Source: Enterobacteria phage Kha5h
Length of the DNA: 64,000 nt
Sequence record: NC_054905.1
Strand: one strand, 5' to 3'
Shown: in pieces, positions 1-64,000 of the stretch
Layout of the letters: every line of letters starts with the position of its first letter
How positions within the stretch are numbered: position 1 is the first letter of the stretch
Position numbers and translations under genes: made by a program
The notes under the pieces: model-generated
Told to the model about the DNA's origin: nothing
Database searches by the model: none
What the model saw: the letters and a program-made list of their open reading frames with translations, nothing else

Positions 1-155
1 CGTCCAATCTTCTGATCATTCTGTTTCATCGTCTGATGAAGCTCTTTTTCCCATTTATCCAAAATTTGAGGAGTTACAATATCGCCTTTTTCTAGCAAAG
101 AAACTACTTTATCATATGCGTAAGAATTAATGACGTTTTTAATTTGAATAGTCAT
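1..155 (-). CDS. hypothetical early protein, 5' part (gene continues past the left edge)
   Basis: ATG at 153-155 with GAGGA Shine-Dalgarno upstream; open frame MTIQIKNVINSYAYDK... runs to position 1. Confidence 0.4.
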   Translation of the reverse strand, partial: MTIQIKNVINSYAYDKVVSLLEKGDIVTPQILDKWEKELHQTMKQNDQKIG

Positions 156-190
156 ACATTATCCTCAATTGCATTAAAATTTTATTATCC

Positions 191-209
191 AAAAAGGGCC
201 GAAGCCCTT
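191..209 (-). terminator. intrinsic terminator
   Basis: minus-strand hairpin GGGCTTCGGCCC followed by TTTTT. Confidence 0.6.
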
Positions 210-408
210 AGCTAAACCGTTTGGCACCCTTCCAGCCTTCATACATCATTGCGGCTGATATTAATATTGCTCCTGAGCAACTTGAATATTTGTGATTCCA
301 AAACCAGTTTAGAAAAACTTCGTCATCAATACCTTGGGCTATCATATTTTCAAAGAACTGACGACGAGCTTCGGCAATTCGCTGCGATAATTTAGATTCA
401 GGATTCAT
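208..408 (-). CDS. hypothetical protein (66 aa)
   Basis: ORF track; followed by hairpin plus T-run terminator. Confidence 0.45.
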   Translation of the reverse strand: MNPESKLSQRIAEARRQFFENMIAQGIDDEVFLNWFWNHKYSSCSGAILISAAMMYEGWKGAKRFS

Positions 409-624
409 TTAAATTTTCCAGTTACCATTTTCATCAATAAATTTAATCCAGTCATTTACTGACCACTTAGTTGTATCGCCTTTTGGAGTAACATTTAAAG
501 TGTATAACCCCTGCTTAAAAAGCATTCGTTTGATATTCATATTTTCCTCAGCTGTAACGATAACACTCGTTTGATTTGCGCTTAGCAACTCGTTGAGATG
601 TATTATAATCAAAATCATCGTCAA
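409..624 (-). CDS. hypothetical protein (start uncertain)
   Basis: ORF track; overlaps 548..841 in another frame, so at least one boundary is wrong. Confidence 0.3.
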   Translation of the reverse strand: MTMILIIIHLNELLSANQTSVIVTAEENMNIKRMLFKQGLYTLNVTPKGDTTKWSVNDWIKFIDENGNWKI

Positions 625-841
625 TGTAAACTGATTTTTTCAACTTTCTTACTTCACCACGTAATTGGCGATTTAGCTCATCTTTAACTTCTGAATCAAT
701 ACCTTTCATTCTACGCCATTTATCTGAGCGAAAAATGTTTTCAACCATATCTTTATGACTTACCCCATCAGGAGCTTTACGCTTTCCGAAATAGTCATAA
801 TCACGCACTTTTAAGTCTTTACGACGATACGTTTTACCCAT
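548..841 (-). CDS. hypothetical basic protein (97 aa)
   Basis: ORF track, start moved to ATG 839-841 (MGKTYRRK...); ATGGGTAA start/stop overlap with upstream gene. Confidence 0.45.
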   Translation of the reverse strand: MGKTYRRKDLKVRDYDYFGKRKAPDGVSHKDMVENIFRSDKWRRMKGIDSEVKDELNRQLRGEVRKLKKSVYIDDDFDYNTSQRVAKRKSNECYRYS

Positions 842-1016
842 GGAGTTTAATTTCCTTAGCAACTGAACTAAATGCAGCACGATCGCAAATCATGCGTTTA
901 TGTAACTTGAGTATAATATAGCAAACTTCAAAACTATTTACATGAGTAACACGAACAGCATTACCATTAATGAGATAATACTGTCCCTTTTTAATTTCTT
1001 TATCAACCATAACCAT
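834..1016 (-). CDS. hypothetical protein (60 aa)
   Basis: ORF track; ATG at 1014-1016 just downstream of an early promoter. Confidence 0.45.
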   Translation of the reverse strand: MVMVDKEIKKGQYYLINGNAVRVTHVNSFEVCYIILKLHKRMICDRAAFSSVAKEIKLHG

Positions 1017-1046
1017 ATCAATTCCTCAAAGGTAATTCATATGTTA

Positions 1047-1076
1047 ATAATACCACGGTTTGAACTTGTTGTAAAC
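1047..1076 (-). promoter_or_regulatory. T4-type early promoter (-35 GTTTAC, 18-nt spacer, TGG-TATTAT)
   Basis: minus-strand GTTTAC-N18-TGGTATTAT with upstream TTTCACAAAG element. Confidence 0.6.
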
Positions 1077-1148
1077 AACTTTGTGAAAAATATTTTAGGG
1101 AATGACAAGAAGGGAACGATAGCTTAGAATGGTAATATACAGAATGTA

Positions 1149-1173
1149 AGAAAGAAAGGCCCAGAGGGCCCGC
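1149..1173 (-). terminator. intrinsic terminator downstream of nrdH
   Basis: hairpin GGGCCCTCTGGGCC followed by TTTCTTTC. Confidence 0.55.
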
Positions 1174-1174
1174 C

Positions 1175-1483
1175 TTAGTCTTCTATGATATCTCTATCAT
1201 ATCCAAGTGAAATGAGAGTTTCTTTGAAGTGTTTAATGTTCTTTTGTCTAGAATCATTAATGAAAATGACTGGATAACGAATGTTAAGAGATGTGAATCC
1301 AGCGCGTTTAGCAAGAGATACAATCAGCGGACGATCATACTCAATCTTACCATTATTTGTAAGAACTTTATAGAAAGTAAAAGGAGCATTGAGCTCCTTT
1401 AGAAGTTTTGTAACTGATTGACATCCAGGACAACGACCTACTTCATCTGGAATTCCATAGACTTCAATCTTGTTTTGTTTCAC
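1175..1483 (-). CDS. nrdH: glutaredoxin-like protein
   Basis: CPGC redox motif; ~100 aa; sits next to nrdG/nrdD as in T4. Confidence 0.75.
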   Translation of the reverse strand: MKQNKIEVYGIPDEVGRCPGCQSVTKLLKELNAPFTFYKVLTNNGKIEYDRPLIVSLAKRAGFTSLNIRYPVIFINDSRQKNIKHFKETLISLGYDRDIIED

Positions 1484-1485
1484 AA

Positions 1486-1698
1486 CTATTCCTTACTAAG
1501 AGCAGCATTCAGCTTGTTAGTAATTTTATCTAGACGCTTATTGAACTCGCTAGAAGATAAGCCCTTTTCTGGAGAAATCAAACTAATCACGAAAAATATA
1601 GCAATAAAAGGAATAAGGAAAATAGCTCCAACTGCCATAAACAGAAAGAATGTTACAGTTGTAAGAAAATCAGCTAAACTTTTACGAAATTTATACAT
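1486..1698 (-). CDS. small hydrophobic membrane protein (70 aa)
   Basis: ORF track; long hydrophobic stretch TVTFFLFMAVGAIFLIPFIAIFFVISL. Confidence 0.5.
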   Translation of the reverse strand: MYKFRKSLADFLTTVTFFLFMAVGAIFLIPFIAIFFVISLISPEKGLSSSEFNKRLDKITNKLNAALSKE

Positions 1699-1813
1699 AT
1701 TTTACCCTTAATTGATTAACCAAGCATTGATAAGCACTAAACTATATTGCGAATAAAATTCTGGACCAAAATGAAAAATCATATCATTTATAGTATCCAT
1801 AATGTAATTCAAT

Positions 1814-2284
1814 TTAATCATGTGTCCACACCCCATCGGTATTTGACCAAAGTCGCTGATTATCTGATCCTCGCCACAGCTTTTTGGTCGGAAGATTTTT
1901 CTCATACTTCCCATCAATAATAACATCAACATATTTAAGCATTTCTAGTTGTTTAATATCTTCAAATTTATATCCTGTCCACAACCAAATGCTTTTATTG
2001 GGATAAAGATTTTTTACTGTTTGAACAATGCAATGAATAACATCTCGGTTATCAGGATAGAGAGGGTCACCTCCAGTTATAGTCAATCCTTCTATATAAT
2101 CATTATTCAAACATTCAATTAATTGCTCTAGTGTTTCACCAGTGAATGGAATACCATTTCTAGCATTCCATGTTGATTTATTATAACACCCTTCACATTT
2201 ATGCAAACAACCTGTAACGAAAAGAACGACTCTGCAACCAGGGCCATTCACAAAATCGCAAGGATAAAATCTATCATAATTCAT
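1814..2284 (-). CDS. nrdG: anaerobic ribonucleotide reductase activating protein (radical SAM)
   Basis: CxxxCxxC cluster (CLHKCEGC); 156 aa; overlaps nrdD stop. Confidence 0.9.
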   Translation of the reverse strand: MNYDRFYPCDFVNGPGCRVVLFVTGCLHKCEGCYNKSTWNARNGIPFTGETLEQLIECLNNDYIEGLTITGGDPLYPDNRDVIHCIVQTVKNLYPNKSIWLWTGYKFEDIKQLEMLKYVDVIIDGKYEKNLPTKKLWRGSDNQRLWSNTDGVWTHD

Positions 2285-4098
2285 TGGTGTTTAACCCTAT
2301 GCATGATTTCTTTATTTTTACCGAGATTAAATCCGCGTTCGTTCGGATTTCCCAAATAACCACATGTTCTTCTTATGGTATTCATCTTTTTAGGATCAGT
2401 TTCTCCACAAACTGAACAAACAAATCCGTTTTCAGTAGGAGTCATTTCATGGGTACTTCCACATGTAAAACACTTATCTACTGGCATATTAACACCAAAA
2501 TAATCTAAATGCTGCGCAGCATAATCCCATACAGCCTCAAGTCCTTTTAGGTTGTTTTTCATATCTGGAAGTTCAACATAAGAAATGTGACCACCCGTCG
2601 CAATGAAATGATACGGTGCTTCACGAGAAATCTTTTCAAACGGAGTGATATTTTCTTCTACTGAAACGTGGAAACTATTAGTGTACCAGCCTTTATCGGT
2701 AACATCTTTTACGCTTCCATATTTTTCTGTGTCGAGTTTACAGAAACGATAACACAAGTTTTCAGCAGGAGTAGAATATAAACTAAAAGCAAATCCAGTT
2801 CTTTCGGACCACTGTTTAAGATGAGCATTCATTTTAGTTAAAATTTCTTGTCCAATATCACGACCAACAAGAATATTCAATTCATGAATACCGATGTATC
2901 CTAAAGACACTGAACTTCTGCCGTTTTTAAATAACTCAATTATATCGTCATCAGGTTTAAGACGAACCCCGAATGCACCTTCTTGGTATAGAATAGGAGC
3001 AACAGTCGCTTTAACTCCTTTTAAGGAACTAATTCTACACATCAAAGCTTCAAAACACAAATCCATTCGTTCATTGAACAATTCGATAAATTTCTGTTCA
3101 TTGAACTGCGTTCCAATATAAGAATCTAATGCGATGCGAGGAAGATTCAATGTTACAACACCAAGATTATTACGTCCATCAAGAATTTCATTACCAGTCG
3201 AATCTTTCCATACGCTCAAGAAACTACGGCATCCCATCGGAGAAACAGGAATAGATGAACCAGTGATAGCTTTATTATTCTTAGCTGAAATAATATCAGG
3301 ATACATCCTTTTGCTTGCGCACTCTAGAGCAAGTTGCTTAATGTCGTAATTCGGATCGTCTTTATAAAGATTAACGCCTTCTTCAACGAACATAACAAGC
3401 TTAGGGAAAATAGGAGTTATCCCATCACGACCGAGACCTTTAATACGATTTTTCAGAATTGCTTTCTGAATCATTCGTTCAGTCCAGTCAGTTCCTGTAC
3501 CAAATGTAATTGTTACAAAAGGTGTTTGTCCGTTTGAACTAAAGAGAGTATTTACTTCATATTCATAAGCTTGGAATGCATCGTATACATCTTTTTCTGT
3601 TTTAGACTGGGCATAATTCAACGCATCAGCGATTTGCCATTTTTCTGCATCCTCAATATGTTTTGCATAGGTGCGTTTAACATAAGGAGAAAGTACTTTA
3701 TCTACATTAGCAAAAGTCGTTCCGCCATATTGGTGAGAAGCAACCTGTGCAGTAATTTGTGCCATAATTGCAGTAGCAACGCCAATTGATTTAGGAGTTT
3801 CAATCTGCGCATTACCTAGCTTAAATCCATTTTCAAGCATTCCTTTTAAATCTACTAAACAACAATTAGTAAATGGAAGAGCAGGGGAATAATCAATATC
3901 GTGGAAATGAATAATTCCGCTTTCATGCGCTTTCATAATAAAAGACGGGACCATATTTTTGGCAATGTGTTTAGACACAATACCAGCCATAAGGTCCCGT
4001 TGAGTTGGAAAAACACGAGAATCTTTATTAGCATTCTCGTTTAAAAGGTCTTTATTAGTTTTATGAATCAATCCTTCAATTTCTTTTTCAATTGTCAT
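2281..4098 (-). CDS. nrdD: anaerobic ribonucleoside-triphosphate reductase, uninterrupted
   Basis: 605 aa; C-terminal glycyl-radical motif RTCGYLG and Cys-rich Zn ribbon; single continuous frame with no intron. Confidence 0.95.
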   Translation of the reverse strand: MTIEKEIEGLIHKTNKDLLNENANKDSRVFPTQRDLMAGIVSKHIAKNMVPSFIMKAHESGIIHFHDIDYSPALPFTNCCLVDLKGMLENGFKLGNAQIETPKSIGVATAIMAQITAQVASHQYGGTTFANVDKVLSPYVKRTYAKHIEDAEKWQIADALNYAQSKTEKDVYDAFQAYEYEVNTLFSSNGQTPFVTITFGTGTDWTERMIQKAILKNRIKGLGRDGITPIFPKLVMFVEEGVNLYKDDPNYDIKQLALECASKRMYPDIISAKNNKAITGSSIPVSPMGCRSFLSVWKDSTGNEILDGRNNLGVVTLNLPRIALDSYIGTQFNEQKFIELFNERMDLCFEALMCRISSLKGVKATVAPILYQEGAFGVRLKPDDDIIELFKNGRSSVSLGYIGIHELNILVGRDIGQEILTKMNAHLKQWSERTGFAFSLYSTPAENLCYRFCKLDTEKYGSVKDVTDKGWYTNSFHVSVEENITPFEKISREAPYHFIATGGHISYVELPDMKNNLKGLEAVWDYAAQHLDYFGVNMPVDKCFTCGSTHEMTPTENGFVCSVCGETDPKKMNTIRRTCGYLGNPNERGFNLGKNKEIMHRVKHQ

Positions 4099-4568
4099 TT
4101 TAAACTCTTTCTAAGCTGCTTCTTAAATGAAGCTATTAATTGTGTTTTAGTGTCAGATTCATTATATTCAAATCCTCTTTGAAGCATCTCAGCCATCATT
4201 TCCTCTTTTCCTAAACGAGAAAATTCCTTTGATTTATCTCCAACGAAGTTAGGGTGAATATTATTTTGGGTGTAATCGGATTTTAAATAAGTAAGTAAAT
4301 TTTCTAGCCATTCAAGATAATCAACGCCTTGTCCCTTTAAGCCAGAACGATTAAATTTATGCTTCATTTGACCTTCCGCAGCATTGCAGAGATTACAGAG
4401 CAATCCACGTACCTTTCCTGCTTTTGGTCCATTTAATTCATGGTCATGGTCAAGGTGATTAGCTTGAACATCAGGATTTAGTTCTCGTTGGCAAATTAAG
4501 CATTTACCGTTTTGTGCATTATAAAATTTTTGTTTTTCTTCTTTATATAATTTGCCAGTCAATAACAT
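4095..4568 (-). CDS. 49: recombination endonuclease VII (Holliday junction resolvase)
   Basis: 157 aa; Cys-rich N-terminus plus HDHE-type motif; matches T4 gp49 as recalled; synteny after nrdD. Confidence 0.9.
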   Translation of the reverse strand: MLLTGKLYKEEKQKFYNAQNGKCLICQRELNPDVQANHLDHDHELNGPKAGKVRGLLCNLCNAAEGQMKHKFNRSGLKGQGVDYLEWLENLLTYLKSDYTQNNIHPNFVGDKSKEFSRLGKEEMMAEMLQRGFEYNESDTKTQLIASFKKQLRKSLK

Positions 4569-4617
4569 AATAAAACCCTTACCTTAAATAGATAAGGGTA
4601 TTTATTATTTTCAAGTA

Positions 4618-5082
4618 TTAAAACGCTCGGTCAGAAAAAGAAATTTGAGTTTCAAGCCATTCAATATATTCTGCCGCGGCTTGCATTAAATTTCCTTCAT
4701 AATCATCAATATCTTTTTTCAACGCCGATTTAGATAATGCATATGAAATTCGTTCACCCTGAAATCCAGCTTTAGGTTTATGAAGAACTTGATCAATTCG
4801 TTCTACAACTTCTTCAATTTCGCCATTTTCTGCGGATTCAGTATTCCACAAGCACCAATACGTAATTGGCTTATCATAGATGTTAATAATCTTTCCATCA
4901 GAAAGTTCAATTTCAATAATTCCAGTATCAGGTTCTATATCATCTTCGCATTCTTTTGCAAGTTCACGAACTTTAAAGACAGTACCTGCACTAAGTTCCG
5001 GCCAGTAATTACACAGCCCTTTATCAGCACGATTAATTCTAAACCACTTATCTACTGCAATCATGTCCCATCTCCATATCAA
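4618..5082 (-). CDS. hypothetical protein at the position of T4 pin
   Basis: ORF track, 154 aa; positional inference only. Confidence 0.5.
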   Translation of the reverse strand: MIWRWDMIAVDKWFRINRADKGLCNYWPELSAGTVFKVRELAKECEDDIEPDTGIIEIELSDGKIINIYDKPITYWCLWNTESAENGEIEEVVERIDQVLHKPKAGFQGERISYALSKSALKKDIDDYEGNLMQAAAEYIEWLETQISFSDRAF

Positions 5083-5187
5083 TTAAGTCATTTATTGTTG
5101 GTTCATTATATACTGTTTCTTCATCAGTGTAAACCGGTTCTTCCGGCTCTGGCTCTACAGTTTCCCATCTAGCCGCCCACCAGGGTT

Positions 5188-5508
5188 TTATAGCGTAATC
5201 CATTCTCGTACTATCTGAGTTACTACACGTTCATGGGGCTCGACTAGTTCAACAGTCGGAACTGCATAATACCAGTCAGAATGATAAGAACCTGACCGAG
5301 ATTCATTTACCGCTACATGTACATTATGTTTTGGACTAAAGTAAACACACTGACGATATTGACATTTACCATCTTGCACCCAGTCTTCTATTTCGACAGG
5401 TTTAAGATAATCGGAAAAATCGAAATCATAGTTTTCCGAAAATGCATCATGGTCTTCAATGATTTCGCTCAGAACTGCATCAACATCTAATTTATTTTCA
5501 ATAGTCAT
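5188..5508 (-). CDS. hypothetical acidic protein (106 aa)
   Basis: ORF track; ATG at 5506-5508. Confidence 0.5.
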   Translation of the reverse strand: MTIENKLDVDAVLSEIIEDHDAFSENYDFDFSDYLKPVEIEDWVQDGKCQYRQCVYFSPKHNVHVAVNESRSGSYHSDWYYAVPTVELVEPHERVVTQIVREWITL

Positions 5509-5518
5509 TTTTCACCAA

Positions 5519-5689
5519 TTAATTTCGCAATTTATTAAGTTCTTCATCATCAATCCAGGATTCTAGTCCTGATGGCAGGGCACATTCAATTTCCCAAAGA
5601 AGTTCTTCAATTTTCTGAAGACGTTCTAGTTCTTCGGCTGGAATAGTAACCATTGACGGAGCTCGTGATACATTAATATCGTAAATCAT
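5519..5689 (-). CDS. hypothetical small protein (56 aa)
   Basis: hand-translated ORF (MIYDINVSRAPSMV...), ATG overlaps upstream stop; below ORF-track size cutoff. Confidence 0.35.
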   Translation of the reverse strand: MIYDINVSRAPSMVTIPAEELERLQKIEELLWEIECALPSGLESWIDDEELNKLRN

Positions 5690-5691
5690 AT

Positions 5692-5907
5692 TTACCCCAA
5701 TTTAACCATACAATCGCCGTATTTCCACTTAGAAATAGACTTTTCACCATTAGAATAATAAACTTCGAGTTTAGCACGATTATTTTTAATTTGAATAACC
5801 TTTGCTGTCATCAAAGTTCCATACCCATAATAAACTGCAACTTCATCACCTACATATACCGCGCTTCCGCGGTAATCGTGAATATAGTCAGTTCCTTCGA
5901 GCATCAT
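5692..5907 (-). CDS. hypothetical protein (71 aa)
   Basis: ORF track; abuts nrdC. Confidence 0.5.
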   Translation of the reverse strand: MMLEGTDYIHDYRGSAVYVGDEVAVYYGYGTLMTAKVIQIKNNRAKLEVYYSNGEKSISKWKYGDCMVKLG

Positions 5908-6167
5908 TTAAAATATTCTCGCAGTTGGTCAAATCCACCAATATGACTTCCATCAGGAGCAAATACCTGGGGCATTGTCAAGCCGATTTGAGTATCACGA
6001 CCTAGTTTAGTCAGAAGCTCAGCGATTTTCTCATCATCAAAAACACCTTTTTCCGGCATAATGTTGATAAATTCAAACGGCTGTTTCTTCACGGTCAAAA
6101 GACGTTTTGCATTATCGCAATACACACATTTATGAATGTTGCTATCATAACCATATACTTTAAACAT
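5904..6167 (-). CDS. nrdC: thioredoxin/glutaredoxin
   Basis: 87 aa; CVYC active site; sequence matches T4 thioredoxin as recalled. Confidence 0.9.
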   Translation of the reverse strand: MFKVYGYDSNIHKCVYCDNAKRLLTVKKQPFEFINIMPEKGVFDDEKIAELLTKLGRDTQIGLTMPQVFAPDGSHIGGFDQLREYFK

Positions 6168-6168
6168 A

Positions 6169-6411
6169 TTATTCCTTAATTCCTAGTACTTGTTTAAAAG
6201 TCTCGTCGTAATCAAGACTTTGGCCCGTTTGTTCTTTATGTTTGTATATAATATCACTTACTTCTGATAGCATATTTTTATATGAACGAGTTAAAGCAGA
6301 TTTAAGCACGCTGTATCTATCAGGAAATTTACCATGTTCATTATAATAAGCTATTGCTAATTCACGGACTGCCTTTTCAGCAGCTTCCATATATTCTTTA
6401 CGCTTGGTCAT
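6169..6411 (-). CDS. hypothetical protein (80 aa)
   Basis: ORF track. Confidence 0.5.
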
Positions 6412-6413
6412 TT

Positions 6414-6803
6414 TTAATCCAAAATATTATTAGGCATTGGTTGAACACTCACAAGTTCTTTAAAGAACTCAGTAGAGTCAGGCAATTTAACCATTTCCGG
6501 AGCATGCTTACTGAATTTATGTTTACATTGACGGCATTTATATTCAAGCTCTGGTTTACGCCAGTTAATCAACTGAACTTGTTCAGTACCGCATTCAGGG
6601 CAATTAGGAACGTTTTTAGAAGCTCTTTCACGTCGTTCAACCATAGCCATAATAGCATCCCATGCTGGAGGTTTAAAATCTAAATCGTCGCAGCCGTGAA
6701 TCTTTCCACGCATTTCCATATCATCTTCCTCACCAGCCATAATAATTTTAATTAAACTGGAATTACTTGAAGCTGCAATGTCTTCTAATAAACGCTTTTT
6801 CAT
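6414..6803 (-). CDS. hypothetical zinc-ribbon protein
   Basis: CPECG...CRQCKH four-Cys motif; ATG at 6801-6803. Confidence 0.5.
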
Positions 6804-7729
6804 TTCAATACCTCAATAGCATTACGTAAACCATTTGCTTTTGCATTAAGAGCTTTTAACAATTTGGTGTGTTCTGTAATTTGGGCTTCAACTTCAATCA
6901 AACGGGCATTGAGATATTCACGTTCTTCACTCAGATTATCAACCTTTTCTACTTTAGGTTCTTTTACAACTGTCTTATATGTATTAGGGTTCTTCAGTTT
7001 AATTAGAATGCGTGAACTGTATAACATTGAACCATTATCTTCGGTTTCGTCATACATTTCCACTACGTCCATAATTTTTAACATCATGCGGAGTTTATAA
7101 GACAACGAACGAATAGTTTTGTTGTGCTTATTAATTTCTTTAGCTGTCATGGTGCCAAGATTACGTGAGTAATAATAAGGAACCTGGATATTAATTAATA
7201 CTGATGAACCACCTGGCTTGTGTGTTACTTCATCAGCAATAACCCAGTCCTTAACATGAACTGTATTTGTACGGTCATCGCCCGCGGTAAATAGTTTGCG
7301 AGCATGCTTAAAAAGCATATTCACTTGGTCATTGAATTGACAAGCAAATTTATCAGCAAATTTAGTTTCAGGAATGGTAGAAAACCAATCAGCCAAATGA
7401 GTCTTTTTAACATCATTAACAATAGTAAATTCAACCAAATCGGTTATAGATGTCTCAGATTTAATGAAGCTCGGCTTCATAAAGTTTTTAATGTTCTCAT
7501 GAGCTACAGTAGAAGATAACATACGAGAACGTTTAAACCATTCAAGCAAATTGCCTAACGAATGAGAATAAGCGTTTTGAGTATCTTTACAGATATGATT
7601 TTCCTGACCAACATATTGAAGGAAATCACGAAGAATATTATTGATTACTGCTCTGTGCCCGATCTGATAATTACGGTGTTTAGTAATAAGACTGTCAAAA
7701 TAATCAATATAATGTTTACGAGTTTTCAT
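6800..7729 (-). CDS. hypothetical protein with C-terminal coiled coil (309 aa)
   Basis: ORF track; heptad-like C-terminal ~50 aa. Confidence 0.55.
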   Translation of the reverse strand: MKTRKHYIDYFDSLITKHRNYQIGHRAVINNILRDFLQYVGQENHICKDTQNAYSHSLGNLLEWFKRSRMLSSTVAHENIKNFMKPSFIKSETSITDLVEFTIVNDVKKTHLADWFSTIPETKFADKFACQFNDQVNMLFKHARKLFTAGDDRTNTVHVKDWVIADEVTHKPGGSSVLINIQVPYYYSRNLGTMTAKEINKHNKTIRSLSYKLRMMLKIMDVVEMYDETEDNGSMLYSSRILIKLKNPNTYKTVVKEPKVEKVDNLSEEREYLNARLIEVEAQITEHTKLLKALNAKANGLRNAIEVLK

Positions 7730-7781
7730 ATTCTTCTCACTTGGTTAATGGTTTATACTCCGAGCCATCCTTGGCTTTAAA

Positions 7782-8783
7782 TTACTTAATTAACTGTAAA
7801 GCTTGTTCAAGACGATCAAGACGATTAACGGATTCTTCCCAAATCTTTTTAGCCTGCTCATATTCTTTCTGCGCTTTATTAGAAATTTCTAGAACTTCTT
7901 TATAAGCTTTTTCTAATGCAATAACTTCTGGACGAATTTCTACCGGTTCAGGTGAATCATCAAGACATTCCATTAGTTCCTCAAGGGTAGTTTCTTCTTT
8001 AGGAGTATTCACAATTTCATCACATTTTTGTTGGTAAATTTCTTTACTAGTAGGTGAATAAGCACATTTCACTTCACGAAGACTAATTACAATTTTATAT
8101 CCTTCCCATCCGCATATATTCTTAAAAGGATATGTATGAATATTTTCTACTGTTTCCATACAAAGTAATGCAGTCTCTAACTGACGAGTTATAGTGCTAG
8201 CAATTGAGAAAAATTTATTAATATTCTTTTGGTTAGCGTTTGGTGTAAAAAATCCATAATTCACAAAAATAGCTACTTTATTTTCATCAAGCTCATATTC
8301 TTTTACGATAATCATATCAGAAGCCAAAGGATGAATTTGACGATAATCGCCATAACATAATTTAGAAGCTGATTTTAGAATTTGTCCTTTGAAAAGTCTG
8401 AAATTACTAATCCAACGACGAGTAAAAATATTCTCAGGGTCTTCTTTATTATTAAGATGATAAGAATTAACATCACCGAACCAATTATATCCTACTACAT
8501 CTTTAGTTCGTTTAATTTCTTTCCCAAAATTACCAAGAATATCCCGATTAACCAAATATGAAAGAAGACGAGACTCTTTAAAGGTTTTCTTGATAACATC
8601 TTTATCTACACGGCTAGAAATTTTACGAATTTCATGAATAAATTTAGCAGAAGAAACAATACTTGCATCAACACTATTGAGCCATTGGTTGATAATAGAA
8701 AGAACGCTATTTTGGCCAAACATCGGTATAGCTTTATCATCAATAACGCTATTGAATGATTTGATATATTCGTTACGAGTCAT
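7782..8783 (-). CDS. hypothetical protein with C-terminal coiled coil (333 aa)
   Basis: start moved to ATG 8781-8783 (MTRNEY...) behind GAGGAG SD; the ORF-track N-terminus is promoter read-through. Confidence 0.55.
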   Translation of the reverse strand: MTRNEYIKSFNSVIDDKAIPMFGQNSVLSIINQWLNSVDASIVSSAKFIHEIRKISSRVDKDVIKKTFKESRLLSYLVNRDILGNFGKEIKRTKDVVGYNWFGDVNSYHLNNKEDPENIFTRRWISNFRLFKGQILKSASKLCYGDYRQIHPLASDMIIVKEYELDENKVAIFVNYGFFTPNANQKNINKFFSIASTITRQLETALLCMETVENIHTYPFKNICGWEGYKIVISLREVKCAYSPTSKEIYQQKCDEIVNTPKEETTLEELMECLDDSPEPVEIRPEVIALEKAYKEVLEISNKAQKEYEQAKKIWEESVNRLDRLEQALQLIK

Positions 8784-8811
8784 AATAATCTCCTCAGTAG
8801 AAAGTAAGAAC

Positions 8812-8841
8812 ATTATACCACATCCTTGTGGCAATGTAAAC
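8812..8841 (-). promoter_or_regulatory. T4-type early promoter (GTTTAC-N18-TGG-TATAAT)
   Basis: minus-strand match ahead of gene 7782..8783. Confidence 0.6.
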
Positions 8842-9845
8842 TAGTTCAGTGCATTTAGTGCATTGTTCAGTTTAGAACGTTGCTTCGTAAGATTTTTGAC
8901 TTTTTCTTGAGCTTTTTCCAGCATCTTTTCAGCTTCTAACACTTCATTAGTTGCTTTAACGAGTTCATCATCTACTGCCTTGATAGACTTCTCAATCGCA
9001 TCCGTGTGCCATTTTTCAACAGGTTTAAGACTCGGATTTTCAACAGGAAGAAAATTCACTTTATTGAATTTCCATGCATCATTATTACCTGAACTATACA
9101 TCCAAAATTTAGGATCGTTTGATGAGTAATTAGTTTGGGGTTCAGGTTTTTTCTCTTGTGTAACTTCGTCCTTTCTCAAAAAATCATATTTAAATGAAAC
9201 GATCATATCAAGTTCATATGTTGTCGTATCTAATTTAAATCGTTCGAAATGCTGCGAAATCTTAGACTGAACAGCAGCAACAACATCCATATACTTAAAT
9301 GCTTCTGTCAACTGTGATTTAAGGCATTCACAAATTGAAAGAGAATTTTTAGTATTAGGCTTAAAGCTAATTCGCGCAGTTCTATTATTTTCCTTTAATG
9401 GTCTTACTTCCATCTGAAGAGTATAACCATCAAATTTAAGATTCTTTAAGTTAATATCAGAGCCTTTTAATCGACTAGCAGTAGACAAAATTTGCTTTAA
9501 TTGTCTACGGAACAGAGCAATAAATCTCCATTCAATACGATAATGATTTGGATTGAAAAATCCAGATGATAAATCGACCTTACTTTGACCAACGCCTTGA
9601 ACAAATAGAGGATTTTTATAATCAATAGTTTTACAGAAATCGGTGAGCTGCTCACGAGCAGTCATTTGTGTAATATATCCAGCTTTATCAAAATGACGTA
9701 ACCATTCACTGCTATTCATATACTTAAAGTGAATATCACGATTAACTTTATCAGGGTCTAAATTATTTTGGCACAAAAATGTCATAACATCACGAGTATA
9801 GCTGGCATTACGAACCATATCTTCAATTTGAGAACGAGTTTTCAT
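8841..9845 (-). CDS. hypothetical protein with C-terminal coiled coil (334 aa)
   Basis: ORF track; ATG with AAGGA SD. Confidence 0.55.
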   Translation of the reverse strand: MKTRSQIEDMVRNASYTRDVMTFLCQNNLDPDKVNRDIHFKYMNSSEWLRHFDKAGYITQMTAREQLTDFCKTIDYKNPLFVQGVGQSKVDLSSGFFNPNHYRIEWRFIALFRRQLKQILSTASRLKGSDINLKNLKFDGYTLQMEVRPLKENNRTARISFKPNTKNSLSICECLKSQLTEAFKYMDVVAAVQSKISQHFERFKLDTTTYELDMIVSFKYDFLRKDEVTQEKKPEPQTNYSSNDPKFWMYSSGNNDAWKFNKVNFLPVENPSLKPVEKWHTDAIEKSIKAVDDELVKATNEVLEAEKMLEKAQEKVKNLTKQRSKLNNALNALN

Positions 9846-9853
9846 AGTGTTCC

Positions 9854-10744
9854 TTAAGATTTAAGTAAATCAACAATTTTAATTAATTTTTCACGCTCGG
9901 ATTTAGCTTTACTACTCAGTCCAGATAGTCTGAAAATTTCATCATCATATTGCTGAATAGAAATATTCAGCTCTTCAATCTGCTTATTAAAATAATCAAT
10001 TTGTTCAGAATGTTTTTCGTTACTACGAACTGGTACAGGTTTTGTAGGTAATTTAGATGAACTGGATTCATCCGGGCGATAAATTAAAATACAACTTGAA
10101 CCAATCGGGCATTTAGCACCAGACGAATATTCTAATGTTCCAGCTTCTTTTAAAACTTCAAAAGCTAAACAGAGATGATGCCCCATATTAACATAATCTG
10201 TAGAGCGAGCTCTGATGTAATAATCATCTCCGCGAATACTAAATTTAAAGCATTTAAGGTCTTCTGTATTATTGGTCTTAAAAATCATTTGTTTATCTAG
10301 ACCTTTAGCTAATCGAGCGCCTAATGCTAATAATCGTCGTTGATTTTCCCACAAATCCGCAATCATTTGGTCAAATGATAATTTCGGCATTAGTCGACCA
10401 TAAAGGTCGTATCCTTTATTATAATTACGAAGGATTTCACTCGCATTAATACGAGACAACGCTCCAATTTTATTAAGGGCTTTCATAATACGATTAGATA
10501 AACTCATTCCAGACCCGTTTGTTCGCTGTAAATGTTTTTCTAATCCAAATCCAATATCAACTTTAAATTTATCTAAAATTTCAGCATGAACATCTTTATC
10601 AATAACATTCAAATCCAAAGTTGGGTTAAATCTATGAAAAAATTTATCTGGCTCTCCACGACGAAGTACAGTCCATTCATTCATCATTTTCTTATTAACT
10701 AAAGATTTAATTACTGCATTGACATTATTAATTACTACTGACAT
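9854..10744 (-). CDS. hypothetical protein with C-terminal coiled coil (296 aa)
   Basis: start moved to ATG 10742-10744 behind GAGGAA SD (ORF-track start is TTG). Confidence 0.55.
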   Translation of the reverse strand: MSVVINNVNAVIKSLVNKKMMNEWTVLRRGEPDKFFHRFNPTLDLNVIDKDVHAEILDKFKVDIGFGLEKHLQRTNGSGMSLSNRIMKALNKIGALSRINASEILRNYNKGYDLYGRLMPKLSFDQMIADLWENQRRLLALGARLAKGLDKQMIFKTNNTEDLKCFKFSIRGDDYYIRARSTDYVNMGHHLCLAFEVLKEAGTLEYSSGAKCPIGSSCILIYRPDESSSSKLPTKPVPVRSNEKHSEQIDYFNKQIEELNISIQQYDDEIFRLSGLSSKAKSEREKLIKIVDLLKS

Positions 10745-10751
10745 ATTTTCC

Positions 10752-11159
10752 TCACTCAATTTCAATTTTACTAAATATACAGAATAAGATGGAACAGACT
10801 ATATAAGCACCACACACAGATTGAACTAATACCATTCCAAAGAACCAAATAATATTATCAAACAATGTCTGTTTTACGTCGAAAGGACGTAAACTTACAG
10901 TAATATTATCACCTTTTTCTATTGAAGAATACATCTCTGGGGAAATATATTCACTAAATCTATAACCGTCTTTGAGTTCATATACAGCAATAAATGATAA
11001 ACTAGACCCCTTTCCTTGAGTTCCTGTAAGAGTATTAACTACAGTAACATCATAATCTTTATAATGCATATAATCATTAATTGCGTAATAACCATATGCA
11101 ATTACTATACATAAACAACATATCAATAAATTCAATCTTTTAATTATCAACTGTTTCAT
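10752..11159 (-). CDS. hypothetical membrane protein (135 aa)
   Basis: hydrophobic N- and C-terminal segments. Confidence 0.5.
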   Translation of the reverse strand: MKQLIIKRLNLLICCLCIVIAYGYYAINDYMHYKDYDVTVVNTLTGTQGKGSSLSFIAVYELKDGYRFSEYISPEMYSSIEKGDNITVSLRPFDVKQTLFDNIIWFFGMVLVQSVCGAYIVCSILFCIFSKIEIE

Positions 11160-11214
11160 AATAATCTCAATTAAAAGGGCTTAGAACCATTATACCATCC
11201 TTGGTATAAAGCGG

Positions 11215-11742
11215 TTATGCGAGTACCGTCTTTAACCGTTCTTCAAACTTCCGAAGAGTATTTTGGCGTTCAGCTCTTTGCTTTTTGTAAGTTTCAATAC
11301 GCTCTGAAATGAGAGTGTATCGTTCATTTACTGATTCTTTCATAAAATCAGGAATTTCACGAGAAGCTTTAATCTCGTCAAATTTATCAATAACAGCTTG
11401 CTCTTCAGCAATTAAGTTATCATACATCAAAATATCTTTCTTGATGAACTCAATATCTTCTTGAGTTACACGAGATAATTTAGATGCTTTATCCTTTTTG
11501 TACTGTTCGTTAGTATCACGAGACCAGTGTAATGTACGATTTTTATTCGTATTCTTGTAAATTTCTACAATACCGATCTCGTCAATAATAACGATCCAAT
11601 TCCAACGGGATTTGTAAATTTGTCCTCCATCAACAGTGATTTCACCTCCAATTGAGATGTCATTAAAGAACTTGCTTTGTGCTTCTGATTTAAATTTACC
11701 ATCGTTGTAATTTACCAGGTTGAAAATATCTTTAGCGTTCAT
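11215..11742 (-). CDS. hypothetical protein with C-terminal coiled coil (175 aa)
   Basis: start moved to ATG 11740-11742 (MNAKDIF...) behind GGAGGA SD, downstream of an early promoter. Confidence 0.55.
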   Translation of the reverse strand: MNAKDIFNLVNYNDGKFKSEAQSKFFNDISIGGEITVDGGQIYKSRWNWIVIIDEIGIVEIYKNTNKNRTLHWSRDTNEQYKKDKASKLSRVTQEDIEFIKKDILMYDNLIAEEQAVIDKFDEIKASREIPDFMKESVNERYTLISERIETYKKQRAERQNTLRKFEERLKTVLA

Positions 11743-11770
11743 TTTGTGTTCCTCCGTAGTTGATAGTTGT

Positions 11771-11800
11771 ATAGTACCACAGAGGAACGGTCTTGTAAAC
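11771..11800 (-). promoter_or_regulatory. T4-type early promoter cassette (GTTTAC-N18-TGG-TACTAT, then ACAACTATCAACTAC)
   Basis: one of several copies of a near-identical promoter/5'UTR module. Confidence 0.6.
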
Positions 11801-11802
11801 AA

Positions 11803-12105
11803 CTAAAAGAAACTTCTTTCACAATTTTTTCCACTGAACCACGCACTCACTGCTTTCTTAGTCTCAGGAGCAGTGTTATCCATAAACCATTCAAAGGCAG
11901 CCTTTTTATGATTCTGGAGGGCTTCTCGGGCTTTAATCTGCTCACGGTCTATTAACACTAACATATGAGCCTTTCTTGTCACCATGGGCTTCTTATGATT
12001 TTTTGAATACTCCCAATCATTTGTCCATCGCATCGTTGTTGCGAACTGAAATACTGCTTCTTTAATTTTAGTTTCGTAAATTTCACGAGCCTTTGAGTAT
12101 AACAT
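11803..12105 (-). CDS. hypothetical protein (100 aa)
   Basis: start moved to ATG 12103-12105 behind GGAGG SD. Confidence 0.5.
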   Translation of the reverse strand: MLYSKAREIYETKIKEAVFQFATTMRWTNDWEYSKNHKKPMVTRKAHMLVLIDREQIKAREALQNHKKAAFEWFMDNTAPETKKAVSAWFSGKNCERSFF

Positions 12106-12206
12106 CACTACCTCCATTCACCAGTTTAATTCTAGTCATCTTTTTGATGGCAGTCCATATAATCTATTTCTGAACTGCCTTTTTGTCATAGAAGTCCTCT
12201 TATGAA

Positions 12207-13175
12207 TTATTTCAGAAGAGTAACCTCAGCAATTTCTTCCCAACCGTTTTTGTCGGTCATAATAAAGTCAGCAAGATAAAGTGCAGTACGCAGTGAAACA
12301 TTGCGTAAACGATTAACATTGACTTTCATCCATGATAATGCTTTATAAGTTTCTTCATCAGAAAGACCGCGCTTTTGCATCATGTCAGTTGAAAGAATAA
12401 CATCTTCAACCCTGACCATAATTTCTTCATTAGTGTGAACACCCAAATCTAAATAAACTGAGCGGGAAACTAATGCTTGTAAATGTGGAGCAAGTTTAGT
12501 ACCACGGTCTAATTCGCGGTCAATGTCAACGTTTGTGATAAAAACAATCGTTCCTTTAAATTCAAACTCACGCTCAATGCCTTTTTCTTCTAAGTAAGAA
12601 GATGCAGTGCTCCAGCAGACTTTACGGGTCTCTCCAGTGTCCAGAGCAGCTTTCAAAAGATTAAGAATGTCCATATCAGAGAAAACATCCACATCATCAA
12701 TCAAAAGGACAGAATTCTCTTCACGATTATTCCAGAGCTGTTCATAAAGACCGATACCAGAGATTTTACCGTTAATGCTTTTATATTCAATGTATCCAAT
12801 ATCATTTGCTTTATTTAAAGCTTTATCTAAAGAATACGTTTTACCAATGCCTGCCGCACCAGAGATAATTAATGAACGAATGTTTCCGTTAATAATACCA
12901 TTCGTCATCATTCCCATAACATTAAATCTTTTATTAATGCGGGTTTTCATATCTTCATATGATTCTTTAACTTCTTCAACTTTTACACCATCATATGAAA
13001 TGTCTGATTTGTAAACCCAAACACCGCGACGCTTACCGTCAATTTCAACAAAAACTTTACCATCTCCTTGTGCATCCACCGGAGCATTATCTGGGAACCA
13101 TTCACCTAAGAGCTCAAAAGTTCCAGAGATTTCTTTACCGAAGTAGATACCCTTATTGATAGTTACAGTTTTCAT
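12207..13175 (-). CDS. P-loop NTPase (AAA-like ATPase)
   Basis: Walker A GAAGIGKT and Walker B VLLIDDVD; ATG 13173-13175 behind GGAGAA SD, downstream of an early promoter. Confidence 0.65.
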   Translation of the reverse strand: MKTVTINKGIYFGKEISGTFELLGEWFPDNAPVDAQGDGKVFVEIDGKRRGVWVYKSDISYDGVKVEEVKESYEDMKTRINKRFNVMGMMTNGIINGNIRSLIISGAAGIGKTYSLDKALNKANDIGYIEYKSINGKISGIGLYEQLWNNREENSVLLIDDVDVFSDMDILNLLKAALDTGETRKVCWSTASSYLEEKGIEREFEFKGTIVFITNVDIDRELDRGTKLAPHLQALVSRSVYLDLGVHTNEEIMVRVEDVILSTDMMQKRGLSDEETYKALSWMKVNVNRLRNVSLRTALYLADFIMTDKNGWEEIAEVTLLK

Positions 13176-13209
13176 TTTATTCTCCAAATCCGTATCAGTT
13201 GATAGTTGT

Positions 13210-13239
13210 ATAGTACCATAAAGCTTTATGCCTGTAAAC
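13210..13239 (-). promoter_or_regulatory. T4-type early promoter cassette
   Basis: GTTTAC-N18-TGGTACTAT plus A/T-rich UP region, immediately downstream of a terminator. Confidence 0.6.
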
Positions 13240-13263
13240 CGTTTTGTGAAAAATTTTTGAAAT

Positions 13264-13290
13264 AAAAAAAAAGGGAGCCCGAAGGCTCCC
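13264..13290 (-). terminator. intrinsic terminator
   Basis: hairpin GGGAGCCTTCGGGCTCCC followed by T9. Confidence 0.75.
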
Positions 13291-13292
13291 TA

Positions 13293-14306
13293 TCATTTAT
13301 AATAACTTCGGTGGTTTTCAAGATAGACCTTCTCAAGGAAGTCATCCCAGAAACTCATGTCTACTGTTTTAGGCATACCGTTCTTAGAAGCTTCAGTAGA
13401 TGCTGCTTCTACTTGATCGACCACATCTTCCAAAAACTCTTGAACTGTTTTAAATGGATGTTTACCCAACTTCACGTCGAGAATAAATGGAGCATCTTGA
13501 AGTGGATAGACTAAGTCACCAGTTTTGTAAATTTCCAATAGTTGGAGTCCACCACGACAAGCATGACTCAAAGCTTTCCAGTCAATACCTTCATTGGCTT
13601 CGGCCTTACGAGCACGTTCACCATATTCAGCATCTAATTTGTTCAGTGACTGCTTAAGCTCAATAAGAGAAAGCGTTGTCTGATATTTACGACCCAACAC
13701 AGTGTAGAACGTTTGTGGGCCTGTTTTCTCATGATTATGGAACACCCATTCACAGAATTCGTTTTCTGGAAGACGATGCTTAATATCTTCAACTTTAGTG
13801 CGACGCTGCTTAATAGAACCATCTTCTTGGTAATCAATCCACTGCTCAGGGATTTGATTAACTACTTTCAATACATCACGTAATGCAGCCAAACGAGAAC
13901 CTTTGACACCGTATTTAGAAGCTTGCTTGCGGACATATCCTAAATATGATTTCATGTTAGTCGTATAAAAACGAGAACGGTTGTCTTGAATAAACTTCCA
14001 CACATCAGGCAAATCAGATTTAACCACTAGTTCAGGTGGAGTGTGAAGCATATCTAATGCTACGGTTTCACCATCTGCTGCTAATTTAAAGAAATATTTA
14101 AGACTGTATAGTTCATGGTCAATATCATCTTTAGTGTTTTTAGATGATGTGTTGTTAGTGTTTTTACTCATATGCTCTTTAACATTTCCGATAAGAATAT
14201 CGCGAGCAGGAGGAACAAAGATTTCTTTAAAATCTACATCAGATTCTGGAGTAGAAGTTCCATAAAGATGACTACCAAAATAGCTTTTCATTACTGTTTT
14301 CATCAT
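13293..14306 (-). CDS. nucleotidyltransferase-fold protein (Pol-beta superfamily-like), function unknown
   Basis: N-terminal GSHLYGTSTPESDVDF (GS-x10-DxD) with downstream VALDML acidic strand; followed by a strong terminator. Confidence 0.55.
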   Translation of the reverse strand: MMKTVMKSYFGSHLYGTSTPESDVDFKEIFVPPARDILIGNVKEHMSKNTNNTSSKNTKDDIDHELYSLKYFFKLAADGETVALDMLHTPPELVVKSDLPDVWKFIQDNRSRFYTTNMKSYLGYVRKQASKYGVKGSRLAALRDVLKVVNQIPEQWIDYQEDGSIKQRRTKVEDIKHRLPENEFCEWVFHNHEKTGPQTFYTVLGRKYQTTLSLIELKQSLNKLDAEYGERARKAEANEGIDWKALSHACRGGLQLLEIYKTGDLVYPLQDAPFILDVKLGKHPFKTVQEFLEDVVDQVEAASTEASKNGMPKTVDMSFWDDFLEKVYLENHRSYYK

Positions 14307-14764
14307 TCAGCCTTATATTCAATAACAGGACATACTTTAGCTTTACGCGCTTTTAAAAATTCGACGATAACCGATTTCTTGGGTTGAATAGGAGGTAAAC
14401 CTTTATACGCCCTATCAATATTTTCTACGTGTAAAGCATAATCCTTTTTCCATTTATAATCTTTATATTTTTCACGCAAATGTGCAGGAATAACAAATGA
14501 ACCGATAATAAGTAAAACAACCAAAAGCGCAAGTATAAATGCCGATGGAAGAAGAGTCCATAAACTACCGAAAATAAGCCAACGTTGTAGGCTTTCTGCA
14601 CAAATAATTGTTAGCCCTACGAGTATAGCACATCCAAAAATAGAAACGAAAAATGTAGGAATGGCAATAGACCAAAAATATGCGCATAGTGTCTTAGGTC
14701 GTTGCCATTCATCGTTAAACAATTTGAATAATTTATAATGCCAAGAGTTTTCATTAATAATCAT
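14303..14764 (-). CDS. hypothetical membrane protein (153 aa)
   Basis: three predicted hydrophobic helices; ATGA overlap with downstream gene. Confidence 0.55.
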   Translation of the reverse strand: MIINENSWHYKLFKLFNDEWQRPKTLCAYFWSIAIPTFFVSIFGCAILVGLTIICAESLQRWLIFGSLWTLLPSAFILALLVVLLIIGSFVIPAHLREKYKDYKWKKDYALHVENIDRAYKGLPPIQPKKSVIVEFLKARKAKVCPVIEYKAE

Positions 14765-14766
14765 AA

Positions 14767-15288
14767 TTATCCTTTCATTGAAGGTGTAACAGTTGTTAAA
14801 TACTTAATCATAGCCTCAGCTTCTGATTTTGATAGTGAAATTTCTTCACCGTTTTGGCGAATAGAAACAAAATCTGGATGACGATCACCACCAGCTTTTA
14901 AAACACACATATAAGTATCAGCTTCGCCTTCAATATTTGAAATGATTGAAGCAGTTCCACACGAATGTGGTTTTTGATAAATCAATACAGCTTTTCTTCC
15001 ACCATTTGACTGTTCATAGGCTTTTAATACATCAAACAAATCAGTTCTTTTATCAATAGCTAAAATGTTATTTTCATCTTCAATGTTAAATCCTTCGGAT
15101 ACTTCATAAAGCGTTACCCATAAATCGCCAATATCAATAACAGCATTTACTTTTCCACGGCTTTCAAGAGTATGACAAATTTTCTTGATTTCGTCATAAC
15201 TCATTTTAATAATATCATCTCCTTGACTAAGAAAGATGTCATTTTTAAATTCAACACGAATTAAACCACTTCCACTTGAAATAAACAT
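14767..15288 (-). CDS. hypothetical protein, paralogue of 15295..15837
   Basis: ORF track; shared C-terminal motif (SLSKSEAEAMIKYLTTVTPSM vs TFTKDEAIALKTYLDSVIPTM). Confidence 0.55.
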   Translation of the reverse strand: MFISSGSGLIRVEFKNDIFLSQGDDIIKMSYDEIKKICHTLESRGKVNAVIDIGDLWVTLYEVSEGFNIEDENNILAIDKRTDLFDVLKAYEQSNGGRKAVLIYQKPHSCGTASIISNIEGEADTYMCVLKAGGDRHPDFVSIRQNGEEISLSKSEAEAMIKYLTTVTPSMKG

Positions 15289-15294
15289 ATTTCC

Positions 15295-15837
15295 TCACTT
15301 TGAAATCATAGTTGGAATGACAGAATCAAGATAAGTCTTTAGTGCAATAGCTTCGTCTTTGGTAAATGTGACAATATGTGCTCGAGAATCATCATTTTGG
15401 CGAACAAGTACGACATCGCCATCTTCATAAGAAGTCTTGACATCCAAAGTCGTAGTATAGTTTGCAGCTACTGGATTAATAATGTTAGCACCGCGATCTT
15501 TAGCCCATTGAAGTTTAGCCTTTTCGGGTGTTTCGGCTGTTTCAGATTCTAAGAATTCTTTCACCTTGGCAACGAATGTTGCCCAATTGTTGATAGAAAG
15601 ACACATAAATTCAGTTTCAATATTACCGCCGTAAAGGCCACGATAAAAACGAACTTGGAGGTCACCTGTAATATTAGTTACACCGGTAACTCCTGAGGGA
15701 GCATAAGATAAAATCGCAGCCAGTTCCATAGGAAGAATAGTAATACTATCGTCTTCCTGCGTCAGAACGTATACATTACCGCGTTTTTCGATAACTAGGT
15801 CACCGAACAAATCAGTTGTTTCAATTACAGCTTTCAT
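15295..15837 (-). CDS. hypothetical protein, paralogue of 14767..15288
   Basis: start moved to ATG 15835-15837 (ORF-track start is TTG). Confidence 0.5.
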   Translation of the reverse strand: MKAVIETTDLFGDLVIEKRGNVYVLTQEDDSITILPMELAAILSYAPSGVTGVTNITGDLQVRFYRGLYGGNIETEFMCLSINNWATFVAKVKEFLESETAETPEKAKLQWAKDRGANIINPVAANYTTTLDVKTSYEDGDVVLVRQNDDSRAHIVTFTKDEAIALKTYLDSVIPTMISK

Positions 15838-15838
15838 A

Positions 15839-16024
15839 TTATTTACCAATTAAAGTTTCAATATAAGAATCAAGATTTACTTTAGCTTCTTCCATAAGAG
15901 TTTTGTATTTAATCTTGTTAGCATGTCCGGAGAAAGCTGATTCATCAATAATTGTTGATGTATGAACAGCTTTACTATACGTCTCAATTAATTCTCTTAA
16001 TTTAAAAGCCTGCTCACTTGTCAT
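15839..16024 (-). CDS. small helical protein (61 aa), member of a small-protein family
   Basis: ORF track; ATG right after an early promoter; N-terminal motif shared with 16189..16362. Confidence 0.45.
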   Translation of the reverse strand: MTSEQAFKLRELIETYSKAVHTSTIIDESAFSGHANKIKYKTLMEEAKVNLDSYIETLIGK

Positions 16025-16156
16025 TACATACTCCTCTGAATCATATCAATAATGTTGTTTACCAAATTATAAGTAAACATTGGGTAATTATATTGAATCA
16101 TCACATACACAACAAACAAAACTTTCATTCTCTTCTCCTTGGCAGTTGACAAGATT

Positions 16157-16186
16157 ACTATACCATAACCTTGCCAACTTGTAAAC
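16157..16186 (-). promoter_or_regulatory. T4-type early promoter (GTTTAC-N18-TGG-TATAGT)
   Basis: minus-strand match ahead of the 15839..13293 operon. Confidence 0.55.
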
Positions 16187-16188
16187 CA

Positions 16189-16362
16189 TTAAATGACGTT
16201 TTCGATAAAATTCTGAAGCTTTGTATGAGCATCAACCATGATTTTCAATTCTTCTTTAGCGAAAGCCGTACCTCTTTCCCGAGCAGAATACTCATAGTCA
16301 GAAACTGCATTAGCATATTCTTCAATTAGTTTCATTAAAAACATCTGCTTTTCAGTTTTCAT
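16189..16362 (-). CDS. small helical protein (57 aa), member of a small-protein family
   Basis: hand-translated (MKTEKQMFLMKLIEEYANAV...); not in ORF track (<60 aa). Confidence 0.4.
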   Translation of the reverse strand: MKTEKQMFLMKLIEEYANAVSDYEYSARERGTAFAKEELKIMVDAHTKLQNFIENVI

Positions 16363-16546
16363 TATTCCACCTAATCATTTCAAGATATTGAACTAATTTA
16401 GCTTTAGATTTGTCCAAATCCTTTTTAGCTGCTTCTATACCGTCGTATGAATATCCTTCACAATGCTCAACTGCTAATTGGTATGAATCTATTTCAATAT
16501 CATGCGCTAATTTAATGATTTTTTCAAACTGTTCGCGTGTTAGCAT
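16352..16546 (-). CDS. small helical protein (64 aa), member of a small-protein family
   Basis: ORF track. Confidence 0.45.
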   Translation of the reverse strand: MLTREQFEKIIKLAHDIEIDSYQLAVEHCEGYSYDGIEAAKKDLDKSKAKLVQYLEMIRWNNEN

Positions 16547-16548
16547 AA

Positions 16549-16788
16549 TTAAACTCTCGTATTATGATCGATAATTTCATCAAGAAACATATCTAACGCT
16601 TCTAAAGCATTATCAACTTTAGCTTCAAGTTCATCAATGCCTTTATTTGCAATGCCTGATGAAAACCAAGCAAAGTCACTAAGTTCCTCATCTGCTTTAC
16701 GAATTAAAGCTACCAATTCCTTAATTTTATCCGCTTGTTCGATACTAATCATTATTCCACCACATATGAAAGAGAGAATATTGCACAT
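16549..16788 (-). CDS. small helical protein (start uncertain), member of a small-protein family
   Basis: ORF track; likely true start at the internal [13 protein letters not shown]. Confidence 0.4.
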
Positions 16789-16940
16789 GCCATGTGAGTT
16801 GCAACTTCATCACACATATTATAACGTTTCTTAAGAAATTCTACAAGTTCTTCACTAGTAACTTCATCCATGTCGACGAAAAAATCACCATTAATGATGA
16901 CGTAGATATTTCCTTCTTGATTGAGTGCTTCAATTTTCAT
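16752..16940 (-). CDS. hypothetical small protein (62 aa)
   Basis: ORF-track N-terminus is promoter read-through from TTG; start moved to the first in-frame Met (MKIEALN...). Confidence 0.4.
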
Positions 16941-16968
16941 GATGTTCTCCTCTTTATCCGATAGTTGT

Positions 16969-16999
16969 ATAGTATCACAGCTCAAACGGAAAGTAAACC
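16969..16999 (-). promoter_or_regulatory. T4-type early promoter cassette
   Basis: GTTTAC-N18-TGATACTAT-ACAACTATC; a terminator lies just upstream. Confidence 0.55.
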
Positions 17000-17008
17000 G
17001 GTAAAATG

Positions 17009-17032
17009 AAAAAAGTCTCCCGAAGGAGACTA
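17009..17032 (-). terminator. intrinsic terminator
   Basis: hairpin AGTCTCCTTCGGGAGACT followed by TTTTT. Confidence 0.7.
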
Positions 17033-17035
17033 ATG

Positions 17036-17422
17036 TTATTCGAGGGAAAGAAGATACTTACTCTGGTAAAACATTCCAGTAATATCATCTATCGTGCTTT
17101 GAATGGCTGGAGGCATTTCTTTATAAATGCTGTTAGATTGGTCTAGTATGCGATCAATCATTTTAATTGTGTCGGTAGGAAGTTTACTGGCATCTGGAAT
17201 TGAAGGCGTGTATTTTCTACCAGAATACCCCAAATATTGCTCACCAAATTTATCAATCAAATCTGGCAACTCGGAGAAAATAAAATCGTATGCTTTGTGT
17301 CTAGCATAACTTTTAGTTTCAAAATGTGCAGAATGAAAATAAGCTTGTGCAGCCATTAATAAACCTAAGTATTCATCTGCCTTTGAAGGTTTTCCACTTT
17401 GTGAAAAGTCGCTGAATTTCAT
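17036..17422 (-). CDS. hypothetical helical protein (128 aa)
   Basis: ORF track; followed by terminator. Confidence 0.5.
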
Positions 17423-17712
17423 TCAGTCTCCAATTTAATGTTCATAATTCTAGCGTATGATTGTGCCATCTCCGCGCCTCGTTCTATACATTCAAAATCA
17501 GAAGAGCACGGGTCATTTTTATAGGTCGTTCTCATAAAACTATAGAATTGTTCAGACGATTCTACGCTTTTATTTTCAAAAAGTGTATAAACGTGCCTAA
17601 TACCAGATTCCATAAATTTATCAAAATGAGGATCGACATTCGCTTCAATCGATGGAGATAAAACAAATGACAATCCTAGCATGGCAAAAAGTGCCGTTGC
17701 TTTTAAGGCCAT
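17419..17712 (-). CDS. hypothetical secreted/periplasmic protein
   Basis: N-terminal signal-peptide-like MALKATALFAMLGLSFVLSPSIEA. Confidence 0.5.
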   Translation of the reverse strand: MALKATALFAMLGLSFVLSPSIEANVDPHFDKFMESGIRHVYTLFENKSVESSEQFYSFMRTTYKNDPCSSDFECIERGAEMAQSYARIMNIKLETE

Positions 17713-17724
17713 AAAGGCCTCCTA

Positions 17725-17937
17725 TCATTTTTGTCCTGTATTTACTTTATGCCGATGCACGGCCTTAACTTTATCAAGGTATTTTTCAAAATTTCGCAAT
17801 CTAGTATAGTCTGCCGGAGATTGGTTGAGTGATACTTCTCGACGCAAAGCTGAAATGATATTTCCAACTTCCCTACGAATTTCATCTAATTGAAGCACAG
17901 TAAGATTGCGAAGTTGCTTTTCAGTTAATTGTAGCAT
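17725..17937 (-). CDS. hypothetical protein (70 aa)
   Basis: ORF track. Confidence 0.45.
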
Positions 17938-17979
17938 ATATACCCCTTTAGTTAGATAAACCTATTTATAACTTTTGCA

Positions 17980-18561
17980 CTAACCAAGCTTTTTAGTTAA
18001 TTCATTCCAATGTTTTCTGCACAAAGAAACATAAATTTCATCACCAATACAGATTTGATTACCTTCTTTAACTGGTGTTCCATCTTCCATTAATCGAGCT
18101 GTCATAATCGCTTTTTTGCCGCAATGACAAACTGCCTTTAGTTCAATAAGTTTATCTGCAATCGCTAAAAGTTCTTTAGAACCTTCAAACAATTTTCCAG
18201 CGAAATCAGTCCTTAATCCATAAGCCATAACAGGAACATTATATGTATCAACAATTCGGCTTAATTGGTGCACCTGTTCAGTTTTTAAAAACTGAGCTTC
18301 ATCTACAAATACGCAATGAATATCTTTTTGTGCTTCAGCCCATTTATAGAACTCGAAAATATCCATATCATCTGTAATAATATTCGCTTCCTGTTTAATT
18401 CCAATGCGAGAAACAACTTCACAGACAGAATCGCGAGTATCAATAGCAGGCTTAAGAACTAATACACTCATTCCACGTTCTTTATAATTATGTGCAGCAG
18501 TCAAAAGAGAAGCAGATTTTCCAGCATTCATTGCTGCATAAGTAAAAATTAAACTCGCCAT
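17980..18561 (-). CDS. tk: thymidine kinase
   Basis: 193 aa; P-loop AAMNAGKS; C-terminal Cys pairs typical of TK. Confidence 0.9.
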   Translation of the reverse strand: MASLIFTYAAMNAGKSASLLTAAHNYKERGMSVLVLKPAIDTRDSVCEVVSRIGIKQEANIITDDMDIFEFYKWAEAQKDIHCVFVDEAQFLKTEQVHQLSRIVDTYNVPVMAYGLRTDFAGKLFEGSKELLAIADKLIELKAVCHCGKKAIMTARLMEDGTPVKEGNQICIGDEIYVSLCRKHWNELTKKLG

Positions 18562-18570
18562 ATCACCTTC

Positions 18571-18756
18571 TTAAAGCGTATTCACATAAGCTATTAATTC
18601 ATTTTCTTTCTTATCAAACCGATCAGCAAATTCTTCCTGCTGTTCGGGAGATAGCGGGCCGTATTCATCATAAAAGGTGTTTGCTTCTGCATGCTCATCT
18701 AGAAGTTCATGGATAAGCTCAAACAATTTATCTTTTTGTTCTTTGCTTAGGCTCAC
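18571..18756 (-). CDS. small helical protein (61 aa), member of a small-protein family
   Basis: ORF track (GTG start); motif SKEQKDKLFELI resembles the 15.8-16.8 kb small proteins. Confidence 0.4.
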   Translation of the reverse strand: MSLSKEQKDKLFELIHELLDEHAEANTFYDEYGPLSPEQQEEFADRFDKKENELIAYVNTL

Positions 18757-18929
18757 AGTATGTCAATCCCCAAAAGTTTTAAAATGACTCGTTTCTGATT
18801 CATAACCGCTACGATTGAATGACCGTTGGGGTCTTTTTGACCCGATCCAATTATAAATCCTTTTTGTGCAGAAAGTTCAATCAAAACATCAAGTTCACGT
18901 AATAATTGATATTTTAAATCATCATTCAT
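18753..18929 (-). CDS. hypothetical small protein (58 aa)
   Basis: hand-translated (MNDDLKYQLLRELDV...), ATGA overlap with upstream stop; not in ORF track. Confidence 0.4.
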   Translation of the reverse strand: MNDDLKYQLLRELDVLIELSAQKGFIIGSGQKDPNGHSIVAVMNQKRVILKLLGIDIL

Positions 18930-19153
18930 TTTGGTTTACCTTCTTTAACGAAATCAGGATAAGGATAAAATCCCGAATAAAATCCTTCACCTTTATGATT
19001 GATGCATCCTTTATTAGAACAATAGCACCAATAATCGAAATCACAAGCCATTTCATCATTACATAAAGCAAAAACAACAGGCCACTTACACTTTTCACAG
19101 TGGGCATTTTTAAGAATACTAGTTTGGCTCATAACCATGTAACCTTTAAGCAA
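18926..19153 (-). CDS. Cys-rich small protein (putative metal-binding)
   Basis: 10 Cys in 75 aa (CEKCKW..., CNDEMACDFDYWCYCSNKGC). Confidence 0.45.
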   Translation of the reverse strand: MLKGYMVMSQTSILKNAHCEKCKWPVVFALCNDEMACDFDYWCYCSNKGCINHKGEGFYSGFYPYPDFVKEGKPK

Positions 19154-19341
19154 TATTCTTCTACATGTTGTTTACGACCTTTCTTATCAATAAAGGTATA
19201 TTCAACGAATGTTCCAATGTAGTCTTTATCTACATCATGTGGACTATTAATTGGACATTTAGTACGGCAAATGCGTTCCCATTGACGAATAATTTCCACT
19301 TTGTTTTTAGGATCAAACGGATGTGGGTAATGTACTTTCAT
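19129..19341 (-). CDS. hypothetical protein (70 aa)
   Basis: ORF track. Confidence 0.4.
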   Translation of the reverse strand: MKVHYPHPFDPKNKVEIIRQWERICRTKCPINSPHDVDKDYIGTFVEYTFIDKKGRKQHVEEYCLKVTWL

Positions 19342-19792
19342 AATCCACCACTATTAAATCAATATCAGGAGTAAACATGTCGATTAATTTAGAAACCTTA
19401 TCCCAATCGCCGCCAGCAATACCACAACCTATGCGTGGAATGTAAATTACTGGTTTAAACAAAAGGGTTTCTGCCTGTAGATTTAATTCTATCATGCAGT
19501 TTACTAAAGCACCATAATCAAGATTAGGACCTGGTTCGTATTGCGTATACAGGTTATAGCATATACCAAAACCATTAGGTTTATGTTTAAAAACAATAGA
19601 CATATCGCCTAATTTATCACGAGAACCGTACTCAGTAGTGGTTTTATCTATTTCTAAAATTTTGGGATAGGCTCTTGCTAATTGACCAGCTACACCACTG
19701 CCCATTGTATGAAAACAGTTACACCCATGCGCAATAATATTACCTTCAAGAAAGAGGGCGACAATATCGCCCTTGATATATTTTACAATCAT
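19313..19792 (-). CDS. macro-domain-like protein (putative ADP-ribose binding/processing)
   Basis: GDIV...MGSGVAGQLA and IPRIGCGIAGGDW resemble the two glycine-rich macro-domain loops. Confidence 0.55.
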   Translation of the reverse strand: MIVKYIKGDIVALFLEGNIIAHGCNCFHTMGSGVAGQLARAYPKILEIDKTTTEYGSRDKLGDMSIVFKHKPNGFGICYNLYTQYEPGPNLDYGALVNCMIELNLQAETLLFKPVIYIPRIGCGIAGGDWDKVSKLIDMFTPDIDLIVVDYESTLPTSV

Positions 19793-20130
19793 CTAGTACT
19801 CAATCCTCGATTATAAGAATCTACCAAACGGTCAACCATTGAATGACAAGCGGCTTTATCTTTTTCCTCCGCAACTGAACATTCTAAGGTATTCCACTTT
19901 TTAGCATATCGTTTTAACAATGTATCGTTTTTGTATCTGCTTGATTTATCTCTTTCTCCGTCTTTATATGCATATATTAATTTCTGCGCAAATTCAGCTT
20001 GGCATGCTTTATTTTTCCCGCAATAATCCGCTGCAGTACGGTTTACATACTCTCTAATTTCAGTATATGATGTATCTGCTAACGCAGAAAATGAAATTAA
20101 TCCTATACATAAAACCAAAATTTTAGTCAT
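19789..20130 (-). CDS. hypothetical secreted protein
   Basis: signal-peptide-like MTKILVLCIGLISFSALA; 4 Cys. Confidence 0.5.
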   Translation of the reverse strand: MTKILVLCIGLISFSALADTSYTEIREYVNRTAADYCGKNKACQAEFAQKLIYAYKDGERDKSSRYKNDTLLKRYAKKWNTLECSVAEEKDKAACHSMVDRLVDSYNRGLSTR

Positions 20131-20668
20131 TTACTATTTCCAAAAGTTTATTATTTTTAAGGTAATTAGCCTTTTCTAGGACTTCAGAAGCATATTTAGA
20201 ACCTGCTTTAACATTCCATCCCGAATTATAAGAGGATATTGCTTTTCTTATATCGCCCTTATGTATATTTAACCAATAAGAAAGTTCAATGTACGCCCAG
20301 GAAGCTGAATTGGACCGTTTATTCAACATTCTTTTTATTTCAGCATCGGTCATATTATAACCAAGTTCCTTAACTCTTGCTCGCATTGTCGGCAAATAAT
20401 TTTGGAACATTCCGTAGGCATGATGCTTTGGTTTAGATTTTAAATTAACTCCGGCAGAGCTTTCTTGCCATAAAATAGCAGCCATTATATGACCTAATCC
20501 GCTCTTGTGGATATTTTTGTGTGTTTTATATTTTCCATCCTTAGAAAATTGTTCCCCGAATTGATACGCGTAACGCATGTTATCGAGTTGGACATTACTG
20601 AAAGTATGCTCGGAGCTATGTGCCATCATTGAAATGGCCAATAGACCAGCGAGTAGTGCTTTTCTCAT
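20123..20668 (-). CDS. periplasmic lytic-transglycosylase-like protein
   Basis: signal peptide; SLT-like motifs QESSAG and AYGMFQ. Confidence 0.6.
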   Translation of the reverse strand: MRKALLAGLLAISMMAHSSEHTFSNVQLDNMRYAYQFGEQFSKDGKYKTHKNIHKSGLGHIMAAILWQESSAGVNLKSKPKHHAYGMFQNYLPTMRARVKELGYNMTDAEIKRMLNKRSNSASWAYIELSYWLNIHKGDIRKAISSYNSGWNVKAGSKYASEVLEKANYLKNNKLLEIVND

Positions 20669-20675
20669 GTTTACC

Positions 20676-21137
20676 TCATTGAGTTTTAATTACTGCTTTA
20701 GAAGCCTTTCCTGGTAAACGACGACTGTTGATAATTGCCATCCTGCATTGAAGTGACGGGTTTTTGAACTTCTCATTAGGCTTACAAACTGTAAATCCAA
20801 GCCAAAGATTTCCATCTGTGATTTCTAAACGTCCAGGACGATATTCAATCCCATCAATAAAATCCTCGTCAATGTCAGGACGCGGAGGCATACTCAGGAA
20901 TTCATTAACTTCTAAAACATGGTCTTTTATTTTATGGAATAATTCAAAAACGTATGTCTCATCAATCTCCCGTTGAATTGCGCGATCAAGAAGATGCTGA
21001 GAATATTTTAGATGAAACGATGAGACTCCTGCTGCTTTTGATGCCTCACGAATCTCATTGTTAATTTGACGAAACTCCGACTCAAAGTGACGACGAAGCT
21101 TATTTCGACGGATAAAAACTTCTGTGTTGATAGTCAT
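20676..21137 (-). CDS. regB: site-specific endoribonuclease RegB
   Basis: 153 aa; sequence MTINTEVFIRRNKLRRHFESEF... matches T4 RegB as recalled. Confidence 0.9.
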   Translation of the reverse strand: MTINTEVFIRRNKLRRHFESEFRQINNEIREASKAAGVSSFHLKYSQHLLDRAIQREIDETYVFELFHKIKDHVLEVNEFLSMPPRPDIDEDFIDGIEYRPGRLEITDGNLWLGFTVCKPNEKFKNPSLQCRMAIINSRRLPGKASKAVIKTQ

Positions 21138-21164
21138 GTTATTCTCCTCTTAACTGATAGAAAA

Positions 21165-21194
21165 ATTATACCACAGTCAAGAGGAAAAGTAAAC
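21165..21194 (-). promoter_or_regulatory. T4-type early promoter upstream of regB
   Basis: GTTTAC-N18-TGGTATAAT. Confidence 0.6.
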
Positions 21195-21196
21195 AA

Positions 21197-21475
21197 TTAT
21201 TCTTTAAATCTAATCAATTTATTCATAGACTTTGAAACTTCTGCACGAACCTCATGTAGGTTTTTAAGCTGTTCAAGACGCTGCTCATAGTAAGCAATTT
21301 CATCTTCTTCGAGACAGTCCTGCGAATCTTCTTTAAGATAACGTGCATAGTCCTGGAAAGCTTTACGGACTACTTCCTGGAAGTCATCAAGACTTTGAAT
21401 TTTCTTAGGAGCAACAGATACACGACGAGGGGCAGTATAATACTCATAACCAAACCCTGCGCTTAATTGAGCCAT
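21197..21475 (-). CDS. hypothetical protein (92 aa)
   Basis: start moved to ATG 21473-21475 ([12 protein letters not shown]...). Confidence 0.45.
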
Positions 21476-21741
21476 TAATATTTTTCCTCTGGTTGGAACA
21501 CAGCACGACAAGCCCACATACTGGCTTCTTTGAGTTTCGTTTTAGCAATAGTTAACTGATCGAGGCTTTCAGCATAATTCTTCGCGAATTCACAGTCTTC
21601 ACAATTATCTAGTGCTTCCCAGAATTCATCATATAAAGCGTCAAAGATAAGTCCTAAACGAACTTCAGCGTCTTTGATAGCATTCACTTTACCGATTTTC
21701 TCTTCAGTATGTGGCTTATAACCCTTAATATCTTCAATCAT
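21475..21741 (-). CDS. hypothetical protein (88 aa)
   Basis: start moved to ATG 21739-21741 behind GAGGAAG SD. Confidence 0.45.
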
Positions 21742-21955
21742 ATTTGACTTCCTCACCAGTACATAAATCATATTCAACTAAACGAATAGGTTCATGAATG
21801 CCATATCCTTGAACAGAAATTTCTGTCGTAGGATAAATTCCATCAATATCACCCATATTCCATGCTTCATTAAATTGTTGTTCGCCTGAATTACTAAACC
21901 ATTCGGCGAAAGCATTTAGCACATCTTTAGAACCTTCAATAATTATCTTTGCCAT
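21734..21955 (-). CDS. hypothetical protein (73 aa)
   Basis: ORF track. Confidence 0.45.
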   Translation of the reverse strand: MAKIIIEGSKDVLNAFAEWFSNSGEQQFNEAWNMGDIDGIYPTTEISVQGYGIHEPIRLVEYDLCTGEEVKYD

Positions 21956-22317
21956 TACAAACTCTCAGTAAAGGTACGAGCGATAACGTCGCGCTGCTGT
22001 TCCGGAGTCAGAGAGTTAAAGCGAACTGCATAACCGGATACACGGATGGTCAGCTGCGGATATTTTTCCGGATGCTTAACTGCATCTTCCAGAGTTTCGC
22101 GACGCAGAACGTTAACGTTCAGGTGTTGACCACCTTCAATTTTAACTGTAGGCTGTGGTTCAATTTCAATTTCACGGGCATGCAAACCGTAGAAAATTTC
22201 TGGGTCTACAAAAGAGTCCTCTTTAAAGGTTTTAGAGACAATAATTCGTGCTTGAATACCATCTTCAAAATAAATAGTACCTTTATGTGTGCCTTCAAGA
22301 ATTTGATATGCTTTCAT
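21955..22317 (-). CDS. autonomous glycyl-radical cofactor (GrcA/YfiD-like)
   Basis: C-terminal [59 protein letters not shown] carries the RVSGY glycyl-radical motif and matches E. coli GrcA as recalled. Confidence 0.85.
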
Positions 22318-22323
22318 ATAACC

Positions 22324-22653
22324 TCAATTAGAAAATAAATTTATCCAAGATTGTTCTTTAATTAAAAATGGCTCAGAATCATATGCCATTAAACTTTGGG
22401 TAATTAGTCCTTTAAAAGGCCCATCAATAAATTCCATGGTAAAATATGGAATTTTATTCATTAATCTTGCATTAGGAGCAGTACACAAAACTCTGCATCC
22501 TTTGAATACGCCTTTTTGTAATTTGTATTGCTTAGGATAAAATTCGCTCAAGACGTTGTTATTTGCCAAAATTTCAAAATGATTCACCAATTTATTTTTA
22601 ATAGTTTTTGGCGAAAAATAAAGATATTCGAAAAGTTGCGTGTCTGTCATCAT
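22324..22653 (-). CDS. hypothetical protein (109 aa)
   Basis: start moved to ATG 22651-22653, ATGA overlap with upstream stop. Confidence 0.45.
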   Translation of the reverse strand: MMTDTQLFEYLYFSPKTIKNKLVNHFEILANNNVLSEFYPKQYKLQKGVFKGCRVLCTAPNARLMNKIPYFTMEFIDGPFKGLITQSLMAYDSEPFLIKEQSWINLFSN

Positions 22654-23237
22654 TGCATTCCGATTATGAAAAACTGTGGACGAGTAATACCACCAATGCA
22701 ACACTTGCTATTACAACAGTAATGTACAGTTTCAATATGAATATTGTAAATTTTATCCATATCAGGAGATTTAACAGGCTCATCAATTATATACAAAATC
22801 CGCGAAAGCGATAAACCTCTGAACTTGCTTCCTTTATTACCGATAAAACTACGGACAGAATCGGTAAATAAGCGGAATCGAATATCATCGCTAGAATAAC
22901 GAGAAAATTCTTTTTTAATGTGGCCCGCAGAAATTTTAGCGTAAGCTGAAGTATTAGAAAGAACAATAACTGTTCCACCATCATACAGCCAATTAGCAGC
23001 AAAGTTAGTCACAGCAGTTGATTTACCGGATTGTCTGCCACCATCTAATCGAAGTGTGCAATACTGCTTGAGTAAGTCTTCAAATGGTGGGATATAATCG
23101 TTTTTACAAATTTCTTCTACTCTAGCATCAGAATGGTGTGTAAAAGCATTCATCAGGGATAGATAAGGACCAGTTAAAAATGTTCTCATTTTATTCTCTC
23201 TAAATTTGGGCCATTCCATGGCGCATGAATTGTCCAT
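22650..23237 (-). CDS. small P-loop NTPase-like protein
   Basis: Walker A-like GGRQSGKST and Walker B-like LYIIDEP. Confidence 0.5.
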   Translation of the reverse strand: MDNSCAMEWPKFRENKMRTFLTGPYLSLMNAFTHHSDARVEEICKNDYIPPFEDLLKQYCTLRLDGGRQSGKSTAVTNFAANWLYDGGTVIVLSNTSAYAKISAGHIKKEFSRYSSDDIRFRLFTDSVRSFIGNKGSKFRGLSLSRILYIIDEPVKSPDMDKIYNIHIETVHYCCNSKCCIGGITRPQFFIIGMQ

Positions 23238-23342
23238 TTCTGTATTTACCCATTACCGCACTTGGGCTCGACCTTATTACAGGTTGGCGGGAATCCCTCA
23301 TAGAATCATGAGGTCCAGCTTGTTCCCATATTTCTTATTTGC

Positions 23343-23816
23343 TTATTTGAATGATTTGACGTACTGAATAGAACCTTTACTATTCACGAAAGCGATTTTA
23401 CCATTTTTATTATACATGGTAGCAGTACGCTGATAGCCATAAGTTTGTTTACCAGATTGATAACCAACTAATGCGAAATTATCTTCACCCATTTTATTCT
23501 GTTTAGCGCGAATACGTTCATGACCGTGTGCCATAAGAACCTTAGCATCACCAGTTGAAATTGATCTACGAGTTTTTTCATCTTCAACTGTATTAACAAA
23601 GTCGTCAAATGAATCAAATTTAGCATGGGATTTATTATACAGTTTTCCATCTACTGCATAATTATATCCCTGTACATCCATCTCAACTTCTGTACCATCA
23701 TCCAATACAGCAGTGATTTTTTGACCTTTTTTAAATTTCAAAAGATCAGTAAAAGATTCAGCAATAATTTGAGAATTAATAGCTGCTTCAGTGATAAATT
23801 CTTGATATGTTTTCAT
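23343..23816 (-). CDS. candidate packaged internal protein with capsid-targeting-like N-terminus
   Basis: N-terminus MKTYQEFITE-AAINSQIIAE matches the T4 internal-protein CTS (MKTYQEF, L/I-x-x-E protease sites). Confidence 0.6.
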   Translation of the reverse strand: MKTYQEFITEAAINSQIIAESFTDLLKFKKGQKITAVLDDGTEVEMDVQGYNYAVDGKLYNKSHAKFDSFDDFVNTVEDEKTRRSISTGDAKVLMAHGHERIRAKQNKMGEDNFALVGYQSGKQTYGYQRTATMYNKNGKIAFVNSKGSIQYVKSFK

Positions 23817-23825
23817 ATGTTTCCT

Positions 23826-24242
23826 TTAAATGTAAATATTTTTGCCGTAATACTTGTACCAGTGTGGCTTCATTAAAATTTTTTCATCGAGTCGTTGTTG
23901 ACTCAATTTAATAGCTGATTTGCATGGATTATAATCATTTTTCCATTCTGCTGGAATATCGCTGATGTCAGGAACTTCAGTATCTTTTATACTAAACCCA
24001 CGTTTTAAGCATTCCGTTATAATGTCTGATTGACGCTTTCGCAAAAATTCTAACTTATCGTAAAAGAACGTAACATGACCAGAGCCTAAAATAAACTCGG
24101 AAGATATTTTAAAATCTTTAACCCGCTTACCATTTGCCACATGTTTACGAACTATACCAAAAACACGCGGCAATTCACGATACTCAGCCATAAGATGTTG
24201 GTCGGTCAGTTCAGAAACAAGTGTTAAATTGATACGAGTCAT
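23826..24242 (-). CDS. denV: pyrimidine-dimer DNA glycosylase (endonuclease V)
   Basis: 138 aa from ATG 24240-24242 behind GGAGGA SD; [12 protein letters not shown]... matches T4 EndoV as recalled. Confidence 0.9.
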
Positions 24243-24269
24243 AATTTCCTCCAAGTAGTTGATGAATGT

Positions 24270-24299
24270 ATAGTATCAAAGTCCTTGGAGGAAGTAAAC
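24270..24299 (-). promoter_or_regulatory. T4-type early promoter upstream of denV
   Basis: GTTTAC-N18-TGATACTAT. Confidence 0.55.
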
Positions 24300-24300
24300 A

Positions 24301-25541
<1,241 letters not shown>

Positions 25542-25560
<19 letters not shown>

Positions 25561-26030
25561 TCGGTGATAAAATTATTTAAATTTTGAGTATATTTCTTTT
25601 CATCAAAAATCTTTTGCTGCCTACGTAAACGCCATGGCATTTCAATGAACGTGTACCATATCCCAGATAATATTGCTGCTGTAAAAATATTAACAAGTAT
25701 GGTTAAAATAATCCAATCTCCCGTTCTGTCTACTGGACTTTCTCCAAAGAAGCAAAATACAAATGATGTCACAGGAAAACTAATAATATACCACAGAATC
25801 ATAATCTTATCTGTGAACCAATCAGTGTTCGTTAATTTAGCGCGACCATTATGAATACACACGAATTTATCATCTGTTGCAGTAGATGGCTTAACTGGTT
25901 GATATCCCATTCTAAACTCCCTAATCAGCAAATTTTTCATATCTTCGGAACAGCCATTCCAGTCAACTCTATCAACTGAAATGCCATCATCCCCATCATC
26001 TAAATCATACCAGCGAGTTTTTAAAATCAT
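25542..26030 (-). CDS. membrane protein, member of a tandem paralogue family
   Basis: hydrophobic helices; C-terminal tail ...NNFITECRKLK. Confidence 0.5.
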
Positions 26031-26401
26031 TTGATTTTCCTACAATCATTCACGAATTCTTTCATTGATTCATTTTCAATATAAGACATGTAGTTATTAT
26101 ATTCTTTTAATTGTATTTTGTAATCCTTTTTTCTTTGCCAATTTATTTTAAAATTATCATAATGAAAATATAAAATAATACCAAAGAATGAAAATAATGA
26201 AATCGCTATAGTATAATGAAGTTCACTCCAAACTTCTATTATATCTACTATACCGCTGACATTACTGCGGATGTTTAAAATAATACAGTCAATCATTAAT
26301 CCAATAAGACTACCAGCAAGAGCTGCAGCCAACGCCACAGCAAAAATTAAAAATGACTCAGAAAAAGAATATTTGACTTTATTTAGTTTTGGCTTTTGCA
26401 T
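26027..26401 (-). CDS. membrane protein, member of a tandem paralogue family
   Basis: two hydrophobic helices; C-terminal tail ...KEFVNDCRKIK. Confidence 0.5.
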   Translation of the reverse strand: MQKPKLNKVKYSFSESFLIFAVALAAALAGSLIGLMIDCIILNIRSNVSGIVDIIEVWSELHYTIAISLFSFFGIILYFHYDNFKINWQRKKDYKIQLKEYNNYMSYIENESMKEFVNDCRKIK

Positions 26402-26796
26402 CGTGATTCCTTAACAAATTTCATAATTTCGTTAAATTCATGCATATCTAATTTAAGCTGGTGTTCCTTTTTAATCTTTTTACACTGAGCTTTCCATTCA
26501 CGTACACGTTTACGATAATGCCTTCCTTGATACCAATATCCTACCCAATTTACAGGTACCAATAAAAATGGAACTACTAATGGAAGAATTAATACTAACA
26601 AAAATATTACGCCAGATTCAATATCAGTCATAAAGTCTATAACCATTCCAACAACCAATAGAATTACAAATGATATAGCTGTCACAGGACCTATTAATAC
26701 ATCAGTAGGAATTAGCTGACGCTTTAGTTCATACTTCACAGGTTTACTTGGAAGGTATAGTGATGGCTTTGACATATTCTCTACATTCCTTAACAA
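26383..26796 (-). CDS. membrane protein, member of a tandem paralogue family
   Basis: two hydrophobic helices; C-terminal tail ...MKFVKESRCKSQN. Confidence 0.5.
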   Translation of the reverse strand: MLRNVENMSKPSLYLPSKPVKYELKRQLIPTDVLIGPVTAISFVILLVVGMVIDFMTDIESGVIFLLVLILPLVVPFLLVPVNWVGYWYQGRHYRKRVREWKAQCKKIKKEHQLKLDMHEFNEIMKFVKESRCKSQN

Positions 26797-27349
26797 ATTT
26801 TTCTAATAATAAATCGCTTTCAAAATTAGGATTTTCCACGAATTTATCAAAAAGATCATCAACGATAGTTAAGATATTCTTTTTATTAAGAATACGCTTA
26901 TTTTCATATTTTGTTTCAGAGTCAACTATAAGAGTAAAGAAATATTTCTTTCCCTGAAATTTTACCGTAGTATCAATATAGAACAAATTTGACTTTTGTA
27001 AATTACGTTTAAACCATGCGTCACTTAAACTGTAAACGCCAAGATAATCATAATCGTCATTTAAATAACAAACTGTCCATTCAGGAGAAATGAAATCAGT
27101 AAATTCAACATCAAAATCACACGTCAATGAATGAATTGATTCAATACTTTTAATGAGTATTCCAGGACGTATTAAAGACTTTTTACCTTTATAAAATCCA
27201 GAAAGACTTTCATCAGTTTCGTATGAAGACCCCCAATAGTAATTACGTCCTTCTGCCATACGTTTAAGAGCATTTAGTAATTGATCTGGAACATCAACCT
27301 GTCTTTGGAACTCTTCAAACATTGAATTGAAATCACTTTGCATTTTCAT
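26744..27349 (-). CDS. hypothetical protein (201 aa)
   Basis: ORF track; C-terminus ...KFVKECREY shares the junction motif of the downstream membrane genes. Confidence 0.5.
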   Translation of the reverse strand: MKMQSDFNSMFEEFQRQVDVPDQLLNALKRMAEGRNYYWGSSYETDESLSGFYKGKKSLIRPGILIKSIESIHSLTCDFDVEFTDFISPEWTVCYLNDDYDYLGVYSLSDAWFKRNLQKSNLFYIDTTVKFQGKKYFFTLIVDSETKYENKRILNKKNILTIVDDLFDKFVENPNFESDLLLEKFVKECREYVKAITIPSK

Positions 27350-27370
27350 TCCTATTTACTCCAAGTAATA

Positions 27371-27384
27371 GGGGCCGAAGCCCC
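27371..27384 (-). terminator. GC hairpin, possible terminator or RNA-stability element
   Basis: GGGGCCGAAGCCCC; weak U-tract. Confidence 0.4.
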
Positions 27385-27390
27385 TTATCA

Positions 27391-27984
27391 TTATTTCAGA
27401 GAATTAATGTATTCCTGAACATCGGCAGAGGTAGTTTCAACCCCAGAAATATTACCGTTAAAGGTTTCAACTCGGGCAAGAGTATCTTCAATATCAACCT
27501 TAGTCAGTGCTGCAATTTCAACTACATCATCAGCAGTACTAATTCCGAGGGCATTCGCTGCGCGAGTTTCACGGATATATTCCAATTTAACCGCAAGTTC
27601 TTGACGAGCATCATCCAATTCAACTACTTTCTTGGCGATTTCAATTCGCATTTCAGCATACCCATCAGCTTTAGTAGTCAGCTGTTCAGCTGTTCGACGA
27701 TATAGCAAGCCGAGTTTAGCATGCATTGTTACATCTTGACCTTCAGAAAGAAGCTTGCGAATTTCACGCTCTTTTGATTCAGCCTGTTTATTCTTTTCAA
27801 TAACAAGTTCACGAATACGTTTTTCTTCATTAATAGATTTAACAGAAGCAGTTTTTAGATCTTTAATTTTATCAAGTAGTTTTGCTGCTGCAGCAGTATA
27901 CTGTTCTTCAACAGATAGATTTTTAGCCATAGCAGAACCAAGTTTAGTGCGAATAAACTCAACAATTTTCTTCAAAGTGTTCAT
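27391..27984 (-). CDS. hypothetical coiled-coil protein (197 aa)
   Basis: ORF track; long heptad-rich helical sequence. Confidence 0.5.
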
Positions 27985-28027
27985 AGTATTTCCTTAGGTT
28001 GATTAAGATTTAAAATCCGTGAGAGTA

Positions 28028-28204
28028 TTATACTCCGGATAGTTTGTAAACTATTTCAACATCGCCTTTTGCTGCTTTATAACCTTCAGCCCAAGATATA
28101 ACCGAGTTTTTATCTGAAGATTCAAATTCTGGCATTGGGCTTTCGCCAATGTTCACACAATATGTTTCTTCATTTTCGTCGAACCAAATAATTAAAGTAG
28201 TCAT
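28028..28204 (-). CDS. hypothetical small protein (58 aa)
   Basis: hand-translated (MTTLIIWFDENEETYCV...), GGAGAAATAA SD; not in ORF track. Confidence 0.4.
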   Translation of the reverse strand: MTTLIIWFDENEETYCVNIGESPMPEFESSDKNSVISWAEGYKAAKGDVEIVYKLSGV

Positions 28205-28272
28205 TTATTTCTCCGTTTCTATATTTGTTTTGATAAGTCTATAATAACACCGTCCTTGGTGTTTGTACACAA

Positions 28273-28536
28273 TTATTTCATATTATTGAAATATTCTTCT
28301 GCGATTTCGTCGTTATCATGGTAAACTTTAGAAGACAGTTTAACATAACCTTCAGCAGTGAACATGTTAATCACAACCTTTACAGTATACCACTGACCGT
28401 CTTCATTACCCATTACTGCATAAGTTTCAAACATCGGATGATCAGGACCGATAACTTTAATATCATTCACCGTACGACCAAAATCTTCTGAAACGCATTT
28501 CATAAAGAAGTTGAACAGTTCGCCGTAATTATCCAT
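28273..28536 (-). CDS. hypothetical protein (87 aa)
   Basis: start moved to ATG 28534-28536 (MDNYGELF...) behind GGAGAA SD; ORF-track N-terminus is promoter read-through. Confidence 0.5.
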   Translation of the reverse strand: MDNYGELFNFFMKCVSEDFGRTVNDIKVIGPDHPMFETYAVMGNEDGQWYTVKVVINMFTAEGYVKLSSKVYHDNDEIAEEYFNNMK

Positions 28537-28579
28537 TTCGTTCTCCAAGTTGTTTTCTGTATCAGTAGTTGATAGTTGT

Positions 28580-28609
28580 ATAGTACCATGGAAGGACAAG
28601 GATGTAAAC
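28580..28609 (-). promoter_or_regulatory. T4-type early promoter cassette
   Basis: GTTTAC-N18-TGGTACTAT-ACAACTATCAACTAC with A/T-rich UP element. Confidence 0.6.
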
Positions 28610-28743
28610 CGTTTTGTGAAAAAATTTTTTAAAAAGTTTTAGGGAATTCTAGGGCAGGGAGGGGCAATTAAAAGATAGGATAATATATTATAAAGGGTAG
28701 AAACTAAATGATGCCTAGAGAGGCCTGGAAAGGCCTAGATACC

Positions 28744-28771
28744 AAAAAGCCCCAACCTTTCGGCTAGGGCT
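28744..28771 (-). terminator. intrinsic terminator
   Basis: hairpin AGCCCTAGCCGAAAGGTTGGGGCT followed by TTTTT. Confidence 0.65.
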
Positions 28772-28778
28772 AAGAATG

Positions 28779-29252
28779 TTATTTGATTTGTTTAGCAGAC
28801 CAAATGCGGTCTTTAATAATTTTTTGAATGTCTTCAACATACTCAAGAGAGTGAGCATGTGGGTTATCTTTGAAACTATAAGCACGAGCCAGTTTTTGGC
28901 CTTCAGTTTTGATTACTAAAAGCTCTTTAAGGATAGCTTCATATCTGGAGATAATTCCTTTAACAATATTTTTCTCTTGTGCGACTTTAGGATCTGCTTT
29001 AGGAGCAGGTTTACCCGAAGCCTTTGCAAAAGCAGCGCCAGTAGCAACTAAACTTTTCCAAGCCATACTAACTGCATTCCCTGTAAATCCTTCGGCTTTC
29101 ATATCACGAGCAAATTGGAATCGTGATTCATCGGAAGCATCTTTATAGGAATATTTACCCGCGGCAATGGCTGCTTTTGCGACAGCTTGAATTTCGGTGC
29201 TAGATGCTTCATTTAACACCGCTTCATTTAAAAATTGAGCATATGATTTCAT
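28779..29252 (-). CDS. candidate packaged internal protein with capsid-targeting-like N-terminus
   Basis: N-terminus MKSYAQFLNE-AVLNE; flanked by terminators on both sides. Confidence 0.5.
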   Translation of the reverse strand: MKSYAQFLNEAVLNEASSTEIQAVAKAAIAAGKYSYKDASDESRFQFARDMKAEGFTGNAVSMAWKSLVATGAAFAKASGKPAPKADPKVAQEKNIVKGIISRYEAILKELLVIKTEGQKLARAYSFKDNPHAHSLEYVEDIQKIIKDRIWSAKQIK

Positions 29253-29298
29253 CTTATTTCCTGTTTTAATTCGTGGTTTTAATATACTTATTTATACT

Positions 29299-29326
29299 AA
29301 AAAGCCCCAACCTTTCGGTCGGGGCT
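29299..29326 (-). terminator. intrinsic terminator closing the tRNA / small-RNA transcription unit
   Basis: hairpin AGCCCCGACCGAAAGGTTGGGGCT followed by TTTTT. Confidence 0.65.
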
Positions 29327-29329
29327 AAG

Positions 29330-29637
29330 CCTTGCGGCAACCTTGTCGGGGTTCCACCTGCTAAGGCAAGTGTTTGTACGAAACGCCGGGATTCGAACCC
29401 GGTTATTAAGCAGTTGACGCTACTCAATATTTTTAAAAGGCCATATCTCGACCATATCCGAACGTTCCGTCAAAAACGCTACTCGGCTTACGGCAAAGAT
29501 ATTTCCTCGAATCGATAATTCGGTGCGCCGTTTTTGCTGTGATATAAGGGGGCATTAACAAAACATAAAGATTTGTTAATGCCAGTCCTTAAACAGGGAA
29601 CATCAGTCCGACGACTTACCGGTAGCGACCCGGTTTC
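29330..29637 (-). ncRNA. candidate small stable RNA locus (tRNA-like element plus long hairpin)
   Basis: non-coding; contains T-arm-like CCGGGTTCGAATCCCGG with a pairing acceptor-like stem, and a perfect 12-bp hairpin GGCATTAACAAA/TTTGTTAATGCC; ends at a terminator. Confidence 0.3.
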
Positions 29638-29988
29638 TTAATATTCTTTTAAAGCATCAATTTGTTCACGGCGTTTACGCCATAAATCAATTGCTTCATA
29701 CGCAGATTCAGCATTTCGAATTAGCCGGCATTTATGTAAAGACTTATGATTTTGATATTGTGTAGATAACGGAATTTTATCTAAAAGGTCTTTACGTTCA
29801 AAGTATTCGTAACCATCTAAGCCAAATGAACGATTTTTAAGAAATTGCCAATGACCAAATTCGTTTTCGACATAAACATAATCTGCATGCTGATAAAGTA
29901 AATTAATTACACGTTCAGAAATAACAGTATCATTATGATTAAAATAGAATGTTAAATCATGAACTACTAAGTAAACATTGCCTTTCAT
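29638..29988 (-). CDS. hypothetical protein (116 aa)
   Basis: start moved to ATG 29986-29988 (MKGNVYLVV...) behind GAGGAA SD; the ORF-track TTG start lies inside tRNA-Arg. Confidence 0.5.
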   Translation of the reverse strand: MKGNVYLVVHDLTFYFNHNDTVISERVINLLYQHADYVYVENEFGHWQFLKNRSFGLDGYEYFERKDLLDKIPLSTQYQNHKSLHKCRLIRNAESAYEAIDLWRKRREQIDALKEY

Positions 29989-30006
29989 ATTTTCCTCACT
30001 TATAAT

Positions 30007-30083
<77 letters not shown>

Positions 30084-30087
30084 TATT

Positions 30088-30162
30088 TGGCGGACATGCA
30101 TGGATTCGAACCATGGACCAATTGATTAACAGTCAACTGCTCTACCACTGAGCTACACATCC
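30088..30162 (-). tRNA. tRNA-Asn (anticodon GUU)
   Basis: hand-folded: D-arm GCTC-AGTGGTA-GAGC, anticodon loop CTGTTAA, T-loop TTCGAAT, encoded CCA. Confidence 0.75.
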
Positions 30163-30166
30163 AAAT

Positions 30167-30253
30167 TGGTGGGGAGTGATGGAGTCGAACCACCCGAGTC
30201 GCAATGACAATGGATTTACAGTCCACACCGCTACCTCTACGGGATAACTCCCC
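30167..30253 (-). tRNA. tRNA-Tyr (anticodon GUA), type II
   Basis: hand-folded: perfect acceptor GGGGAGT/ACTCCCC, anticodon loop CTGTAAA, long variable arm, encoded CCA. Confidence 0.8.
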
Positions 30254-30265
30254 TAATTCATAATT

Positions 30266-30340
30266 TGGTGGCCCTGGGTGGAATTGAACCACCATCTGGC
30301 GATTATGAGTCGCTTGCTTGAACCTTCCAGCTACAGGGCC
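30266..30340 (-). tRNA. tRNA-Ile (anticodon CAU, presumably lysidine-modified) or tRNA-Met
   Basis: hand-folded: anticodon stem-loop GCGA-CTCATAA-TCGC as in Ile2-type tRNAs; acceptor GGCCCTG/CAGGGCC. Confidence 0.75.
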
Positions 30341-30341
30341 T

Positions 30342-30417
30342 TGGTGCTGATTGACGGAATCGAACCGCCGACCTTCTCATTACAAGTGAGTTGCTCTACC
30401 TACTGAGCTAAATCAGC
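30342..30417 (-). tRNA. tRNA-Thr (anticodon UGU)
   Basis: hand-folded: anticodon loop CTTGTAA, T-loop TTCGATT, encoded CCA. Confidence 0.8.
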
Positions 30418-30422
30418 AAAAC

Positions 30423-30512
30423 TGGCGGAGGCGATAGGATTTGAACCTATGAGTCGCCGGAGCGACTGCCGGTTTTCAAGACCGGTGCATTAAACCACTC
30501 TGCCACGCCTCC
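30423..30512 (-). tRNA. tRNA-Ser (anticodon UGA), type II
   Basis: hand-folded: anticodon loop CTTGAAA, long variable arm, T-loop TTCAAAT, encoded CCA. Confidence 0.8.
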
Positions 30513-30514
30513 AG

Positions 30515-30588
30515 TCTCCATACAAGGATTTGAACCTTGGACCTCCTGATCCCAAATCAGGCGCTCTACCAAACTGAGCTACACGGAG
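30515..30588 (-). tRNA. tRNA-Pro (anticodon UGG)
   Basis: hand-folded: anticodon loop TTTGGGA, T-loop TTCAAAT; CCA not encoded. Confidence 0.75.
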
Positions 30589-30597
30589 TAATTAAAT

Positions 30598-30671
<74 letters not shown>

Positions 30672-30676
30672 AAATT

Positions 30677-30763
30677 TGGTGCGAGAAGTGGGACTCGAAC
30701 CCACAAGGAAATCATTCCGCAGCATTTTAAGTGCTGTGCCTTTACCAATTTGACCATTCTCGC
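30677..30763 (-). tRNA. tRNA-Leu (anticodon UAA), type II
   Basis: hand-folded: anticodon loop CTTAAAA, long variable arm, T-loop TTCGAGT, encoded CCA. Confidence 0.8.
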
Positions 30764-30764
30764 G

Positions 30765-30837
30765 CTGGGAATAAAGGACTCGAACCTTTGCATCTAGCAG
30801 TCAAAGTGCTATGCCTTACCAACTTGGCTAATTCCCA
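30765..30837 (-). tRNA. tRNA-Gln (anticodon UUG)
   Basis: hand-folded: acceptor TGGGAAT/ATTCCCA, anticodon loop CTTTGAC, T-loop TTCGAGT; CCA not fully encoded. Confidence 0.75.
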
Positions 30838-30923
30838 ATTATTAACAAAGGCTCTCAAACAAGAACCCTTGATGATAGAGGGTATTAATCAGTGCGGTAT
30901 GAGTTAATAATAACAAATAATTC

Positions 30924-31439
30924 TTAAAGCAAATTAAACATTTTAACAGTCGGCAAAACAATTTCTTTTTCTATATAAGAGTATTTAACACTCTCAACTA
31001 CACGCAGAAAATCATAATCATAATATTCAGAAGCACTGCCTAAAATATTAATAAGTCCTTCAAACACTTTATTACCATTCACAAAGAATAAGTCAAATAC
31101 ACGTTCTTCATCTTCTTCAGATTTATTACCAAGGTCAACTTCTATATCAAAGACCTTTTTAATGAATTCTGGATAAAGCTGGTCTGAGAACAGTCCTTCA
31201 ACCAAGTATTCATAAATAAAAAGCGATTGCTCGCTGAACAAGCCATTACCACAATAACGTTCAACTTTTGTGCTAGAATGTCTGCTTTTAAACTTCTTTA
31301 AAAGATATTGGAATTGTAAGATTTCATGCTCTTCTACACCAAACAGTGTTTTAGTTTTATAGTTGTCACCATCATTTTCCCAGGTAGTGACATCAATTAC
31401 GTAACCCTGCGGAATTGTAGTACCTAAACAAATATTCAT
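30924..31439 (-). CDS. hypothetical protein (171 aa)
   Basis: ORF track; ATG 31437-31439. Confidence 0.5.
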   Translation of the reverse strand: MNICLGTTIPQGYVIDVTTWENDGDNYKTKTLFGVEEHEILQFQYLLKKFKSRHSSTKVERYCGNGLFSEQSLFIYEYLVEGLFSDQLYPEFIKKVFDIEVDLGNKSEEDEERVFDLFFVNGNKVFEGLINILGSASEYYDYDFLRVVESVKYSYIEKEIVLPTVKMFNLL

Positions 31440-31729
31440 TTACTCACCATATTAATGTAAGTATATTCAATACATTCAAGACCCAAAGGATTCTTGAAAA
31501 TATCATATTCAAGAGGACCTTTTTCTGTTTCAATAAAGAAATCAAAATTTACTGTATTAAATTTACGGTCTTCCTTCAATAATTTAACTTGAGAAGATGA
31601 ACGGTCAACATAAACCTTTTCAACTTCAAAACATGTTAAAACGCCATAATCATCAATCAAGGCTTTAGCCGCGTCTTGATCATATTTATATCCATTTTCA
31701 ATGGACGATACTTTAGCATAAAGAATCAT
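31436..31729 (-). CDS. hypothetical protein (97 aa)
   Basis: ORF track. Confidence 0.5.
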   Translation of the reverse strand: MILYAKVSSIENGYKYDQDAAKALIDDYGVLTCFEVEKVYVDRSSSQVKLLKEDRKFNTVNFDFFIETEKGPLEYDIFKNPLGLECIEYTYINMVSK

Positions 31730-31732
31730 TAT

Positions 31733-32116
31733 TTACCCTTCATCAACAATAGTATGAGTGTGGGCATTTACAATTTGCCACCAATCAAAGCGATTAGAAC
31801 CATACATTGGTTTATTTTCATTTTCTTTAATAATATCACGAAGTTCATCTTCGGTAGCGGCTTTCGCGATTAAATCAGCATATCCACCACGAGGATAATA
31901 ATTATCACCTGCAAAAAGTAAAAAGTTTGGTTTAATATTATTGAACTCTTCAAGAGTAATAACTTTTCCTGATGGTAGTTGAACAATCTCTACATATTTA
32001 TATCCCAATTTTTGAGCAGCATCTACTGCTTCAAGCAAAGTATCATGAGCCCATCCAATTTGACAACCTGGCTTTTCAGATGGATTAGCCTGATAATCCG
32101 CATACACTTTATACAT
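31733..32116 (-). CDS. hypothetical protein (127 aa)
   Basis: start moved to ATG 32114-32116 (MYKVYADYQ...) behind AGGTGA SD. Confidence 0.5.
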   Translation of the reverse strand: MYKVYADYQANPSEKPGCQIGWAHDTLLEAVDAAQKLGYKYVEIVQLPSGKVITLEEFNNIKPNFLLFAGDNYYPRGGYADLIAKAATEDELRDIIKENENKPMYGSNRFDWWQIVNAHTHTIVDEG

Positions 32117-32117
32117 T

Positions 32118-32303
32118 CTATTCACCTTTAGAAATTTTATCCATAACGATAGCAATTAAACCAATTAAAAATGCTACTACAAGTGAAAACACATTTTCTG
32201 CTGTAGTTAATAATCCACATATAAATCCAACAAACATTGAAAAACTAAAAGCAGAAGCAGAAATTGCAATAGCAACATTTCGAATTAATTCACAACGTTT
32301 CAT
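32118..32303 (-). CDS. small membrane protein (61 aa)
   Basis: hydrophobic; directly downstream of an early promoter. Confidence 0.4.
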   Translation of the reverse strand: MKRCELIRNVAIAISASAFSFSMFVGFICGLLTTAENVFSLVVAFLIGLIAIVMDKISKGE

Positions 32304-32331
32304 TTTATTCTCCTCGGTAGTTGATAGGGTA

Positions 32332-32361
32332 ATAGTATCACAACTAAAACCCTATGTAAAC
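32332..32361 (-). promoter_or_regulatory. T4-type early promoter cassette
   Basis: GTTTAC-N18-TGATACTAT. Confidence 0.55.
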
Positions 32362-32379
32362 AACTTTGTGAAATATTTA

Positions 32380-32667
32380 TTACAAAAGATTTTTAGCAAT
32401 AATCTTGAGATGTGCCGCAGAAATGTGTTTAGCTTTAAACAACGCAGTTTCTTCAGCAGGAGAGATAACGATTGTAGCACCATCCTTTTTAGCAGACCAC
32501 CCATCACCTAGGTAAACAGTACCTTTGATTTCTTCGCCATCAACCAAACTAATCATTGGTTTACCTTCTCGTCCTTTATTTGCTTTAATAACTTCAGAAG
32601 TAAGAGTAGCTTCAGTAATAGTAGAAACCGGGGTAGTTGTAGAAGTAAATTCTTTGAAAGTTTTCAT
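32380..32667 (-). CDS. internal-protein-I-like packaged protein with capsid-targeting-like N-terminus
   Basis: 95 aa; N-terminus MKTFKEF...TITE-ATLTSE; position just upstream of 57B matches the T4 ipI locus; own early promoter. Confidence 0.55.
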   Translation of the reverse strand: MKTFKEFTSTTTPVSTITEATLTSEVIKANKGREGKPMISLVDGEEIKGTVYLGDGWSAKKDGATIVISPAEETALFKAKHISAAHLKIIAKNLL

Positions 32668-32697
32668 TTTATTTTCCTAATTAATTTTGATGAGATA

Positions 32698-32727
32698 ATA
32701 GTATCACTACCTCATCAACGTGTAAAC
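32698..32727 (-). promoter_or_regulatory. T4-type early promoter upstream of the ipI-like gene
   Basis: GTTTAC-N18-TGATACTAT. Confidence 0.55.
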
Positions 32728-32739
32728 AACTTTGTGAAA

Positions 32740-33436
<697 letters not shown>

Positions 33437-33437
<1 letters not shown>

Positions 33438-34150
33438 TATAGTACCTTTAGTGTATTTTTAATTTTAGAAAAAAGTTCTTCAAGAGAACCATCGTTTGTA
33501 ATTACTAAATCGCCATCACGAATTGGCAATCCAGCTTCTGTAATATGAGTATCATTGGATTTTTGACCAGGACGAACTACATGAATTACTGTAGCACCCA
33601 TCGCCCTAGCCGCATCCATTTCATGATCTTGACGAGTATCAGGAACGATATAATAATCATAACCTGAGTTAAATTTATCAAGATAATCTAAAGCAAATAA
33701 TTTTACCCAATACATGCGGTCGAAGTTATTAACAATCAAATCCGTACCTAGGGCTTGCATCAGACGACGGACTGACCATTGATCTTCAATATTATTTATA
33801 ACGTCAGCAATCTTATTAAATGCTACGAAATTAACTGCGTCATCAAAAACAAACACACCTTTAATTGGGCTTTTACTATTAAGATAGCAAAATGCTTGTT
33901 CCATAATCGTGATTACTTCTAATTTAGTCAGATTTAAATTAGTCTCACGATCATAGTCAATTCCTTCAAACTCTTTACGAGTTAAACAAGGATAGTCAGT
34001 GTTTGCTGCAAATACACCCCATGCATAAGCCAATGCATCCTTAATAGGACCAGCAAGTTGATATTTAACTGCAGAATAATTATTCATAATAAAATCTGCA
34101 GTAGTATCTTTTCCACTACGCTTTACACCACTTAAAAAGATTAGTTTCAT
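33437..34150 (-). CDS. 1: deoxynucleoside monophosphate kinase
   Basis: start at ATG 34148-34150 behind GAGGAGA SD (MKLIFLSGVKRSGKDT P-loop); synteny. Confidence 0.9.
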
Positions 34151-34199
34151 ATGTTTCTCCTCAAATTTAATTAAGATTATAACACACAAAACTGAAGCA

Positions 34200-34730
34200 T
34201 TAAACTTCTGCTATAATTTTTCCATCTTTTTCTACTTGAAAATACGTATAAGGAATCGTTGCTGTACATACTAAAGCTGGGTCTGAATCTTCAGTGTAGC
34301 TAAATTCTACTTCAGACAGGTCAGAAACCCAAGGCTTATAAAAGTTTATTGACATCACGATTTCAGTTTTACTGTTATCTAAAATGTAAAGCGTAATGTA
34401 TTCAGGACCTGTTTTTTGGGCAGTATTTTCGCCTGTAAGATAGTTACTAGTTCCTAACATCCATTCATACATTCCTATCCACGACTTAAGTTCTTCATCA
34501 ACTATAAATCTCACAATGAGTGGATCATACTCAAATGTAACACCTGGACGTTGTGCTCGGCCCAGTCCAAACGGCCCAGTCACGGTATCAGTAACAGGTA
34601 TTCTAATTCCTGGAATAGGAACTGACTGAGCATTTAAAGTAAAAGCAGATGTAGTATTACTATGTGGTATTGATACTACAAAGTTAGTTGTATTTGCTTG
34701 GTTAAAAATTTGTTGCAGAGCTTGCGACAT
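34200..34730 (-). CDS. 3: tail completion / sheath stabiliser gp3
   Basis: 176 aa from ATG 34728-34730 behind GAGGAA SD; synteny 1-3-2-4. Confidence 0.85.
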   Translation of the reverse strand: MSQALQQIFNQANTTNFVVSIPHSNTTSAFTLNAQSVPIPGIRIPVTDTVTGPFGLGRAQRPGVTFEYDPLIVRFIVDEELKSWIGMYEWMLGTSNYLTGENTAQKTGPEYITLYILDNSKTEIVMSINFYKPWVSDLSEVEFSYTEDSDPALVCTATIPYTYFQVEKDGKIIAEV

Positions 34731-34836
34731 ATATTCCTCATAATGCTTTATAACTGTTGGTGGTATAATGGGTCTAAGTCCCTTCCATTCAATTCCATTT
34801 AGAACAAACAACAGAAAAGAATGGAAGATAATAGAA

Positions 34837-35661
34837 TTAGATATTTGACCAGACTTTGTTTGCAGAGAAACGTTTTCCTTTTGAAACGAACTGCTGAAGT
34901 GGCATCAACACAACGTTCGCCCAGTCTTTCGGGGCGATTTCAACAAGGCTACCCATAATATTACCGGGTATATATGCCTTAATCATTTGGTCTGCACCCC
35001 TAAATCCTTTCACTTGACTCCAATCAATTTTTAATTTCGTTTTATTAGTAATAGTAGGTGTATTTGAATATTGCTTTAAAAGCTCTTCTAGAAATTGCTG
35101 ACGAGCTTTAGGTGGAATATAGTGCAAGTTCAATCCGTACATTAAATTATGTTTACCTAAACCGAGGTAAATTATCAAAGGAAATTTATCCCAATAAGGA
35201 AGAGTTTCTTTGTGTTTAGCATCGTAAGCAAAAGCATATATTCGTCCCGGCTGAGGGCGAACAACTTTATGTCCTTTTACCTGCTTAATAGTTTCAGCAA
35301 ACCACTTTCTGGTTTTATTATTAATTGCTGCACCTTCATTACGAATTTTATCACGCAATGTTTGCCTGAATGAATTTATCATAAGCAGTTGTCTTTCTTG
35401 CTTATTGAGTTTATTCATTGGTTTTGATTCAAGCTTTTGAATCTTTTCAGCCGTTTTAATTCCTGAAGCATATTTTGACATTGCCGAAGTAAACGTAGAG
35501 TATTTGATTCCTCTTTCTTCAGCAAATTGCTTTCCTGTCATTCCTTTTGCTTTGGCCTTTTTGTATTCAAGACCTATCTGAATCCATTTCTTTTCGTTTA
35601 ATGATTGCTTAACCTTTGGAACTTGGGGAGTGCTTTCATTAATTATTTGAAAAATAGCCAT
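34837..35661 (-). CDS. 2: DNA end protector protein gp2
   Basis: 274 aa, T4 gp2 length; synteny. Confidence 0.85.
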
Positions 35662-36113
35662 TATGCCCCCTTAAAGCCAAGAGCTCGTAATCCATCTTCT
35701 GTTAAAATTCTAAATTTTATTCCACGCTTTTCAGCTAAAGCTTGAGCTGCTTTCCATTTGTCAGTATTAACTGAATATGTATAAATTTCATTCATAAATC
35801 TTTTCTTCGCTGCGGTTGTTAGATGTGCTGGTTTAACTGGTGGTTGTGTTTCTTTTTTAGGCTTTATTTCAATAAAAAATTCTTGTCCAGAAGAATCTTT
35901 CATCCAAATATCCATGAAGTATCTACGTTTTTTCCCTTCTGCATTACAAAAATAAGGAATTACTGCTGTTTCACTACCCCATGCAATAATTTCTGGATTT
36001 TTATCTAACCATTCAAAAAAGAATTTTTCCCAATTTGATCTATACGTAATTTTTTTAGGGTCACCTCTATATTTTGATATATTTTTAGGAACCCATTTTC
36101 CAGAATATGCCAT
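35661..36113 (-). CDS. 4: head completion protein gp4
   Basis: 150 aa, T4 gp4 length; divergent from gene 53 across a late-promoter region. Confidence 0.85.
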
Positions 36114-36124
36114 TGGATTCTCCT

Positions 36125-36132
36125 TATAAATA
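36125..36132 (+). promoter_or_regulatory. late promoter for gene 53
   Basis: TATAAATA about 30 nt upstream of the 53 start. Confidence 0.65.
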
Positions 36133-36139
36133 GATAATA

Positions 36140-36147
36140 TATTTATA
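36140..36147 (-). promoter_or_regulatory. late promoter for gene 4 (divergent from the 53 promoter)
   Basis: minus-strand TATAAATA in the 4/53 intergenic region. Confidence 0.6.
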
Positions 36148-36160
36148 AACAGGAGGGCCC

Positions 36161-36751
36161 ATGCTCTTTACATTTTTTGATCCGATTGAATATGCGGCCA
36201 AAACGGTGAATAAAAACGCGCCGACTATTCCTATGACAGATATTTTTAGAAACTATAAAGACTATTTCAAACGCGCTCTTGCGGGATATCGCTTACGTAC
36301 TTATTATATTAAAGGTTCACCACGCCCGGAAGAATTAGCAAATGCTATATATGGAAATCCGCAGTTGTATTGGGTTTTATTGATGTGTAATGATAATTAC
36401 GATCCGTATTATGGATGGATTACTTCGCAGGAAGCTGCTTATCAAGCATCTATACAAAAATACAAAAATGTAGGTGGAGACCAAATAGTATATCACGTGA
36501 ATGAGAACGGTGAAAAATTTTATAATTTAATATCATACGATGATAATCCATATGTTTGGTATGATAAAGGCGATAAAGCTAGAAAATATCCTCAATATGA
36601 AGGAGCGCTTGCTGCGGTCGATACGTATGAAGCGGCTGTTCTTGAAAATGAAAAACTTCGTCAAATAAAAATAATAGCAAAATCAGACATCAATTCATTT
36701 ATGAACGACCTTATACGTATAATGGAGAAATCTTATGGAAATGATAAGTAA
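36161..36751 (+). CDS. 53: baseplate wedge protein gp53
   Basis: 196 aa; AGGAGG SD; TATAAATA late promoter upstream; synteny. Confidence 0.9.
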   Translation: MLFTFFDPIEYAAKTVNKNAPTIPMTDIFRNYKDYFKRALAGYRLRTYYIKGSPRPEELANAIYGNPQLYWVLLMCNDNYDPYYGWITSQEAAYQASIQKYKNVGGDQIVYHVNENGEKFYNLISYDDNPYVWYDKGDKARKYPQYEGALAAVDTYEAAVLENEKLRQIKIIAKSDINSFMNDLIRIMEKSYGNDK

Positions 36752-38462
36752 TAACCTTAATTGGTTTGTTGGTGTTGTTGAAGATAGAATGGACCCATTA
36801 AAATTAGGTCGTGTTCGTGTTCGTGTGGTTGGTCTGCATCCACCTCAAAGAGCACAAGGTGATGTAATGGGTATTCCAACTGAAAAATTACCATGGATGT
36901 CAGTTATTCAACCTATAACTTCTGCAGCAATGTCAGGAATTGGAGGTTCTGTTACTGGACCGGTAGAAGGAACTAGAGTTTATGGTCATTTTTTAGACAA
37001 ATGGAAAACTAACGGAATTGTCCTTGGCACGTATGGTGGAATAGTTCGCGAAAAACCGAATAGACTTGAAGGATTTTCTGACCCAACTGGGCAATATCCT
37101 AGACGTTTAGGAAATGATACTAACGTATTAAACCAAGGCGGAGAAGTAGGATATGATTCCTCTTCTAACGTTATTCAAGATAGTAACTTAGACACTGCAA
37201 TAAATCCCGATGATAGACCACTATCAGAGATTCCAACCGATGATAATCCAAATATGTCAATGGCTGAAATGCTTCGCCGTGATGAAGGATTAAGACTAAA
37301 AGTTTATTGGGATACCGAAGGATATCCGACAATTGGTATTGGTCATCTTATCATGAAGCAGCCAGTTCGTGATATGGCTCAAATTAATAAAGTTTTATCA
37401 AAACAAGTTGGTCGTGAAATTACAGGAAATCCAGGTTCTATTACAATGGAAGAAGCGACAGCTTTATTTGAGCGTGATTTGGCTGATATGCAACGTGACA
37501 TTAAATCACATTCTAAAGTAGGACCAGTCTGGCAAGCTGTCAACCGTTCTCGTCAAATGGCATTAGAAAATATGGCATTTCAAATGGGTGTTGGCGGTGT
37601 AGCTAAATTTAACACTATGTTAACTGCTATGTTAGCAGGAGATTGGGAAAAAGCATATAAAGCCGGTCGTGATTCATTGTGGTATCAACAAACAAAAGGC
37701 CGTGCATCCCGTGTTACTATGATTATTCTTACGGGGAATTTGGAATCATATGGTGTTGAAGTGAAAACCCCAGCTAGGTCTCTATCAGCAATGGCTGCTA
37801 CTGTAGCTAAATCTTCTGACCCTGCTGATCCTCCTATTCCAAATGACTCGAGAATTTTATTCAAAGAACCAGTTTCTTCATATAAAGGTGAGTATCCTTA
37901 TGTGCATACGATGGAAACTGAAAGTGGACATATCCAAGAATTTGATGATACCCCTGGGCAAGAACGATACAGATTAGTTCATCCAACTGGAACTTATGAA
38001 GAAGTATCACCGTCAGGAAGAAGAACAAGAAAAACTGTTGATAATTTGTATGATATAACAAATGCTGATGGTAATTTTTTGGTAGCCGGTGATAAAAAGA
38101 CTAACGTCGGTGGATCAGAAATTTATTACAACATGGATAATCGTTTACATCAAATCGATGGAAGCAATACAATATTTGTACGTGGCGATGAAACTAAGAC
38201 GGTTGAAGGTAATGGAACTATCCTAGTTAAAGGTAATGTTACTATTGTAGTTGAAGGTAATGCTGACATTACAGTTAAAGGAGATGCTACCACTTTAGTT
38301 GAAGGTAATCAAACTAATACAGTAAATGGAAATCTTTCTTGGAAAGTTGCTGGGACAGTTGATTGGGACGTTGGTGGTGATTGGACAGAAAAAATGGCAT
38401 CTATGAGTTCTATTTCATCTGGTCAATACACAATTGATGGATCGAGGATTGACATTGGCTAA
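36735..38462 (+). CDS. 5: baseplate hub / tail-associated lysozyme gp5
   Basis: 575 aa; MEMISNNLNWFVGVVEDRMDPLKLG... matches T4 gp5; lysozyme domain and C-terminal VxGxxxxx beta-helix repeats. Confidence 0.95.
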   Translation: MEMISNNLNWFVGVVEDRMDPLKLGRVRVRVVGLHPPQRAQGDVMGIPTEKLPWMSVIQPITSAAMSGIGGSVTGPVEGTRVYGHFLDKWKTNGIVLGTYGGIVREKPNRLEGFSDPTGQYPRRLGNDTNVLNQGGEVGYDSSSNVIQDSNLDTAINPDDRPLSEIPTDDNPNMSMAEMLRRDEGLRLKVYWDTEGYPTIGIGHLIMKQPVRDMAQINKVLSKQVGREITGNPGSITMEEATALFERDLADMQRDIKSHSKVGPVWQAVNRSRQMALENMAFQMGVGGVAKFNTMLTAMLAGDWEKAYKAGRDSLWYQQTKGRASRVTMIILTGNLESYGVEVKTPARSLSAMAATVAKSSDPADPPIPNDSRILFKEPVSSYKGEYPYVHTMETESGHIQEFDDTPGQERYRLVHPTGTYEEVSPSGRRTRKTVDNLYDITNADGNFLVAGDKKTNVGGSEIYYNMDNRLHQIDGSNTIFVRGDETKTVEGNGTILVKGNVTIVVEGNADITVKGDATTLVEGNQTNTVNGNLSWKVAGTVDWDVGGDWTEKMASMSSISSGQYTIDGSRIDIG

Positions 38463-38496
38463 TATACTTCCAATGAGCGCTGATTTAGGAGAATCC

Positions 38497-38991
38497 ATGG
38501 AAGGTTCTTCTATCGACGTCACCTTTACCGCTCAATTAGAAACAGGTGAAACGTTAGTATCTATAAATATAACTAGTTACGAAGAAACTCCTGGGGTTTT
38601 AGTAGAAGAAAATCGCTTATACGGAACATATGAATCTGTATTTGGTTTTGGAAATGACGCGTTGAAATATCGTTTAAGTGATGAATTTAAAACTGCTGCT
38701 TCATGGGAAGAACTTCCTACTGATTCTGACACTCAGTTGTATTTGTGGAAAGCTCCTAAAAACCTCCAGAAGACATTTACTTACGAAGTAACATTAATAT
38801 ATGACTACCAAGAACAAAGTGAATCTGGAGGTTCTGGCAGTAATTCTAGGTCATCTTCTGATACTACTGAACCAACGGATCCTCCTGCTCCAGTAAGAAA
38901 AACTCTCGTTAAAAATTATACTAAAACTATAGTTGGAAATTGGAGTCGTTGGGCTAATAAATTGAGAAGCTATGTATATGAGAGGCCATAA
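38497..38991 (+). CDS. hypothetical protein at the T4 5.1 position (start uncertain)
   Basis: ORF track 38434..38991; most plausible start ATG 38497 behind AGGAG SD. Confidence 0.5.
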   Translation: MEGSSIDVTFTAQLETGETLVSINITSYEETPGVLVEENRLYGTYESVFGFGNDALKYRLSDEFKTAASWEELPTDSDTQLYLWKAPKNLQKTFTYEVTLIYDYQEQSESGGSGSNSRSSSDTTEPTDPPAPVRKTLVKNYTKTIVGNWSRWANKLRSYVYERP

Positions 38992-39285
38992 ATGTCAGGA
39001 TTAAGTTATGATAAGTGTGTTACTGCTGGCCATGAAGCGTGGCCTCCAACAGTTGTGAATGCTACACAAAGTAAAGTATTCACTGGAGGAATTGCTGTTC
39101 TAATAGCAGGCGATCCAATTACAGAACATACAGAAATTAAAAAGCCATATGAAACACATGGCGGAGTGACACAACCTAGAACATCTAAGGTATATGTCAC
39201 GGGAAAGAAAGCTGTTCAAATGGCTGATCCAATATCATGCGGTGATACTGTGGCTCAGGCATCATCTAAAGTATTCATTAAATAG
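38992..39285 (+). CDS. 5.4: PAAR-repeat spike-tip protein gp5.4
   Basis: 97 aa, as T4 gp5.4; position between 5 and 6. Confidence 0.8.
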
Positions 39286-39293
39286 GATTTAAA

Positions 39294-41276
39294 ATGGCAA
39301 ATACCCCTGTAAATTATCAATTAACAAGAACAGCAAATGCTATTCCCGAGATATTCGTCGGGGGTACGTTTGCTGAAATAAAACAAAACCTCATTGAATG
39401 GCTTAATGGCCAAAATGAATTTTTGGATTATGATTTTGAAGGCTCAAGATTAAACGTTCTGTGTGACCTTTTGGCTTATAATACATTGTACATTCAGCAA
39501 TTTGGTAATGCTGCTGTGTATGAAAGCTTTATGCGTACTGCTAACTTACGAAGTTCAGTTGTTCAAGCTGCACAAGATAACGGATATTTACCTACTTCAA
39601 AATCAGCTGCTCAAACTGAAATTATGCTAACTTGCACAGACGCATTGAATAGAAATTACATTACTATTCCTCGTGGTACTCGCTTTTTAGCATATGCAAA
39701 AGATACTTCTGTTAATCCATATAACTTCGTTTCTACCGAAGACGTTATTGCTATTCGTGATAAAAATAACCAATATTTTCCACGTTTAAAATTGGCCCAG
39801 GGACGTATAGTAAGAACTGAAATCATTTATGATAAATTAACACCTATTATCATTTATGATAAAAATATTGATAGAAACCAGGTTAAATTATATGTTGATG
39901 GAGCGGAATGGATTAACTGGACGAGAAAGTCAATGGTTCATGCTGGTTCAACATCAACGATTTACTATATGCGTGAAACTATTGATGGAAACACTGAATT
40001 CTATTTTGGCGAAGGTGAAATTTCTGTTAATGCTTCTGAAGGAGCTTTGACCGCTAATTATATCGGAGGTCTTAAACCTACCCAGAACTCTACGATTGTT
40101 ATTGAGTACATCAGTACTAACGGTGCAGATGCGAATGGCGCAGTCGGATTTTCATATGCAGATACATTAACAAATATAACTGTCATCAATATTAATGAAA
40201 ATCCAAACGACGACCCAGATTTTGTCGGAGCAGATGGCGGCGGTGATCCAGAAGATATTGAACGTATTCGTGAATTGGGTACTATTAAGCGTGAAACTCA
40301 GCAGCGATGTGTAACTGCGACAGATTATGATACATTTGTCTCAGAAAGATTTGGTTCTATTATTCAAGCCGTTCAGACTTTCACTGATTCTACTAAACCT
40401 GGTTATGCATTTATTGCTGCTAAACCCAAATCAGGATTGTATTTAACTACTGTGCAGCGTGAAGATATTAAAAATTATCTCAAAGATTATAATTTAGCAC
40501 CTATTACACCATCAATTATTTCTCCTAATTATCTTTTCATTAAGACTAATTTAAAAGTCACATATGCTTTAAATAAGCTGCAAGAATCTGAACAGTGGCT
40601 TGAAGGTCAAATAATTGATAAAATTGATCGTTATTATACCGAAGATGTAGAAATTTTTAACTCGTCTTTTGCCAAGTCTAAGATGTTGACATATGTAGAT
40701 GATGCAGATCATTCTATCATTGGTTCATCAGCGACAATTCAAATTGTTCGTGAAGTACAAAACTTCTATAAAACGCCTGAAGCAGGTATTAAATACAATA
40801 ATCAAATAAAAGATCGTTCTATGGAATCTAATACGTTTTCATTTAATTCTGGACGAAAGGTTGTAAATCCTGATACTGGTTTAGAAGAAGATGTATTATA
40901 TGACGTTCGTATAGTATCAACAGACCGAGATTCTAAAGGAATTGGTAAAGTTATTATTGGTCCATTTGCTTCTGGCGATGTTACAGAAAATGAAAACATT
41001 CAGCCGTATACAGGCAACGATTTTAACAAATTAGCAAATTCTGATGGACGCGACAAATATTATGTTATCGGTGAAATAAATTATCCAGCTGACATGATTT
41101 ATTGGAATATCGCTAAAATTAATTTAACATCTGAAAAATTTGAAGTTCAGACTATTGAATTATATTCTGACCCAACCGATGATGTTATCTTTACTCGCGA
41201 TGGTTCACTGATTGTATTTGAAAATGACTTACGTCCACAATACTTAACTATCGATTTGGAGCCTATATCACAATGA
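39294..41276 (+). CDS. 6: baseplate wedge protein gp6
   Basis: 660 aa; synteny; T4 gp6 length. Confidence 0.9.
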   Translation: MANTPVNYQLTRTANAIPEIFVGGTFAEIKQNLIEWLNGQNEFLDYDFEGSRLNVLCDLLAYNTLYIQQFGNAAVYESFMRTANLRSSVVQAAQDNGYLPTSKSAAQTEIMLTCTDALNRNYITIPRGTRFLAYAKDTSVNPYNFVSTEDVIAIRDKNNQYFPRLKLAQGRIVRTEIIYDKLTPIIIYDKNIDRNQVKLYVDGAEWINWTRKSMVHAGSTSTIYYMRETIDGNTEFYFGEGEISVNASEGALTANYIGGLKPTQNSTIVIEYISTNGADANGAVGFSYADTLTNITVININENPNDDPDFVGADGGGDPEDIERIRELGTIKRETQQRCVTATDYDTFVSERFGSIIQAVQTFTDSTKPGYAFIAAKPKSGLYLTTVQREDIKNYLKDYNLAPITPSIISPNYLFIKTNLKVTYALNKLQESEQWLEGQIIDKIDRYYTEDVEIFNSSFAKSKMLTYVDDADHSIIGSSATIQIVREVQNFYKTPEAGIKYNNQIKDRSMESNTFSFNSGRKVVNPDTGLEEDVLYDVRIVSTDRDSKGIGKVIIGPFASGDVTENENIQPYTGNDFNKLANSDGRDKYYVIGEINYPADMIYWNIAKINLTSEKFEVQTIELYSDPTDDVIFTRDGSLIVFENDLRPQYLTIDLEPISQ

Positions 41277-44200
41277 CAGTAAAAGCACCTTCAGTCACTA
41301 GTCTCAGAATTTCCAAGTTATCCGCAAATCAGGTGCAAGTACGCTGGGATGACGTTGGTGCTAATTTCTACTATTTTGTAGAAATCGCTGAGACAAAAAC
41401 AGACTCGGGGGAAAAACTCCCGAGTAATCAATACAGATGGATTAATTTAGGATATACAGCAAATAATAGTTTCTTTTTTGATGATGCTGATCCATTAACA
41501 ACATACATTATTAGAGTAGCCACAGCTGCGCAAGATTTTGAGCAGTCTGATTGGATTTATACCGAAGAGTTTGAAACTTTTGCTACAAATGCTTATACAT
41601 TTCAAAACATGATTGAAATGCAATTAGCCAATAAATTCATTCAGGAAAAATTTACTCTTAATAATTCTGATTATGTTAATTTTAATAATGACACTATAAT
41701 GGCTGCATTGATGAATGAATCATTTCAATTCAGCCCATCATATGTTGATGTTTCATCAATAAGTAATTTTATTATTGGTGAAAATGAGTATCATGAAATA
41801 CAGGGCTCTATTCAGCAGGTATGTAAGGATATTAACCGAGTTTATTTGATGGAATCAGAAGGGATTCTATATCTTTTTGAGCGTTATCAACCTGTAGTTA
41901 AAGTATCCAATGATAAAGGACAAACCTGGAAAGCTGTAAAGCTCTTCAATGACCGCGTAGGATATCCTTTATCTAAGACAGTATATTACCAATCTGCGAA
42001 CACAACATACGTTCTAGGATACGACAAGATTTTCTATGGCCGCAAATCTACTGATGTTAGATGGTCAGCTGACGATGTCAGATTTAGTTCTCAGGATATA
42101 ACATTTGCTAAACTTGGCGACCAATTACATTTAGGATTTGATGTAGAAATTTTTGCCACTTACGCGACTTTACCAGCGAATGTATATCGCATTGCAGAAG
42201 CTATTACTTGCACCGATGATTACATTTACGTTGTCGCCAGAGACAAAGTTAGATACATAAAAACGAGCAATGCACCTATAGATTCTGATCCATTATCTCC
42301 AACATATTCGGAAAGGCTTTTTGAACCTGATACAATGACTATAACCGGAAATCCTAAAGCAGTATGCTATAAAATGGATTCTATCGGTGATAAAGTTTTT
42401 GCTCTTATTATTGGTGAAGTTGAAACATTAAATGCTAATCCTAGAACATCAAAAATAATTGATTCTGCTGATAAAGGAATATATGTTTTAAATCACGACA
42501 CAAAAACGTGGAAAAGAGTTTTTGGCAACACTGAAGAAGAAAGAAGACGTATTCAACCGGGGTATGCGAATATGTCAACTGATGGTAAATTAGTTTCTCT
42601 ATCATCGAGTAATTTTAAATTTTTAAGTGATAATGTTGTTAATGACCCTGAAACTGCCGCAAAATATCAGTTAATCGGTGCTGTTAAATATGAATTTCCT
42701 CGTGAATGGTTAGCTGATAAGCATTATCATATGATGGCATTTATAGCAGATGAAAAGTCTGATTGGGAAACTTTTACTCCTCAGCCGATGAAATACTACG
42801 CAGAACCGTTCTTTAACTGGTCTAAAAAATCTAACACACGTTGTTGGATAAACAACTCTGATAGGGTTGTAGTAGTTTATGCTGATTTAAAATACACCAA
42901 GGTTATAGAAAATATTCCTGAAACATCACCAGATAGATTAGTTCATGAATACTGGGATGATGGCGATTGTACTATAGTAATGCCAAATGTTAAATTCACT
43001 GGATTTAAAAAATATGCATCTGGGATGCTTTTCTATAAAGCTTCTGGTGAAATAATTTCTTACTATGATTTTAACTATCGTGTTAGAGACACTGTCGAAA
43101 TTATTTGGAAGCCAACTGAAGTATTTTTAAAAGCATTTTTACAAAACCAAGAGCATGAAACTCCTTGGTCGCCTGAAGAAGAGCGTGGATTAGCTGACCC
43201 TGATTTAAGACCATTGATTGGCACAATGATGCCTGATTCTTATTTGTTACAGGATTCTAATTTTGAGGCATTTTGCGAAGCATATATTCAGTATCTTTCT
43301 GATGGATATGGAACTCAGTATAACAATTTACGAAATTTAATTCGTAACAAATATCCACGAGAAGAGCATGCATGGGAATATTTGTGGTCAGAGATATATA
43401 AAAGAAACATTTATTTAAATGCTGACAAACGTGATGCTGTTACAAGATTTTTTGAATCACGTAGCTATGATTTTTATTCTACTAAAGGAATTGAAGCATC
43501 ATACAAATTTCTTTTTAAAGTTCTTTATAATGAAGAGGTTGAAATTGAAATTGAATCTGGGGCTGGTACTGAATATGATATAATCGTTCAATCTGATTCT
43601 TTGACTGAAGACTTAGTAGGACAAACGATTTATACAGCCACAGGAAGATGTAATGTTACTTATATAGAAAGAAGCTATTCTAATGGTAAATTGCAATGGA
43701 CCGTAACTATTCATAATCTTTTGGGAAGATTGATTGCCGGTCAAGAAGTTAAAGCAGAAAGACTTCCTAGTTTTGAAGGCGAAATTATTCGTGGAGTTAA
43801 AGGGAAGGATTTGCTTCAAAATAATATAGACTATATTAATAGAAGTCGGTCATATTATGTAATGAAAATTAAATCCAATTTGCCTTCTTCCCGCTGGAAA
43901 TCTGACGTTATTCGTTTTGTTCATCCAGTAGGATTTGGATTTATAGCAATTACCCTTTTAACAATGTTTATTAATGTTGGTTTAACTCTTAAACACACAG
44001 AGACTATAATTAATAAATACAAAAACTATAAATGGGATTCTGGATTGCCTACTGAATATGCTGATAGAGTAGCTAAATTAACTCCAACCGGTGAAATTGA
44101 GCATGATTCAGTAACAGGCGAAGCAATTTATGAGCCTGGCCCAATGGCTGGCGTAGAATATCCTCTTCCTGATGACTATAATGCTGAAAATAACAATTCA

Positions 44201-44371
44201 ATATTTCAAGGTCAATTGCCGTCTGAACGACGCAAATTAATGAGTCCTTTATTTGATGCATCTGGAACAACATTTGCGCAATTTAGGGATTTAGTTAATA
44301 AACGTCTAAAAGATAATATAGGAAATCCAAGAGACCCTGAAAATCCAACACAGGTTAAAATAGATGAATGA
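41273..44371 (+). CDS. 7: baseplate wedge protein gp7
   Basis: 1032 aa; synteny; T4 gp7 length. Confidence 0.9.
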   Translation: MTVKAPSVTSLRISKLSANQVQVRWDDVGANFYYFVEIAETKTDSGEKLPSNQYRWINLGYTANNSFFFDDADPLTTYIIRVATAAQDFEQSDWIYTEEFETFATNAYTFQNMIEMQLANKFIQEKFTLNNSDYVNFNNDTIMAALMNESFQFSPSYVDVSSISNFIIGENEYHEIQGSIQQVCKDINRVYLMESEGILYLFERYQPVVKVSNDKGQTWKAVKLFNDRVGYPLSKTVYYQSANTTYVLGYDKIFYGRKSTDVRWSADDVRFSSQDITFAKLGDQLHLGFDVEIFATYATLPANVYRIAEAITCTDDYIYVVARDKVRYIKTSNAPIDSDPLSPTYSERLFEPDTMTITGNPKAVCYKMDSIGDKVFALIIGEVETLNANPRTSKIIDSADKGIYVLNHDTKTWKRVFGNTEEERRRIQPGYANMSTDGKLVSLSSSNFKFLSDNVVNDPETAAKYQLIGAVKYEFPREWLADKHYHMMAFIADEKSDWETFTPQPMKYYAEPFFNWSKKSNTRCWINNSDRVVVVYADLKYTKVIENIPETSPDRLVHEYWDDGDCTIVMPNVKFTGFKKYASGMLFYKASGEIISYYDFNYRVRDTVEIIWKPTEVFLKAFLQNQEHETPWSPEEERGLADPDLRPLIGTMMPDSYLLQDSNFEAFCEAYIQYLSDGYGTQYNNLRNLIRNKYPREEHAWEYLWSEIYKRNIYLNADKRDAVTRFFESRSYDFYSTKGIEASYKFLFKVLYNEEVEIEIESGAGTEYDIIVQSDSLTEDLVGQTIYTATGRCNVTYIERSYSNGKLQWTVTIHNLLGRLIAGQEVKAERLPSFEGEIIRGVKGKDLLQNNIDYINRSRSYYVMKIKSNLPSSRWKSDVIRFVHPVGFGFIAITLLTMFINVGLTLKHTETIINKYKNYKWDSGLPTEYADRVAKLTPTGEIEHDSVTGEAIYEPGPMAGVEYPLPDDYNAENNNSIFQGQLPSERRKLMSPLFDASGTTFAQFRDLVNKRLKDNIGNPRDPENPTQVKIDE

Positions 44372-45368
44372 TTCAAGTGTTATCTATCGTGCGATAGTTA
44401 CTTCAAAATTTAGAACAGAAAAAATGTTGAATTTTTATAATTCAATTGGAAGTGGTCCGGATAAAAACACTATCTTTATCACATTTGGAAGATCAGAACC
44501 GTGGTCATCAAATGAAAATGAGGTGGGCTTTGCTCCACCTTATCCAACTGATTCTGTATTAGGCGTAACTGACATGTGGACGCATATGATGGGAACCGTA
44601 AAGGTTCTTCCATCTATGCTTGATGCAGTTATTCCTCGTAGAGATTGGGGAGATACTAGATATCCGGATCCATATACATTTAGAATTAACGATATTGTAG
44701 TGTGTAACTCAGCTCCTTACAATGCTACTGAATCAGGCGCAGGCTGGTTAGTATATCGCTGTTTAGATGTTCCTGACACAGGAATGTGTTCAATTGAGTC
44801 TTTAACTAATAAGGATGAATGCCTTAAGTTAGGTGGAAAATGGACTCCTTCTGTTAGGTCAATGACTCCTCCTGAAGGTCGAGGAGACGCGGAAGGAACA
44901 ATCGAACCAGGAGACGGATATGTTTGGGAATATCTTTTTGAGATTCCGCCTGATGTATCTATAAATAGATGCACGAATGAATATATCGTGGTTCCTTGGC
45001 CTGAGGAATTAAAAGAAGACCCGGCTAGATGGGGGTATGAAGATAATCTCACCTGGCAACAAGATGATTTTGGATTAATTTACCGTGTTAAGGCAAATAC
45101 TATCCGTTTTAAAGCATATTTAGATTCAGTTTATTTTCCAGAAGCTGCATTGCCGGGAAATAAAGGATTTAGACAAATATCAATAATCACGAATCCTCTT
45201 GAAGCTAAAGCTCATCCAAATGACCCAAACGTTAAAGCTGAAAAGGATTATTATGATCCGGAAGATTTAATGAGGCATTCGGGCGAAATGATTTATATGG
45301 AAAATAGGCCACCTATTATCATGGCAATGGATCAAACAGAAGAAATCAATATTCTGTTTACATTTTAA
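44364..45368 (+). CDS. 8: baseplate wedge protein gp8
   Basis: 334 aa; synteny; followed by terminator. Confidence 0.9.
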   Translation: MNDSSVIYRAIVTSKFRTEKMLNFYNSIGSGPDKNTIFITFGRSEPWSSNENEVGFAPPYPTDSVLGVTDMWTHMMGTVKVLPSMLDAVIPRRDWGDTRYPDPYTFRINDIVVCNSAPYNATESGAGWLVYRCLDVPDTGMCSIESLTNKDECLKLGGKWTPSVRSMTPPEGRGDAEGTIEPGDGYVWEYLFEIPPDVSINRCTNEYIVVPWPEELKEDPARWGYEDNLTWQQDDFGLIYRVKANTIRFKAYLDSVYFPEAALPGNKGFRQISIITNPLEAKAHPNDPNVKAEKDYYDPEDLMRHSGEMIYMENRPPIIMAMDQTEEINILFTF

Positions 45369-45373
45369 CTTAA

Positions 45374-45400
45374 GGGAGCCCATGGGCTCCCTTTTTCTTT
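45374..45400 (+). terminator. intrinsic terminator after gene 8
   Basis: hairpin GGGAGCCCATGGGCTCCC followed by TTTTTCTTT. Confidence 0.75.
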
Positions 45401-45407
45401 ATAAATA
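45400..45407 (+). promoter_or_regulatory. late promoter for gene 9
   Basis: TATAAATA right after the gp8 terminator. Confidence 0.65.
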
Positions 45408-45431
45408 CTATAAACTCATAAGGAAACCGCT

Positions 45432-46298
45432 ATGTTCATTCAAGAACCAAAGAAATTGATTGATACCGGCGAAATTGGTAACGCTTCTACTGGTGATATC
45501 TTATTCGACGGTGGTAATAAAATTAATAGTGATTTTAACGCAATTTATAATGCGTTTGGCGATCAACGTAAAATGGCAGTAGCAAATGGAACTGGAGCAG
45601 ATGGCCAAATTATCCATGCTACCGGATATTATCAAAAACACTCTATTGCAGAGTACGCAACTCCAGTAAAAGTTGGCACTAGGCATGATATTGATACCTC
45701 TACTGTAGGTGTTAAAGTTATCATTGAAAGAGGCGAACTTGGCGACTGCGTTGAATTTATTAACTCAAATGGATCTATATCAGTTACTAATCCTTTAACA
45801 ATTCAAGCCATTGATTCAATTAAAGGTGTTTCGGGTAATTTAGTAGTAACTAGCCCATATAGTAAAGTTACTTTACGCTGTATTTCATCTGATAATTCTA
45901 CGTCGGTTTGGAATTATTCTATTGAAAGTATGTTTGGACAAAAGGAATCACCAGCTGAAGGTACATGGAATATTTCTACATCTGGATCAGTTGATATTCC
46001 ACTATTTCATCGCACTGAATACAATATGGCTAAATTACTAGTTACATGCCAATCGGTAGATGGAAGAAAAATTAAAACAGCAGAAATAAATATTCTTGTG
46101 GATACTGTCAATTCAGAGGTAATTTCTTCTGAATATGCTGTCATGCGAGTTGGGAATGAAACCGAAGAAGACGAAATCGCTAATATTGCATTTAGTATTA
46201 AAGAAAATTACGTAACGGCGACTATAAGTTCTTCAACTGTCGGTATGAGAGCAGCAGTTAAAGTTATCGCTACGCAGAAAATCGGGGTGGCTCAATAA
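45432..46298 (+). CDS. 9: baseplate wedge / long-tail-fibre socket gp9
   Basis: 288 aa; TATAAATA late promoter upstream; synteny. Confidence 0.9.
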   Translation: MFIQEPKKLIDTGEIGNASTGDILFDGGNKINSDFNAIYNAFGDQRKMAVANGTGADGQIIHATGYYQKHSIAEYATPVKVGTRHDIDTSTVGVKVIIERGELGDCVEFINSNGSISVTNPLTIQAIDSIKGVSGNLVVTSPYSKVTLRCISSDNSTSVWNYSIESMFGQKESPAEGTWNISTSGSVDIPLFHRTEYNMAKLLVTCQSVDGRKIKTAEINILVDTVNSEVISSEYAVMRVGNETEEDEIANIAFSIKENYVTATISSSTVGMRAAVKVIATQKIGVAQ

Positions 46299-48106
46299 TG
46301 AAACAAAATATTAATATCGGTAATGTTGTAGATGATGGTACCGGTGACTACCTGCGTAAAGGTGGTATAAAAATAAATGAAAACTTTGATGAGCTTTATT
46401 ATGAACTCGGTGATGGTGATGTTCCATATTCAGCCGGTGCCTGGAAAACTTATAATGCTTCATCAGGACAAACATTAACAGCAGAATGGGGAAAATCGTA
46501 CGCTATTAATACATCTTCTGGAAGAGTGACTATAAATCTTCCAAAGGGCACAGTTAATGATTACAACAAGGTAATTAGAGCTAGAGACGTATTTGCTACA
46601 TGGAACGTCAACCCAGTTACACTAGTAGCTGCTTCCGGCGATACGATTAAAGGGTCTGCAGTACCAGTTGAAATTAATGTTCAATTCAGCGATTTAGAAC
46701 TAGTGTATTGTGCCCCAGGACGTTGGGAATATGTCAAAAATAAACAAATTGACAAAATTACCAGTTCAGACATTAGTAATGTAGCTCGTAAAGAATTTTT
46801 AGTTGAAGTTCAAGGACAAACGGACTTTTTAGATGTTTTCCGTGGAACTAGTTATAATGTAAATAACATCAGAGTAAAACATCGTGGTAACGAATTATAT
46901 TACGGCGATGTGTTTAGCGAAAACAGTGATTTTGGCTCTCCAGGCGAAAATGAAGGAGAACTGGTTCCTCTTGATGGATTTAATATTCGATTAAGACAGC
47001 CTTGTAATATTGGTGACACTGTTCAAATTGAAACATTTATGGATGGTGTATCGCAGTGGAGAAGTTCATATACAAGACGTCAAATTAGATTGTTAGATTC
47101 AAAATTAACGTCAAAAACTTCTCTAGAAGGAAGTATTTACGTTACTGATTTATCAACAATGAAATCAATTCCATTTTCTGCTTTTGGATTAATTCCAGGA
47201 GAACCTATTAATCCTAACTCTCTTGAGGTTCGTTTTAATGGGATTTTGCAGGAATTGGCTGGCACAGTTGGAATGCCATTATTTCATTGTGTTGGTGCCG
47301 ATTCAGACGATGAAGTAGAATGCTCTGTTTTAGGTGGAACTTGGGAACAATCTCATACCGATTATTCAGTTGAAACTGATGAAAACGGCATACCGGAAAT
47401 TTTACATTTCGATAGAGTATTTGAGCATGGTGACATTATCAATATCACCTGGTTTAATAATGATTTGGGTACATTATTAACAAAAGATGAGATTATTGAT
47501 GAAACTGATAATCTTTATGTATCGCAAGGACCAGGGGTAGATATTTCCGGTGATGTAAATTTAACAGACTTCGATAAAATTGGTTGGCCAAATGTAGAAG
47601 CAGTTCAATCTTATCAACGCGAATTTAATGCTGTTTCAAATATCTTTGATACGATTTATCCTATTGGAACTATATATGAAAACGCTGTTAATCCAAACAA
47701 CCCTGTTACATATATGGGATTCGGCTCATGGAAATTATTTGGGCAAGGAAAAGTTTTAGTTGGATGGAATGAAGATATTTCGGATCCGAATTTTGCTCTA
47801 AATAACAATGATTTAGATTCTGGCGGAAATCCTTCGCATACTGCAGGTGGAACAGGTGGTTCTACTTCTGTTACATTGGAAAATGCTAATCTTCCTGCAA
47901 CTGAAACAGATGAAGAAGTTCTAATAGTTGATGAAAATGGATCAGTCATTGTTGGTGGGTGTCAATACGATCCAGATGAATCCGGTCCAATCTACACTAA
48001 ATACCGTGAAGCTAAAGCATCTACTAACTCTACTCACACTCCGCCAACATCAATAACTAACATTCAACCATATATTACAGTTTATCGTTGGATAAGGATT
48101 GCATAA
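46298..48106 (+). CDS. 10: baseplate wedge protein gp10
   Basis: 602 aa; synteny. Confidence 0.9.
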
Positions 48107-48765
48107 TGAGTTTACTTAATAATAAAGCGGGAGTTATTTCCCGCTTAGCCGATTTTCTTGGTTTTAGACCTAAAGCTGGTAATATAGATGTAATGAATCG
48201 TCAATCAGTTGGGTCAGTGACAATTTCTCAATTAGCGAAAGGATTTTATGAACCAAACGTAGAATCAGCTATTAATGACGTTCATAATTTTTCTATAAAA
48301 GACGTTGGTACAATTATTACTAATAAAACTGGTGTTTCGCCTGAGGGTGTTTCTCAAACTGATTATTGGGCATTTTCGGGAACGGTAACAGACGATTCGC
48401 TTCCTCCTGGTTCTCCTGTTACTGTATTAGTATTTGGTCTTCCAGTTTCAGCAACTACTGGAATGACGGCAATTGAGTTTGTTGCAAAAGTTCGTGTTGC
48501 CCTTCAAGAAGCTATTGCGTCATTTACTGCTATCAACTCATATAAAGACCATCCAACAGATGGTAGTAAATTAGAAGTTACTTATTTAGATAATCAAAAA
48601 CATGTATTAAGCACATATTCTACATATGGAATAACTATTTCACAGGAAATTATTTCTGAGTCTAAACCTGGCTACGGTACATGGAATTTATTAGGCGCAC
48701 AAACTGTAACTTTAGATAATCAGCAGACTCCTACAGTATTTTATCATTTTGAGAGAACAGCATGA
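48106..48765 (+). CDS. 11: baseplate wedge protein gp11
   Basis: 219 aa from ATG 48106 ([17 protein letters not shown]...) overlapping the gp10 stop. Confidence 0.9.
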
Positions 48766-50345
48766 GTAATAATACATATCAACACGTTTCTAATGAATCT
48801 CGTTATGTAAAATTTGATCCTACCGATACGAATTTTCCACCAGAGATTACTGATGTTCAGGCTGCTATAGCAGCCATTTCTCCTGCTGGCGTAAATGGAG
48901 TTCCTGATGCATCGTCAACAACAAAGGGAATTTTATTTCTTGCCACTGAACAGGAAGTTATAGATGGAACTAATAATACCAAAGCAGTTACACCAGCAAC
49001 GTTGGCAACAAGATTATCTTATCCAAACGCAACTGAAACTGTTTACGGATTAACAAGATATTCAACCAATGATGAAGCCATTGCCGGAGTTAATAATGAA
49101 TCTTCTATAACTCCAGCTAAATTTACTGTTGCTCTTAATAATGCGTTTGAAACTCGTGTTTCAACTGAATCCTCGAATGGTGTTATTAAAATTTCATCTC
49201 TACCGCAAGCATTAGCTGGTGCAGATGATACTACTGCAATGACTCCATTAAAAACACAGCAGTTAGCTATTAAATTAATTGCGCAAATTGCTCCTTCTGA
49301 AACCACAGCTACAGAGTCTGACCAGGGTGTTGTTCAATTAGCAACAGTAGCACAGGTTCGTCAGGGAACTTTAAGAGAAGGCTATGCAATTTCTCCTTAT
49401 ACGTTTATGAATTCATCTGCTACTGAAGAATATAAAGGCGTAATTAAATTAGGAACACAATCAGAAGTTAACTCGAATAATGCTTCTGTTGCGGTTACTG
49501 GCGCAACTCTTAATGGTCGCGGTTCTACAACGTCAATGAGAGGAGTTGTTAGATTAACAACAACGGCCGGTTCACAAAGCGGAGGCGATGCTTCATCAGC
49601 ACTAGCTTGGAATGCTGACGTTATCCACCAAAGAGGCGGTCAAACTATTAATGGAACACTCCGCATTAATAACACGCTCACGATAGCTTCAGGTGGAGCA
49701 AATATTACCGGAACAGTTAACATGACCGGTGGTTATATTCAAGGTAAGCGTGTCGTAACACAAAATGAAATTGATAGAACTATTCCTGTCGGAGCTATTA
49801 TGATGTGGGCCGCTGATAGTCTTCCTAGTGATGCTTGGCGTTTTTGCCACGGTGGAACTGTTTCAGCATCAGATTGTCCATTATATGCTTCTAGAATTGG
49901 AACAAGATACGGCGGAAGTTCATCAAATCCTGGATTACCTGATATGCGTGGTCTTTTTGTTCGCGGCTCTGGTCGTGGCTCTCACTTAACAAATCCAAAT
50001 GTTAATGGTAATGACCAGTTTGGTAAGCCTAGATTAGGTGTAGGTTGTACTGGTGGATATGTTGGTGAAGTACAGAAACAACAGATGTCTTATCATAAAC
50101 ATGCTGGCGGATTTGGTGAGCATGATGATTCTGGAGCATTCGGTAATACCCGTAGATCAAATTTTGTTGGTACACGTAAAGGACTTGACTGGGATAACCG
50201 TTCATACTTCACCAATGACGGATATGAAATTGACCCGGCATCACAACGAAATTCCAAATATACATTAAATCGTCCTGAATTAATTGGAAATGAAACACGT
50301 CCATGGAACATTTCTTTAAACTACATAATTAAGGTAAAAGAATGA
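48762..50345 (+). CDS. 12: short tail fibre gp12
   Basis: 527 aa; repetitive fibre sequence; synteny. Confidence 0.9.
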
Positions 50346-51805
50346 CAGATATTGTACTGAATGACTTACCATTCGTTGACGGCCCTCCTGCAGAGGGCCA
50401 GAGCCGCATTTCCTGGATTAAAAACGGCGAAGAAATATTAGGAGCTGACACACAGTATGGAAGCGAAGGTTCAATGAATAGACCTACAGTTTCTGTACTA
50501 AGAAATGTTGAAGTTCTTGATAAAAACATTGGAATACTTAAAACATCTTTAGAAACCGCAAATAGTGATATTAAAACCATCCAGGGCATCTTAGATGTAT
50601 CTGGTGATATTGAAGCTTTAGCGCAAATAAGTATCAATAAAAAGGATATTTCTGACCTCAAAACGCTAACCAGTGAACATACAGAAATATTAAATGGAAC
50701 TAATAGTACTGTTGACAACATTCTTGCTGATATTGGTCCATTTAACTCCGAGGCCAACTCTGTATACAGAACAATCAGAAATGATTTACTGTGGATAAAG
50801 CGTGAACTTGGACAATACACTGGTCAAGATATTAATGGTCTTCCTGTTGTAGGAAATCCTAGTAGTGGAATGAAGCATCGCATTATTAATAATACTGATG
50901 TCATTACTTCACAGGGAATACGTTTAAGTGAATTAGAAACAAAATTTATTGAATCTGATGTAGGTTCTTTGACCATTGAAGTTGGTAATCTTCGCGAAGA
51001 GCTTGGACCGAAACCGCCGTCTTTTTCACAAACTGTTTATAGTCGTTTAAATGAAATTGACACTAAACAGACAACAGTTGAGTCTGACATTAGTGCTATT
51101 AAGACCTCAATAGGATATCCAGGAAATAATTCGATTATTACGAGTGTTAATACAAACACTGATAATATTGCATCTATTAATTTAGAGCTAAATCAAAGTG
51201 GAGGTATTAAACAGCGTTTAACCGTTATTGAAACTTCTATTGGTTCAGATGATATTCCTTCGAGTATTAAAGGCCAAATCAAAGATAATACAACTTCAAT
51301 CGAATCTTTAAATGGAATCGTCGGTGAAAACACTTCATCTGGTTTAAGAGCGAATGTTTCGTGGTTAAACCAAATTGTTGGAACTGATTCTAGCGGTGGA
51401 CAACCTTCTCCTCCTGGGTCTCTTTTAAACCGAGTTTCTACAATTGAAACTTCTGTTTCAGGCTTGAATAACGATGTTCAAAACCTACAAGTAGAGATTG
51501 GTAATAACAGCACAGGAATTAAAGGACAAGTTGTAGCGTTAAATACTTTAGTAAATGGAACTAATCCAAACGGTTCAACTGTTGAAGAACGCGGATTAAC
51601 CAATTCAATAAAAGCTAACGAAACTAACATTGCATCAGTTACACAAGAAGTGAATACAGCTAAAGGCAATATATCTTCTTTACAAGACGATGTTCAAGCT
51701 CTCCAAGAAGCCGGTTATATTCCTGAAGCTCCAAAAGATGGCCAAGCTTACATTCGTAAAGACGGCGAATGGGTATTACTTTCTACCTTTTTATCACCAG
51801 CATAA
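50342..51805 (+). CDS. wac: fibritin (whisker)
   Basis: 487 aa; heptad-repeat coiled coil; C-terminal [27 protein letters not shown] foldon. Confidence 0.95.
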
Positions 51806-51808
51806 CAT

Positions 51809-51824
51809 GGGGCCGCAAGGCCCC
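51809..51824 (+). terminator. GC hairpin after wac (weak terminator or processing site)
   Basis: GGGGCCGCAAGGCCCC without a clean U-tract. Confidence 0.35.
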
Positions 51825-51836
51825 AAAGGATTTTAA

Positions 51837-53538
<1,702 letters not shown>

Positions 53539-53579
53539 TAAATATTATAAACTAATTAAAGCCCAGATTAGGAGAAATC

Positions 53580-56720
<3,141 letters not shown>

Positions 56721-56748
56721 TATTAAAGCATATTAAAGAGGATTAAAA

Positions 56749-58728
56749 ATGACTTTATTATCTCCGGGCATTGAGCTCAAAGAAACTACGGTTCAAAGCA
56801 CCGTGGTTAATAACTCTACTGGTACAGCAGCTTTGGCCGGTAAATTCCAGTGGGGTCCTGCTTTTCAGATTAAACAGGTTACAAATGAAGTAGATTTAGT
56901 TAATACTTTTGGTCAACCAACCGCTGAAACTGCTGACTATTTTATGTCTGCGATGAATTTCTTGCAGTACGGAAATGACTTACGAGTAGTTCGTGCTGTT
57001 GATAGAGATACCGCTAAAAACTCATCTCCGATTGCTGGTAATATTGAATACACAATTTCTACCCCAGGTAGTAACTATGCAGTTGGAGATAAAATCACGG
57101 TCAAATATGTTTCAGATGATATTGAAACTGAAGGTAAAATTACTGAAGTAGACGCAGATGGAAAAATCAAGAAAATTAATATTCCTACTGCAAAAATTAT
57201 CGCTAAAGCGAAAGAAGTCGGTGAATATCCAACACTAGGTTCTAACTGGACTGCGGAAATTTCTTCATCTTCCTCTGGTTTAGCTGCAGTAATAACTCTC
57301 GGAAAAATTATTACTGATTCTGGTATTTTATTAGCTGAAATTGAAAATGCTGAAGCTGCTATGACAGCGGTTGACTTTCAAGCAAATCTCGAAAAATATG
57401 GAATTCCAGGAGTAGTAGCTCTTTATCCAGGCGAATTAGGCGATAAAATTGAAATTGAAATCGTATCTAAAGCTGACTATGCAAAAGGAGCTTCTGCATT
57501 ACTCCCAATTTATCCAGGTGGTGGTACTCGTGCATCTACTGCCAAGGCAGTGTTTGGATATGGACCGCAGACTGACTCACAGTACGCAATTATAGTTCGT
57601 CGAAATGATGCTATTGTTCAAAGCATTGTTCTTTCAACTAAGCGCGGTGAAAAAGATATTTACGATAGTAACATCTATATCGATGACTTTTTCGCAAAAG
57701 GTGGTTCAGAATATATTTTTGCAACTGCACAAAACTGGCCAGAAGGCTTCTCTGGAATTTTAACTCTGTCTGGTGGATTATCATCAAATGCTGAAGTAAC
57801 AGCAGGAGATTTGATGGAAGCTTGGGACTTCTTTGCTGACCGCGAATCTGTTGACGTTCAACTGTTTATTGCGGGTTCTTGTGCCGGTGAATCTTTAGAA
57901 ACAGCATCTACTGTCCAAAAACACGTCGTTTCAATTGGGGATGCTCGTCAAGATTGCTTAGTATTGTGCTCACCACCACGTGAAACTGTAGTTGGAATTC
58001 CTGTAACTCGTGCTGTTGATAACTTAGTCAATTGGAGAACTGCAGCAGGTTCATACACTGATAATAACTTTAATATCAGTTCAACCTATGCAGCAATCGA
58101 TGGCAACTACAAATATCAGTATGACAAATATAATGATGTGAATCGTTGGGTTCCATTAGCAGCTGATATTGCTGGTTTATGCGCGAGAACCGATAACGTT
58201 TCTCAGACTTGGATGTCTCCAGCTGGTTATAATCGTGGCCAGATTCTTAACGTTATTAAACTTGCTATTGAAACTCGCCAGGCTCAGCGCGACCGTTTAT
58301 ACCAAGAAGCTATCAACCCGGTAACTGGTACAGGTGGTGATGGTTACGTATTGTATGGTGATAAAACAGCTACTTCTGTTCCTTCTCCGTTTGATCGTAT
58401 TAACGTTCGTCGTCTGTTTAATATGTTGAAAACGAATATCGGACGTAGTTCAAAATATCGTTTGTTCGAATTAAACAACGCGTTTACTCGTTCATCATTC
58501 CGCACAGAAACTGCCCAGTACTTACAGGGAATTAAAGCTCTCGGTGGAATTTATGAATATCGTGTAGTTTGCGATACAACAAATAACACTCCGTCAGTAA
58601 TTGATAGAAATGAGTTTGTTGCAACATTCTACATCCAACCGGCTAGAAGCATTAACTACATTACCTTAAACTTCGTAGCAACTGCTACCGGTGCAGATTT
58701 CGATGAGTTAACTGGTCTTGCAGGTTAA
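56749..58728 (+). CDS. 18: tail sheath protein gp18
   Basis: 659 aa; TATAAATA upstream; synteny. Confidence 0.95.
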   Translation: MTLLSPGIELKETTVQSTVVNNSTGTAALAGKFQWGPAFQIKQVTNEVDLVNTFGQPTAETADYFMSAMNFLQYGNDLRVVRAVDRDTAKNSSPIAGNIEYTISTPGSNYAVGDKITVKYVSDDIETEGKITEVDADGKIKKINIPTAKIIAKAKEVGEYPTLGSNWTAEISSSSSGLAAVITLGKIITDSGILLAEIENAEAAMTAVDFQANLEKYGIPGVVALYPGELGDKIEIEIVSKADYAKGASALLPIYPGGGTRASTAKAVFGYGPQTDSQYAIIVRRNDAIVQSIVLSTKRGEKDIYDSNIYIDDFFAKGGSEYIFATAQNWPEGFSGILTLSGGLSSNAEVTAGDLMEAWDFFADRESVDVQLFIAGSCAGESLETASTVQKHVVSIGDARQDCLVLCSPPRETVVGIPVTRAVDNLVNWRTAAGSYTDNNFNISSTYAAIDGNYKYQYDKYNDVNRWVPLAADIAGLCARTDNVSQTWMSPAGYNRGQILNVIKLAIETRQAQRDRLYQEAINPVTGTGGDGYVLYGDKTATSVPSPFDRINVRRLFNMLKTNIGRSSKYRLFELNNAFTRSSFRTETAQYLQGIKALGGIYEYRVVCDTTNNTPSVIDRNEFVATFYIQPARSINYITLNFVATATGADFDELTGLAG

Positions 58729-58822
58729 TACGGTGCATTCTAAAGGCCTGTTTCGGCAGGCCATATAAATACACTATATCCTTAATTCTTTAATTCTATA
58801 TGCCCTAGGTTAAACATAGGGA

Positions 58823-58830
58823 TATAAATA
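58823..58830 (+). promoter_or_regulatory. late promoter for gene 19
   Basis: TATAAATA about 15 nt upstream of the 19 start. Confidence 0.65.
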
Positions 58831-58844
58831 CTACAGAGGCTAAT

Positions 58845-59336
58845 ATGTTTGTAGATGATGTAACACGAGCGTTTGAATCTGGTGATTTTGCTCGACCTAA
58901 CTTATTCCAAGTAGAAATTTCTTATCTTGGACAAAATTTTACGTTCCAATGTAAAGCCACTGCTTTACCAGCTGGTATTGTAGAAAAAATTCCAGTCGGA
59001 TTTATGAACCGTAAAATTAACGTGGCAGGCGATCGTACATTCGATGACTGGACTGTTACAGTAATGAACGATGAAGCTCATGATGCTCGCCAGAAGTTTG
59101 TTGATTGGCAAAGCATTGCCGCAGGACAAGGAAACGAAATTACTGGTGGAAAACCTGCAGAGTATAAAAAGAGCGCTATCGTTCGTCAATATGCTCGTGA
59201 CGCTAAAACAGTAACAAAAGAAATTGAAATTAAAGGTCTGTGGCCTACTAACGTGGGTGAACTTCAATTAGATTGGGATTCAAACAATGAAATCCAAACC
59301 TTTGAAGTAACTCTTGCTCTCGATTATTGGGAATAA
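58845..59336 (+). CDS. 19: tail tube protein gp19
   Basis: 163 aa; TATAAATA upstream; synteny. Confidence 0.95.
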   Translation: MFVDDVTRAFESGDFARPNLFQVEISYLGQNFTFQCKATALPAGIVEKIPVGFMNRKINVAGDRTFDDWTVTVMNDEAHDARQKFVDWQSIAAGQGNEITGGKPAEYKKSAIVRQYARDAKTVTKEIEIKGLWPTNVGELQLDWDSNNEIQTFEVTLALDYWE

Positions 59337-59368
59337 AATGAATGGGGAGAAATCCCCATCCTGCTTAA

Positions 59369-60993
<1,625 letters not shown>

Positions 60994-60994
<1 letters not shown>

Positions 60995-61251
60995 TGGAAG
61001 GTTTAATTGAAGCTATTAAATCAAACGACCTCGTAGCCGCTCGTAAATTCTTTGCTGAAGCCATGGCTGCAAGAACGATTGATTTAATTAAAGAAGAAAA
61101 AATCGCTATCGCTCGCAATTTCTTAATCGAAGGTGAAGAACCTGATGAAGATGACGAAGACGAAGACGAGGATGATGAAGATAGCGATGATAAAGACGAC
61201 AAAAAAGACAAAGACTCTGATGAAGATGACGAAGACGAGGATGATGAATAA
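60994..61251 (+). CDS. 67: prohead core protein gp67 with acidic C-terminal tail
   Basis: 85 aa; Asp/Glu tail encoded by a near-duplicated 30-nt repeat. Confidence 0.85.
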
Positions 61252-61676
61252 TGCTTCTGATCCCTGAAACTCATGAATTAGTTCTCGAGAATGTCGAAGC
61301 ACTTATTCCTGAAGCACAGGGTCGCTTTGACGAATTGTCTTCTGCTTTAAATAAAGACGATATAAATACAATTATCGAGAATATGCTTGATGATGAAACT
61401 GATTTAGCAATTGCATTAGCTTCTATTAATGAAGATATGCCGCTAAATGAATTCATCGTTAAACATGTTTCAGCTCGTGGTGAAATTACGCGTACTAAAG
61501 ACCGCAAGACGCGTGAACGTAATGCATTTCAAACCACCGGGCTGTCTAAAGCAAAACGTAGACAAATTGCTCGCAAAGCTACCAAAACGAAGATTGCCAA
61601 TCCAGCAGGTCAATCTCGTGCTCAGCGTAAGCGTAAAAAAGCTCTTAAACGCCGTAAAGCATTAGGATTAAGCTAA
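61251..61676 (+). CDS. 68: prohead core protein gp68
   Basis: 141 aa; basic C-terminus; synteny. Confidence 0.85.
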
Positions 61677-62314
61677 TGAATGAACCCCAATTACTAATTG
61701 AAACTTGGGGTCAACCTGGCGAAATTATTGATGGTGTGCCAATGCTTGAATCCCACGATGGAAAAGACTTAGGTTTAAAACCTGGTTTATACATCGAAGG
61801 AATATTCATGCAAGCGGAAGTCGTCAATAGAAATAAACGTCTTTATCCAAAACGCATATTAGAAAAAGCGGTAAAAGACTATATCAATGAGCAAGTTTTA
61901 ACTAAACAAGCTCTCGGAGAATTAAATCATCCTCCACGCGCTAATGTTGACCCGATGCAAGCCGCTATCATTATAGAAGATATGTGGTGGAAAGGAAATG
62001 ACGTATACGGACGAGCTCGTGTTATTGAAGGTGACCATGGTCCTGGAGATAAATTAGCAGCTAATATTCGTGCCGGATGGATTCCAGGAGTTTCTTCTCG
62101 TGGATTAGGTTCATTGACTGACACAAATAAAGGTTATCGTATCGTAAACGAAGGATTCAAATTAACTGTAGGTGTTGATGCAGTATGGGGTCCAAGTGCT
62201 CCAGATGCATGGGTAACTCCTAAGGAAATTACCGAATCACAGACGGCGGAAGCCGATACAAGTGCCGATGACGCCTATATGGCTCTCGCAGAGGCCATGA
62301 AAAAAGCGTTATAA
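61676..62314 (+). CDS. 21: prohead core protease gp21
   Basis: 212 aa; synteny 67-68-21-22-23. Confidence 0.9.
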   Translation: MNEPQLLIETWGQPGEIIDGVPMLESHDGKDLGLKPGLYIEGIFMQAEVVNRNKRLYPKRILEKAVKDYINEQVLTKQALGELNHPPRANVDPMQAAIIIEDMWWKGNDVYGRARVIEGDHGPGDKLAANIRAGWIPGVSSRGLGSLTDTNKGYRIVNEGFKLTVGVDAVWGPSAPDAWVTPKEITESQTAEADTSADDAYMALAEAMKKAL

Positions 62315-62317
62315 ATA
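62310..62317 (+). promoter_or_regulatory. late promoter for gene 22
   Basis: TATAAATA overlapping the gp21 stop. Confidence 0.6.
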
Positions 62318-62344
62318 TTATTATCTAAACAACAGGACTACAAA

Positions 62345-63154
62345 ATGCTTAAAGAACAACTGATTGCCGAAGCGCAGAAAATTGATGCTTCCGTTGCTCT
62401 TGATAGTATTTTCGAATCAGTTAATATTTCTCCGGAAGCAAAAGAAACTTTCGGCACTGTATTCGAAGCTACCGTCAAGCAGCACGCCGTTAAATTAGCT
62501 GAATCTCATATCGCTAAAATTGCTGAAAAAGCAGAAGAAGAAGTAGAAAAAAATAAAGAAGAAGCCGAAGAAAAAGCTGAGAAGAAAATCGCTGAGCAAG
62601 CTTCTAAATTCATTGACCATCTTGCGAAAGAATGGCTCGCTGAAAATAAATTAGCAGTTGATAAAGGCATCAAAGCCGAACTGTTTGAATCCATGCTTGG
62701 TGGATTAAAAGAGCTCTTTGTTGAACACAACGTTGTTGTTCCAGAAGAATCAGTTGATGTTGTAGCTGAAATGGAAGAAGAGCTGCAAGAACATAAAGAA
62801 GAATCAGCTCGTCTGTTCGAAGAACTCAATAAGCGTGACGCATATATCAATTATGTGCAGCGTGAAGTGGCATTGAGCGAAAGTACTAAAGATCTGACTG
62901 AGTCTCAAAAAGAAAAAGTCTCTGCTCTGGTCGAAGGTATGGATTATTCAGATGAATTCTCAAGTAAATTGAGTGCCATCGTAGAAATGGTGAAGAAGTC
63001 TAATAAAGATGAAAGCACTATTACTGAGGGTATAAATACTCCTGATACTGAAGCAGCCGGACTGAATTTCGTCACTGAAGCTGTAGAAGATAAAGCTGCA
63101 CCTGGTGCAGAAGATATTGTAAGTGTATATGCGAAAGTCGCATCTCGTTTCTAA
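62345..63154 (+). CDS. 22: prohead scaffolding core protein gp22
   Basis: 269 aa; Glu/Lys-rich helical; TATAAATA upstream. Confidence 0.9.
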   Translation: MLKEQLIAEAQKIDASVALDSIFESVNISPEAKETFGTVFEATVKQHAVKLAESHIAKIAEKAEEEVEKNKEEAEEKAEKKIAEQASKFIDHLAKEWLAENKLAVDKGIKAELFESMLGGLKELFVEHNVVVPEESVDVVAEMEEELQEHKEESARLFEELNKRDAYINYVQREVALSESTKDLTESQKEKVSALVEGMDYSDEFSSKLSAIVEMVKKSNKDESTITEGINTPDTEAAGLNFVTEAVEDKAAPGAEDIVSVYAKVASRF

Positions 63155-63172
63155 TTTTAAAGGTTAACACAA

Positions 63173-64000
63173 ATGACTATCAAAACTAAAGCTGAACTTT
63201 TGAACAAATGGAAACCATTACTGGAAGGTGAAGGTTTACCGGAAATTGCTAATAGCAAACAAGCGATTATCGCTAAAATCTTTGAAAACCAGGAAAAAGA
63301 TTTCCAGACAGCTCCGGAATATAAAGACGAAAAAATTGCTCAGGCATTCGGTTCTTTCTTAACAGAAGCTGAAATCGGTGGTGACCACGGTTACAATGCT
63401 ACCAACATCGCTGCAGGTCAGACTTCTGGCGCAGTAACTCAGATTGGCCCGGCTGTTATGGGTATGGTACGTCGTGCTATTCCTAACCTGATTGCTTTCG
63501 ATATTTGCGGTGTTCAACCGATGAGCAGCCCAACCGGTCAGGTATTCGCACTCCGCGCGGTATATGGTAAAGATCCGATCGCTGCCGGTGCTAAAGAAGC
63601 ATTCCACCCAATGTATGGTCCAGATGCAATGTTCTCTGGTCAGGGTGCTGCTAAGAAATTCCCAGCTCTGGCTGCTAGCACAGAAACTGTTGTAGGTGAC
63701 ATCTATACTCACTTCTTCCAGGAAACTGGTACTGTGTATCTGCAAGCTTCCGCTGTAGTAACAATCGATGCTAGTGCTAACGATGCAACTAAACTGGATG
63801 CTGAAATTAAGAAACAAATGGAAGCTGGTGTACTGGTAGAAATCGCTGAAGGTATGGCTACTTCTATCGCTGAACTCCAGGAAGGTTTCAATGGTTCTAC
63901 CGATAACCCGTGGAATGAAATGGGCTTCCGTATCGATAAACAAGTTATCGAAGCTAAATCTCGTCAGCTGAAAGCTGCTTACTCTATCGAATTAGCACAA
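63173..64000 (+). CDS. 23: major capsid protein gp23, 5' part (continues past the right edge)
   Basis: ATG 63173; MTIKTKAELLNKWKPLLEGEG... matches T4 gp23 N-terminus; the ORF track lists only antisense ORFs here. Confidence 0.9.
   Translation, partial: MTIKTKAELLNKWKPLLEGEGLPEIANSKQAIIAKIFENQEKDFQTAPEYKDEKIAQAFGSFLTEAEIGGDHGYNATNIAAGQTSGAVTQIGPAVMGMVRRAIPNLIAFDICGVQPMSSPTGQVFALRAVYGKDPIAAGAKEAFHPMYGPDAMFSGQGAAKKFPALAASTETVVGDIYTHFFQETGTVYLQASAVVTIDASANDATKLDAEIKKQMEAGVLVEIAEGMATSIAELQEGFNGSTDNPWNEMGFRIDKQVIEAKSRQLKAAYSIELAQ

Follow-up and report, generated by a model that had tools for sequence, protein, structure and literature searches.

Probable early-promoter cassettes of the T4-like phage Kha5h and their relation to the boundaries of gene modules

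The early promoters of T4, designated Pe, were reportedly described by Liebig and Ruger in 1989, by Wilkens and Ruger, and by Miller and colleagues in 2003. Hinton (2010, PMC2988021) treats them as "uber UP/-35/TGn/-10" promoters with additional consensus regions, and the promoter of regB has been called a typical early promoter (Uzan and Miller, PMC3014915). Early promoters also form part of a composite element, the promoter-early-stem-loop or PeSL, in which an AT-rich region, an early promoter, a stem-loop, a Shine-Dalgarno (SD) sequence and an ATG are combined, as described for RB49/phi1 (Arbiol 2010, PMC2839356) and for PST/T4 and nt-1/KVP40 (Comeau, Arbiol and Krisch 2014, PMC4122927). 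The T-even consensus drawn from PST/T4 is TTTACW-N17-TAYWAT, with an AT-rich region upstream and SD and ATG at the 3' end (PMC4122927). Mini-circles produced by PeSL recombination have been demonstrated experimentally in RB49/phi1 (PMC2839356), in a paper that draws analogies to morons and integron gene cassettes and cites Repoila et al. (1994) for AT-rich stem-loops at T-even IP loci. In the T4 late genes e, soc, I-TevI/II/III, segB, 39, 25 and 26, a hairpin covering the ribosome-binding site forms only in transcripts started upstream, with the promoter lying inside it, and late promoters and late genes are what these cases have in common (PMC2988022).

Here we compare with these systems a 64,000-nt stretch of Enterobacteria phage Kha5h (NC_054905.1), which we call the window. 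A megablast search with window positions 12000-18000 returned Enterobacteria phage GiZh at 99.1% identity over the full length and hundreds of Tequatrovirus genomes at 95-99%; the window is Tequatrovirus DNA. According to the GiZh and T4 annotations, position 1 to about 33 kb corresponds to the T4 early region 55.x-nrdH-nrdD-49-nrdC.x-mobD-rI-tk-vs-regB-denV-e-tRNA-ipI-57B, which is transcribed from the minus strand; after it come the late baseplate genes, encoded on the plus strand. Positions 13190-13292, the focal interval, separate nrdC.11 from nrdC.10. Window positions 1-37 kb were aligned to eight Tequatrovirus relatives (T4, ime09, Sf25, DalCa, UTI-E4, Pu-Krd-SF7, slur04 and UFV-AREG1), which together with the window make up the nine-genome set used below. 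Rfam models found 10 tRNAs and nothing else in 1-34 kb, and a generic sigma-70 scan was uninformative, with 39-64 matches and about the same number in shuffles.

Anatomy and identity of the cassettes

A sequence-only reading of the window had proposed that a near-identical promoter module recurs at about 11771, 13210, 16969, 28580, 32332 and 32698. All six occurrences are real, and these coordinates mark the last base of the -10 hexamers. Further copies, named here by the G of GTTTAC, lie at 1076, 8841, 16186, 21194 and 24299, and one that is weaker, with GTGTAC, lies at 28270. The core GTTTAC-N15-TGNTANNAT has 10 exact matches where 0.02 are expected; all of them lie on the minus strand between 1047 and 32727, and the late region has none. 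Copies 16186 (TATAGT) and 28270 (GTGTAC), which diverge slightly, bring the total to 12, all on the minus strand. The 24-mer TGGTACTATACAACTATCAACTAC, which covers the -10 box and leader, has 3 matches with up to 3 mismatches where none is expected. When a position-weight matrix was scanned across the window for extra copies, only the GTGTAC copy at 28270 was recovered, and the plus strand and the late region were empty. The order of elements is UP element, GTTTAC, 15 nt, TGn, TAYWAT, A(+1)TC, leader, GGAG and ATG, and each cassette stands directly 5' of an SD and ATG on the early-gene strand. The features are listed below with z-scores and, for the strong hairpins, dG, both from RNA folding.

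1014..1103, minus strand: early-promoter cassette (copy 1076) 5' of a 55.6-like gene; own terminator at 1171-1157, no spanning hairpin (z -0.08)
8781..8868, minus strand: early-promoter cassette of nrdC.4 (copy 8841), adjoining the nrdC.5 stop codon; small spacer hairpin CCACAAGGAUGUGG (dG -14.2 kcal/mol, z -2.05)
11740..11827, minus strand: early-promoter cassette of nrdC.8 (copy 11800); hairpin from spacer GUUCCUCUG to SD CGGAGGAAC (dG -19.4 kcal/mol, z -4.31)
13173..13266, minus strand: focal early-promoter cassette of nrdC.10 (copy 13239), found by pattern and alignment, with a T4 ortholog; UP element 13240-13265, GTTTAC 13239-13234, TGG 13218-13216, TACTAT 13215-13210, inferred +1 A 13203, 28-nt leader, SD GGAG 13185-13182, ATG 13175-13173
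13272..13291, minus strand: intrinsic terminator after nrdC.11, AGGGAGCC-UUCG-GGCUCCCU, followed by a T9 run at 13263-13271
16126..16213, minus strand: early-promoter cassette of mobD.2 (copy 16186); 15-bp hairpin around the -10 box (dG -19.0 kcal/mol, z -4.25)
16938..17013, minus strand: early-promoter cassette of mobD.5 (copy 16998; z -0.25)
17014..17031, minus strand: intrinsic terminator after rI.-1, AGUCUCC-UUCG-GGAGACU followed by T5; annotated as a terminator in DalCa
21135..21221, minus strand: early-promoter cassette of regB (copy 21194); spacer-to-SD hairpin (dG -22.4 kcal/mol, z -5.82)
24240..24326, minus strand: early-promoter cassette of denV (copy 24299); hairpin UUCCUCCAAG / CUUGGAGGAA, its 3' arm being the SD (dG -17.8 kcal/mol, z -5.20)
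28202..28297, minus strand: weaker cassette of an e.7-like gene (copy 28270); GTGTAC as -35, then TGT TATTAT (z -1.13)
28534..28636, minus strand: early-promoter cassette of e.8 (copy 28609; z 0.04)
28748..28771, minus strand: intrinsic terminator preceding the e.8 cassette; forms a pair of 89%-identical direct repeats with the one at 29303-29326
32301..32388, minus strand: early-promoter cassette of trna.4 (copy 32361); hairpin AUAGGGU / ACCCUAU around the -10 box (dG -14.2 kcal/mol, z -2.12)
32665..32754, minus strand: early-promoter cassette of an ipI-like internal-protein gene (copy 32727); 14-bp hairpin around the -10 box (dG -15.5 kcal/mol, z -4.22)

Read along the minus strand, the focal interval runs from the nrdC.11 stop codon through the hairpin AGGGAGCC-TTCG-GGCTCCCT, T9 and ATTTCAAAAATTTTTCACAAAACG to GTTTAC, and then through 15 nt, TGG TACTAT and ACAACT ATCAACTGATACGGATTT GGAG AATAAA to the ATG of nrdC.10. 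The terminators that had been proposed beside the cassettes at 13190-13292 and 16950-17035 are indeed there, each a UUCG-loop hairpin followed by a T-run. The first, at 13291-13272, has 8 pairs (6 of them GC) and T9, lies 33 nt upstream of the focal promoter, is annotated as a terminator in GiZh and is kept in all nine genomes; the second, at 17031-17014, has 7 pairs and T5 and lies 16 nt upstream of the mobD.5 promoter.

The 12 copies align without gaps. GT.TAC at -35, TG (at -15/-14 in 12/12 copies) and TA...T at -10 are invariant, and a near-invariant A,T follows 7-8 nt past the -10 box, the canonical position of a start site. The "18-nt spacer" of the sequence-only reading is correct as a count from GTTTAC to TACTAT and becomes the canonical 17 bp, measured to the TAnnnT hexamer, if the -35 hexamer is read as TTTACA. 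The upstream TTTCACAAA occurs in only five of the 12 copies (1076, 13239, 28609, 32361 and 32727, at about -48 to -40, inside the UP-element region) and the full ACAACTATCAACTAC in two (11800 and 28609); copy 13239 deviates from the latter in its last two bases, and the remaining copies match it partially. The 12-copy consensus is A/T-rich between -40 and -60, as expected of an UP element, which at the focal site is AAAAATTTTTCACAAAAC at about -55 to -38 and which is weaker where an upstream ORF overlaps (8841, 24299). The T-even PeSL consensus with its SD and start codon is matched throughout, the deviants being 28270 (TGTACA) and 16186 (TATAGT).

In the homologous 36 kb of T4 the same pattern has 15 sites where 0.32 are expected. 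For every copy in the window, T4 and/or the seven further Tequatroviruses compared have an ortholog at the same position that keeps the locus-specific spacer, and the cores differ from those of the T4 positional orthologs by 0-3 substitutions. With the strict pattern, the denV (24299) and e.7 (28270) cassettes had no positional counterpart in the T4 stretch compared, and T4 cassettes before ipIII and e.6/e.7 (the T4 26499 and 29968 types) are missing from the window. The GenBank record of T4 names an early promoter Pe133295, and the cassette found there by pattern has its G at 133331, 36 nt upstream. The start site thereby falls on the conserved A, which validates our choice of +1; the same 36-nt rule applied to the focal copy gives a start at A13203 and a leader of 28 nt.

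Because their orthologs in T4 are early promoters, the cassettes are best taken as T4 early promoters, from which they show no essential difference: the elements (UP, GTTTAC, TGn, -10 and a consensus around +1), the orientation and the genes are the same. Their UP/-35/TGn/-10 anatomy, early-gene orientation, orthologs and fit to the consensus of PMC4122927 also bear out the name that the sequence-only reading had given them, promoter-early-stem-loop, and since this anatomy matches the published T-even PeSL the element is of an already known kind. Our main reading, to which we give a probability of roughly 0.85, is that each cassette combines an immediate-early promoter of a T4-like phage with the leader belonging to it, and that the cassettes coincide in part with sites of module exchange. 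Promoter activity in Kha5h itself is inferred from T4 orthology and consensus. If the reading is correct, host sigma-70 RNA polymerase would bind the A/T-rich UP element, the -35 GTTTACA, the extended -10 TGn and the -10 TAYWAT and would initiate at the conserved A 7 nt past the -10 box, giving a transcript with a 25-45-nt leader that ends in a GGAG-type SD and ATG. With so many elements, such promoters could give the phage an advantage over those of the host during the first minute after infection.

Terminators and hairpins

Each cassette was folded as RNA from the -35 to the ATG. Strong hairpins at the -10 box are predicted in 7/12 copies, with z-scores from -2 to -5.8. Six of these pair the spacer between -35 and -10, as 5' arm, with a 3' arm just past the -10 box or deeper in the leader; the seventh, that of copy 8841, is confined to the spacer and extended -10. 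Copies 11800, 21194 and 24299 use the SD sequence itself as 3' arm, and no more than about half of the hairpins cover the SD. Spacers bind their cognate leaders better than non-cognate ones (permutation p=5e-5). Copy 28270 has a weak hairpin only. The copies with z near 0 (1076, 13239, 16998 and 28609) are exactly those with a separate intrinsic terminator about 15-140 nt upstream, and the hairpin copies adjoin the stop codon of the upstream gene. The stem-loop expected of a PeSL thus takes the form of an upstream terminator in four copies and of a spanning hairpin with z <= -2 in seven. PMC4122927 places the T-even stem-loops just upstream of the promoter, whereas in about two thirds of our copies the stem-loop spans the -10 box, as it most often does in RB49/phi1 (PMC2839356).

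This rule, terminator or hairpin, is kept in all nine genomes and in extra cassette families. Among T4 regions that are not homologous to the window, a hairpin is present in 9/11 cassettes that lack a terminator vs 1/4 that have one. The combined counts are 1/8 with a terminator vs 19/24 without, and the corresponding Fisher p=0.0016 is indicative, since the cassette families were defined by eye. Exceptions occur in T4, where a 29968-type family has neither hairpin nor terminator and cassette 15288 has both.

Orthologs differ by substitutions that preserve the pairing. At one position of the 16186 stem T4 has A-U, the window G.U and Pu-Krd-SF7 G-C, and in the 11800 stem a double change among orthologs lengthens the helix. 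A pattern scan of IMG/VR for orthologs of the 16186 hairpin returned only four near-identical loci, and the covariation therefore rests on nine genomes. Folds of the sense strand are more stable than those of the antisense strand (-12.3 vs -9.3 kcal/mol), and there are 149 G.U pairs vs 3 A.C mismatches, both comparisons being made over sequences that are not independent. Covariation and G.U asymmetry together favour a structure in sense-strand RNA. The 5' arm of the hairpin lies upstream of the cassette's own start site, so the hairpin is possible only in read-through RNA.

The most economical reading of these predicted structures is insulation of the downstream gene from upstream transcription, which could be achieved in two ways. 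Four copies, the focal one among them, would be shielded by the intrinsic terminator that precedes them. At the hairpin copies, where the promoter adjoins the previous stop codon, read-through RNA would fold a spacer arm against a leader/SD arm, and transcripts from the cassette's own promoter, lacking the hairpin, would stay open. Such a hairpin would mask the SD, shield GGAG from RegB or stabilise the 3' end of the upstream message, and RNA structure is known to protect against RegB (PMC3014915). In its general form, that nearly every T-even early promoter is insulated by either a terminator or a spacer-leader/SD hairpin, the two being mutually exclusive, and that the downstream gene is translated only from own-promoter transcripts, we consider the proposal tentative and rather doubtful.

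The nrdC.8, regB and denV cassettes share the promoter-inside-hairpin geometry of the T4 late genes (PMC2988022), where the structure likewise covers the ribosome-binding site only in transcripts started upstream. They differ in that the internal promoter here is early and the function predicted, and about half of the hairpins in our set end before the SD. In the literature searched, which left aside older print sources, we found no statement of a complementarity between terminators and hairpins at T-even early promoters; for that reason it is reported as something noticed in passing, with no claim to novelty.

Cassettes and gene-module boundaries

The sequence-only reading had taken the cassettes for likely boundaries of exchangeable gene modules. 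At the focal site, three alleles occur among the window and its eight relatives. Six genomes, the window included, carry an "empty" allele. In DalCa and UTI-E4 two small ORFs, on about 460 bp, lie between two cassettes: the resident terminator and promoter stand upstream of them and a second cassette (GTTTACAGCAGGGTAGTAGTGTGATATTATTACCCTATCAAAAC...) downstream, and the sequence ceases to match the window just past the conserved ATCAA at +1 and matches it again from the SD onwards. UFV-AREG1 carries a 610-bp unit, consisting of its own promoter, a modB-like gene whose product is 30% identical to T4 ModB and its own terminator, inserted between the T-run of the resident terminator and the UP element, and the PeSL at the 3' end of this insert is 94% identical over 88 nt to the frd.3 PeSL of T4. 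The UFV-AREG1 insert is an autonomous promoter-gene-terminator unit between resident genes, like the morons and integron gene cassettes to which PMC2839356 compares such modules. Unlike those, the units here come without integrase or attC and are co-directional with their neighbours, and the exchange proposed for them would be general homologous recombination at regulatory repeats.

Two origins for these alleles were considered and rejected. Both cassette types that flank the DalCa insert are shared with the frd.3/frd.2 module of T4, but the ORFs of the insert have no protein or DNA homology to that module outside the cassettes, which excludes it as the source. Nor is the empty allele a simple crossover product of the DalCa allele, since the leaders differ between ATCAA and TTGGAG.

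Breakpoints also lie inside or at the edge of cassettes 16998, 24299, 28270 and 32361. At the denV cassette, just downstream of a variable internal-protein-like gene, they fall at 24278/24300-24584; at the e.7-like cassette a breakpoint at 28273 is found in four relatives; and at the trna.4 cassette they fall at 32344/32378. The interval from trna.4 to 57B holds no internal-protein gene in slur04, one in the window and T4, two in DalCa and UTI-E4 and four in UFV-AREG1, each behind its own cassette, and at the ipI-like locus homology with the relatives restarts at 32633-32646, within conserved N-terminal codons. At the focal site and the IP locus, small ORFs that were inserted or replaced thus have cassettes at their flanks, as with PeSLs. 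Pu-Krd-SF7 and UFV-AREG1 contain a chimeric cassette in which an AGGGT-type spacer is joined at the -10 box to an ipI-type leader, a structure that would point to a crossover inside the -10 box. The two 89%-identical terminators (28739-28774 and 29294-29329) flank a gene at 28779-29252, and at this locus T4 has one terminator and lacks the gene, the two alignments overlapping by 35 bp. In Sf25 a deletion at cassette 16998 removes the terminator, UP element and -35 without a cassette partner, and this event is illegitimate, not cassette-to-cassette.

The terminator-bearing subfamily, of which the focal cassette is a member, is a roughly 100-nt repeat dispersed over nrdC.10 and e.8 in the window and frd.3, motA, ndd.6/denB and imm.1 in T4, at 80-94% identity. 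The e.8 cassette is a close paralog of the focal one from the UP element through the leader; the frd.3 copy has a spacer identical to that of nrdC.10 and its own terminator; and the leader through the SD is common to nrdC.10, e.8, imm.1, ndd.6 and motA.

Whether cassettes mark such boundaries more often than other sites do is a separate question. Cassettes make up 3.3% of the sequence and contain eight of the 69 unique breakpoint edges (binomial p=0.002), an enrichment over random positions that is mostly trivial, because indels naturally end at gene boundaries. With gene junctions as the control it is lost as evidence for hot spots: 6/12 junctions with a cassette are variable vs 22/61 others (Fisher p=0.28), and the number of distinct alleles per junction is 1.58 vs 0.97 (Mann-Whitney p=0.12). 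Many of the breaks are insertions of homing endonucleases or introns, and six cassettes (1076, 8841, 11800, 16186, 21194 and, in the strict sense, 32727) show no variation across the eight relatives. The expected agreement between module boundaries and synteny breaks in relatives is present against random positions and not significant at the level of junctions. That cassettes bound some modules is demonstrable: six of them, the focal one included, lie at indel or replacement breakpoints with cassette-flanked inserts. A hot-spot status beyond that of gene junctions in general is not borne out in the eight-relative sample, in which, unlike in the PeSL model, cassette junctions are not significantly more plastic than others.

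These results give some weight to the view that the cassettes are only promoters, similar to one another through convergent or purifying selection for maximal sigma-70 strength and with no causal part in shuffling, so that gene boundaries are simply where indels stop, and an insertion has to bring a promoter of its own to survive. Besides the non-significant junction-level tests and the invariance of half the cassettes, 36% of cassette-less junctions vary too, and the spacers are locus-specific and stable among orthologs, which argues against frequent homogenising recombination. But selection for promoter strength would not readily account for similarity that extends past the promoter elements, through leader and SD in five cassettes and over the whole spacer in nrdC.10 and frd.3, nor for modules bounded by cassettes on both sides, the chimeric cassette or the deletion between repeated terminators, and PeSL recombination is an experimental fact in RB49/phi1 (PMC2839356). 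We hold this view to be quite possible, at somewhat below even odds. Under our main reading, recombination at the cassettes may have caused some of the indels, and the cassette-flanked inserts, the chimeric cassette and the deletion between terminators are sequence footprints consistent with recombination between copies. Promoter, leader and terminator would make a gene autonomous, and the copies would offer short stretches of homology to the recombination system of T4, which could explain why some cassettes, the focal one among them, coincide with gain, loss or swap of small gene modules.

Other identities and implications

Dispersed repeats of about 100 nt with a stem-loop, and with gene cassettes between copies, could also suggest that these are not regulatory DNA but sites served by a mobile-element or site-specific recombination system of their own, comparable to integron attC sites or MITEs. 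We think this very unlikely: every copy is orthologously fixed in the nine genomes and placed exactly before an SD and ATG, the conserved columns are precisely the elements contacted by RNA polymerase, no integrase or recombinase is associated, and the stems vary from copy to copy. Still less credible is an identity as promoters of the middle class, dependent on MotA, or of the late (gp55) class. T4 middle promoters, too, commonly have a good -10 box with TGn (PMC2988021), but GTTTAC stands at canonical -35 spacing in place of a MotA box (TGCTT centred at -30), no TGCTT occurs in the -35 and spacer columns of the 12-copy alignment, the late motif TATAAATA is absent from all 12 copies, and the ortholog of the regB cassette, copy 21194 here, is documented as an early promoter (PMC3014915). 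The proposal that the repeat encodes an N-terminal peptide (..GTIQLSTT..) shared by several proteins can be set aside almost completely, for although it is in frame and free of stops with the downstream gene in four cassettes, only rare TTG starts are on offer there (none upstream of the motif at 13239), a strong SD and ATG follow every copy, the annotations of T4, GiZh and others start at that ATG, and the other eight copies are out of frame or interrupted by stops.

The same four cassettes confirm that the TIQLST peptide creates false N-terminal extensions in naive ORF calls. At nrdC.8 the naive ORF 11215..11802, with a TTG start, has 195 aa where the true product has 175, and at mobD.5 the ORF 16752..16985 is lengthened by the peptide. 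For annotation, the cassettes fix the true start codons, remove such extensions and define, from sequence, the early transcription units of Kha5h.

For evolution, the focal site offers a clean three-allele example of an insertion hot spot bounded by promoter and terminator, one allele of which carries a ModB-like ADP-ribosyltransferase paralog, and the junction-level control cautions against taking every cassette for a recombination hot spot. If the complementarity of terminators and hairpins is functional, the expression of T4 early genes would depend on where the transcript starts. The insulation reading, if true, would likewise limit the exposure of GGAG to RegB to own-promoter transcripts, would extend control by a promoter inside a hairpin from late genes to the immediate-early class, and would explain the autonomous, transplantable behaviour of promoter-plus-gene units.

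Inserts at the focal site and a twin of its cassette

The intergenic region between nrdC.11 and nrdC.10 (window 13190-13292), in which the early promoter cassette 13239 (cassettes are numbered by the G of GTTTAC) lies downstream of the terminator 13272-13291, accommodates extra genes in Tequatrovirus relatives, and its cassette has a close counterpart at another position in T4.

UFV-AREG1 14905-15390: ModB paralog, inserted at a point corresponding to window 13263-13267
DalCa 15142-15551 and UTI-E4 14912-15321: two-ORF insert between two early-promoter cassettes at the focal site
T4 146837-146940 (26838-26941 of T4 locus L015): twin of the focal cassette in the gene 32-frd.3 interval

The product of the UFV-AREG1 gene (161 aa) has 30% identity over about 100 aa to the T4 ADP-ribosyltransferase ModB, and the gene forms a self-contained promoter-gene-terminator unit within the focal intergenic region. 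For the ORFs shared by DalCa and UTI-E4 (49 and 87 aa), a homolog was found neither in T4 nor in the window; the cassette downstream of them is similar to the one adjoining frd.2 in T4, with its G at 146143. The twin between gene 32 and frd.3 has a -35/-10 spacer identical to that of the focal cassette, AAGCATAAAGCTTTA, as well as its own terminator, GGGGACC-CTAGA-GGTCCCC, and related copies of about 100 nt stand upstream of motA, ndd.6/denB, imm.1 and e.8.

Deletion and repeats at other loci

Sf25, about 19507: 145-bp deletion, equivalent to window 16980-17126
28739-28774 and 29294-29329, minus strand: pair of intrinsic terminators, 89% identical and in direct repeat, on either side of gene 28779-29252

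In Sf25 the deletion took away the terminator and, with it, the 3' end of rI.-1 as well as the UP element and -35 of the mobD.5 promoter, leaving a cassette of -10 box and leader only, a "half PeSL" (promoter-early stem-loop). Gene 28779-29252 (157 aa) is missing from T4, where the locus has one terminator and the alignments overlap by 35 bp; other relatives carry alternative segments of 660-667 bp at this site. The arrangement is probably the footprint of an insertion or deletion through recombination between repeated stem-loops.

The window's tRNA cluster (30007-30837, minus strand) comprises 10 genes (Arg, Asn, Tyr, Met, Thr, Ser, Pro, Gly, Leu and Gln) versus 8 in T4; in the window, no homing-endonuclease gene segB separates tRNA-Arg from the others. 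On the plus strand, at least six tandem repeats of 24 nt (8 codons, VxGxxxxx-like) at 38178-38345 would fit the beta-helix at the C-terminus of the tail lysozyme gp5, and imperfect GAA/GAT/GAC-rich repeats at 60900-61250 and 62510-62585 would encode acidic Asp/Glu-rich stretches of a late-region gene.

Hairpins around the -10 box

An SD-like CAAGGA is repeated within the -35/-10 spacer of window cassettes 8841, 16186, 24299 and 28270 and T4 cassettes 2458 and 167086, where it often makes up the loop of a short hairpin, CCAC-AAGGA-nGTGG.

An RNA hairpin encloses the -10 box in minus-strand window cassettes 8841, 11800, 16186, 21194, 24299, 32361 and 32727, and also in T4 loci L014 and L015. Its arms, at early promoters lacking a terminator, are formed by the spacer pairing with the leader or SD, and it is present in 19 of the 24 cassette families without an upstream terminator versus 1 of the 8 with one (p=0.0016). 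Both covariation and the asymmetry of G.U pairs favour a structure in sense-strand RNA, one that can arise only in read-through transcripts.

Follow-up and report, generated by a model that had tools for sequence, protein, structure and literature searches.

Phage Kha5h carries on its minus strand, at the end of a run of small genes, a gene for a protein with nucleotidyltransferase (NTase) features. The locus raises the question of which reaction this protein would carry out and on which substrate. The initial annotation had suggested an enzyme that makes or mimics a nucleotide signal, or that modifies RNA or protein. We analysed the gene in the window (the whole stretch of 64,000 nucleotides from sequence record NC_054905.1, to which coordinates refer unless the locus of a relative is named) together with its relatives.

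Gene identity and start codon

ORF calling confirmed a 337-aa open reading frame on the minus strand. It opens with a tandem ATG-ATG, and both of these codons overlap the TGA stop of the upstream gene. The second ATG (14303), with a Shine-Dalgarno-like AAGG 7 nt before it, is the start used by RefSeq and in T4, and the protein probably begins there, at a length of 336 aa. Two sequences singled out in the initial annotation as marks of this 337-aa protein, GSHLYGTSTPESDVDF and a later VALDML, are both there, at aa 11–26 and aa 82–87.

13293–14306, minus strand: NrdC.11 coding sequence, 97% identical to T4 NrdC.11 (NP_049709)

The identity of 97% to T4 NP_049709.1 extends over the full length of the protein. 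Judged by its sequence, the gene is the well conserved nrdC.11 of T4-like phages. The T4 protein is named 'nucleotidyltransferase' in RefSeq, a name that was on record beforehand. The stretch is 99% identical to phage GiZh across 5 kb (Tequatrovirus). Homologues of NrdC.11 were found in 1516 phage records, and of the 1.8 billion representatives in a library with clustering at 50% identity, 3506 matched at E≤1e-3.

Database names around this gene need care. The label 'thioredoxin', propagated from nrdC, is wrongly attached to NrdC.11 and to further nrdC.x genes in many GenBank and UniRef entries, and one entry names NrdC.11 'HNH homing endonuclease'. A similar propagation error has given MobD.4 or MobD.5 (Kha5h 16752–16985) the label 'molybdopterin-guanine dinucleotide biosynthesis protein MobD'. 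The T4 reference nrdC.11 (NC_000866; 2436–3446 of locus L088) has an X, from an ambiguous base, at residue 102.

NrdC.11 closes an early-type transcription unit

The genes and signals of the transcription unit, in the direction of transcription, were as follows.

16157–16185, minus strand: early-type sigma-70 promoter, TTTACA-17-TATAGT with a TG extension, from promoter scoring
16024–16128, minus strand: MobD.2-like 34-aa ORF, the first past the promoter
15839–16024, minus strand: 61-aa DUF7438 protein (Pfam)
15295–15849, minus strand: y05I/MobD.1 paralogue 1, 184 aa
14767–15288, minus strand: y05I/MobD.1 paralogue 2, 173 aa
14303–14764, minus strand: 153-aa predicted membrane protein, its stop codon overlapping the NrdC.11 start
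13272–13291, minus strand: intrinsic terminator with an 8-bp GC-rich stem, TTCG loop and T8, also annotated in GiZh

The promoter, GTTTACA-N17-TGGTATAGT at 16185–16157 on the minus strand, had the top score in the region (10/12 plus an extended -10), and its extended -10 is typical of T4 early promoters. The hairpin and T8 at 13291–13272 directly follow the NrdC.11 stop codon and close the unit. These two signals are the early promoter near 16157–16186 and the terminator at 13264–13290 described in the initial annotation. Its operon contents were also recovered in full: a small protein (61 aa), two paralogues and a membrane protein (153 aa). Upstream of the 16185 promoter, as far as 17014, lie small co-directional genes that no terminator separates from it, and read-through transcription of the operon from beyond this promoter is therefore possible.

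T4 NrdC.11 and its Straboviridae orthologues are likewise encoded between nrdC.10 and the mobD region. The mobD.1 gene is single in T4 but duplicated in Kha5h, where the two tandem y05I paralogues (Pfam PF24449 and PF24448) are 29% identical to each other. In T4 the mobD homing endonuclease is followed by nrdC.11, whereas Kha5h has the 153-aa membrane protein in the mobD slot, a replacement that resembles a cassette swap at the site of a homing endonuclease. The membrane protein matches PHROG 944, 'moron/host takeover'. Pfam labels the y05I/MobD.1 family 'putative transcription factor'. A Pfam scan of the operon partners of NrdC.11 gave no hint of RNA repair.

The next gene downstream, nrdC.10 (12207–13187, minus strand), encodes a 326-aa P-loop ATPase. 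Its matches to AAA_14, AAA_22 and nSTAND3 were all sub-threshold, and PADLOC gave none. It has its own early-type promoter (13210–13238, minus strand) directly past the NrdC.11 terminator and is kept near NrdC.11 in 33 T4-like loci. Elsewhere in the window lies a cluster of 10 tRNA genes (30007–30837, minus strand: Arg, Asn, Tyr, Met/Ile-CAU, Thr, Ser, Pro, Gly, Leu and Gln). T4 has 8 tRNA genes, which makes Asn and Tyr additional in Kha5h.

NrdC.11 belongs to the RlaP family

The domains and motifs of the protein, given as the positions that encode them, were the following.

13902–14306, minus strand: N-terminal Pol-beta-type NTase domain, aa 1–135 (Pfam PF10127 RlaP match)
14232–14276, minus strand: GS...DxD motif, G11 S12 ... 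D23 x D25, the NTP- and metal-binding signature (alignment)
14112–14126, minus strand: acidic strand D61-I-D63-H-E65 (strand 62–68 in the AlphaFold2 model, and alignment)
14046–14063, minus strand: VALDML, aa 82–87, with conserved D/E85, a predicted helix (AlphaFold2 model and alignment)
13680–13844, minus strand: beta-rich insert, aa 155–209, sequence-variable, inside the helical half and outside the Pfam match (aa 7–135)
13296–13667, minus strand: C-terminal helical domain, aa 214–337, HEPN-like fold (AlphaFold2 model)
13554–13583, minus strand: invariant block D242-W-K-A-x-S-H248-A-x-R251 of the helical domain (alignment)

NrdC.11 matched Pfam PF10127 (RlaP, RNA-ligase-associating Polβ), a family that Pfam describes as 'RNA repair pathway DNA polymerase beta family', with 43.9 bits against a gathering cut-off of 23 (E=3e-11, aa 7–135). 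Most NrdC.11 homologues carry a precomputed match to PF10127, and PHROG 388 'nucleotidyltransferase' was matched end to end. Conservation was read from an alignment of 127 sequences reaching down to ~23% identity. Residues L14, G16, S22, D23, D25, Y124, R231, D242, H248, R251 and P268 were invariant in it, and G11 and S12 were kept in 126 of the 127 sequences. The motif is not a chance occurrence, because the GS...DxD pattern is conserved down to ~23% identity and the PF10127 match is so far above threshold. The signature of the Pol-beta superfamily that had been proposed from the letters alone was thereby upheld: a family profile was matched, the GS, D23 and D25 are conserved and an NTase core was modelled. 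NrdC.11 is almost certainly an RlaP-family NTase, and it lies within a longer, phage-rich RlaP subfamily that bears a beta-rich insert.

The third acidic residue was placed differently from the initial annotation, which had taken VALDML for the third acidic strand. The AlphaFold2 model puts aa 81–87 in a helix, and the acidic strand is DDIDHE (aa 60–65). Positions D61, D63 and E65 are conserved at 93–95% in the 127-sequence alignment; position 63 is acidic (D or E) in 126 of the sequences and position 85 in all. Kha5h and most relatives have D61, whereas T4 NrdC.11 has N at this position, and D61 is therefore dispensable. An hhalign comparison of the family profile with one canonical RlaP sequence covered the NTase core only, at a probability of 24%, and is usable for residue equivalence, though it does not establish homology of the C-terminal parts. 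In that low-probability alignment D63 stands opposite the Asp of the 'LDL' strand and D85 opposite a Glu of the next helix. Given this alignment, the Asn61 of T4 and the acidic residue in 126 of 127 sequences, D63 is probably the third catalytic carboxylate.

Two other family assignments were tried and rejected. For MNT/MntA/AbiEii, NTP_transf_2 reached 13.5 bits against a threshold of 21, and an NCBIfam scan gave nothing significant, its sole match being MntA at 13.2 bits against 60. No HEPN or AbiEi partner adjoins the gene, whose neighbours are the membrane protein and the nrdC.10 P-loop ATPase. For the CCA-adding, poly(A) and Cid1 enzymes there was no PolyA_pol or PAP match in Pfam, and Foldseek listed Cid1 at no better than E=0.33, with a TM of 0.11.

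Predicted fold and the signalling enzymes

The AlphaFold2 model, computed on the 127-sequence alignment, was confident (pLDDT 89.9, pTM 0.74) and comprises an NTase α/β core, the beta-rich insert and a HEPN-like helical domain. The core runs from a strand at 3–10 through the GS turn and a short helix to strands at 24–31 (D23xD25 at its start), 45–49 and 62–68; the last bears D63 and E65, with D61 just ahead of it. After these strands come helices, the insert at 155–209 and the helical C-terminal half (214–336), ending in a terminal helix at 317–336. The predicted α/β core sustains the NTase-fold call of the initial annotation.

The best structural neighbours of the model were HalB, 3c18 and aminoglycoside NTases. 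Matches in Foldseek were weak, and the same NTases took the top ranks. Since the structural lists give NTases and include no cGAS, OAS or CD-NTase in either of them, the NTase fold stands and the likeness to OAS, cGAS and CD-NTases that had been drawn from motif spacing falls. PDB sequence searches with the protein and with the 127-sequence profile gave no match; the structure of a Pseudomonas fluorescens RlaP (PfRlaP) was evidently outside the set searched. Among BFVD models the matches were baculovirus HE65 proteins and giant-virus NTases (Klosneuvirus, Terrestrivirus, Yasminevirus), so the fold family reaches eukaryotic viruses.

One alternative that these results bear on is a second-messenger synthase or mimic, similar to CD-NTases, cGAS or OAS, that acts on CBASS, Thoeris or Pycsar signalling. 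The points that speak for it are the generic Pol-beta GS...DxD signature, which is all that NrdC.11 has in common with those enzymes, and the early-type promoter and terminator signals. CD-NTases, cGAS and OAS differ from NrdC.11 in domain architecture, and NrdC.11 is without signalling partners. Pfam gave no SMODS/CD-NTase, Mab-21 or OAS match at E≤1, a PADLOC scan that included the CBASS cyclase models gave none, and there was no structural match. We rejected the CD-NTase/OAS assignment and consider a signalling role very improbable. Of the activities first suggested for this protein, the NTase holds, through PF10127, while the nucleotide signal is unsupported.

The structural neighbours suggest another alternative, an oligodeoxyadenylate synthase like HalB. 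NrdC.11 would then be the phage's version of the Hailong NTase, keeping the HalA effector inhibited and serving as an anti-Hailong decoy. HalB and the aminoglycoside NTases (ANT(4'), ANT(3'')(9), LinB) are 10–16% identical to NrdC.11 and share no sequence family with it; the aminoglycoside enzymes use small molecules and HalB uses dATP, whereas NrdC.11 has no resistance or defence context. With this low identity, no family membership and no defence context, the HalB-like reading was rejected, and the chance that it is correct appears to be minimal.

Gene neighbourhoods of the relatives

We fetched 158 phage loci around homologues and called their genes. After removal of duplicates 136 remained, 57 from T4-like and 79 from other phages. 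Neighbourhoods of ±10 kb were searched with iterated profiles, for which the seeds were a phage RtcB and, from T4, Pnkp, Rnl1 and Rnl2. In the 57 T4-like loci there was no pnk, rnl or RtcB-type gene within 10 kb, and the Kha5h window had none. T4 encodes Pnkp, Rnl1 and Rnl2 far from nrdC.11, and GiZh encodes Pnkp and Rnl1. Among the other phages, 24 of 79 loci had a gene for RtcB, Rnl1, Rnl2 or a Pnkp domain within ±10 kb. In 19 of the 79 the RNA-repair gene was at most 3 kb away (binomial 9e-7, compared with a uniform distribution across ±10 kb). Of the 28 RNA-repair genes in the 24 loci, 25 were on the same strand as the NTase gene. The association with RNA-repair genes thus holds only in the more distant relatives of NrdC.11, not in T4-like loci.

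Unbiased clustering of the neighbours in the 79 non-T4-like loci gave an HD-domain protein of ~170 aa as the commonest. Its gene lies directly downstream of the NTase gene in 18 of these loci and within three genes in 3 more, 21 in total. Three layouts recurred: the NTase directly preceded by a stand-alone HAD_PNKP phosphatase or kinase domain; NTase-HD followed by RtcB 3–6 genes downstream; and Rnl2-x-Pnkp-x-NTase. At least one partner, HD or RNA-repair, was present in 38 of the 79. Compact putative RNA-repair cassettes were seen in metagenomic phages (L102, 9555–10927; L158, 2521–3894; L097, 9956–13680; L006, 7001–8475; L007, 3962–7948). Bacterial CCA-adding enzymes also combine an NTase with HD, an architecture of which the NTase-HD pair is reminiscent. 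The HAD_PNKP-RlaP, RlaP-HD and RlaP...RtcB arrangements are new context for the phage subfamily.

Homologues were also placed in two bacterial loci. A plasmid of Asticcacaulis sp. DW145 (L170, 1077–6790) carries a Hen1-Pnkp-NTase-NTase operon. Its first NTase is of the NrdC.11 type (327 aa, 35% identical, full-length) and its second is a canonical RlaP (269 aa, 236 bits). The Deferribacter homologue, encoded four genes downstream of RtcB, matches PF10127 over the whole length (positions 2–246) and bridges the two types. The side-by-side placement in one Hen1-Pnkp operon suggests that the two RlaP subfamilies are not redundant.

Comparison with characterised RlaPs

The RlaPs of P. fluorescens and P. 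aeruginosa have been characterised (Carruthers, Fatma and Huang, bioRxiv 2025, December preprint). PfRlaP and PaRlaP, the sole members for which this has been shown, extend RNA by 1–2 NMPs at 3'-OH ends but not at 3'-phosphates, and single-stranded RNA is among their substrates. The 5' half of a cleaved-tRNA mimic was favoured over the acceptor-bearing 3' half, and RNA was the only E. coli macromolecule labelled by the bacterial RlaPs. The crystal structure of PfRlaP has an N-terminal NTase and a C-terminal helical domain with a terminal helix packed back onto the NTase. RlaP was proposed to restore, prior to ligation, nucleotides lost to 'smart' ribotoxins such as RloC, and T4 NrdC.11 was placed in cluster 5 of the family network with 'unknown function' (Carruthers et al. 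2025). The RNA-repair idea has also been stated for the family by Burroughs and Aravind (2016; cited in Carruthers et al. 2025). The distribution of RlaP in jumbo phages mirrors that of RNA ligases; these RlaPs were predicted to replace RloC-removed nucleotides ahead of ligation, and the CCA-adding enzyme is another Pol-beta NTase that phages use for RNA repair (Iyer et al. 2021, Viruses 13:63).

NrdC.11 shares with the Pseudomonas RlaPs the Pfam family and the GS...DxD motif with a third Asp, probably D63, on a strand; the AlphaFold2 model predicts for it an NTase core followed by a helical half and a terminal helix. Unlike them, it is phage-borne, belongs to network cluster 5 rather than 1a and in T4-like phages is not beside rtcB or rtcA. 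The canonical RlaPs scanned for comparison (252 and 269 aa) are shorter; NrdC.11 has the extra beta-rich insert at aa 155–209 and a divergent C-terminal half outside the Pfam alignment. The jumbo-phage RlaPs are likewise phage-encoded, but Kha5h is a T4-like phage of ~167 kb, and linkage to ligases was seen only in distant, mostly smaller metagenomic contigs.

A proposed role in rebuilding RNA 3' ends

On balance we favour, with some reserve, a role for NrdC.11 in rebuilding or repairing RNA 3' ends alongside phage Pnkp and RNA ligase. Early in infection NrdC.11, with D23, D25, D63 and two metal ions as its active site, would extend a damaged RNA at its 3'-OH by one or two NMPs taken from NTPs. 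The likeliest substrate would be the 5' half of a tRNA whose anticodon loop had been cut by a nucleotide-removing host anticodon nuclease of the RloC type. Phage Pnkp would first strip the 2',3'-cyclic or 3'-phosphate. Once the end had been rebuilt, Rnl1 or Rnl2 would seal it to give a full-length tRNA. The classical Pnkp-Rnl1 counter-defence of T4 would in this way be extended to lesions that lose nucleotides. The region nrdC.11-mobD.3 is dispensable on laboratory hosts, which fits an accessory counter-defence role, though it is not specific to that role.

The same chemistry could serve tRNA 3'-end (CCA) repair or maturation, with the 1–2 terminal nucleotides replaced after trimming by an exonuclease or toxin and no part played in anticodon-loop breaks. 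Characterised RlaPs add 1–2 nt to any RNA 3'-OH, single-stranded RNA included, Kha5h has its own cluster of 10 tRNA genes, and the CCA-adding enzyme is likewise a Pol-beta NTase that phages use in RNA repair. Pfam gave no PolyA_pol or CCA-adding match, however, and in the relatives the linkage is to RtcB, Rnl1, Rnl2 and enzymes of end healing. Internal breaks require such enzymes, whereas repair of the 3' terminus does not. RlaP also prefers the 5' half of a cleaved-tRNA mimic, not the half that bears the acceptor. Maturation of T4 tRNAs depends on the host cca enzyme, which also counts against this alternative, and we regard it as unlikely.

The target might instead be a protein: an AMPylase similar to MNT/MntA or DrrA would inactivate a host toxin (e.g. 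a HEPN RNase) or another protein early in infection. Matches to the families of these enzymes were far below their thresholds, whereas PF10127 was above its own. In the work on bacterial RlaPs only RNA among E. coli macromolecules was labelled, and the neighbourhoods of the homologues point to RNA ends. Protein modification is accordingly improbable. For all four alternatives (signalling, HalB-like synthesis, CCA repair and protein nucleotidylylation) there is no positive evidence beyond generic fold similarity.

Implications for phage RNA repair

NrdC.11 is a known gene of a known family. It does not represent a new kind of system, because the RNA-repair idea has been published for the family and the name nucleotidyltransferase was on record for the gene. 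What it offers is a clear candidate for experiments in a model phage. The activity of NrdC.11-type proteins may differ from that of canonical RlaPs, given that they have the insert and share an operon with a canonical RlaP, and their specificity may be a different one.

A more speculative extension, which we put forward tentatively, is that the 'long' NrdC.11-type RlaPs form a functionally distinct subfamily, not redundant with canonical RlaP, that in T4-like phages would be the missing third component of tRNA repair, rebuilding the RloC-excised wobble nucleotide so that a functional tRNA could be regenerated by Pnkp and Rnl1. The Pnkp-Rnl1 pathway of T4 is the founding example of RNA repair as an antiviral counter-defence, and RloC has been proposed to beat it by excising the wobble nucleotide. 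If the extension is true, phages would be able to answer a lesion against which their repair has long been considered powerless. Should NrdC.11 restore the wobble nucleotide, it would close, in the best-studied phage, an arms-race loop of more than 15 years' standing.

Follow-up and report, generated by a model that had tools for sequence, protein, structure and literature searches.

What does the gene between tk and regB of Enterobacteria phage Kha5h encode, and could its product undo an ADP-ribosylation that a host directs against the phage? We addressed this question in a window of 64,000 nucleotides (the whole stretch of DNA analyzed; sequence record NC_054905.1), starting from an earlier note that had placed a 159-aa macro-domain-like protein at 19313–19792 in the tk-regB interval.

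The tk.4 gene and its neighborhood

The ORF listing contains an ATG-started ORF of 159 aa at exactly this position, and it lies on the minus strand, for which the earlier note had given no strand. It is situated with tk (17980..18561) on one side and regB (20676..21137) on the other, within a dense run of minus-strand genes ordered regB, vs.1, vs, tk.4, tk.3, three small ORFs, and tk. The gene and its junctions are as follows.

19313..19792, minus strand: tk.4/adfM CDS, encoding a 159-aa protein with a single macrodomain
19789..19792, minus strand: overlap of the vs stop and the tk.4 start (ATGA), seen directly in the DNA
19313..19341, minus strand: 29-nt overlap of the tk.4 3' end and the tk.3 start, from the ORF coordinates
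21165..21193, minus strand: promoter-like site of the sigma-70/T4-early type (TTTACT-17-TATAAT plus TG), a consensus match only

The ATGA overlap suggests translational coupling within the early gene string regB-vs.1-vs-tk.4-tk.3, and the promoter-like site upstream of regB could be the driver of this tk.4-containing string. JS98 and SP18 have the same tk.4/tk.3 overlap architecture as Kha5h, whereas in T4 the overlap is 4 nt instead of 29 nt and Tk.4 has 155 aa, 4 aa fewer.

Some public records start tk.4 at M30, giving models of 130–131 aa, as in the protein of Shigella phages SHFML-11/26 and the CDS 456-848 of Yersinia phage fPS-90. In an 86-sequence alignment, residues 1–29, N-terminal to the first glycine loop, hold the family-invariant H22, G23, N25, and C26, all of which the short models would lose. 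Because these invariant residues precede M30, we took the long ORF as the correct gene model, and the Met30-started form is very likely a gene-model error.

The T2 tk.4 transcript, mislabeled as "putative thymidine kinase", interacts with the host sRNA ArcZ and other sRNAs in a RIL-seq preprint (bioRxiv 10.64898/2026.06.19.733364), and the infected-cell proteome in the same work detected the Tk.4 protein at a level unchanged in the delta-arcZ host.

The surrounding genes have features of their own. From tk to tk.3 (18571-19153, minus strand), Kha5h is unlike T4 tk.1-tk.2 and carries ORFs of 61, 58, and 75 aa that match the function-unannotated PHROGs 653, 3452, and 2306, respectively. The 75-aa ORF is Cys/His-rich (CEKC...C...C.C...C..H), probably starts at Met8, and reaches a best identity of 23–52% to any T4 protein of the region. 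On the other side of tk.4, vs.1 (20123-20668) has a signal-peptide-like N-terminus and, in its matches, a weak resemblance to lytic transglycosylases (PHROG 2013 "lytic tail protein", E 8e-5), and vs (19789-20130) has a hydrophobic, signal-like N-terminal segment. In the HIDEN-SEQ preprint, vs was the most depleted gene in minimal medium.

Orthology with T4 tk.4

Megablast of 17900-21200 returned 748 phage records, the matches being T4-like phages mostly of Escherichia and Shigella, with Enterobacteria phage Aplg8 as the best (99.5%). Gene order is identical in the T4 reference, where tk.4 is annotated as "phosphatase; contains A1pp phosphatase motif", and BLASTP aligned the Kha5h and T4 proteins at about 57–58% identity over 155 aa (E 4e-70). 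From these matches, Kha5h can be assigned to Tequatrovirus and its gene to T4 tk.4 as an ortholog in the same vs-tk.4-tk.3 slot. Both proteins are single macrodomains and have all family-invariant residues in common, including H22, N25, D49, N80, Y82, Q84, G122, G124, and W130.

A match of tk.4 orthologs to the A1pp (macro) domain dates back to 2006 (PMC1524935). In a preprint of November 2025 (10.1101/2025.11.20.689424), tk.4 was the sole significant hit when a T4 transposon library was screened on a host expressing DarTG2, and a clean knockout of the gene rendered T4 sensitive to DarTG2; the gene was named adfM (anti-DarT factor Macrodomain), and removal of ADP-ribose from DNA was proposed with the words "seems likely". 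The suggestion of the earlier note that a phage macro domain could reverse DarT-type ADP-ribosylation gains support from this knockout phenotype and from the orthology, and the Kha5h allele would be expected to have the same anti-DarTG2 phenotype. Both the functional idea and the gene, as AdfM, are already known; what the present analysis adds is the Gln-type classification and the evidence for inter-genus allele exchange described below. With this function, tk.4 would explain the DarTG2 resistance of many T-even phages and be the natural companion of the NADAR-type AdfN, which handles DarTG1.

Family assignment and predicted fold

Tk.4 matched Pfam Macro (PF01661) with 33.1 bits (E 6.2e-8; gathering score, 22 bits) over profile positions 2–117 of 118, and PHROG 335 with an E value of 1.6e-71. 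The NCBIfam DarG model gave 27.8 bits against a cut-off of 250 bits, matching positions 2–142 of 338. Relatives were found by tblastn in 2772 phage records, an identical protein occurs in phage IME340, and several records already label it as "macro domain protein". By sequence, the macro-domain match is far beyond chance.

AlphaFold with the 86-homolog alignment gave a model with a pLDDT of 93.9 and a pTM of 0.89, showing the expected alternating strand-helix pattern. The single-sequence model (pLDDT 37.4) was discarded, and all structure conclusions rest on the 86-sequence-alignment run. The model contains the three-layer alpha/beta/alpha macro fold, the absence of which the earlier note had named as evidence against its reading. 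A structure search had also been proposed there; Foldseek against the PDB put macrodomains on top, with TARG1, Poa1p, BT1257, and DarG in the first tier (E 2e-10 to 1e-8) and coronavirus, alphavirus, and MacroD-type macrodomains below it (scores ≤13.8). These tiers place Tk.4 in the ALC1-like/TARG1-like class of macrodomains. The profile matches and the predicted fold thus bear out the description of the protein as macro-domain-like.

Active-site residues

The two glycine-rich motifs quoted in the earlier note, MGSGVAGQLA and IPRIGCGIAGGDW, were verified on the DNA as residues 30–39 and 118–130, respectively. They had been described as arranged like those of macro domains, and G31/G33, G122/G124, and N25 indeed align with DarG, TARG1, and SCO6735. 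The active-site elements are located as follows.

19676..19705, minus strand: loop 1, M30-A39, the GxG substrate-binding loop after strand 2, from alignments
19403..19441, minus strand: loop 2, I118-W130, the diphosphate-binding loop, from alignments
19541..19543, minus strand: Gln84 codon (CAA), from hhalign, the TARG1 profile alignment, and the joint alignment
19718..19720, minus strand: Asn25 codon (AAC), from hhalign and the joint alignment

G31 and G33 are invariant in all macrodomains aligned, and in loop 2 the counterparts of G122 and G124 are G126 and G128 of SCO6735, with A126 in the place of TARG1 D125. When the profile of the Tk.4 family was compared with that of a DarG-type set (Mtb DarG, Taq DarG, and PhiKZ gp104), the match had 98.6% probability and an E value of 8e-16, with the catalytic Lys80 of DarG (FPTK) falling opposite Gln84 of Tk.4 (LYTQ). 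In the family-profile alignment, TARG1 Lys84 fell on Gln84 and TARG1 Asp125 on Ala126. Gln84 shares its column with DarG K80, TARG1 K84, and SCO6735 Q85. The equivalents of Asn25 are DarG N22, SCO6735 N27, and PhiKZ AdfM N23, and mutation of this Asn lowers activity in TaqDarG (PMC5179494), SCO6735 (PMC9411070), and PhiKZ AdfM (PMC13309987).

Gln84 is invariant in all 86 homologs and present in 79 of the 80 viral loci. Among the viral loci, position 127 is Gly in 76 of 80, and the patterns with which the loci were retrieved skew the counts for the HGCNC and GxGxAGGxW motifs, so that D49, N80, Y82, and Q84, outside those patterns, are the only independent conservation evidence there. N25, Q84, G122, and G124 do not vary even in relatives as distant as 38% identity, a stand-alone bacterial homolog among them. 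The diphosphate loop of Kha5h, GCGIAGGDW, is the family consensus, with T4 (GAGIGKGNW) as the outlier, and therefore no sign of a degenerate allele is seen in Kha5h.

Likeness to SCO6735 and proposed mechanism

Streptomyces coelicolor SCO6735 (PDB 5e3b) and its close homolog, Bacteroides BT1257 (2afc/2fg1), are about 26–27% identical to Tk.4. According to the published work (PMC9411070), SCO6735 has neither of the TARG1 catalytic residues, the lysine position being Gln85; it cleaves thymidine-linked ADP-ribose off ssDNA and protects cells from DarT. Activity is abolished in its Q85A and Q85E mutants, all but lost in N27S, and reduced in G128E. We obtained its sequence via a BT1257 bridge query, and the numbering agrees with the published residues. 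The joint alignment paired the following positions (Kha5h Tk.4 first, SCO6735 second).

H22 with H24
N25 with N27
N80 with N81
Q84 with Q85
G122 with G126
G124 with G128
PRIGCGIAGGDW with PRIGCGLAGGTW

Kha5h Tk.4 shares the Gln-type features of SCO6735, namely Gln in place of the catalytic Lys, the Gln-locking Asn, and the diphosphate-loop Gly. There are also differences. The 6-residue insertion after the Gln in SCO6735 and BT1257 is missing in Tk.4; the DNA-positioning K34 and K89 of SCO6735 are S32 and G88 in Kha5h, where other basic residues may stand in; and SCO6735 and BT1257 are cellular proteins, whereas Tk.4 is viral. SCO6735 is the closest mechanistic model for Tk.4.

We consider it probable that Tk.4 is an early-expressed, Gln-type hydrolase of thymidine-linked ADP-ribose on phage ssDNA that counters DarT2. 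In this scheme, DarT2 released by a host DarTG2 system ADP-ribosylates thymidines in single-stranded phage DNA and blocks replication. Tk.4, stand-alone and expressed early, would use its two glycine-rich loops to hold the ADP-ribose and would hydrolyze the thymine-ribose bond, restoring replicable DNA. We infer that the mechanism follows SCO6735 by analogy: Gln84, locked by Asn25, would position the distal ribose, and water would do the chemistry, in place of a Lys nucleophile as in DarG or TARG1. A Gln-type site of this kind predicts that Q84A and N25A/S mutants lose protection. Several points speak against this explanation: the T4 preprint goes no further than "seems likely" for ADP-ribose removal; the genetically tested protein is that of T4, 57% identical to that of Kha5h; K34/K89 are replaced; the DarG HMM scores are only 27.7–27.8 bits; and many macrodomains accept several substrates in vitro. 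In addition, catalytically dead SCO6735 inhibits DarT by direct interaction (PMC9411070), and protection need not be purely enzymatic.

This last point leads to a distinctly unlikely alternative, in which Tk.4 protects non-catalytically, by blocking DarT2 stoichiometrically or by binding to ADP-ribosylated DNA. Dead SCO6735 Q85A inhibits DarT in vitro more than DarG K80A or TARG1 K84A does (PMC9411070), and between tk.4 alleles the surface-exposed middle of the protein is strongly divergent with the active site kept, which could mean co-evolution with a protein partner. However, the invariance of N25, Q84, G122, and G124 extends to a bacterial homolog that stands alone and lacks a DarT, Tk.4 has no DarT-binding C-terminal domain, and TaqDarG-macro K80A gave neither cell rescue nor DarT inhibition (PMC5179494). 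Protection by Tk.4 is taken here as probably enzymatic.

The substrate might also differ. T-even phages encode ADP-ribosyltransferases of their own. It is very unlikely, all the same, that Tk.4 chiefly de-ADP-ribosylates proteins or RNA, be it Glu/Asp-linked mono-ADP-ribose set by a host transferase, the marks set by the phage enzymes Alt, ModA, and ModB, or ADP-ribosylated RNA. Alt, ModA, and ModB target arginine, and to our knowledge reversal of arginine ADP-ribosylation is not known for the macrodomain class of Tk.4. In favor of this alternative, Glu/Asp-linked ADP-ribose on proteins is a further substrate of both TARG1 and SCO6735 (PMC9411070). According to PMC11618068, the mRNA ADP-ribosyltransferase CmdT targets T-even phages, but those carrying tk.4 stay CmdTAC-sensitive; moreover, the genetic phenotype is specific to DarTG2 (10.1101/2025.11.20.689424). 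Hydrolysis of DNA-linked ADP-ribose remains the preferred reading.

Differences from DarG, PhiKZ gp104, TARG1, and Poa1p

DarG, the DarTG2 antitoxin (PDB 5m3i, 5m31, 7omu), has two domains, the C-terminal one binding DarT, and is encoded beside darT, whereas Kha5h Tk.4 has one domain in 159 aa and is flanked by vs and tk.3. The catalytic K80 is required in DarG (PMC5179494). Membership of Tk.4 in DarG was rejected, as K80 is replaced by Q84, the second domain and a darT neighbor are missing, and HMM scores lie far below cut-off. With the PADLOC DarG model, Kha5h Tk.4 scored 27.7 bits and T4 Tk.4 36 bits, compared with 132.9 bits for PhiKZ gp104. We conclude from these comparisons that Tk.4 probably works like a DarG macrodomain, yet is not a DarG.

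PhiKZ gp104, likewise named AdfM, strips DarT2-placed ADP-ribose from DNA in vitro (PMC13309987; Cell Rep 2026). Like Tk.4, it is a phage-encoded stand-alone macrodomain, and it counters DarTG2; unlike Tk.4, it is a true DarG-type macrodomain with FPTK (E 9.4e-25 to Mtb DarG). Direct homology between the two proved marginal (BLASTP E 0.001 over 23 aa). The name AdfM, given independently, spans two macrodomain lineages, a Gln-type one with T4 Tk.4 and a Lys-type one with PhiKZ gp104. We also rejected a Lys/Asp mechanism like that of TARG1: the Lys84/Asp125 dyad of human TARG1/OARD1 (PDB 4j5r) is not shared by Kha5h Tk.4, which has Gln84/Ala126.

Yeast Poa1p (6lfq) is an ADP-ribose-1''-phosphate phosphatase with a longer insertion. 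We compared H23, S30, and F152, the residues mutated in Poa1p structures; H23 aligns with H22 and S30 with T29, and the C-terminal half aligns poorly. A Tk.4 that acts mainly on small ADP-ribose derivatives, as a Poa1p-like phosphatase or a degrader of an immune signal, would be in line with its similarity to Poa1p, with the older "phosphatase / A1pp" annotation, and with an argument made by Iyer et al. We regard this as unlikely, because the "phosphatase" label stems from the 2006 domain match and no assay (PMC1524935), the sole known ortholog phenotype is specific to DarTG2, a DNA-modifying system (10.1101/2025.11.20.689424), and the Gln84/Asn25 pair matches the DNA-ADPr hydrolase SCO6735. 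Specific support was found for none of the three alternatives. The common "phosphatase" label misleads, as do the truncated 130-aa models of public records, and correcting them is of value.

Exchange of tk.4 alleles among T-even genera

The Kha5h gene was compared with those of T4 and JS98-like phages in nucleotide-identity bins, which delimited one segment.

19290..19757, minus strand: allelic cassette, from nt identity bins against T4 and JS98-like phages

Against T4, the cassette has 30–77% nt identity per 30-nt bin, with sharp edges at about 19757 and 19290. At the protein level, Tk.4 is 57% identical to its T4 counterpart, compared with 100% for rI.-1, 99.5% for tk, 93% for tk.3, 97% for vs, and 99% for vs.1. 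The contigs of JS98-like phages (L002-L005), JS98 being a Dhakavirus, behave the other way round: their tk.4 proteins are 91–94% identical to that of Kha5h (83–97% nt identity per 60-nt bin), while tk, vs, vs.1, and regB are only 42–72% identical. For the flanks overall the figures lie at 42–74%, and for those of the block in the bins at 42–70%. This divergent tk.4 between near-identical flanks, with the opposite pattern in the JS98-like contigs, argues that the cassette was swapped between T-even genera. SP18 (Gaprivervirus) has the same allele at the same position, with 90.7% nt identity, 159 aa, and the 29-nt overlap. About 300 records of the phage collection have the Kha5h-type allele at ≥90% nt identity, and 224 have the T4-type allele at ≥90% aa identity, with 159 more at 80–90%; three or more classes of allele are represented in the phage database. 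Judged from these identity patterns, tk.4 appears to be an allelic cassette exchanged among T-even genera, which fits a counter-defense role. The swap suggests that, for a therapeutic T-even phage, host-range predictions on DarTG2-bearing strains may vary with the tk.4 allele present.

The origin of the cassette is a further matter. Capture from a bacterial DarTG operon was rejected: the one bacterial homolog checked, from Pelagimonas and 40% identical, stands alone among housekeeping genes with no DarT nearby, a single example and hence weak evidence. Tentatively, and with more doubt than confidence, we suggest that AdfM of the Tk.4 type may have come from Gln-type (SCO6735/BT1257-like) cellular macrodomains and not from DarG, bringing a lysine-independent reversal of DNA-ADPr, and that its alleles may be shuttled among Tequatrovirus, Dhakavirus, and Gaprivervirus and tuned to DarT2 variants or other ADP-ribosylating defenses. 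If so, tk.4 would be a mobile, diversifying counter-defense cassette.

A hairpin at the edge of the cassette

Folding revealed one further element, some 20 nt downstream of the tk.4 start and coinciding precisely with the 5' boundary of the divergent segment.

19755..19773, minus strand: 8-bp GC-rich hairpin with a U-rich tail, in codons 7-16 of tk.4

Some public records annotate this hairpin as a terminator (e.g., Yersinia phage fPS-90, 378-417). Compared with shuffled sequences, its folding is only modestly more favorable (z -1.74). The hairpin is absent from alleles encoding KGDIVKL or TGNIVEL and is kept in all 11 distinct sequences encoding KGD[IL]VALF; in one lineage (L012/L018), it is preserved by synonymous compensatory changes (AAG..CUN to AAA..UUN, and GAU to GAC). 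It could act as an attenuator or stabilize the 3' end of vs mRNA, or it could just follow from the codons.

Follow-up and report, generated by a model that had tools for sequence, protein, structure and literature searches.

Spare-part glycyl-radical cofactors have been validated biochemically in only two cases, E. coli YfiD and T4 Y06I, according to a passage of PMC8683613 that refers to Wagner et al. 2001. The same passage reports that the activating enzyme of pyruvate formate-lyase (PFL) installs the radical on T4 Y06I, and that PFL cleaved by O2 at Gly734 regains activity. Y06I is the product of vs.6, and vs.6 orthologues with a Gly_radical match occur in all six of the six T4-like genomes compared by Nolan et al. 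2006 (PMC1524935). The gene and its biochemical role are already known, and no new kind of system is described here. What is added is a sharp intragenic patch of host sequence, together with a hint that the patch is kept up by recombination with the host gene. We found no earlier description of the nucleotide-level mosaic in the literature searched, a scope outside which lie key reviews of T4, Miller et al. 2003 among them.

The window is the whole 64,000-nt stretch of Enterobacteria phage Kha5h (NC_054905.1) that was analysed. Very probably, the gene considered here is vs.6, encodes a cofactor of the GrcA/YfiD kind, and had its 3′ half patched by E. coli grcA; later refreshment of the patch is a less certain proposal. 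Its features, in window positions, are:

21955 to 22317, minus strand: coding sequence of vs.6 (Y06I, phage grcA), 363 nt with an ATG start and a TAA stop, encoding 120 aa
22140 to 22317, minus strand: 5′ half (gene nt 1-178, residues 1-59), AT-rich and phage-type, a diverged GrcA N-terminal region
21965 to 22139, minus strand: tract attributed to the host (gene nt 179-353, roughly residues 60-118), encoding the glycyl-radical domain
22033 to 22035, minus strand: codon of Gly95 (RVSG95Y), the predicted radical-bearing glycine, placed by translation and alignment and equivalent to GrcA Gly102 and PflB Gly734
21955 to 21964, minus strand: last 10 nt, adjoining 21965 beyond the 3′ junction, phage-type, in the gene end GAG AGT TTG TAA
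22322 to 22325, minus strand: GAGG, a Shine-Dalgarno-like motif 4 nt upstream of the vs.6 ATG, read from the sequence and presumed to function as such

The 120-aa product is identical to T4 Vs.6/Y06I (dN = 0 against T4T), and the T4T gene shares 98.6% of its nucleotides with the window ORF, with five synonymous differences. The ORF of phage vB_Eco_NR1 is 100% identical to the window vs.6 at the nucleotide level, and 22 kb of the window are 95-98% identical to several Tequatrovirus isolates. The orthologous group of T4 vs.6, phrog_1209, matches the full length of the protein (residues 1-120, E 1.2e-62). The gene order vs.8-vs.7-vs.6-vs.5-vs.4-vs.3-regB is that of T4, and the position of vs.6 between vs.7 and vs.5 in the regB-denV region is conserved. 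An earlier sequence-only reading of this DNA had placed the ORF and the RVSGY motif (residues 92-96) exactly, but it did not recognize the gene as that of the characterised T4 protein Y06I, which the protein identity makes plain.

The GAGG motif overlaps the stop codon of vs.7, so the array around vs.6 is tightly packed and probably co-transcribed; at the other end of the gene, the TAA of vs.6 overlaps the ATG of vs.5 (TAATG). A promoter/terminator scan gave 14 promoter-like sites around vs.6 against 13.1 expected. A 129-aa ORF on the plus strand (21949-22338) was taken as a shadow of vs.6 and set aside.

Pfam Gly_radical (PF01228) matches the vs.6 product with an E-value of 2.8e-18, and residues 61-120 are identical to residues 68-127 of E. 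coli GrcA at all 60 positions. Among solved structures, E. coli GrcA/YfiD (6OWR) matches best, with an E-value of 8.6e-42, and the C-terminal part of pyruvate formate-lyase comes next; 6OWR covers the domain that is identical to that of Vs.6. The equivalence of Gly95 to PflB Gly734 is established knowledge, as given in part of PMC8683613. The gene had been called GrcA-like from its sequence, and the RVSGY motif, the PF01228 match, the identity of the C-terminal 60 residues and the match to 6OWR bear this out.

Homology to GrcA extends beyond the radical domain. Aligned on their own in hhalign, the N-terminal halves of Vs.6 and bacterial GrcA give a probability of 92.4% (E 5.1e-7, 32% identity, 47 columns), and phmmer aligns Vs.6 residues 22-120 to GrcA 28-127. 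Vs.6 is a small stand-alone protein of about 14 kDa, bounded by vs.7 and vs.5 and devoid of the catalytic barrel of PFL. The top NCBIfam model is TIGR04365 (spare_glycyl), whose 153.3 bits stay below the curated equivalog cut-off of 170 because the N-terminus of Vs.6 has diverged. NCBIfam ranks 1-4 are all GrcA and PFL models, and no NrdD model is among the NCBIfam matches. A full pyruvate formate-lyase or 2-ketobutyrate formate-lyase, catalytic and about 760 aa long, was rejected: TIGR01255 (pyruvate formate-lyase) reaches 88.9 bits against a cut-off of 994.2 and aligns at profile positions 680-744 only. The radical domain, the small size and the full-length homology together identify Vs.6, as judged from its sequence, as a GrcA-type cofactor in the structural sense. 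Many GenBank phage records label vs.6 as 'pyruvate formate-lyase', 'acetyltransferase' or 'hypothetical'. The 'pyruvate formate-lyase' labels are misnomers, and GrcA-type spare part is the fitting annotation.

The window also encodes an anaerobic ribonucleotide reductase and its activase:

2281 to 4098, minus strand: nrdD, anaerobic ribonucleotide reductase, 605 aa (Pfam NRDD 7e-172, Gly_radical 1.5e-25)
1814 to 2284, minus strand: nrdG, radical-SAM activase of NrdD (Pfam Fer4_12 2.3e-48, Radical_SAM 2.2e-7)

NrdG is the sole radical-SAM activase identified in the window among the ORFs examined. Vs.6 is a spare radical domain; with no PFL encoded by the phage and no other activase identified, it needs PflB and PflA of the host, as it did in the T4 experiments. 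The suggestion that the phage carries two glycyl-radical systems is right for nrdD/nrdG, which Pfam identifies, and goes too far for Vs.6, which is no system of its own. The nrdD gene is uninterrupted here, whereas T4T nrdD is annotated as two joined pieces with an I-TevII homing-endonuclease intron; the window phage appears to lack this T4 intron.

Other parts of the window differ from T4 in gene content. Ten tRNA genes lie on the minus strand at 30007-30837 (Arg, Asn, Tyr, Met-anticodon CAT, Thr, Ser, Pro, Gly, Leu and Gln), compared with eight in the T4T annotation; Asn and Tyr are the extra ones. A 155-nt segment in the Asn/Tyr region (about 30102-30256) is 80-95% identical to tRNA-Tyr/tRNA-Thr genes on ~110-kb plasmids in 255 E. 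coli genomes, and these plasmids may be phage-plasmids. Two ORFs on the minus strand (23343-23816 and 24301-24597) begin, one of them from an internal ATG, with an MKTYQEFITEA-like sequence that resembles the capsid-targeting sequence MKTYQEFIAEA of T4 IpII and IpIII. These two Ip-like ORFs flank denV, whereas T4 ipII and ipIII lie between denV and e. The internal-protein repertoire thus seems to differ from that of T4.

Within vs.6, the tract at 21965-22139 is identical to E. coli K-12 grcA at 175/175 nt. The blastn matches to E. coli grcA cover gene nt 179-363 only, and this 185-nt 3′ part finds grcA at 98.4% identity in each of the 5426 complete E. coli genomes; gene nt 1-178 have no blastn match to it. 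Nucleotide alignment to E. coli grcA had been proposed as a check, and it succeeds for nt 179-353 and fails for nt 1-178. An enterobacterial host origin is accordingly upheld for the 3′ 175 nt, with E. coli as the host, and not for the 5′ half, which has no nucleotide similarity to grcA. In a panel of 80 enterobacterial and Pasteurellaceae grcA genes, K. pneumoniae being left out, identity to the tract is 100% in E. coli, 98% in cryptic Escherichia, 91% in Citrobacter amalonaticus and 83% in Salmonella. The donor is evidently E. coli itself, because only there is the tract matched completely, against 91% in Citrobacter and 83% in Salmonella. A megablast search of the whole 64-kb window against E. 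coli genomes returned no chromosomal match besides the tract.

Both ends of the patch can be placed within the gene. The gene end GAG AGT TTG TAA has three synonymous differences from the E. coli GAA AGC CTG TAA. Phage-type synonymous codons occupy these last 10 nt in every T-even allele compared. Elsewhere the corresponding codons are GAG AGT CTA (Mosigvirus) and GAG GCA CTA (Jiaodavirus, the outgroup), so the bases of the final 10 nt look ancestral to the phage. Directly 5′ of the tract, a phage-type AAA ATT is present in all T-even alleles compared. As both junctions lie inside the coding region, they bear the signature of gene conversion between an ancestral vs.6 and host grcA and not of the pick-up of a gene end, and the 3′ half was overwritten by host grcA through recombination.

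The composition of the gene changes along with its apparent origin. GC content is 0.497 in the tract against a window mean of 0.358 (SD 0.045), which places the tract in the top 0.86% of windows of this length (z = 3.1). A 120-nt sliding profile reaches GC 0.48-0.51 only over the 3′ half and stays at 0.26-0.37 over the 5′ half and the neighbours. The 5′ half has a GC content of 0.343 and a GC3 of 0.20, as predicted by phage codon usage, and the neighbouring genes have GC contents of 0.29-0.38. Leucine is encoded by CTG at 5/6 positions in the tract and at 5/107 in the neighbouring genes, and proline by CCG at 3/3 and 8/51 positions, respectively. Recoded with the phage's own codon usage, the tract peptide would have an expected GC content of 0.401, so about one third of the GC excess comes from amino-acid composition and the remainder from codon choice. 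The host-like composition that had been ascribed to the gene as a whole is real, as the proposed windowed GC and codon-usage comparison confirms, and is confined to the 3′ half; the 5′ half does not share it. Orthologues that lack host-identical DNA are likewise GC-richer in their 3′ halves, and GC alone is therefore weak evidence. The only other regions of the window that reach the GC content of the tract are one with part of the tRNA cluster, 29295-29496 and 63338-63723; the latter two (GC >= 0.497 in 175-nt windows) have no E. coli DNA match.

Orthologues of vs.6 are present in T4-like, T5-like and jumbo phages. Those of Jiaodavirus, Slopekvirus, Pseudotevenvirus, Krischvirus, T5-like and jumbo phages have C-termini that are 77-100% identical in protein, while their 3′ halves share just 67-88% of nucleotides with E. 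coli grcA. Identity to the grcA tract is bimodal across 1506 phage records: 627 fall at 95-99%, just 18 at 90-95%, and all others do not exceed 90%. All high-identity alleles with checked taxonomy belong to Tequatrovirus or Mosigvirus, and the host-patch mosaic is seen in about 640 genomes of these two genera. In IMG/VR, six of the 80 loci returned are close T-even-type alleles. Because homology extends through the N-terminal half and orthologues at low nucleotide identity are widespread, the gene is not a recent whole-gene capture. Vs.6 is, by the sequence comparisons, an old full-length GrcA homologue of which only the 3′ half was recently replaced by host grcA.

The high-identity match to grcA in every complete E. 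coli genome, and the host-like GC and codons of the tract, could also be read as signs that a host grcA was captured recently in its entirety and still carries host composition. We consider this scarcely credible: the match ends at gene nt 179, the 5′ half has a phage-typical GC3 and is just 32% identical to GrcA at the protein level, and the 3′ junction is intragenic, with a phage-type end. Moreover, vs.6 and the same neighbours are conserved across T4-like genera, the gene also occurs in T5-like phages, and nucleotide similarity to the host gene over the whole coding sequence, as capture of a whole gene would require, is not found. The recent capture of the gene proposed by the sequence-only reading is disproved where the 5′ half is concerned; what took place was an intragenic replacement of the 3′ 175 nt. 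Contamination with host DNA or a chimeric assembly would likewise produce a host-identical tract, and the perfect 175-nt match is indeed to the usual propagation host. The chance of such an artefact is practically negligible, since the same in-frame mosaic with the same junctions recurs in the roughly 640 independently sequenced phage genomes, T4 and RB69 among them, and preserves a 120-aa ORF that overlaps the vs.5 start. A different function is also very unlikely, namely that the role of Vs.6 lies in nucleotide metabolism, where it might replace the radical domain of the phage NrdD, for instance, instead of that of host PFL. The presence of nrdD and nrdG in the same window fits this idea, and Nolan et al. 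2006 (PMC1524935) speculated on such a role from the shared Pfam domain. However, the radical domain is identical to that of GrcA, the four top NCBIfam models are of GrcA and PFL with NrdD absent, the NrdD motif here is RRTCGYLG and not RVSGYAV, and T4 Y06I is reported in a passage of PMC8683613 to work with PFL and PFL-AE. We conclude that vs.6 is an old phage gene of the GrcA type with a host-derived 3′ patch.

No near-identical host gene turned up in the grcA panel for the 3′ tracts of orthologues from Klebsiella and Citrobacter phages, Krischvirus and T5-like phages (best matches 74-91%). For the Klebsiella and Citrobacter phages the best sampled host match is 83-91%, in a panel without K. 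pneumoniae. The best host matches of these other-genus tracts fall within the range of host-to-host distances. Host tracking as a general rule across genera was rejected, as the tracts of other genera have no near-identical host grcA in that panel.

In Klebsiella Jiaodavirus vs.6 (L005, 601-963; L092, 623-985) the 3′ tract has a GC content of 0.55 between flanks of about 0.39, and it is 88-91% identical to several Enterobacteriaceae grcA genes, which is about the distance among those hosts. This tract could be an older patch or one from an unsampled host. On a 19 kb contig (L122, IMGVR_UViG_2706794630_000006), a GrcA-like gene matches Yersinia artesiana grcA at 91.4% over its 3′ 186 nt, closer to a host than any other locus except the T-even alleles of E. 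coli type. This gene may be a further copy of host origin; alternatively, the contig may bear a viral label but contain bacterial DNA. Several short viral-labelled IMG/VR contigs (L162-L172) hold full-length pflB/tdcE-like genes in place of small GrcA-like ones, with ORFs of up to 335 aa in the fetched stretch, and are probably bacterial or prophage-flank sequence.

A divergence test set the window (Tequatrovirus) against two Mosigvirus genomes, RB69 and PhAPEC2, and resolves three levels:

flanking genes vs.7, vs.5 and vs.4: dS 1.0 to >2 (saturated), dN 0.21-0.31
vs.6 5′ half: dS 0.36-0.40, dN 0.05
vs.6 host-type tract: dS 0-0.07, dN about 0

In synonymous differences, Fisher tests separate the 5′ half from the tract (p = 0.0002-0.016) and the flanks from the 5′ half (p about 1e-4). 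Protein-level selection does not explain the low dS of the tract, because other genera vary its synonymous sites freely. Two alleles can be told apart at Arg73. The window tract (CGC) is identical at 175/175 nt to the K-12-type E. coli allele, and the T4T tract (CGT) is identical at 175/175 nt to the IAI1/BL21-type allele. The variable base is C in the window and RB69 and T in T4 and PhAPEC2, so that both states occur in both genera, and both alleles are common in the present E. coli population. There are 16 perfect matches to the tract among phage records, whose host fields are vague on K-12 propagation.

These patterns suggest, without amounting to proof, that the tract has been repeatedly converted by host grcA, for which the chances appear roughly even; the homology to host grcA stops precisely where the tract does, which fits such copying. 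After the tract had come to match the host gene completely, it could be refreshed by more conversion from grcA or by phages exchanging it among themselves, which we propose with moderate confidence. Such refreshment would explain why the tract stays all but identical to the alleles now found in E. coli, even as the remainder of vs.6 and its flanks diverge. The stronger claim is that the radical-domain half evolves in concert with chromosomal grcA through ongoing conversion from host to lytic phage, and not through a one-off capture, with the perfect homology over 175 nt enabling T-even phages to take up the prevailing E. coli allele time and again during infection; we advance it tentatively, as slightly short of an even bet. 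A single chimera formed in the common ancestor of the T-even phages, with its tract kept by purifying selection and codon bias and no later exchange with the host, is rather unlikely by comparison. It accords with the same 5′ junction in all sampled T-even alleles and with C-terminal 60 residues that are near-invariant everywhere. It also accords with the shared-polymorphism test, in which 4 of the 6 sites that vary among 8 Escherichia alleles also vary, with the same base, among 12 phage alleles (hypergeometric p about 0.2), an overlap not above chance given that 25 of ~58 third-codon positions vary in phages. Against it, other genera encode the same peptide at 67-88% nucleotide identity to grcA, so that synonymous sites are not frozen. 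The near absence of synonymous change in the tract between Tequatrovirus and Mosigvirus, next to the values in the adjoining 5′ half and the flanks, and the two phage alleles that each match a different living E. coli allele completely and occur in both genera also weigh against a single event. Other points count against repeated conversion. The C/T difference at Arg73 could be a recurrent transition, and a small number of exchanges between phages could give the same three levels of divergence. The tract of Tequatrovirus Nami has 10 private changes and is not homogenised.

The window protein can be expected to rescue PFL, given its identity with T4 Y06I and the in-vitro work on the latter. Host activase PflA, with SAM, would place a radical on Gly95. 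The 14-kDa Vs.6 would then dock onto the host enzyme, pyruvate formate-lyase cut by oxygen at Gly734, and stand in for the lost radical domain, restoring the conversion of pyruvate to acetyl-CoA and formate. A T4-infected cell presumably makes no new host GrcA or PflB, which would be where the benefit lies. A spare part made by the phage could keep fermentative energy metabolism going when a gut host meets traces of oxygen. No vs.6 deletion phenotype was found in the literature.

If the radical-domain half does evolve in concert with grcA, the spare part encoded by the phage would at all times suit the PflB and PflA of whichever host population is being infected. Ongoing conversion would also mean that a phage gene can be matched to its host partner proteins by recombination, and not by selection alone. 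The sharp mosaic, in a strictly lytic phage whose 64 kb otherwise have no DNA in common with the E. coli chromosome, offers a clean natural marker with which to measure how T4-like phages recombine with host chromosomes. The locus further illustrates that a GC shift can flag an intragenic patch instead of a captured gene, and that part of such a shift can be mere amino-acid composition.

Among the known systems, T4 Vs.6 (UniProt 'Autonomous glycyl radical cofactor') is the same protein in the same neighbourhood (vs.8 to regB) with the same mosaic structure. The T4 gene differs at the Arg73 codon, which is CGT (IAI1/B-type allele) there and CGC (K-12-type allele) in the window. E. coli GrcA (YfiD, 6OWR) is homologous over its full length and identical to Vs.6 in the C-terminal 60 aa and in 175 nt of the gene, and the two presumably share a role as a PflA-activated spare radical domain for O2-cleaved PflB. 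Their N-terminal halves are ~32% identical, with that of Vs.6 shorter by 7 residues, and Vs.6 is expressed from a phage gene array, whereas E. coli GrcA is expressed from the host grcA promoter. The C-terminal glycyl-radical domain of PflB (PDB 1H16, 2PFL) aligns at residues 697-759 with Vs.6 58-120, radical glycine included. Vs.6 lacks the catalytic barrel and the Cys418/Cys419 pair of PflB, and the tract of vs.6 is about 80% identical to pflB at the nucleotide level, compared with 100% for grcA.

The vs.6 orthologues of other genera (T4-like, T5-like and jumbo phages) have the same architecture and near-invariant C-terminal domain as the window gene, and show what the gene is like when it has no recent patch from E. 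coli. A mosaic of a comparable kind is reportedly known from cyanophages, where Zeidner and colleagues in 2005 and Sullivan and colleagues in 2006 are said to have described intragenic host-phage recombination in psbA/psbD. There, too, a phage metabolic gene has mosaic segments exchanged with its host homologue. The cyanophage case involves another host, another gene and another phage clade, whereas vs.6 is set apart by sharp junctions and by a segment that equals present host alleles.

Follow-up and report, generated by a model that had tools for sequence, protein, structure and literature searches.

A 157-aa protein encoded between e.8 and rnaC in a T4-like phage is probably an unannotated internal head protein

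We found that a gene for a 157-aa protein, located beside the tRNA and small RNA genes of a T4-like phage, probably encodes an internal protein of the T4 type; that is, a protein that carries a capsid-targeting sequence (CTS), is packaged into the head and is processed there. This estimate excludes any function against host defenses, which we judge separately. We analyzed the whole 64-kb stretch of DNA, referred to here as the window.

The region of the window around the gene is colinear with the denV-e-tRNA-ipI-57B segment of T4. Recognizable genes include denV, lysozyme e, nudE, e.5, e.6, e.8, rnaC and rnaD, ten tRNAs, IPI, 57B, 57A and gene 1, and the records closest to the window are Tequatrovirus phages (~98% identity). 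The 157-aa gene is on the same strand (minus) as the neighboring genes. It has the following parts, with a slash marking a putative cleavage site here and below:

28779-29252, minus strand: coding sequence, 157 aa, PHROG 2280, with an ATG start and the N-terminus MKSYAQFLNEAVLNEASS
29208-29252, minus strand: codons 1-15, the putative leader or propeptide MKSYAQFLNE/AVLNE/, a CTS plus two L-x-E gp21-type cleavage sites
29257-29262, minus strand: ribosome-binding site AGGAAA, read from the sequence
29289-29296, minus strand: T4-type late promoter TATAAATA, found by an exact-match scan
29303-29326, minus strand: upstream intrinsic terminator with a 10-bp stem (7 GC pairs), a GAAA loop and a U5 tail (-20.3 kcal/mol, z -3.85)
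28748-28771, minus strand: downstream intrinsic terminator (10-bp stem, GAAA loop, U5 tail; -18.3 kcal/mol)

An open reading frame beginning MKSYAQFLNE/AVLNE/ASS is indeed present at 28779-29252 on the minus strand, as a previous sequence-only reading of this DNA had reported. That reading had also placed the gene between two intrinsic terminators, and the hairpins that we found agree with it in their coordinates. Both had z scores of about -3.8, and none of 200 shuffled sequences was equally stable. The U-runs reach ~29298 (upstream) and ~28743 (downstream). The Shine-Dalgarno sequence AGGA is 8 nt 5' of the ATG, and TATAAATA is 36 nt 5' of the ATG and 2 nt past the U-run of the upstream terminator. 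The order is thus terminator, late promoter, ribosome-binding site, gene and terminator, and the gene is a discrete, self-contained promoter-gene-terminator unit. The order terminator-TATAAATA-ribosome-binding site-ATG is also found in RB33 and in Klebsiella phage phiKp_22, and PhAPEC2 has a near-consensus late promoter, AATAAATA, at the same place. The consensus TATAAATA, kept in RB33 and phiKp_22, points to late expression, concurrent with prohead assembly.

The N-terminus of the protein had been read as a variant of the CTS. This reading is well supported by two lines of sequence evidence: the critical residues are kept, and the leader is conserved across the family. The first 10 residues, MKSYAQFLNE, are akin to the MKTYQEFIAE of T4 IPII and IPIII and to the leaders of Ip4, Ip5, Ip7 and Ip9 of RB33. 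In IPIII, residues 1-10 are enough for targeting (PMC9026906, a review of L. W. Black's work), with positions 4 and 7 important for targeting and positions 8 and 10 important for processing (PMC9026906 section 2.5-2.6). Compared to the T4 CTS, the leader of the 157-aa protein has the changes T3S, Q5A, E6Q and A9N. It has the aromatic residue at position 4 and the Phe at position 7 (Y4 and F7). The residues that matter in T4 IPIII are kept here, both for targeting (Y4 and F7) and for processing (L8 and E10). The changes from the T4 CTS spare the positions found critical by mutagenesis, and we regard the leader, with its variants at positions 3, 5 and 6, as a putative CTS.

The prohead protease gp21 cuts after L/I-X-E (PMC9026906). 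The leader contains two such motifs, each followed by a small residue: L8-N9-E10/A11 and L13-N14-E15/A16. The two L-N-E/A sites previously noted after residues 10 and 15 are therefore present. A 15-nt tandem duplication (29208-29237), with two copies of TTAAATGAAGC 15 nt apart, created the second site. The phrog_3499 internal protein of the window has the same two-site leader design (.../SILNE/A). A Mosigvirus ortholog of the 157-aa protein has a single cleavage site. Comparison of this single site to the duplication here indicates that leader length evolves by small duplications and deletions.

We searched the six-frame translation of the 64-kb window with a loose CTS pattern, MK[STA][YFW]xx[FYL][LIVM]x[ED], and compared the result to 300 first-order Markov simulations. 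There were three matches, all at the starts of open reading frames: Ip4, the phrog_3499 internal head protein and the 157-aa protein. The number expected by chance was 0.017, with a maximum of one match in any simulation, so the observed number was ~180-fold above chance.

The window contains four CTS-type genes in all. The 157-aa gene had been described as the third of these; it is actually the fourth. The other three, and two head genes, are:

23343-23816, minus strand: Ip4 (phrog_3155), CTS-type, upstream of denV
24301-24582, minus strand: phrog_3499 internal head protein, 93 aa, CTS-type, between denV and e
32380-32667: IPI, CTS-type, ortholog of T4 IPI
61676-62314, plus strand: prohead protease gp21 (Pfam Peptidase_S77, 1.5e-111)
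62345-63154, plus strand: scaffold gp22 (Pfam T4_CASP, 3.8e-90)

The protease and the scaffold that a CTS-bearing head protein needs are thus both encoded in the window, as is the portal gp20. The classical ip locus on the denV side (23343-24597, minus strand) contains Ip4 and the phrog_3499 protein, and T4-type ipII and ipIII are absent from it. The start codon of the phrog_3499 gene (ATG at 24582) and the end of gene e (24579) overlap.

The family of the 157-aa protein is narrow, yet widespread among T4-like phages. An exhaustive HMMER search of 1.8 billion representatives found 13 clusters at 50% identity, all from T4-like phages or metagenomes. The gene is present in 510 phage records, ~470 of them Tequatrovirus. 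Three of the metagenome "homologues" were chimeras, in which a fragment of the 157-aa protein is joined to unrelated sequence, including a trna.3-like segment. These are probably artefacts of assembly or gene calling and are unfit as family members. The protein P0019 gave no match in the phage collection.

Some orthologs have the canonical leader MKTYNEFLNE. Leaders of orthologs and homologues include MKTYNEFLNE/SVLTE/A, MKSYAEFLTE/Q, MKTYNEFLMTE/A, MLEYSEFLKELFCE/A, MKFKEFLAE/A, MLKFNEFLAE/G, MINFSDFLNE/G, MKSFSSFLNE/G and MISFNEFVDGNLITE/S. The full-length homologues, even those of only 24-29% identity, all begin with M-x-x-[YF]-x-x-F-[LV] and have [LIMF]-x-E immediately N-terminal to the folded domain. 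In an alignment of 12-13 homologues, F7 was among the ~9 invariant columns, L8 was present in at least 90% and position 4 was always Y or F. Leader length ranges from 9 to 15 aa and varies by indels. Conservation of F7 and L8 while leader length varies is the pattern expected of a functional, removable propeptide.

This conservation bears on the possibility that the protein is a late non-virion protein, with an N-terminus that targets nothing and is merely a remnant, carried along by recombination at the leader and promoter of an ip cassette. The e.8-rnaC locus clearly shows recombination between conserved cassette boundaries, all 60 of the 60 sampled records label the product "hypothetical" (PHROG 2280 is listed as "unknown function"), and the virion proteomics of phage fD1, described below, lists many non-structural proteins. 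However, a relic would not keep F7, L8 in at least 90%, an aromatic residue at position 4 and [LIMF]-x-E at 24-29% identity in at least four genera. In addition, the nucleotide sequence of the leader has nothing in common with the other ip genes of the window beyond coding constraint. We consider a non-virion protein with a relic leader to be very improbable.

The predicted mature protein resembles the T4 internal proteins in its general properties. Residues 16-157 form a small, basic polypeptide of 15.5 kDa and pI 9.6, compared to pI 9.0-9.65 for T4 IPI*, IPII* and IPIII*. In two AlphaFold models (pLDDT 75 and 80), residues 8-15 are disordered (<50) and the fold begins at residue 18. The predicted fold is all-alpha: residues 18-71 form a three-helix N-domain, residues 72-87 a Pro/Lys-rich linker and residues 88-154 a long C-terminal helical hairpin. 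Across the family the N-domain is kept, and the C-terminal halves come in two unrelated versions, one containing ...IKDRIWSAKQIK and the other ...GDVGRHYKKL. The combination of a kept N-domain and swapped C-terminal halves hints at a modular effector.

Database searches with the 157-aa protein gave no match in Pfam, NCBIfam or PADLOC, none in a sequence profile search of the PDB, and nothing at E <= 0.001 with Foldseek against the PDB. A fold search of BFVD found only members of its own family, including that of Serratia phage PS2, and offered no functional clue. Comparison of the body of the protein with IPI, IPII and IPIII found no similarity by Pfam, PHROG function, PDB or fold. We also considered whether the body is homologous to Ip4 or IPIII and rejected this, as the comparison shows no similarity. 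Likewise, we rejected paralogy with Ip4 as the meaning of a second megablast "place" in RB32 and RB33.

There is some experimental evidence on virion location. The ortholog in Yersinia phage fD1 (HE956711 = NC_027353), g140, is 97.5% identical. By LC-MS/MS of purified virions, g140 was scored as PPAP at the strict threshold, in a permissive list that has 113 of 277 products and includes denV, lysozyme e, NudE and dNMP kinase. Two fD1 Ip genes annotated as "head protein", g129 (Ip4) and g146, were likewise PPAP in this permissive list (113/277). The entry for g140 in the column "similar protein expressed by T4" is "No". Detection of g140 raises the odds of a virion location only modestly. Our literature search found no usable virion proteomes of further Tequatrovirus phages.

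We propose that the 157-aa protein follows the path of the T4 internal proteins. At the level of sequence, the gene is a monocistronic unit between the two terminators, and its own TATAAATA promoter would drive late transcription. Based on the conserved critical residues, the N-terminal 10 residues would dock the protein on the scaffolding core (gp22) of the prohead during its assembly. gp21 would then cut at L-N-E/A after Glu10, Glu15 or both, and the basic, all-helical protein of ~15.5 kDa would stay in the head with the DNA. By analogy, the mature protein would be ejected with the DNA into the next host.

What the protein might do there is suggested by the known internal proteins. Ip1, Ip2 and Ip3 each inhibit a different GmrSD type IV restriction enzyme (PMC12373910; see also PMC3012670), and the targets of Ip2 and Ip3 were assigned only in 2025 (PMC12373910). 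IPI*, Ip2 and Ip3 have nothing in common except the leader (PMC12373910). Since Ip1-3 are mutually unrelated, the missing homology of the 157-aa protein to them is no argument against a similar function. By analogy to Ip1-3, the mature protein may counter a host defense that acts on the incoming glucosyl-hmC DNA. We tentatively favor such an anti-defense role as the most likely job of the injected protein, with a confidence that falls somewhat short of even.

The main alternative to an anti-defense role is that the protein is packaged and acts inside the head, as a basic, DNA-associated filler or condensation protein that affects charge neutralization, packing geometry or ejection dynamics and has no target in the host. 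The basic pI and the all-helical fold with its long, coiled-coil-like hairpin are consistent with this, and the T4 internal proteins, present at ~300 copies each, were long assumed to interact with DNA (PMC9026906). Most orthologs in Tequatrovirus are 95-99% identical (349 records), less diversification than might be expected in an arms race and better suited to housekeeping. On the other hand, T2, T4 and T6 do without the gene, indicating that it is dispensable for head assembly, and all three T4 internal proteins proved to be specific GmrSD inhibitors (PMC12373910). Furthermore, exchange of the C-terminal half with retention of the N-domain across genera is more typical of target-specific effectors. 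A role confined to the head seems to us distinctly unlikely.

The gene is located between e.8 and rnaC, and the following features define the locus:

28273-28536, minus strand: e.8 homologue, the next gene downstream (blastn against T4 e.8, 97.3%)
28739-28773: right direct-repeat copy, containing the downstream terminator
29294-29328: left direct-repeat copy, containing the upstream terminator
29377-29515, minus strand: rnaC, a small stable RNA (blastn against annotated T4 rnaC, 98.6% identity)
29522-29638, minus strand: rnaD, a small stable RNA (blastn against annotated T4 rnaD, 86.4% identity)

rnaC and rnaD are at the distal end of the tRNA cluster, and the upstream terminator closes the tRNA/rnaD/rnaC transcription unit. 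In T2, T4, T6 and RB33, the rnaC trailer ends with a sequence identical to this terminator. The e.8 homologue has its own early-type promoter in the region 28570-28610. An Rfam scan of 28000-31500 found only tRNAs; rnaC and rnaD are absent from Rfam. The tRNA cluster (30007-30837, minus strand) has ten genes: Arg, Asn, Tyr, Met, Thr, Ser, Pro, Gly, Leu and Gln. The Asn and Tyr tRNA genes are missing from T4. In T4 the cluster is interrupted by the homing endonuclease segB, which is not present here. A 116-aa open reading frame (29641-29988, minus strand; phrog_3355, unknown function) is located between tRNA-Arg and rnaD, which adjoin in T4. This open reading frame is also in T2, RB69 (ORF150c) and PhAPEC2 (PhAPEC2_135), and is absent from T4 and T6.

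The two repeat copies match at 34 of 50 aligned positions and share an unbroken identical core of 20 nt, CCGAAAGGTTGGGGCTTTTT. Within the terminators, the copies differ only in the 5' arm, which has CUAG in the downstream copy (28748-28771) and CCGA in the upstream copy (29303-29326). Both stems are fully paired, with G-U wobbles against the identical 3' arm.

T2, T4 and T6 have exactly one copy of the repeat and do not have the 157-aa gene. In T4, the 284-bp interval between e.8 and rnaC is without genes, and one terminator links the rnaC trailer straight to the sequence found 3' of the downstream terminator of the window. In T2 and T6, the 5' arm of the single copy is that of the upstream repeat and its right flank is that of the downstream repeat; the conserved right flank of the locus is TTTTTGGTATCTAGGCC. 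A single hybrid copy in T2, T4 and T6 fits a crossover within the 20-nt identical core.

In four genera, the gene directly follows the tRNA/rnaC cluster and precedes e.8/e.6. Examples of the gene at the equivalent position are:

RB33 (Tequatrovirus): the 157-aa gene
PhAPEC2 (Mosigvirus): the gene, with annotated terminators on both sides
phiKp_22 (Jiaodavirus): the gene, with another hairpin sequence and the same terminator-TATAAATA arrangement
Serratia phage PS2 (Muldoonvirus): the gene

The sequence-only reading had proposed an independently acquired cassette. We agree that the gene is a discrete cassette. Independent acquisition is the weaker part of that reading, given the synteny in four genera and the single repeat copy in T2, T4 and T6. 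A recent, independent insertion of a mobile cassette beside the tRNA/sRNA locus could account for a self-contained unit with direct repeats of ~35 bp, and for phages (T2, T4 and T6) that are free of the gene and have one repeat copy. However, the same position is filled in Tequatrovirus (~470 records), PhAPEC2, phiKp_22 and PS2, and the cassette comes with no mobility gene, be it an integrase, a homing endonuclease or another kind. In addition, the repeat is the operon's own terminator, and the pattern suits an ancestral gene followed by deletion or allelic exchange. We therefore think recent acquisition unlikely. Because of the synteny in four genera, an ancestral gene with repeat-mediated loss in T2, T4 and T6 is more parsimonious. 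That is, the gene would have been deleted by recombination between the terminator repeats, and T2, T4 and T6 would have the empty allele. Allelic exchange by recombination among co-infecting T-even phages would look identical. In either case, the flanking terminator repeats would let cassettes be lost or exchanged by homologous recombination.

The 157-aa gene is not the only CTS-type cassette found at this locus. Directly downstream of it, PhAPEC2 has a second cassette, PhAPEC2_133 (187 aa, MKTYAEFLTE/AAK), with its own terminator and the same right flank; the product is labelled hypothetical. RB69 has only a cassette of the PhAPEC2_133 type, with a reading frame that a frameshift has apparently broken into two annotated ORFs, ORF149c and ORF148c. 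RB69 ORF149c and PhAPEC2_133 share the locus, the type of leader and the presence of their own terminators with the 157-aa protein, and both are in phrog_2280. BLASTP and hhalign align only the 10-residue leader of PhAPEC2_133 with the 157-aa protein, although PHROG groups them. The locus is thus empty in T2, T4 and T6, occupied by the 157-aa gene alone in the window, RB32, RB33 and fD1, by the other cassette alone in RB69, and by both in PhAPEC2. Variation in the number and identity of CTS cassettes marks the two classical ip loci (PMC12373910). The e.8-rnaC interval varies in the same way, and so, as far as its gene content indicates, it behaves as a third polymorphic ip locus, where published descriptions (PMC12373910) speak of two.

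The 157-aa gene and the T4 internal protein genes have much in common. Each has an MK[TS][YF]xxF[ILV]xE leader, with an L/I-x-E gp21 site at its end, and then a small basic mature protein, and each is a non-essential, stand-alone cassette in a polymorphic region. They differ in that the mature part of the 157-aa protein is dissimilar and its gene is at the e.8-rnaC locus instead of the denV/e or 57B loci. The leader also differs, at positions 3, 5, 6 and 9 and in the duplicated cleavage site, and for the 157-aa protein packaging, processing and target are putative.

The likeness extends to the alternative T-even internal proteins Ip4-Ip10 (Repoila et al. 1994, cited in PMC12373910), of which Ip4, Ip5, Ip7 and Ip9 are annotated in RB33. 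Ip4-Ip10 and those found later are recognized by the conserved leader alone, with unrelated bodies and a presence that varies between phages, and the same holds for the 157-aa protein. Their cassette boundaries are conserved regulatory sequences that permit shuffling by recombination, as at the 157-aa gene. In contrast to Ip4-Ip10, which sit at the two classical ip loci, the family of the 157-aa protein was never named Ip in the sampled records and is missing from T2, T4 and T6.

A bolder proposal is that the e.8-rnaC interval is a third hyperplastic ip locus that was overlooked because T2, T4 and T6 are empty there, and that the 157-aa protein is an injected inhibitor of a defense that escapes Ip1-3. 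We regard this combination as somewhat doubtful. If it were true, the target could be a further GmrSD or type IV variant, or an unrelated system that acts early in infection. The protein, present in ~470 sequenced relatives, would also add to the differences in host range between the laboratory T-even phages and wild or therapeutic Tequatrovirus phages.

Our results point to a widespread CTS protein that has not been labelled as such and a second cassette next to it. With the e.8-rnaC site, they bring the number of catalogued ip loci from two to three, and they indicate that operon terminators can act as recombination handles for gain and loss of CTS cassettes. They are also relevant to the annotation of the many therapeutic Tequatrovirus genomes in which the gene is called "hypothetical". 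Host immunity encounters the injected internal proteins before any other phage protein, and the 157-aa protein is a candidate for an anti-defense function that would be cheap to test.
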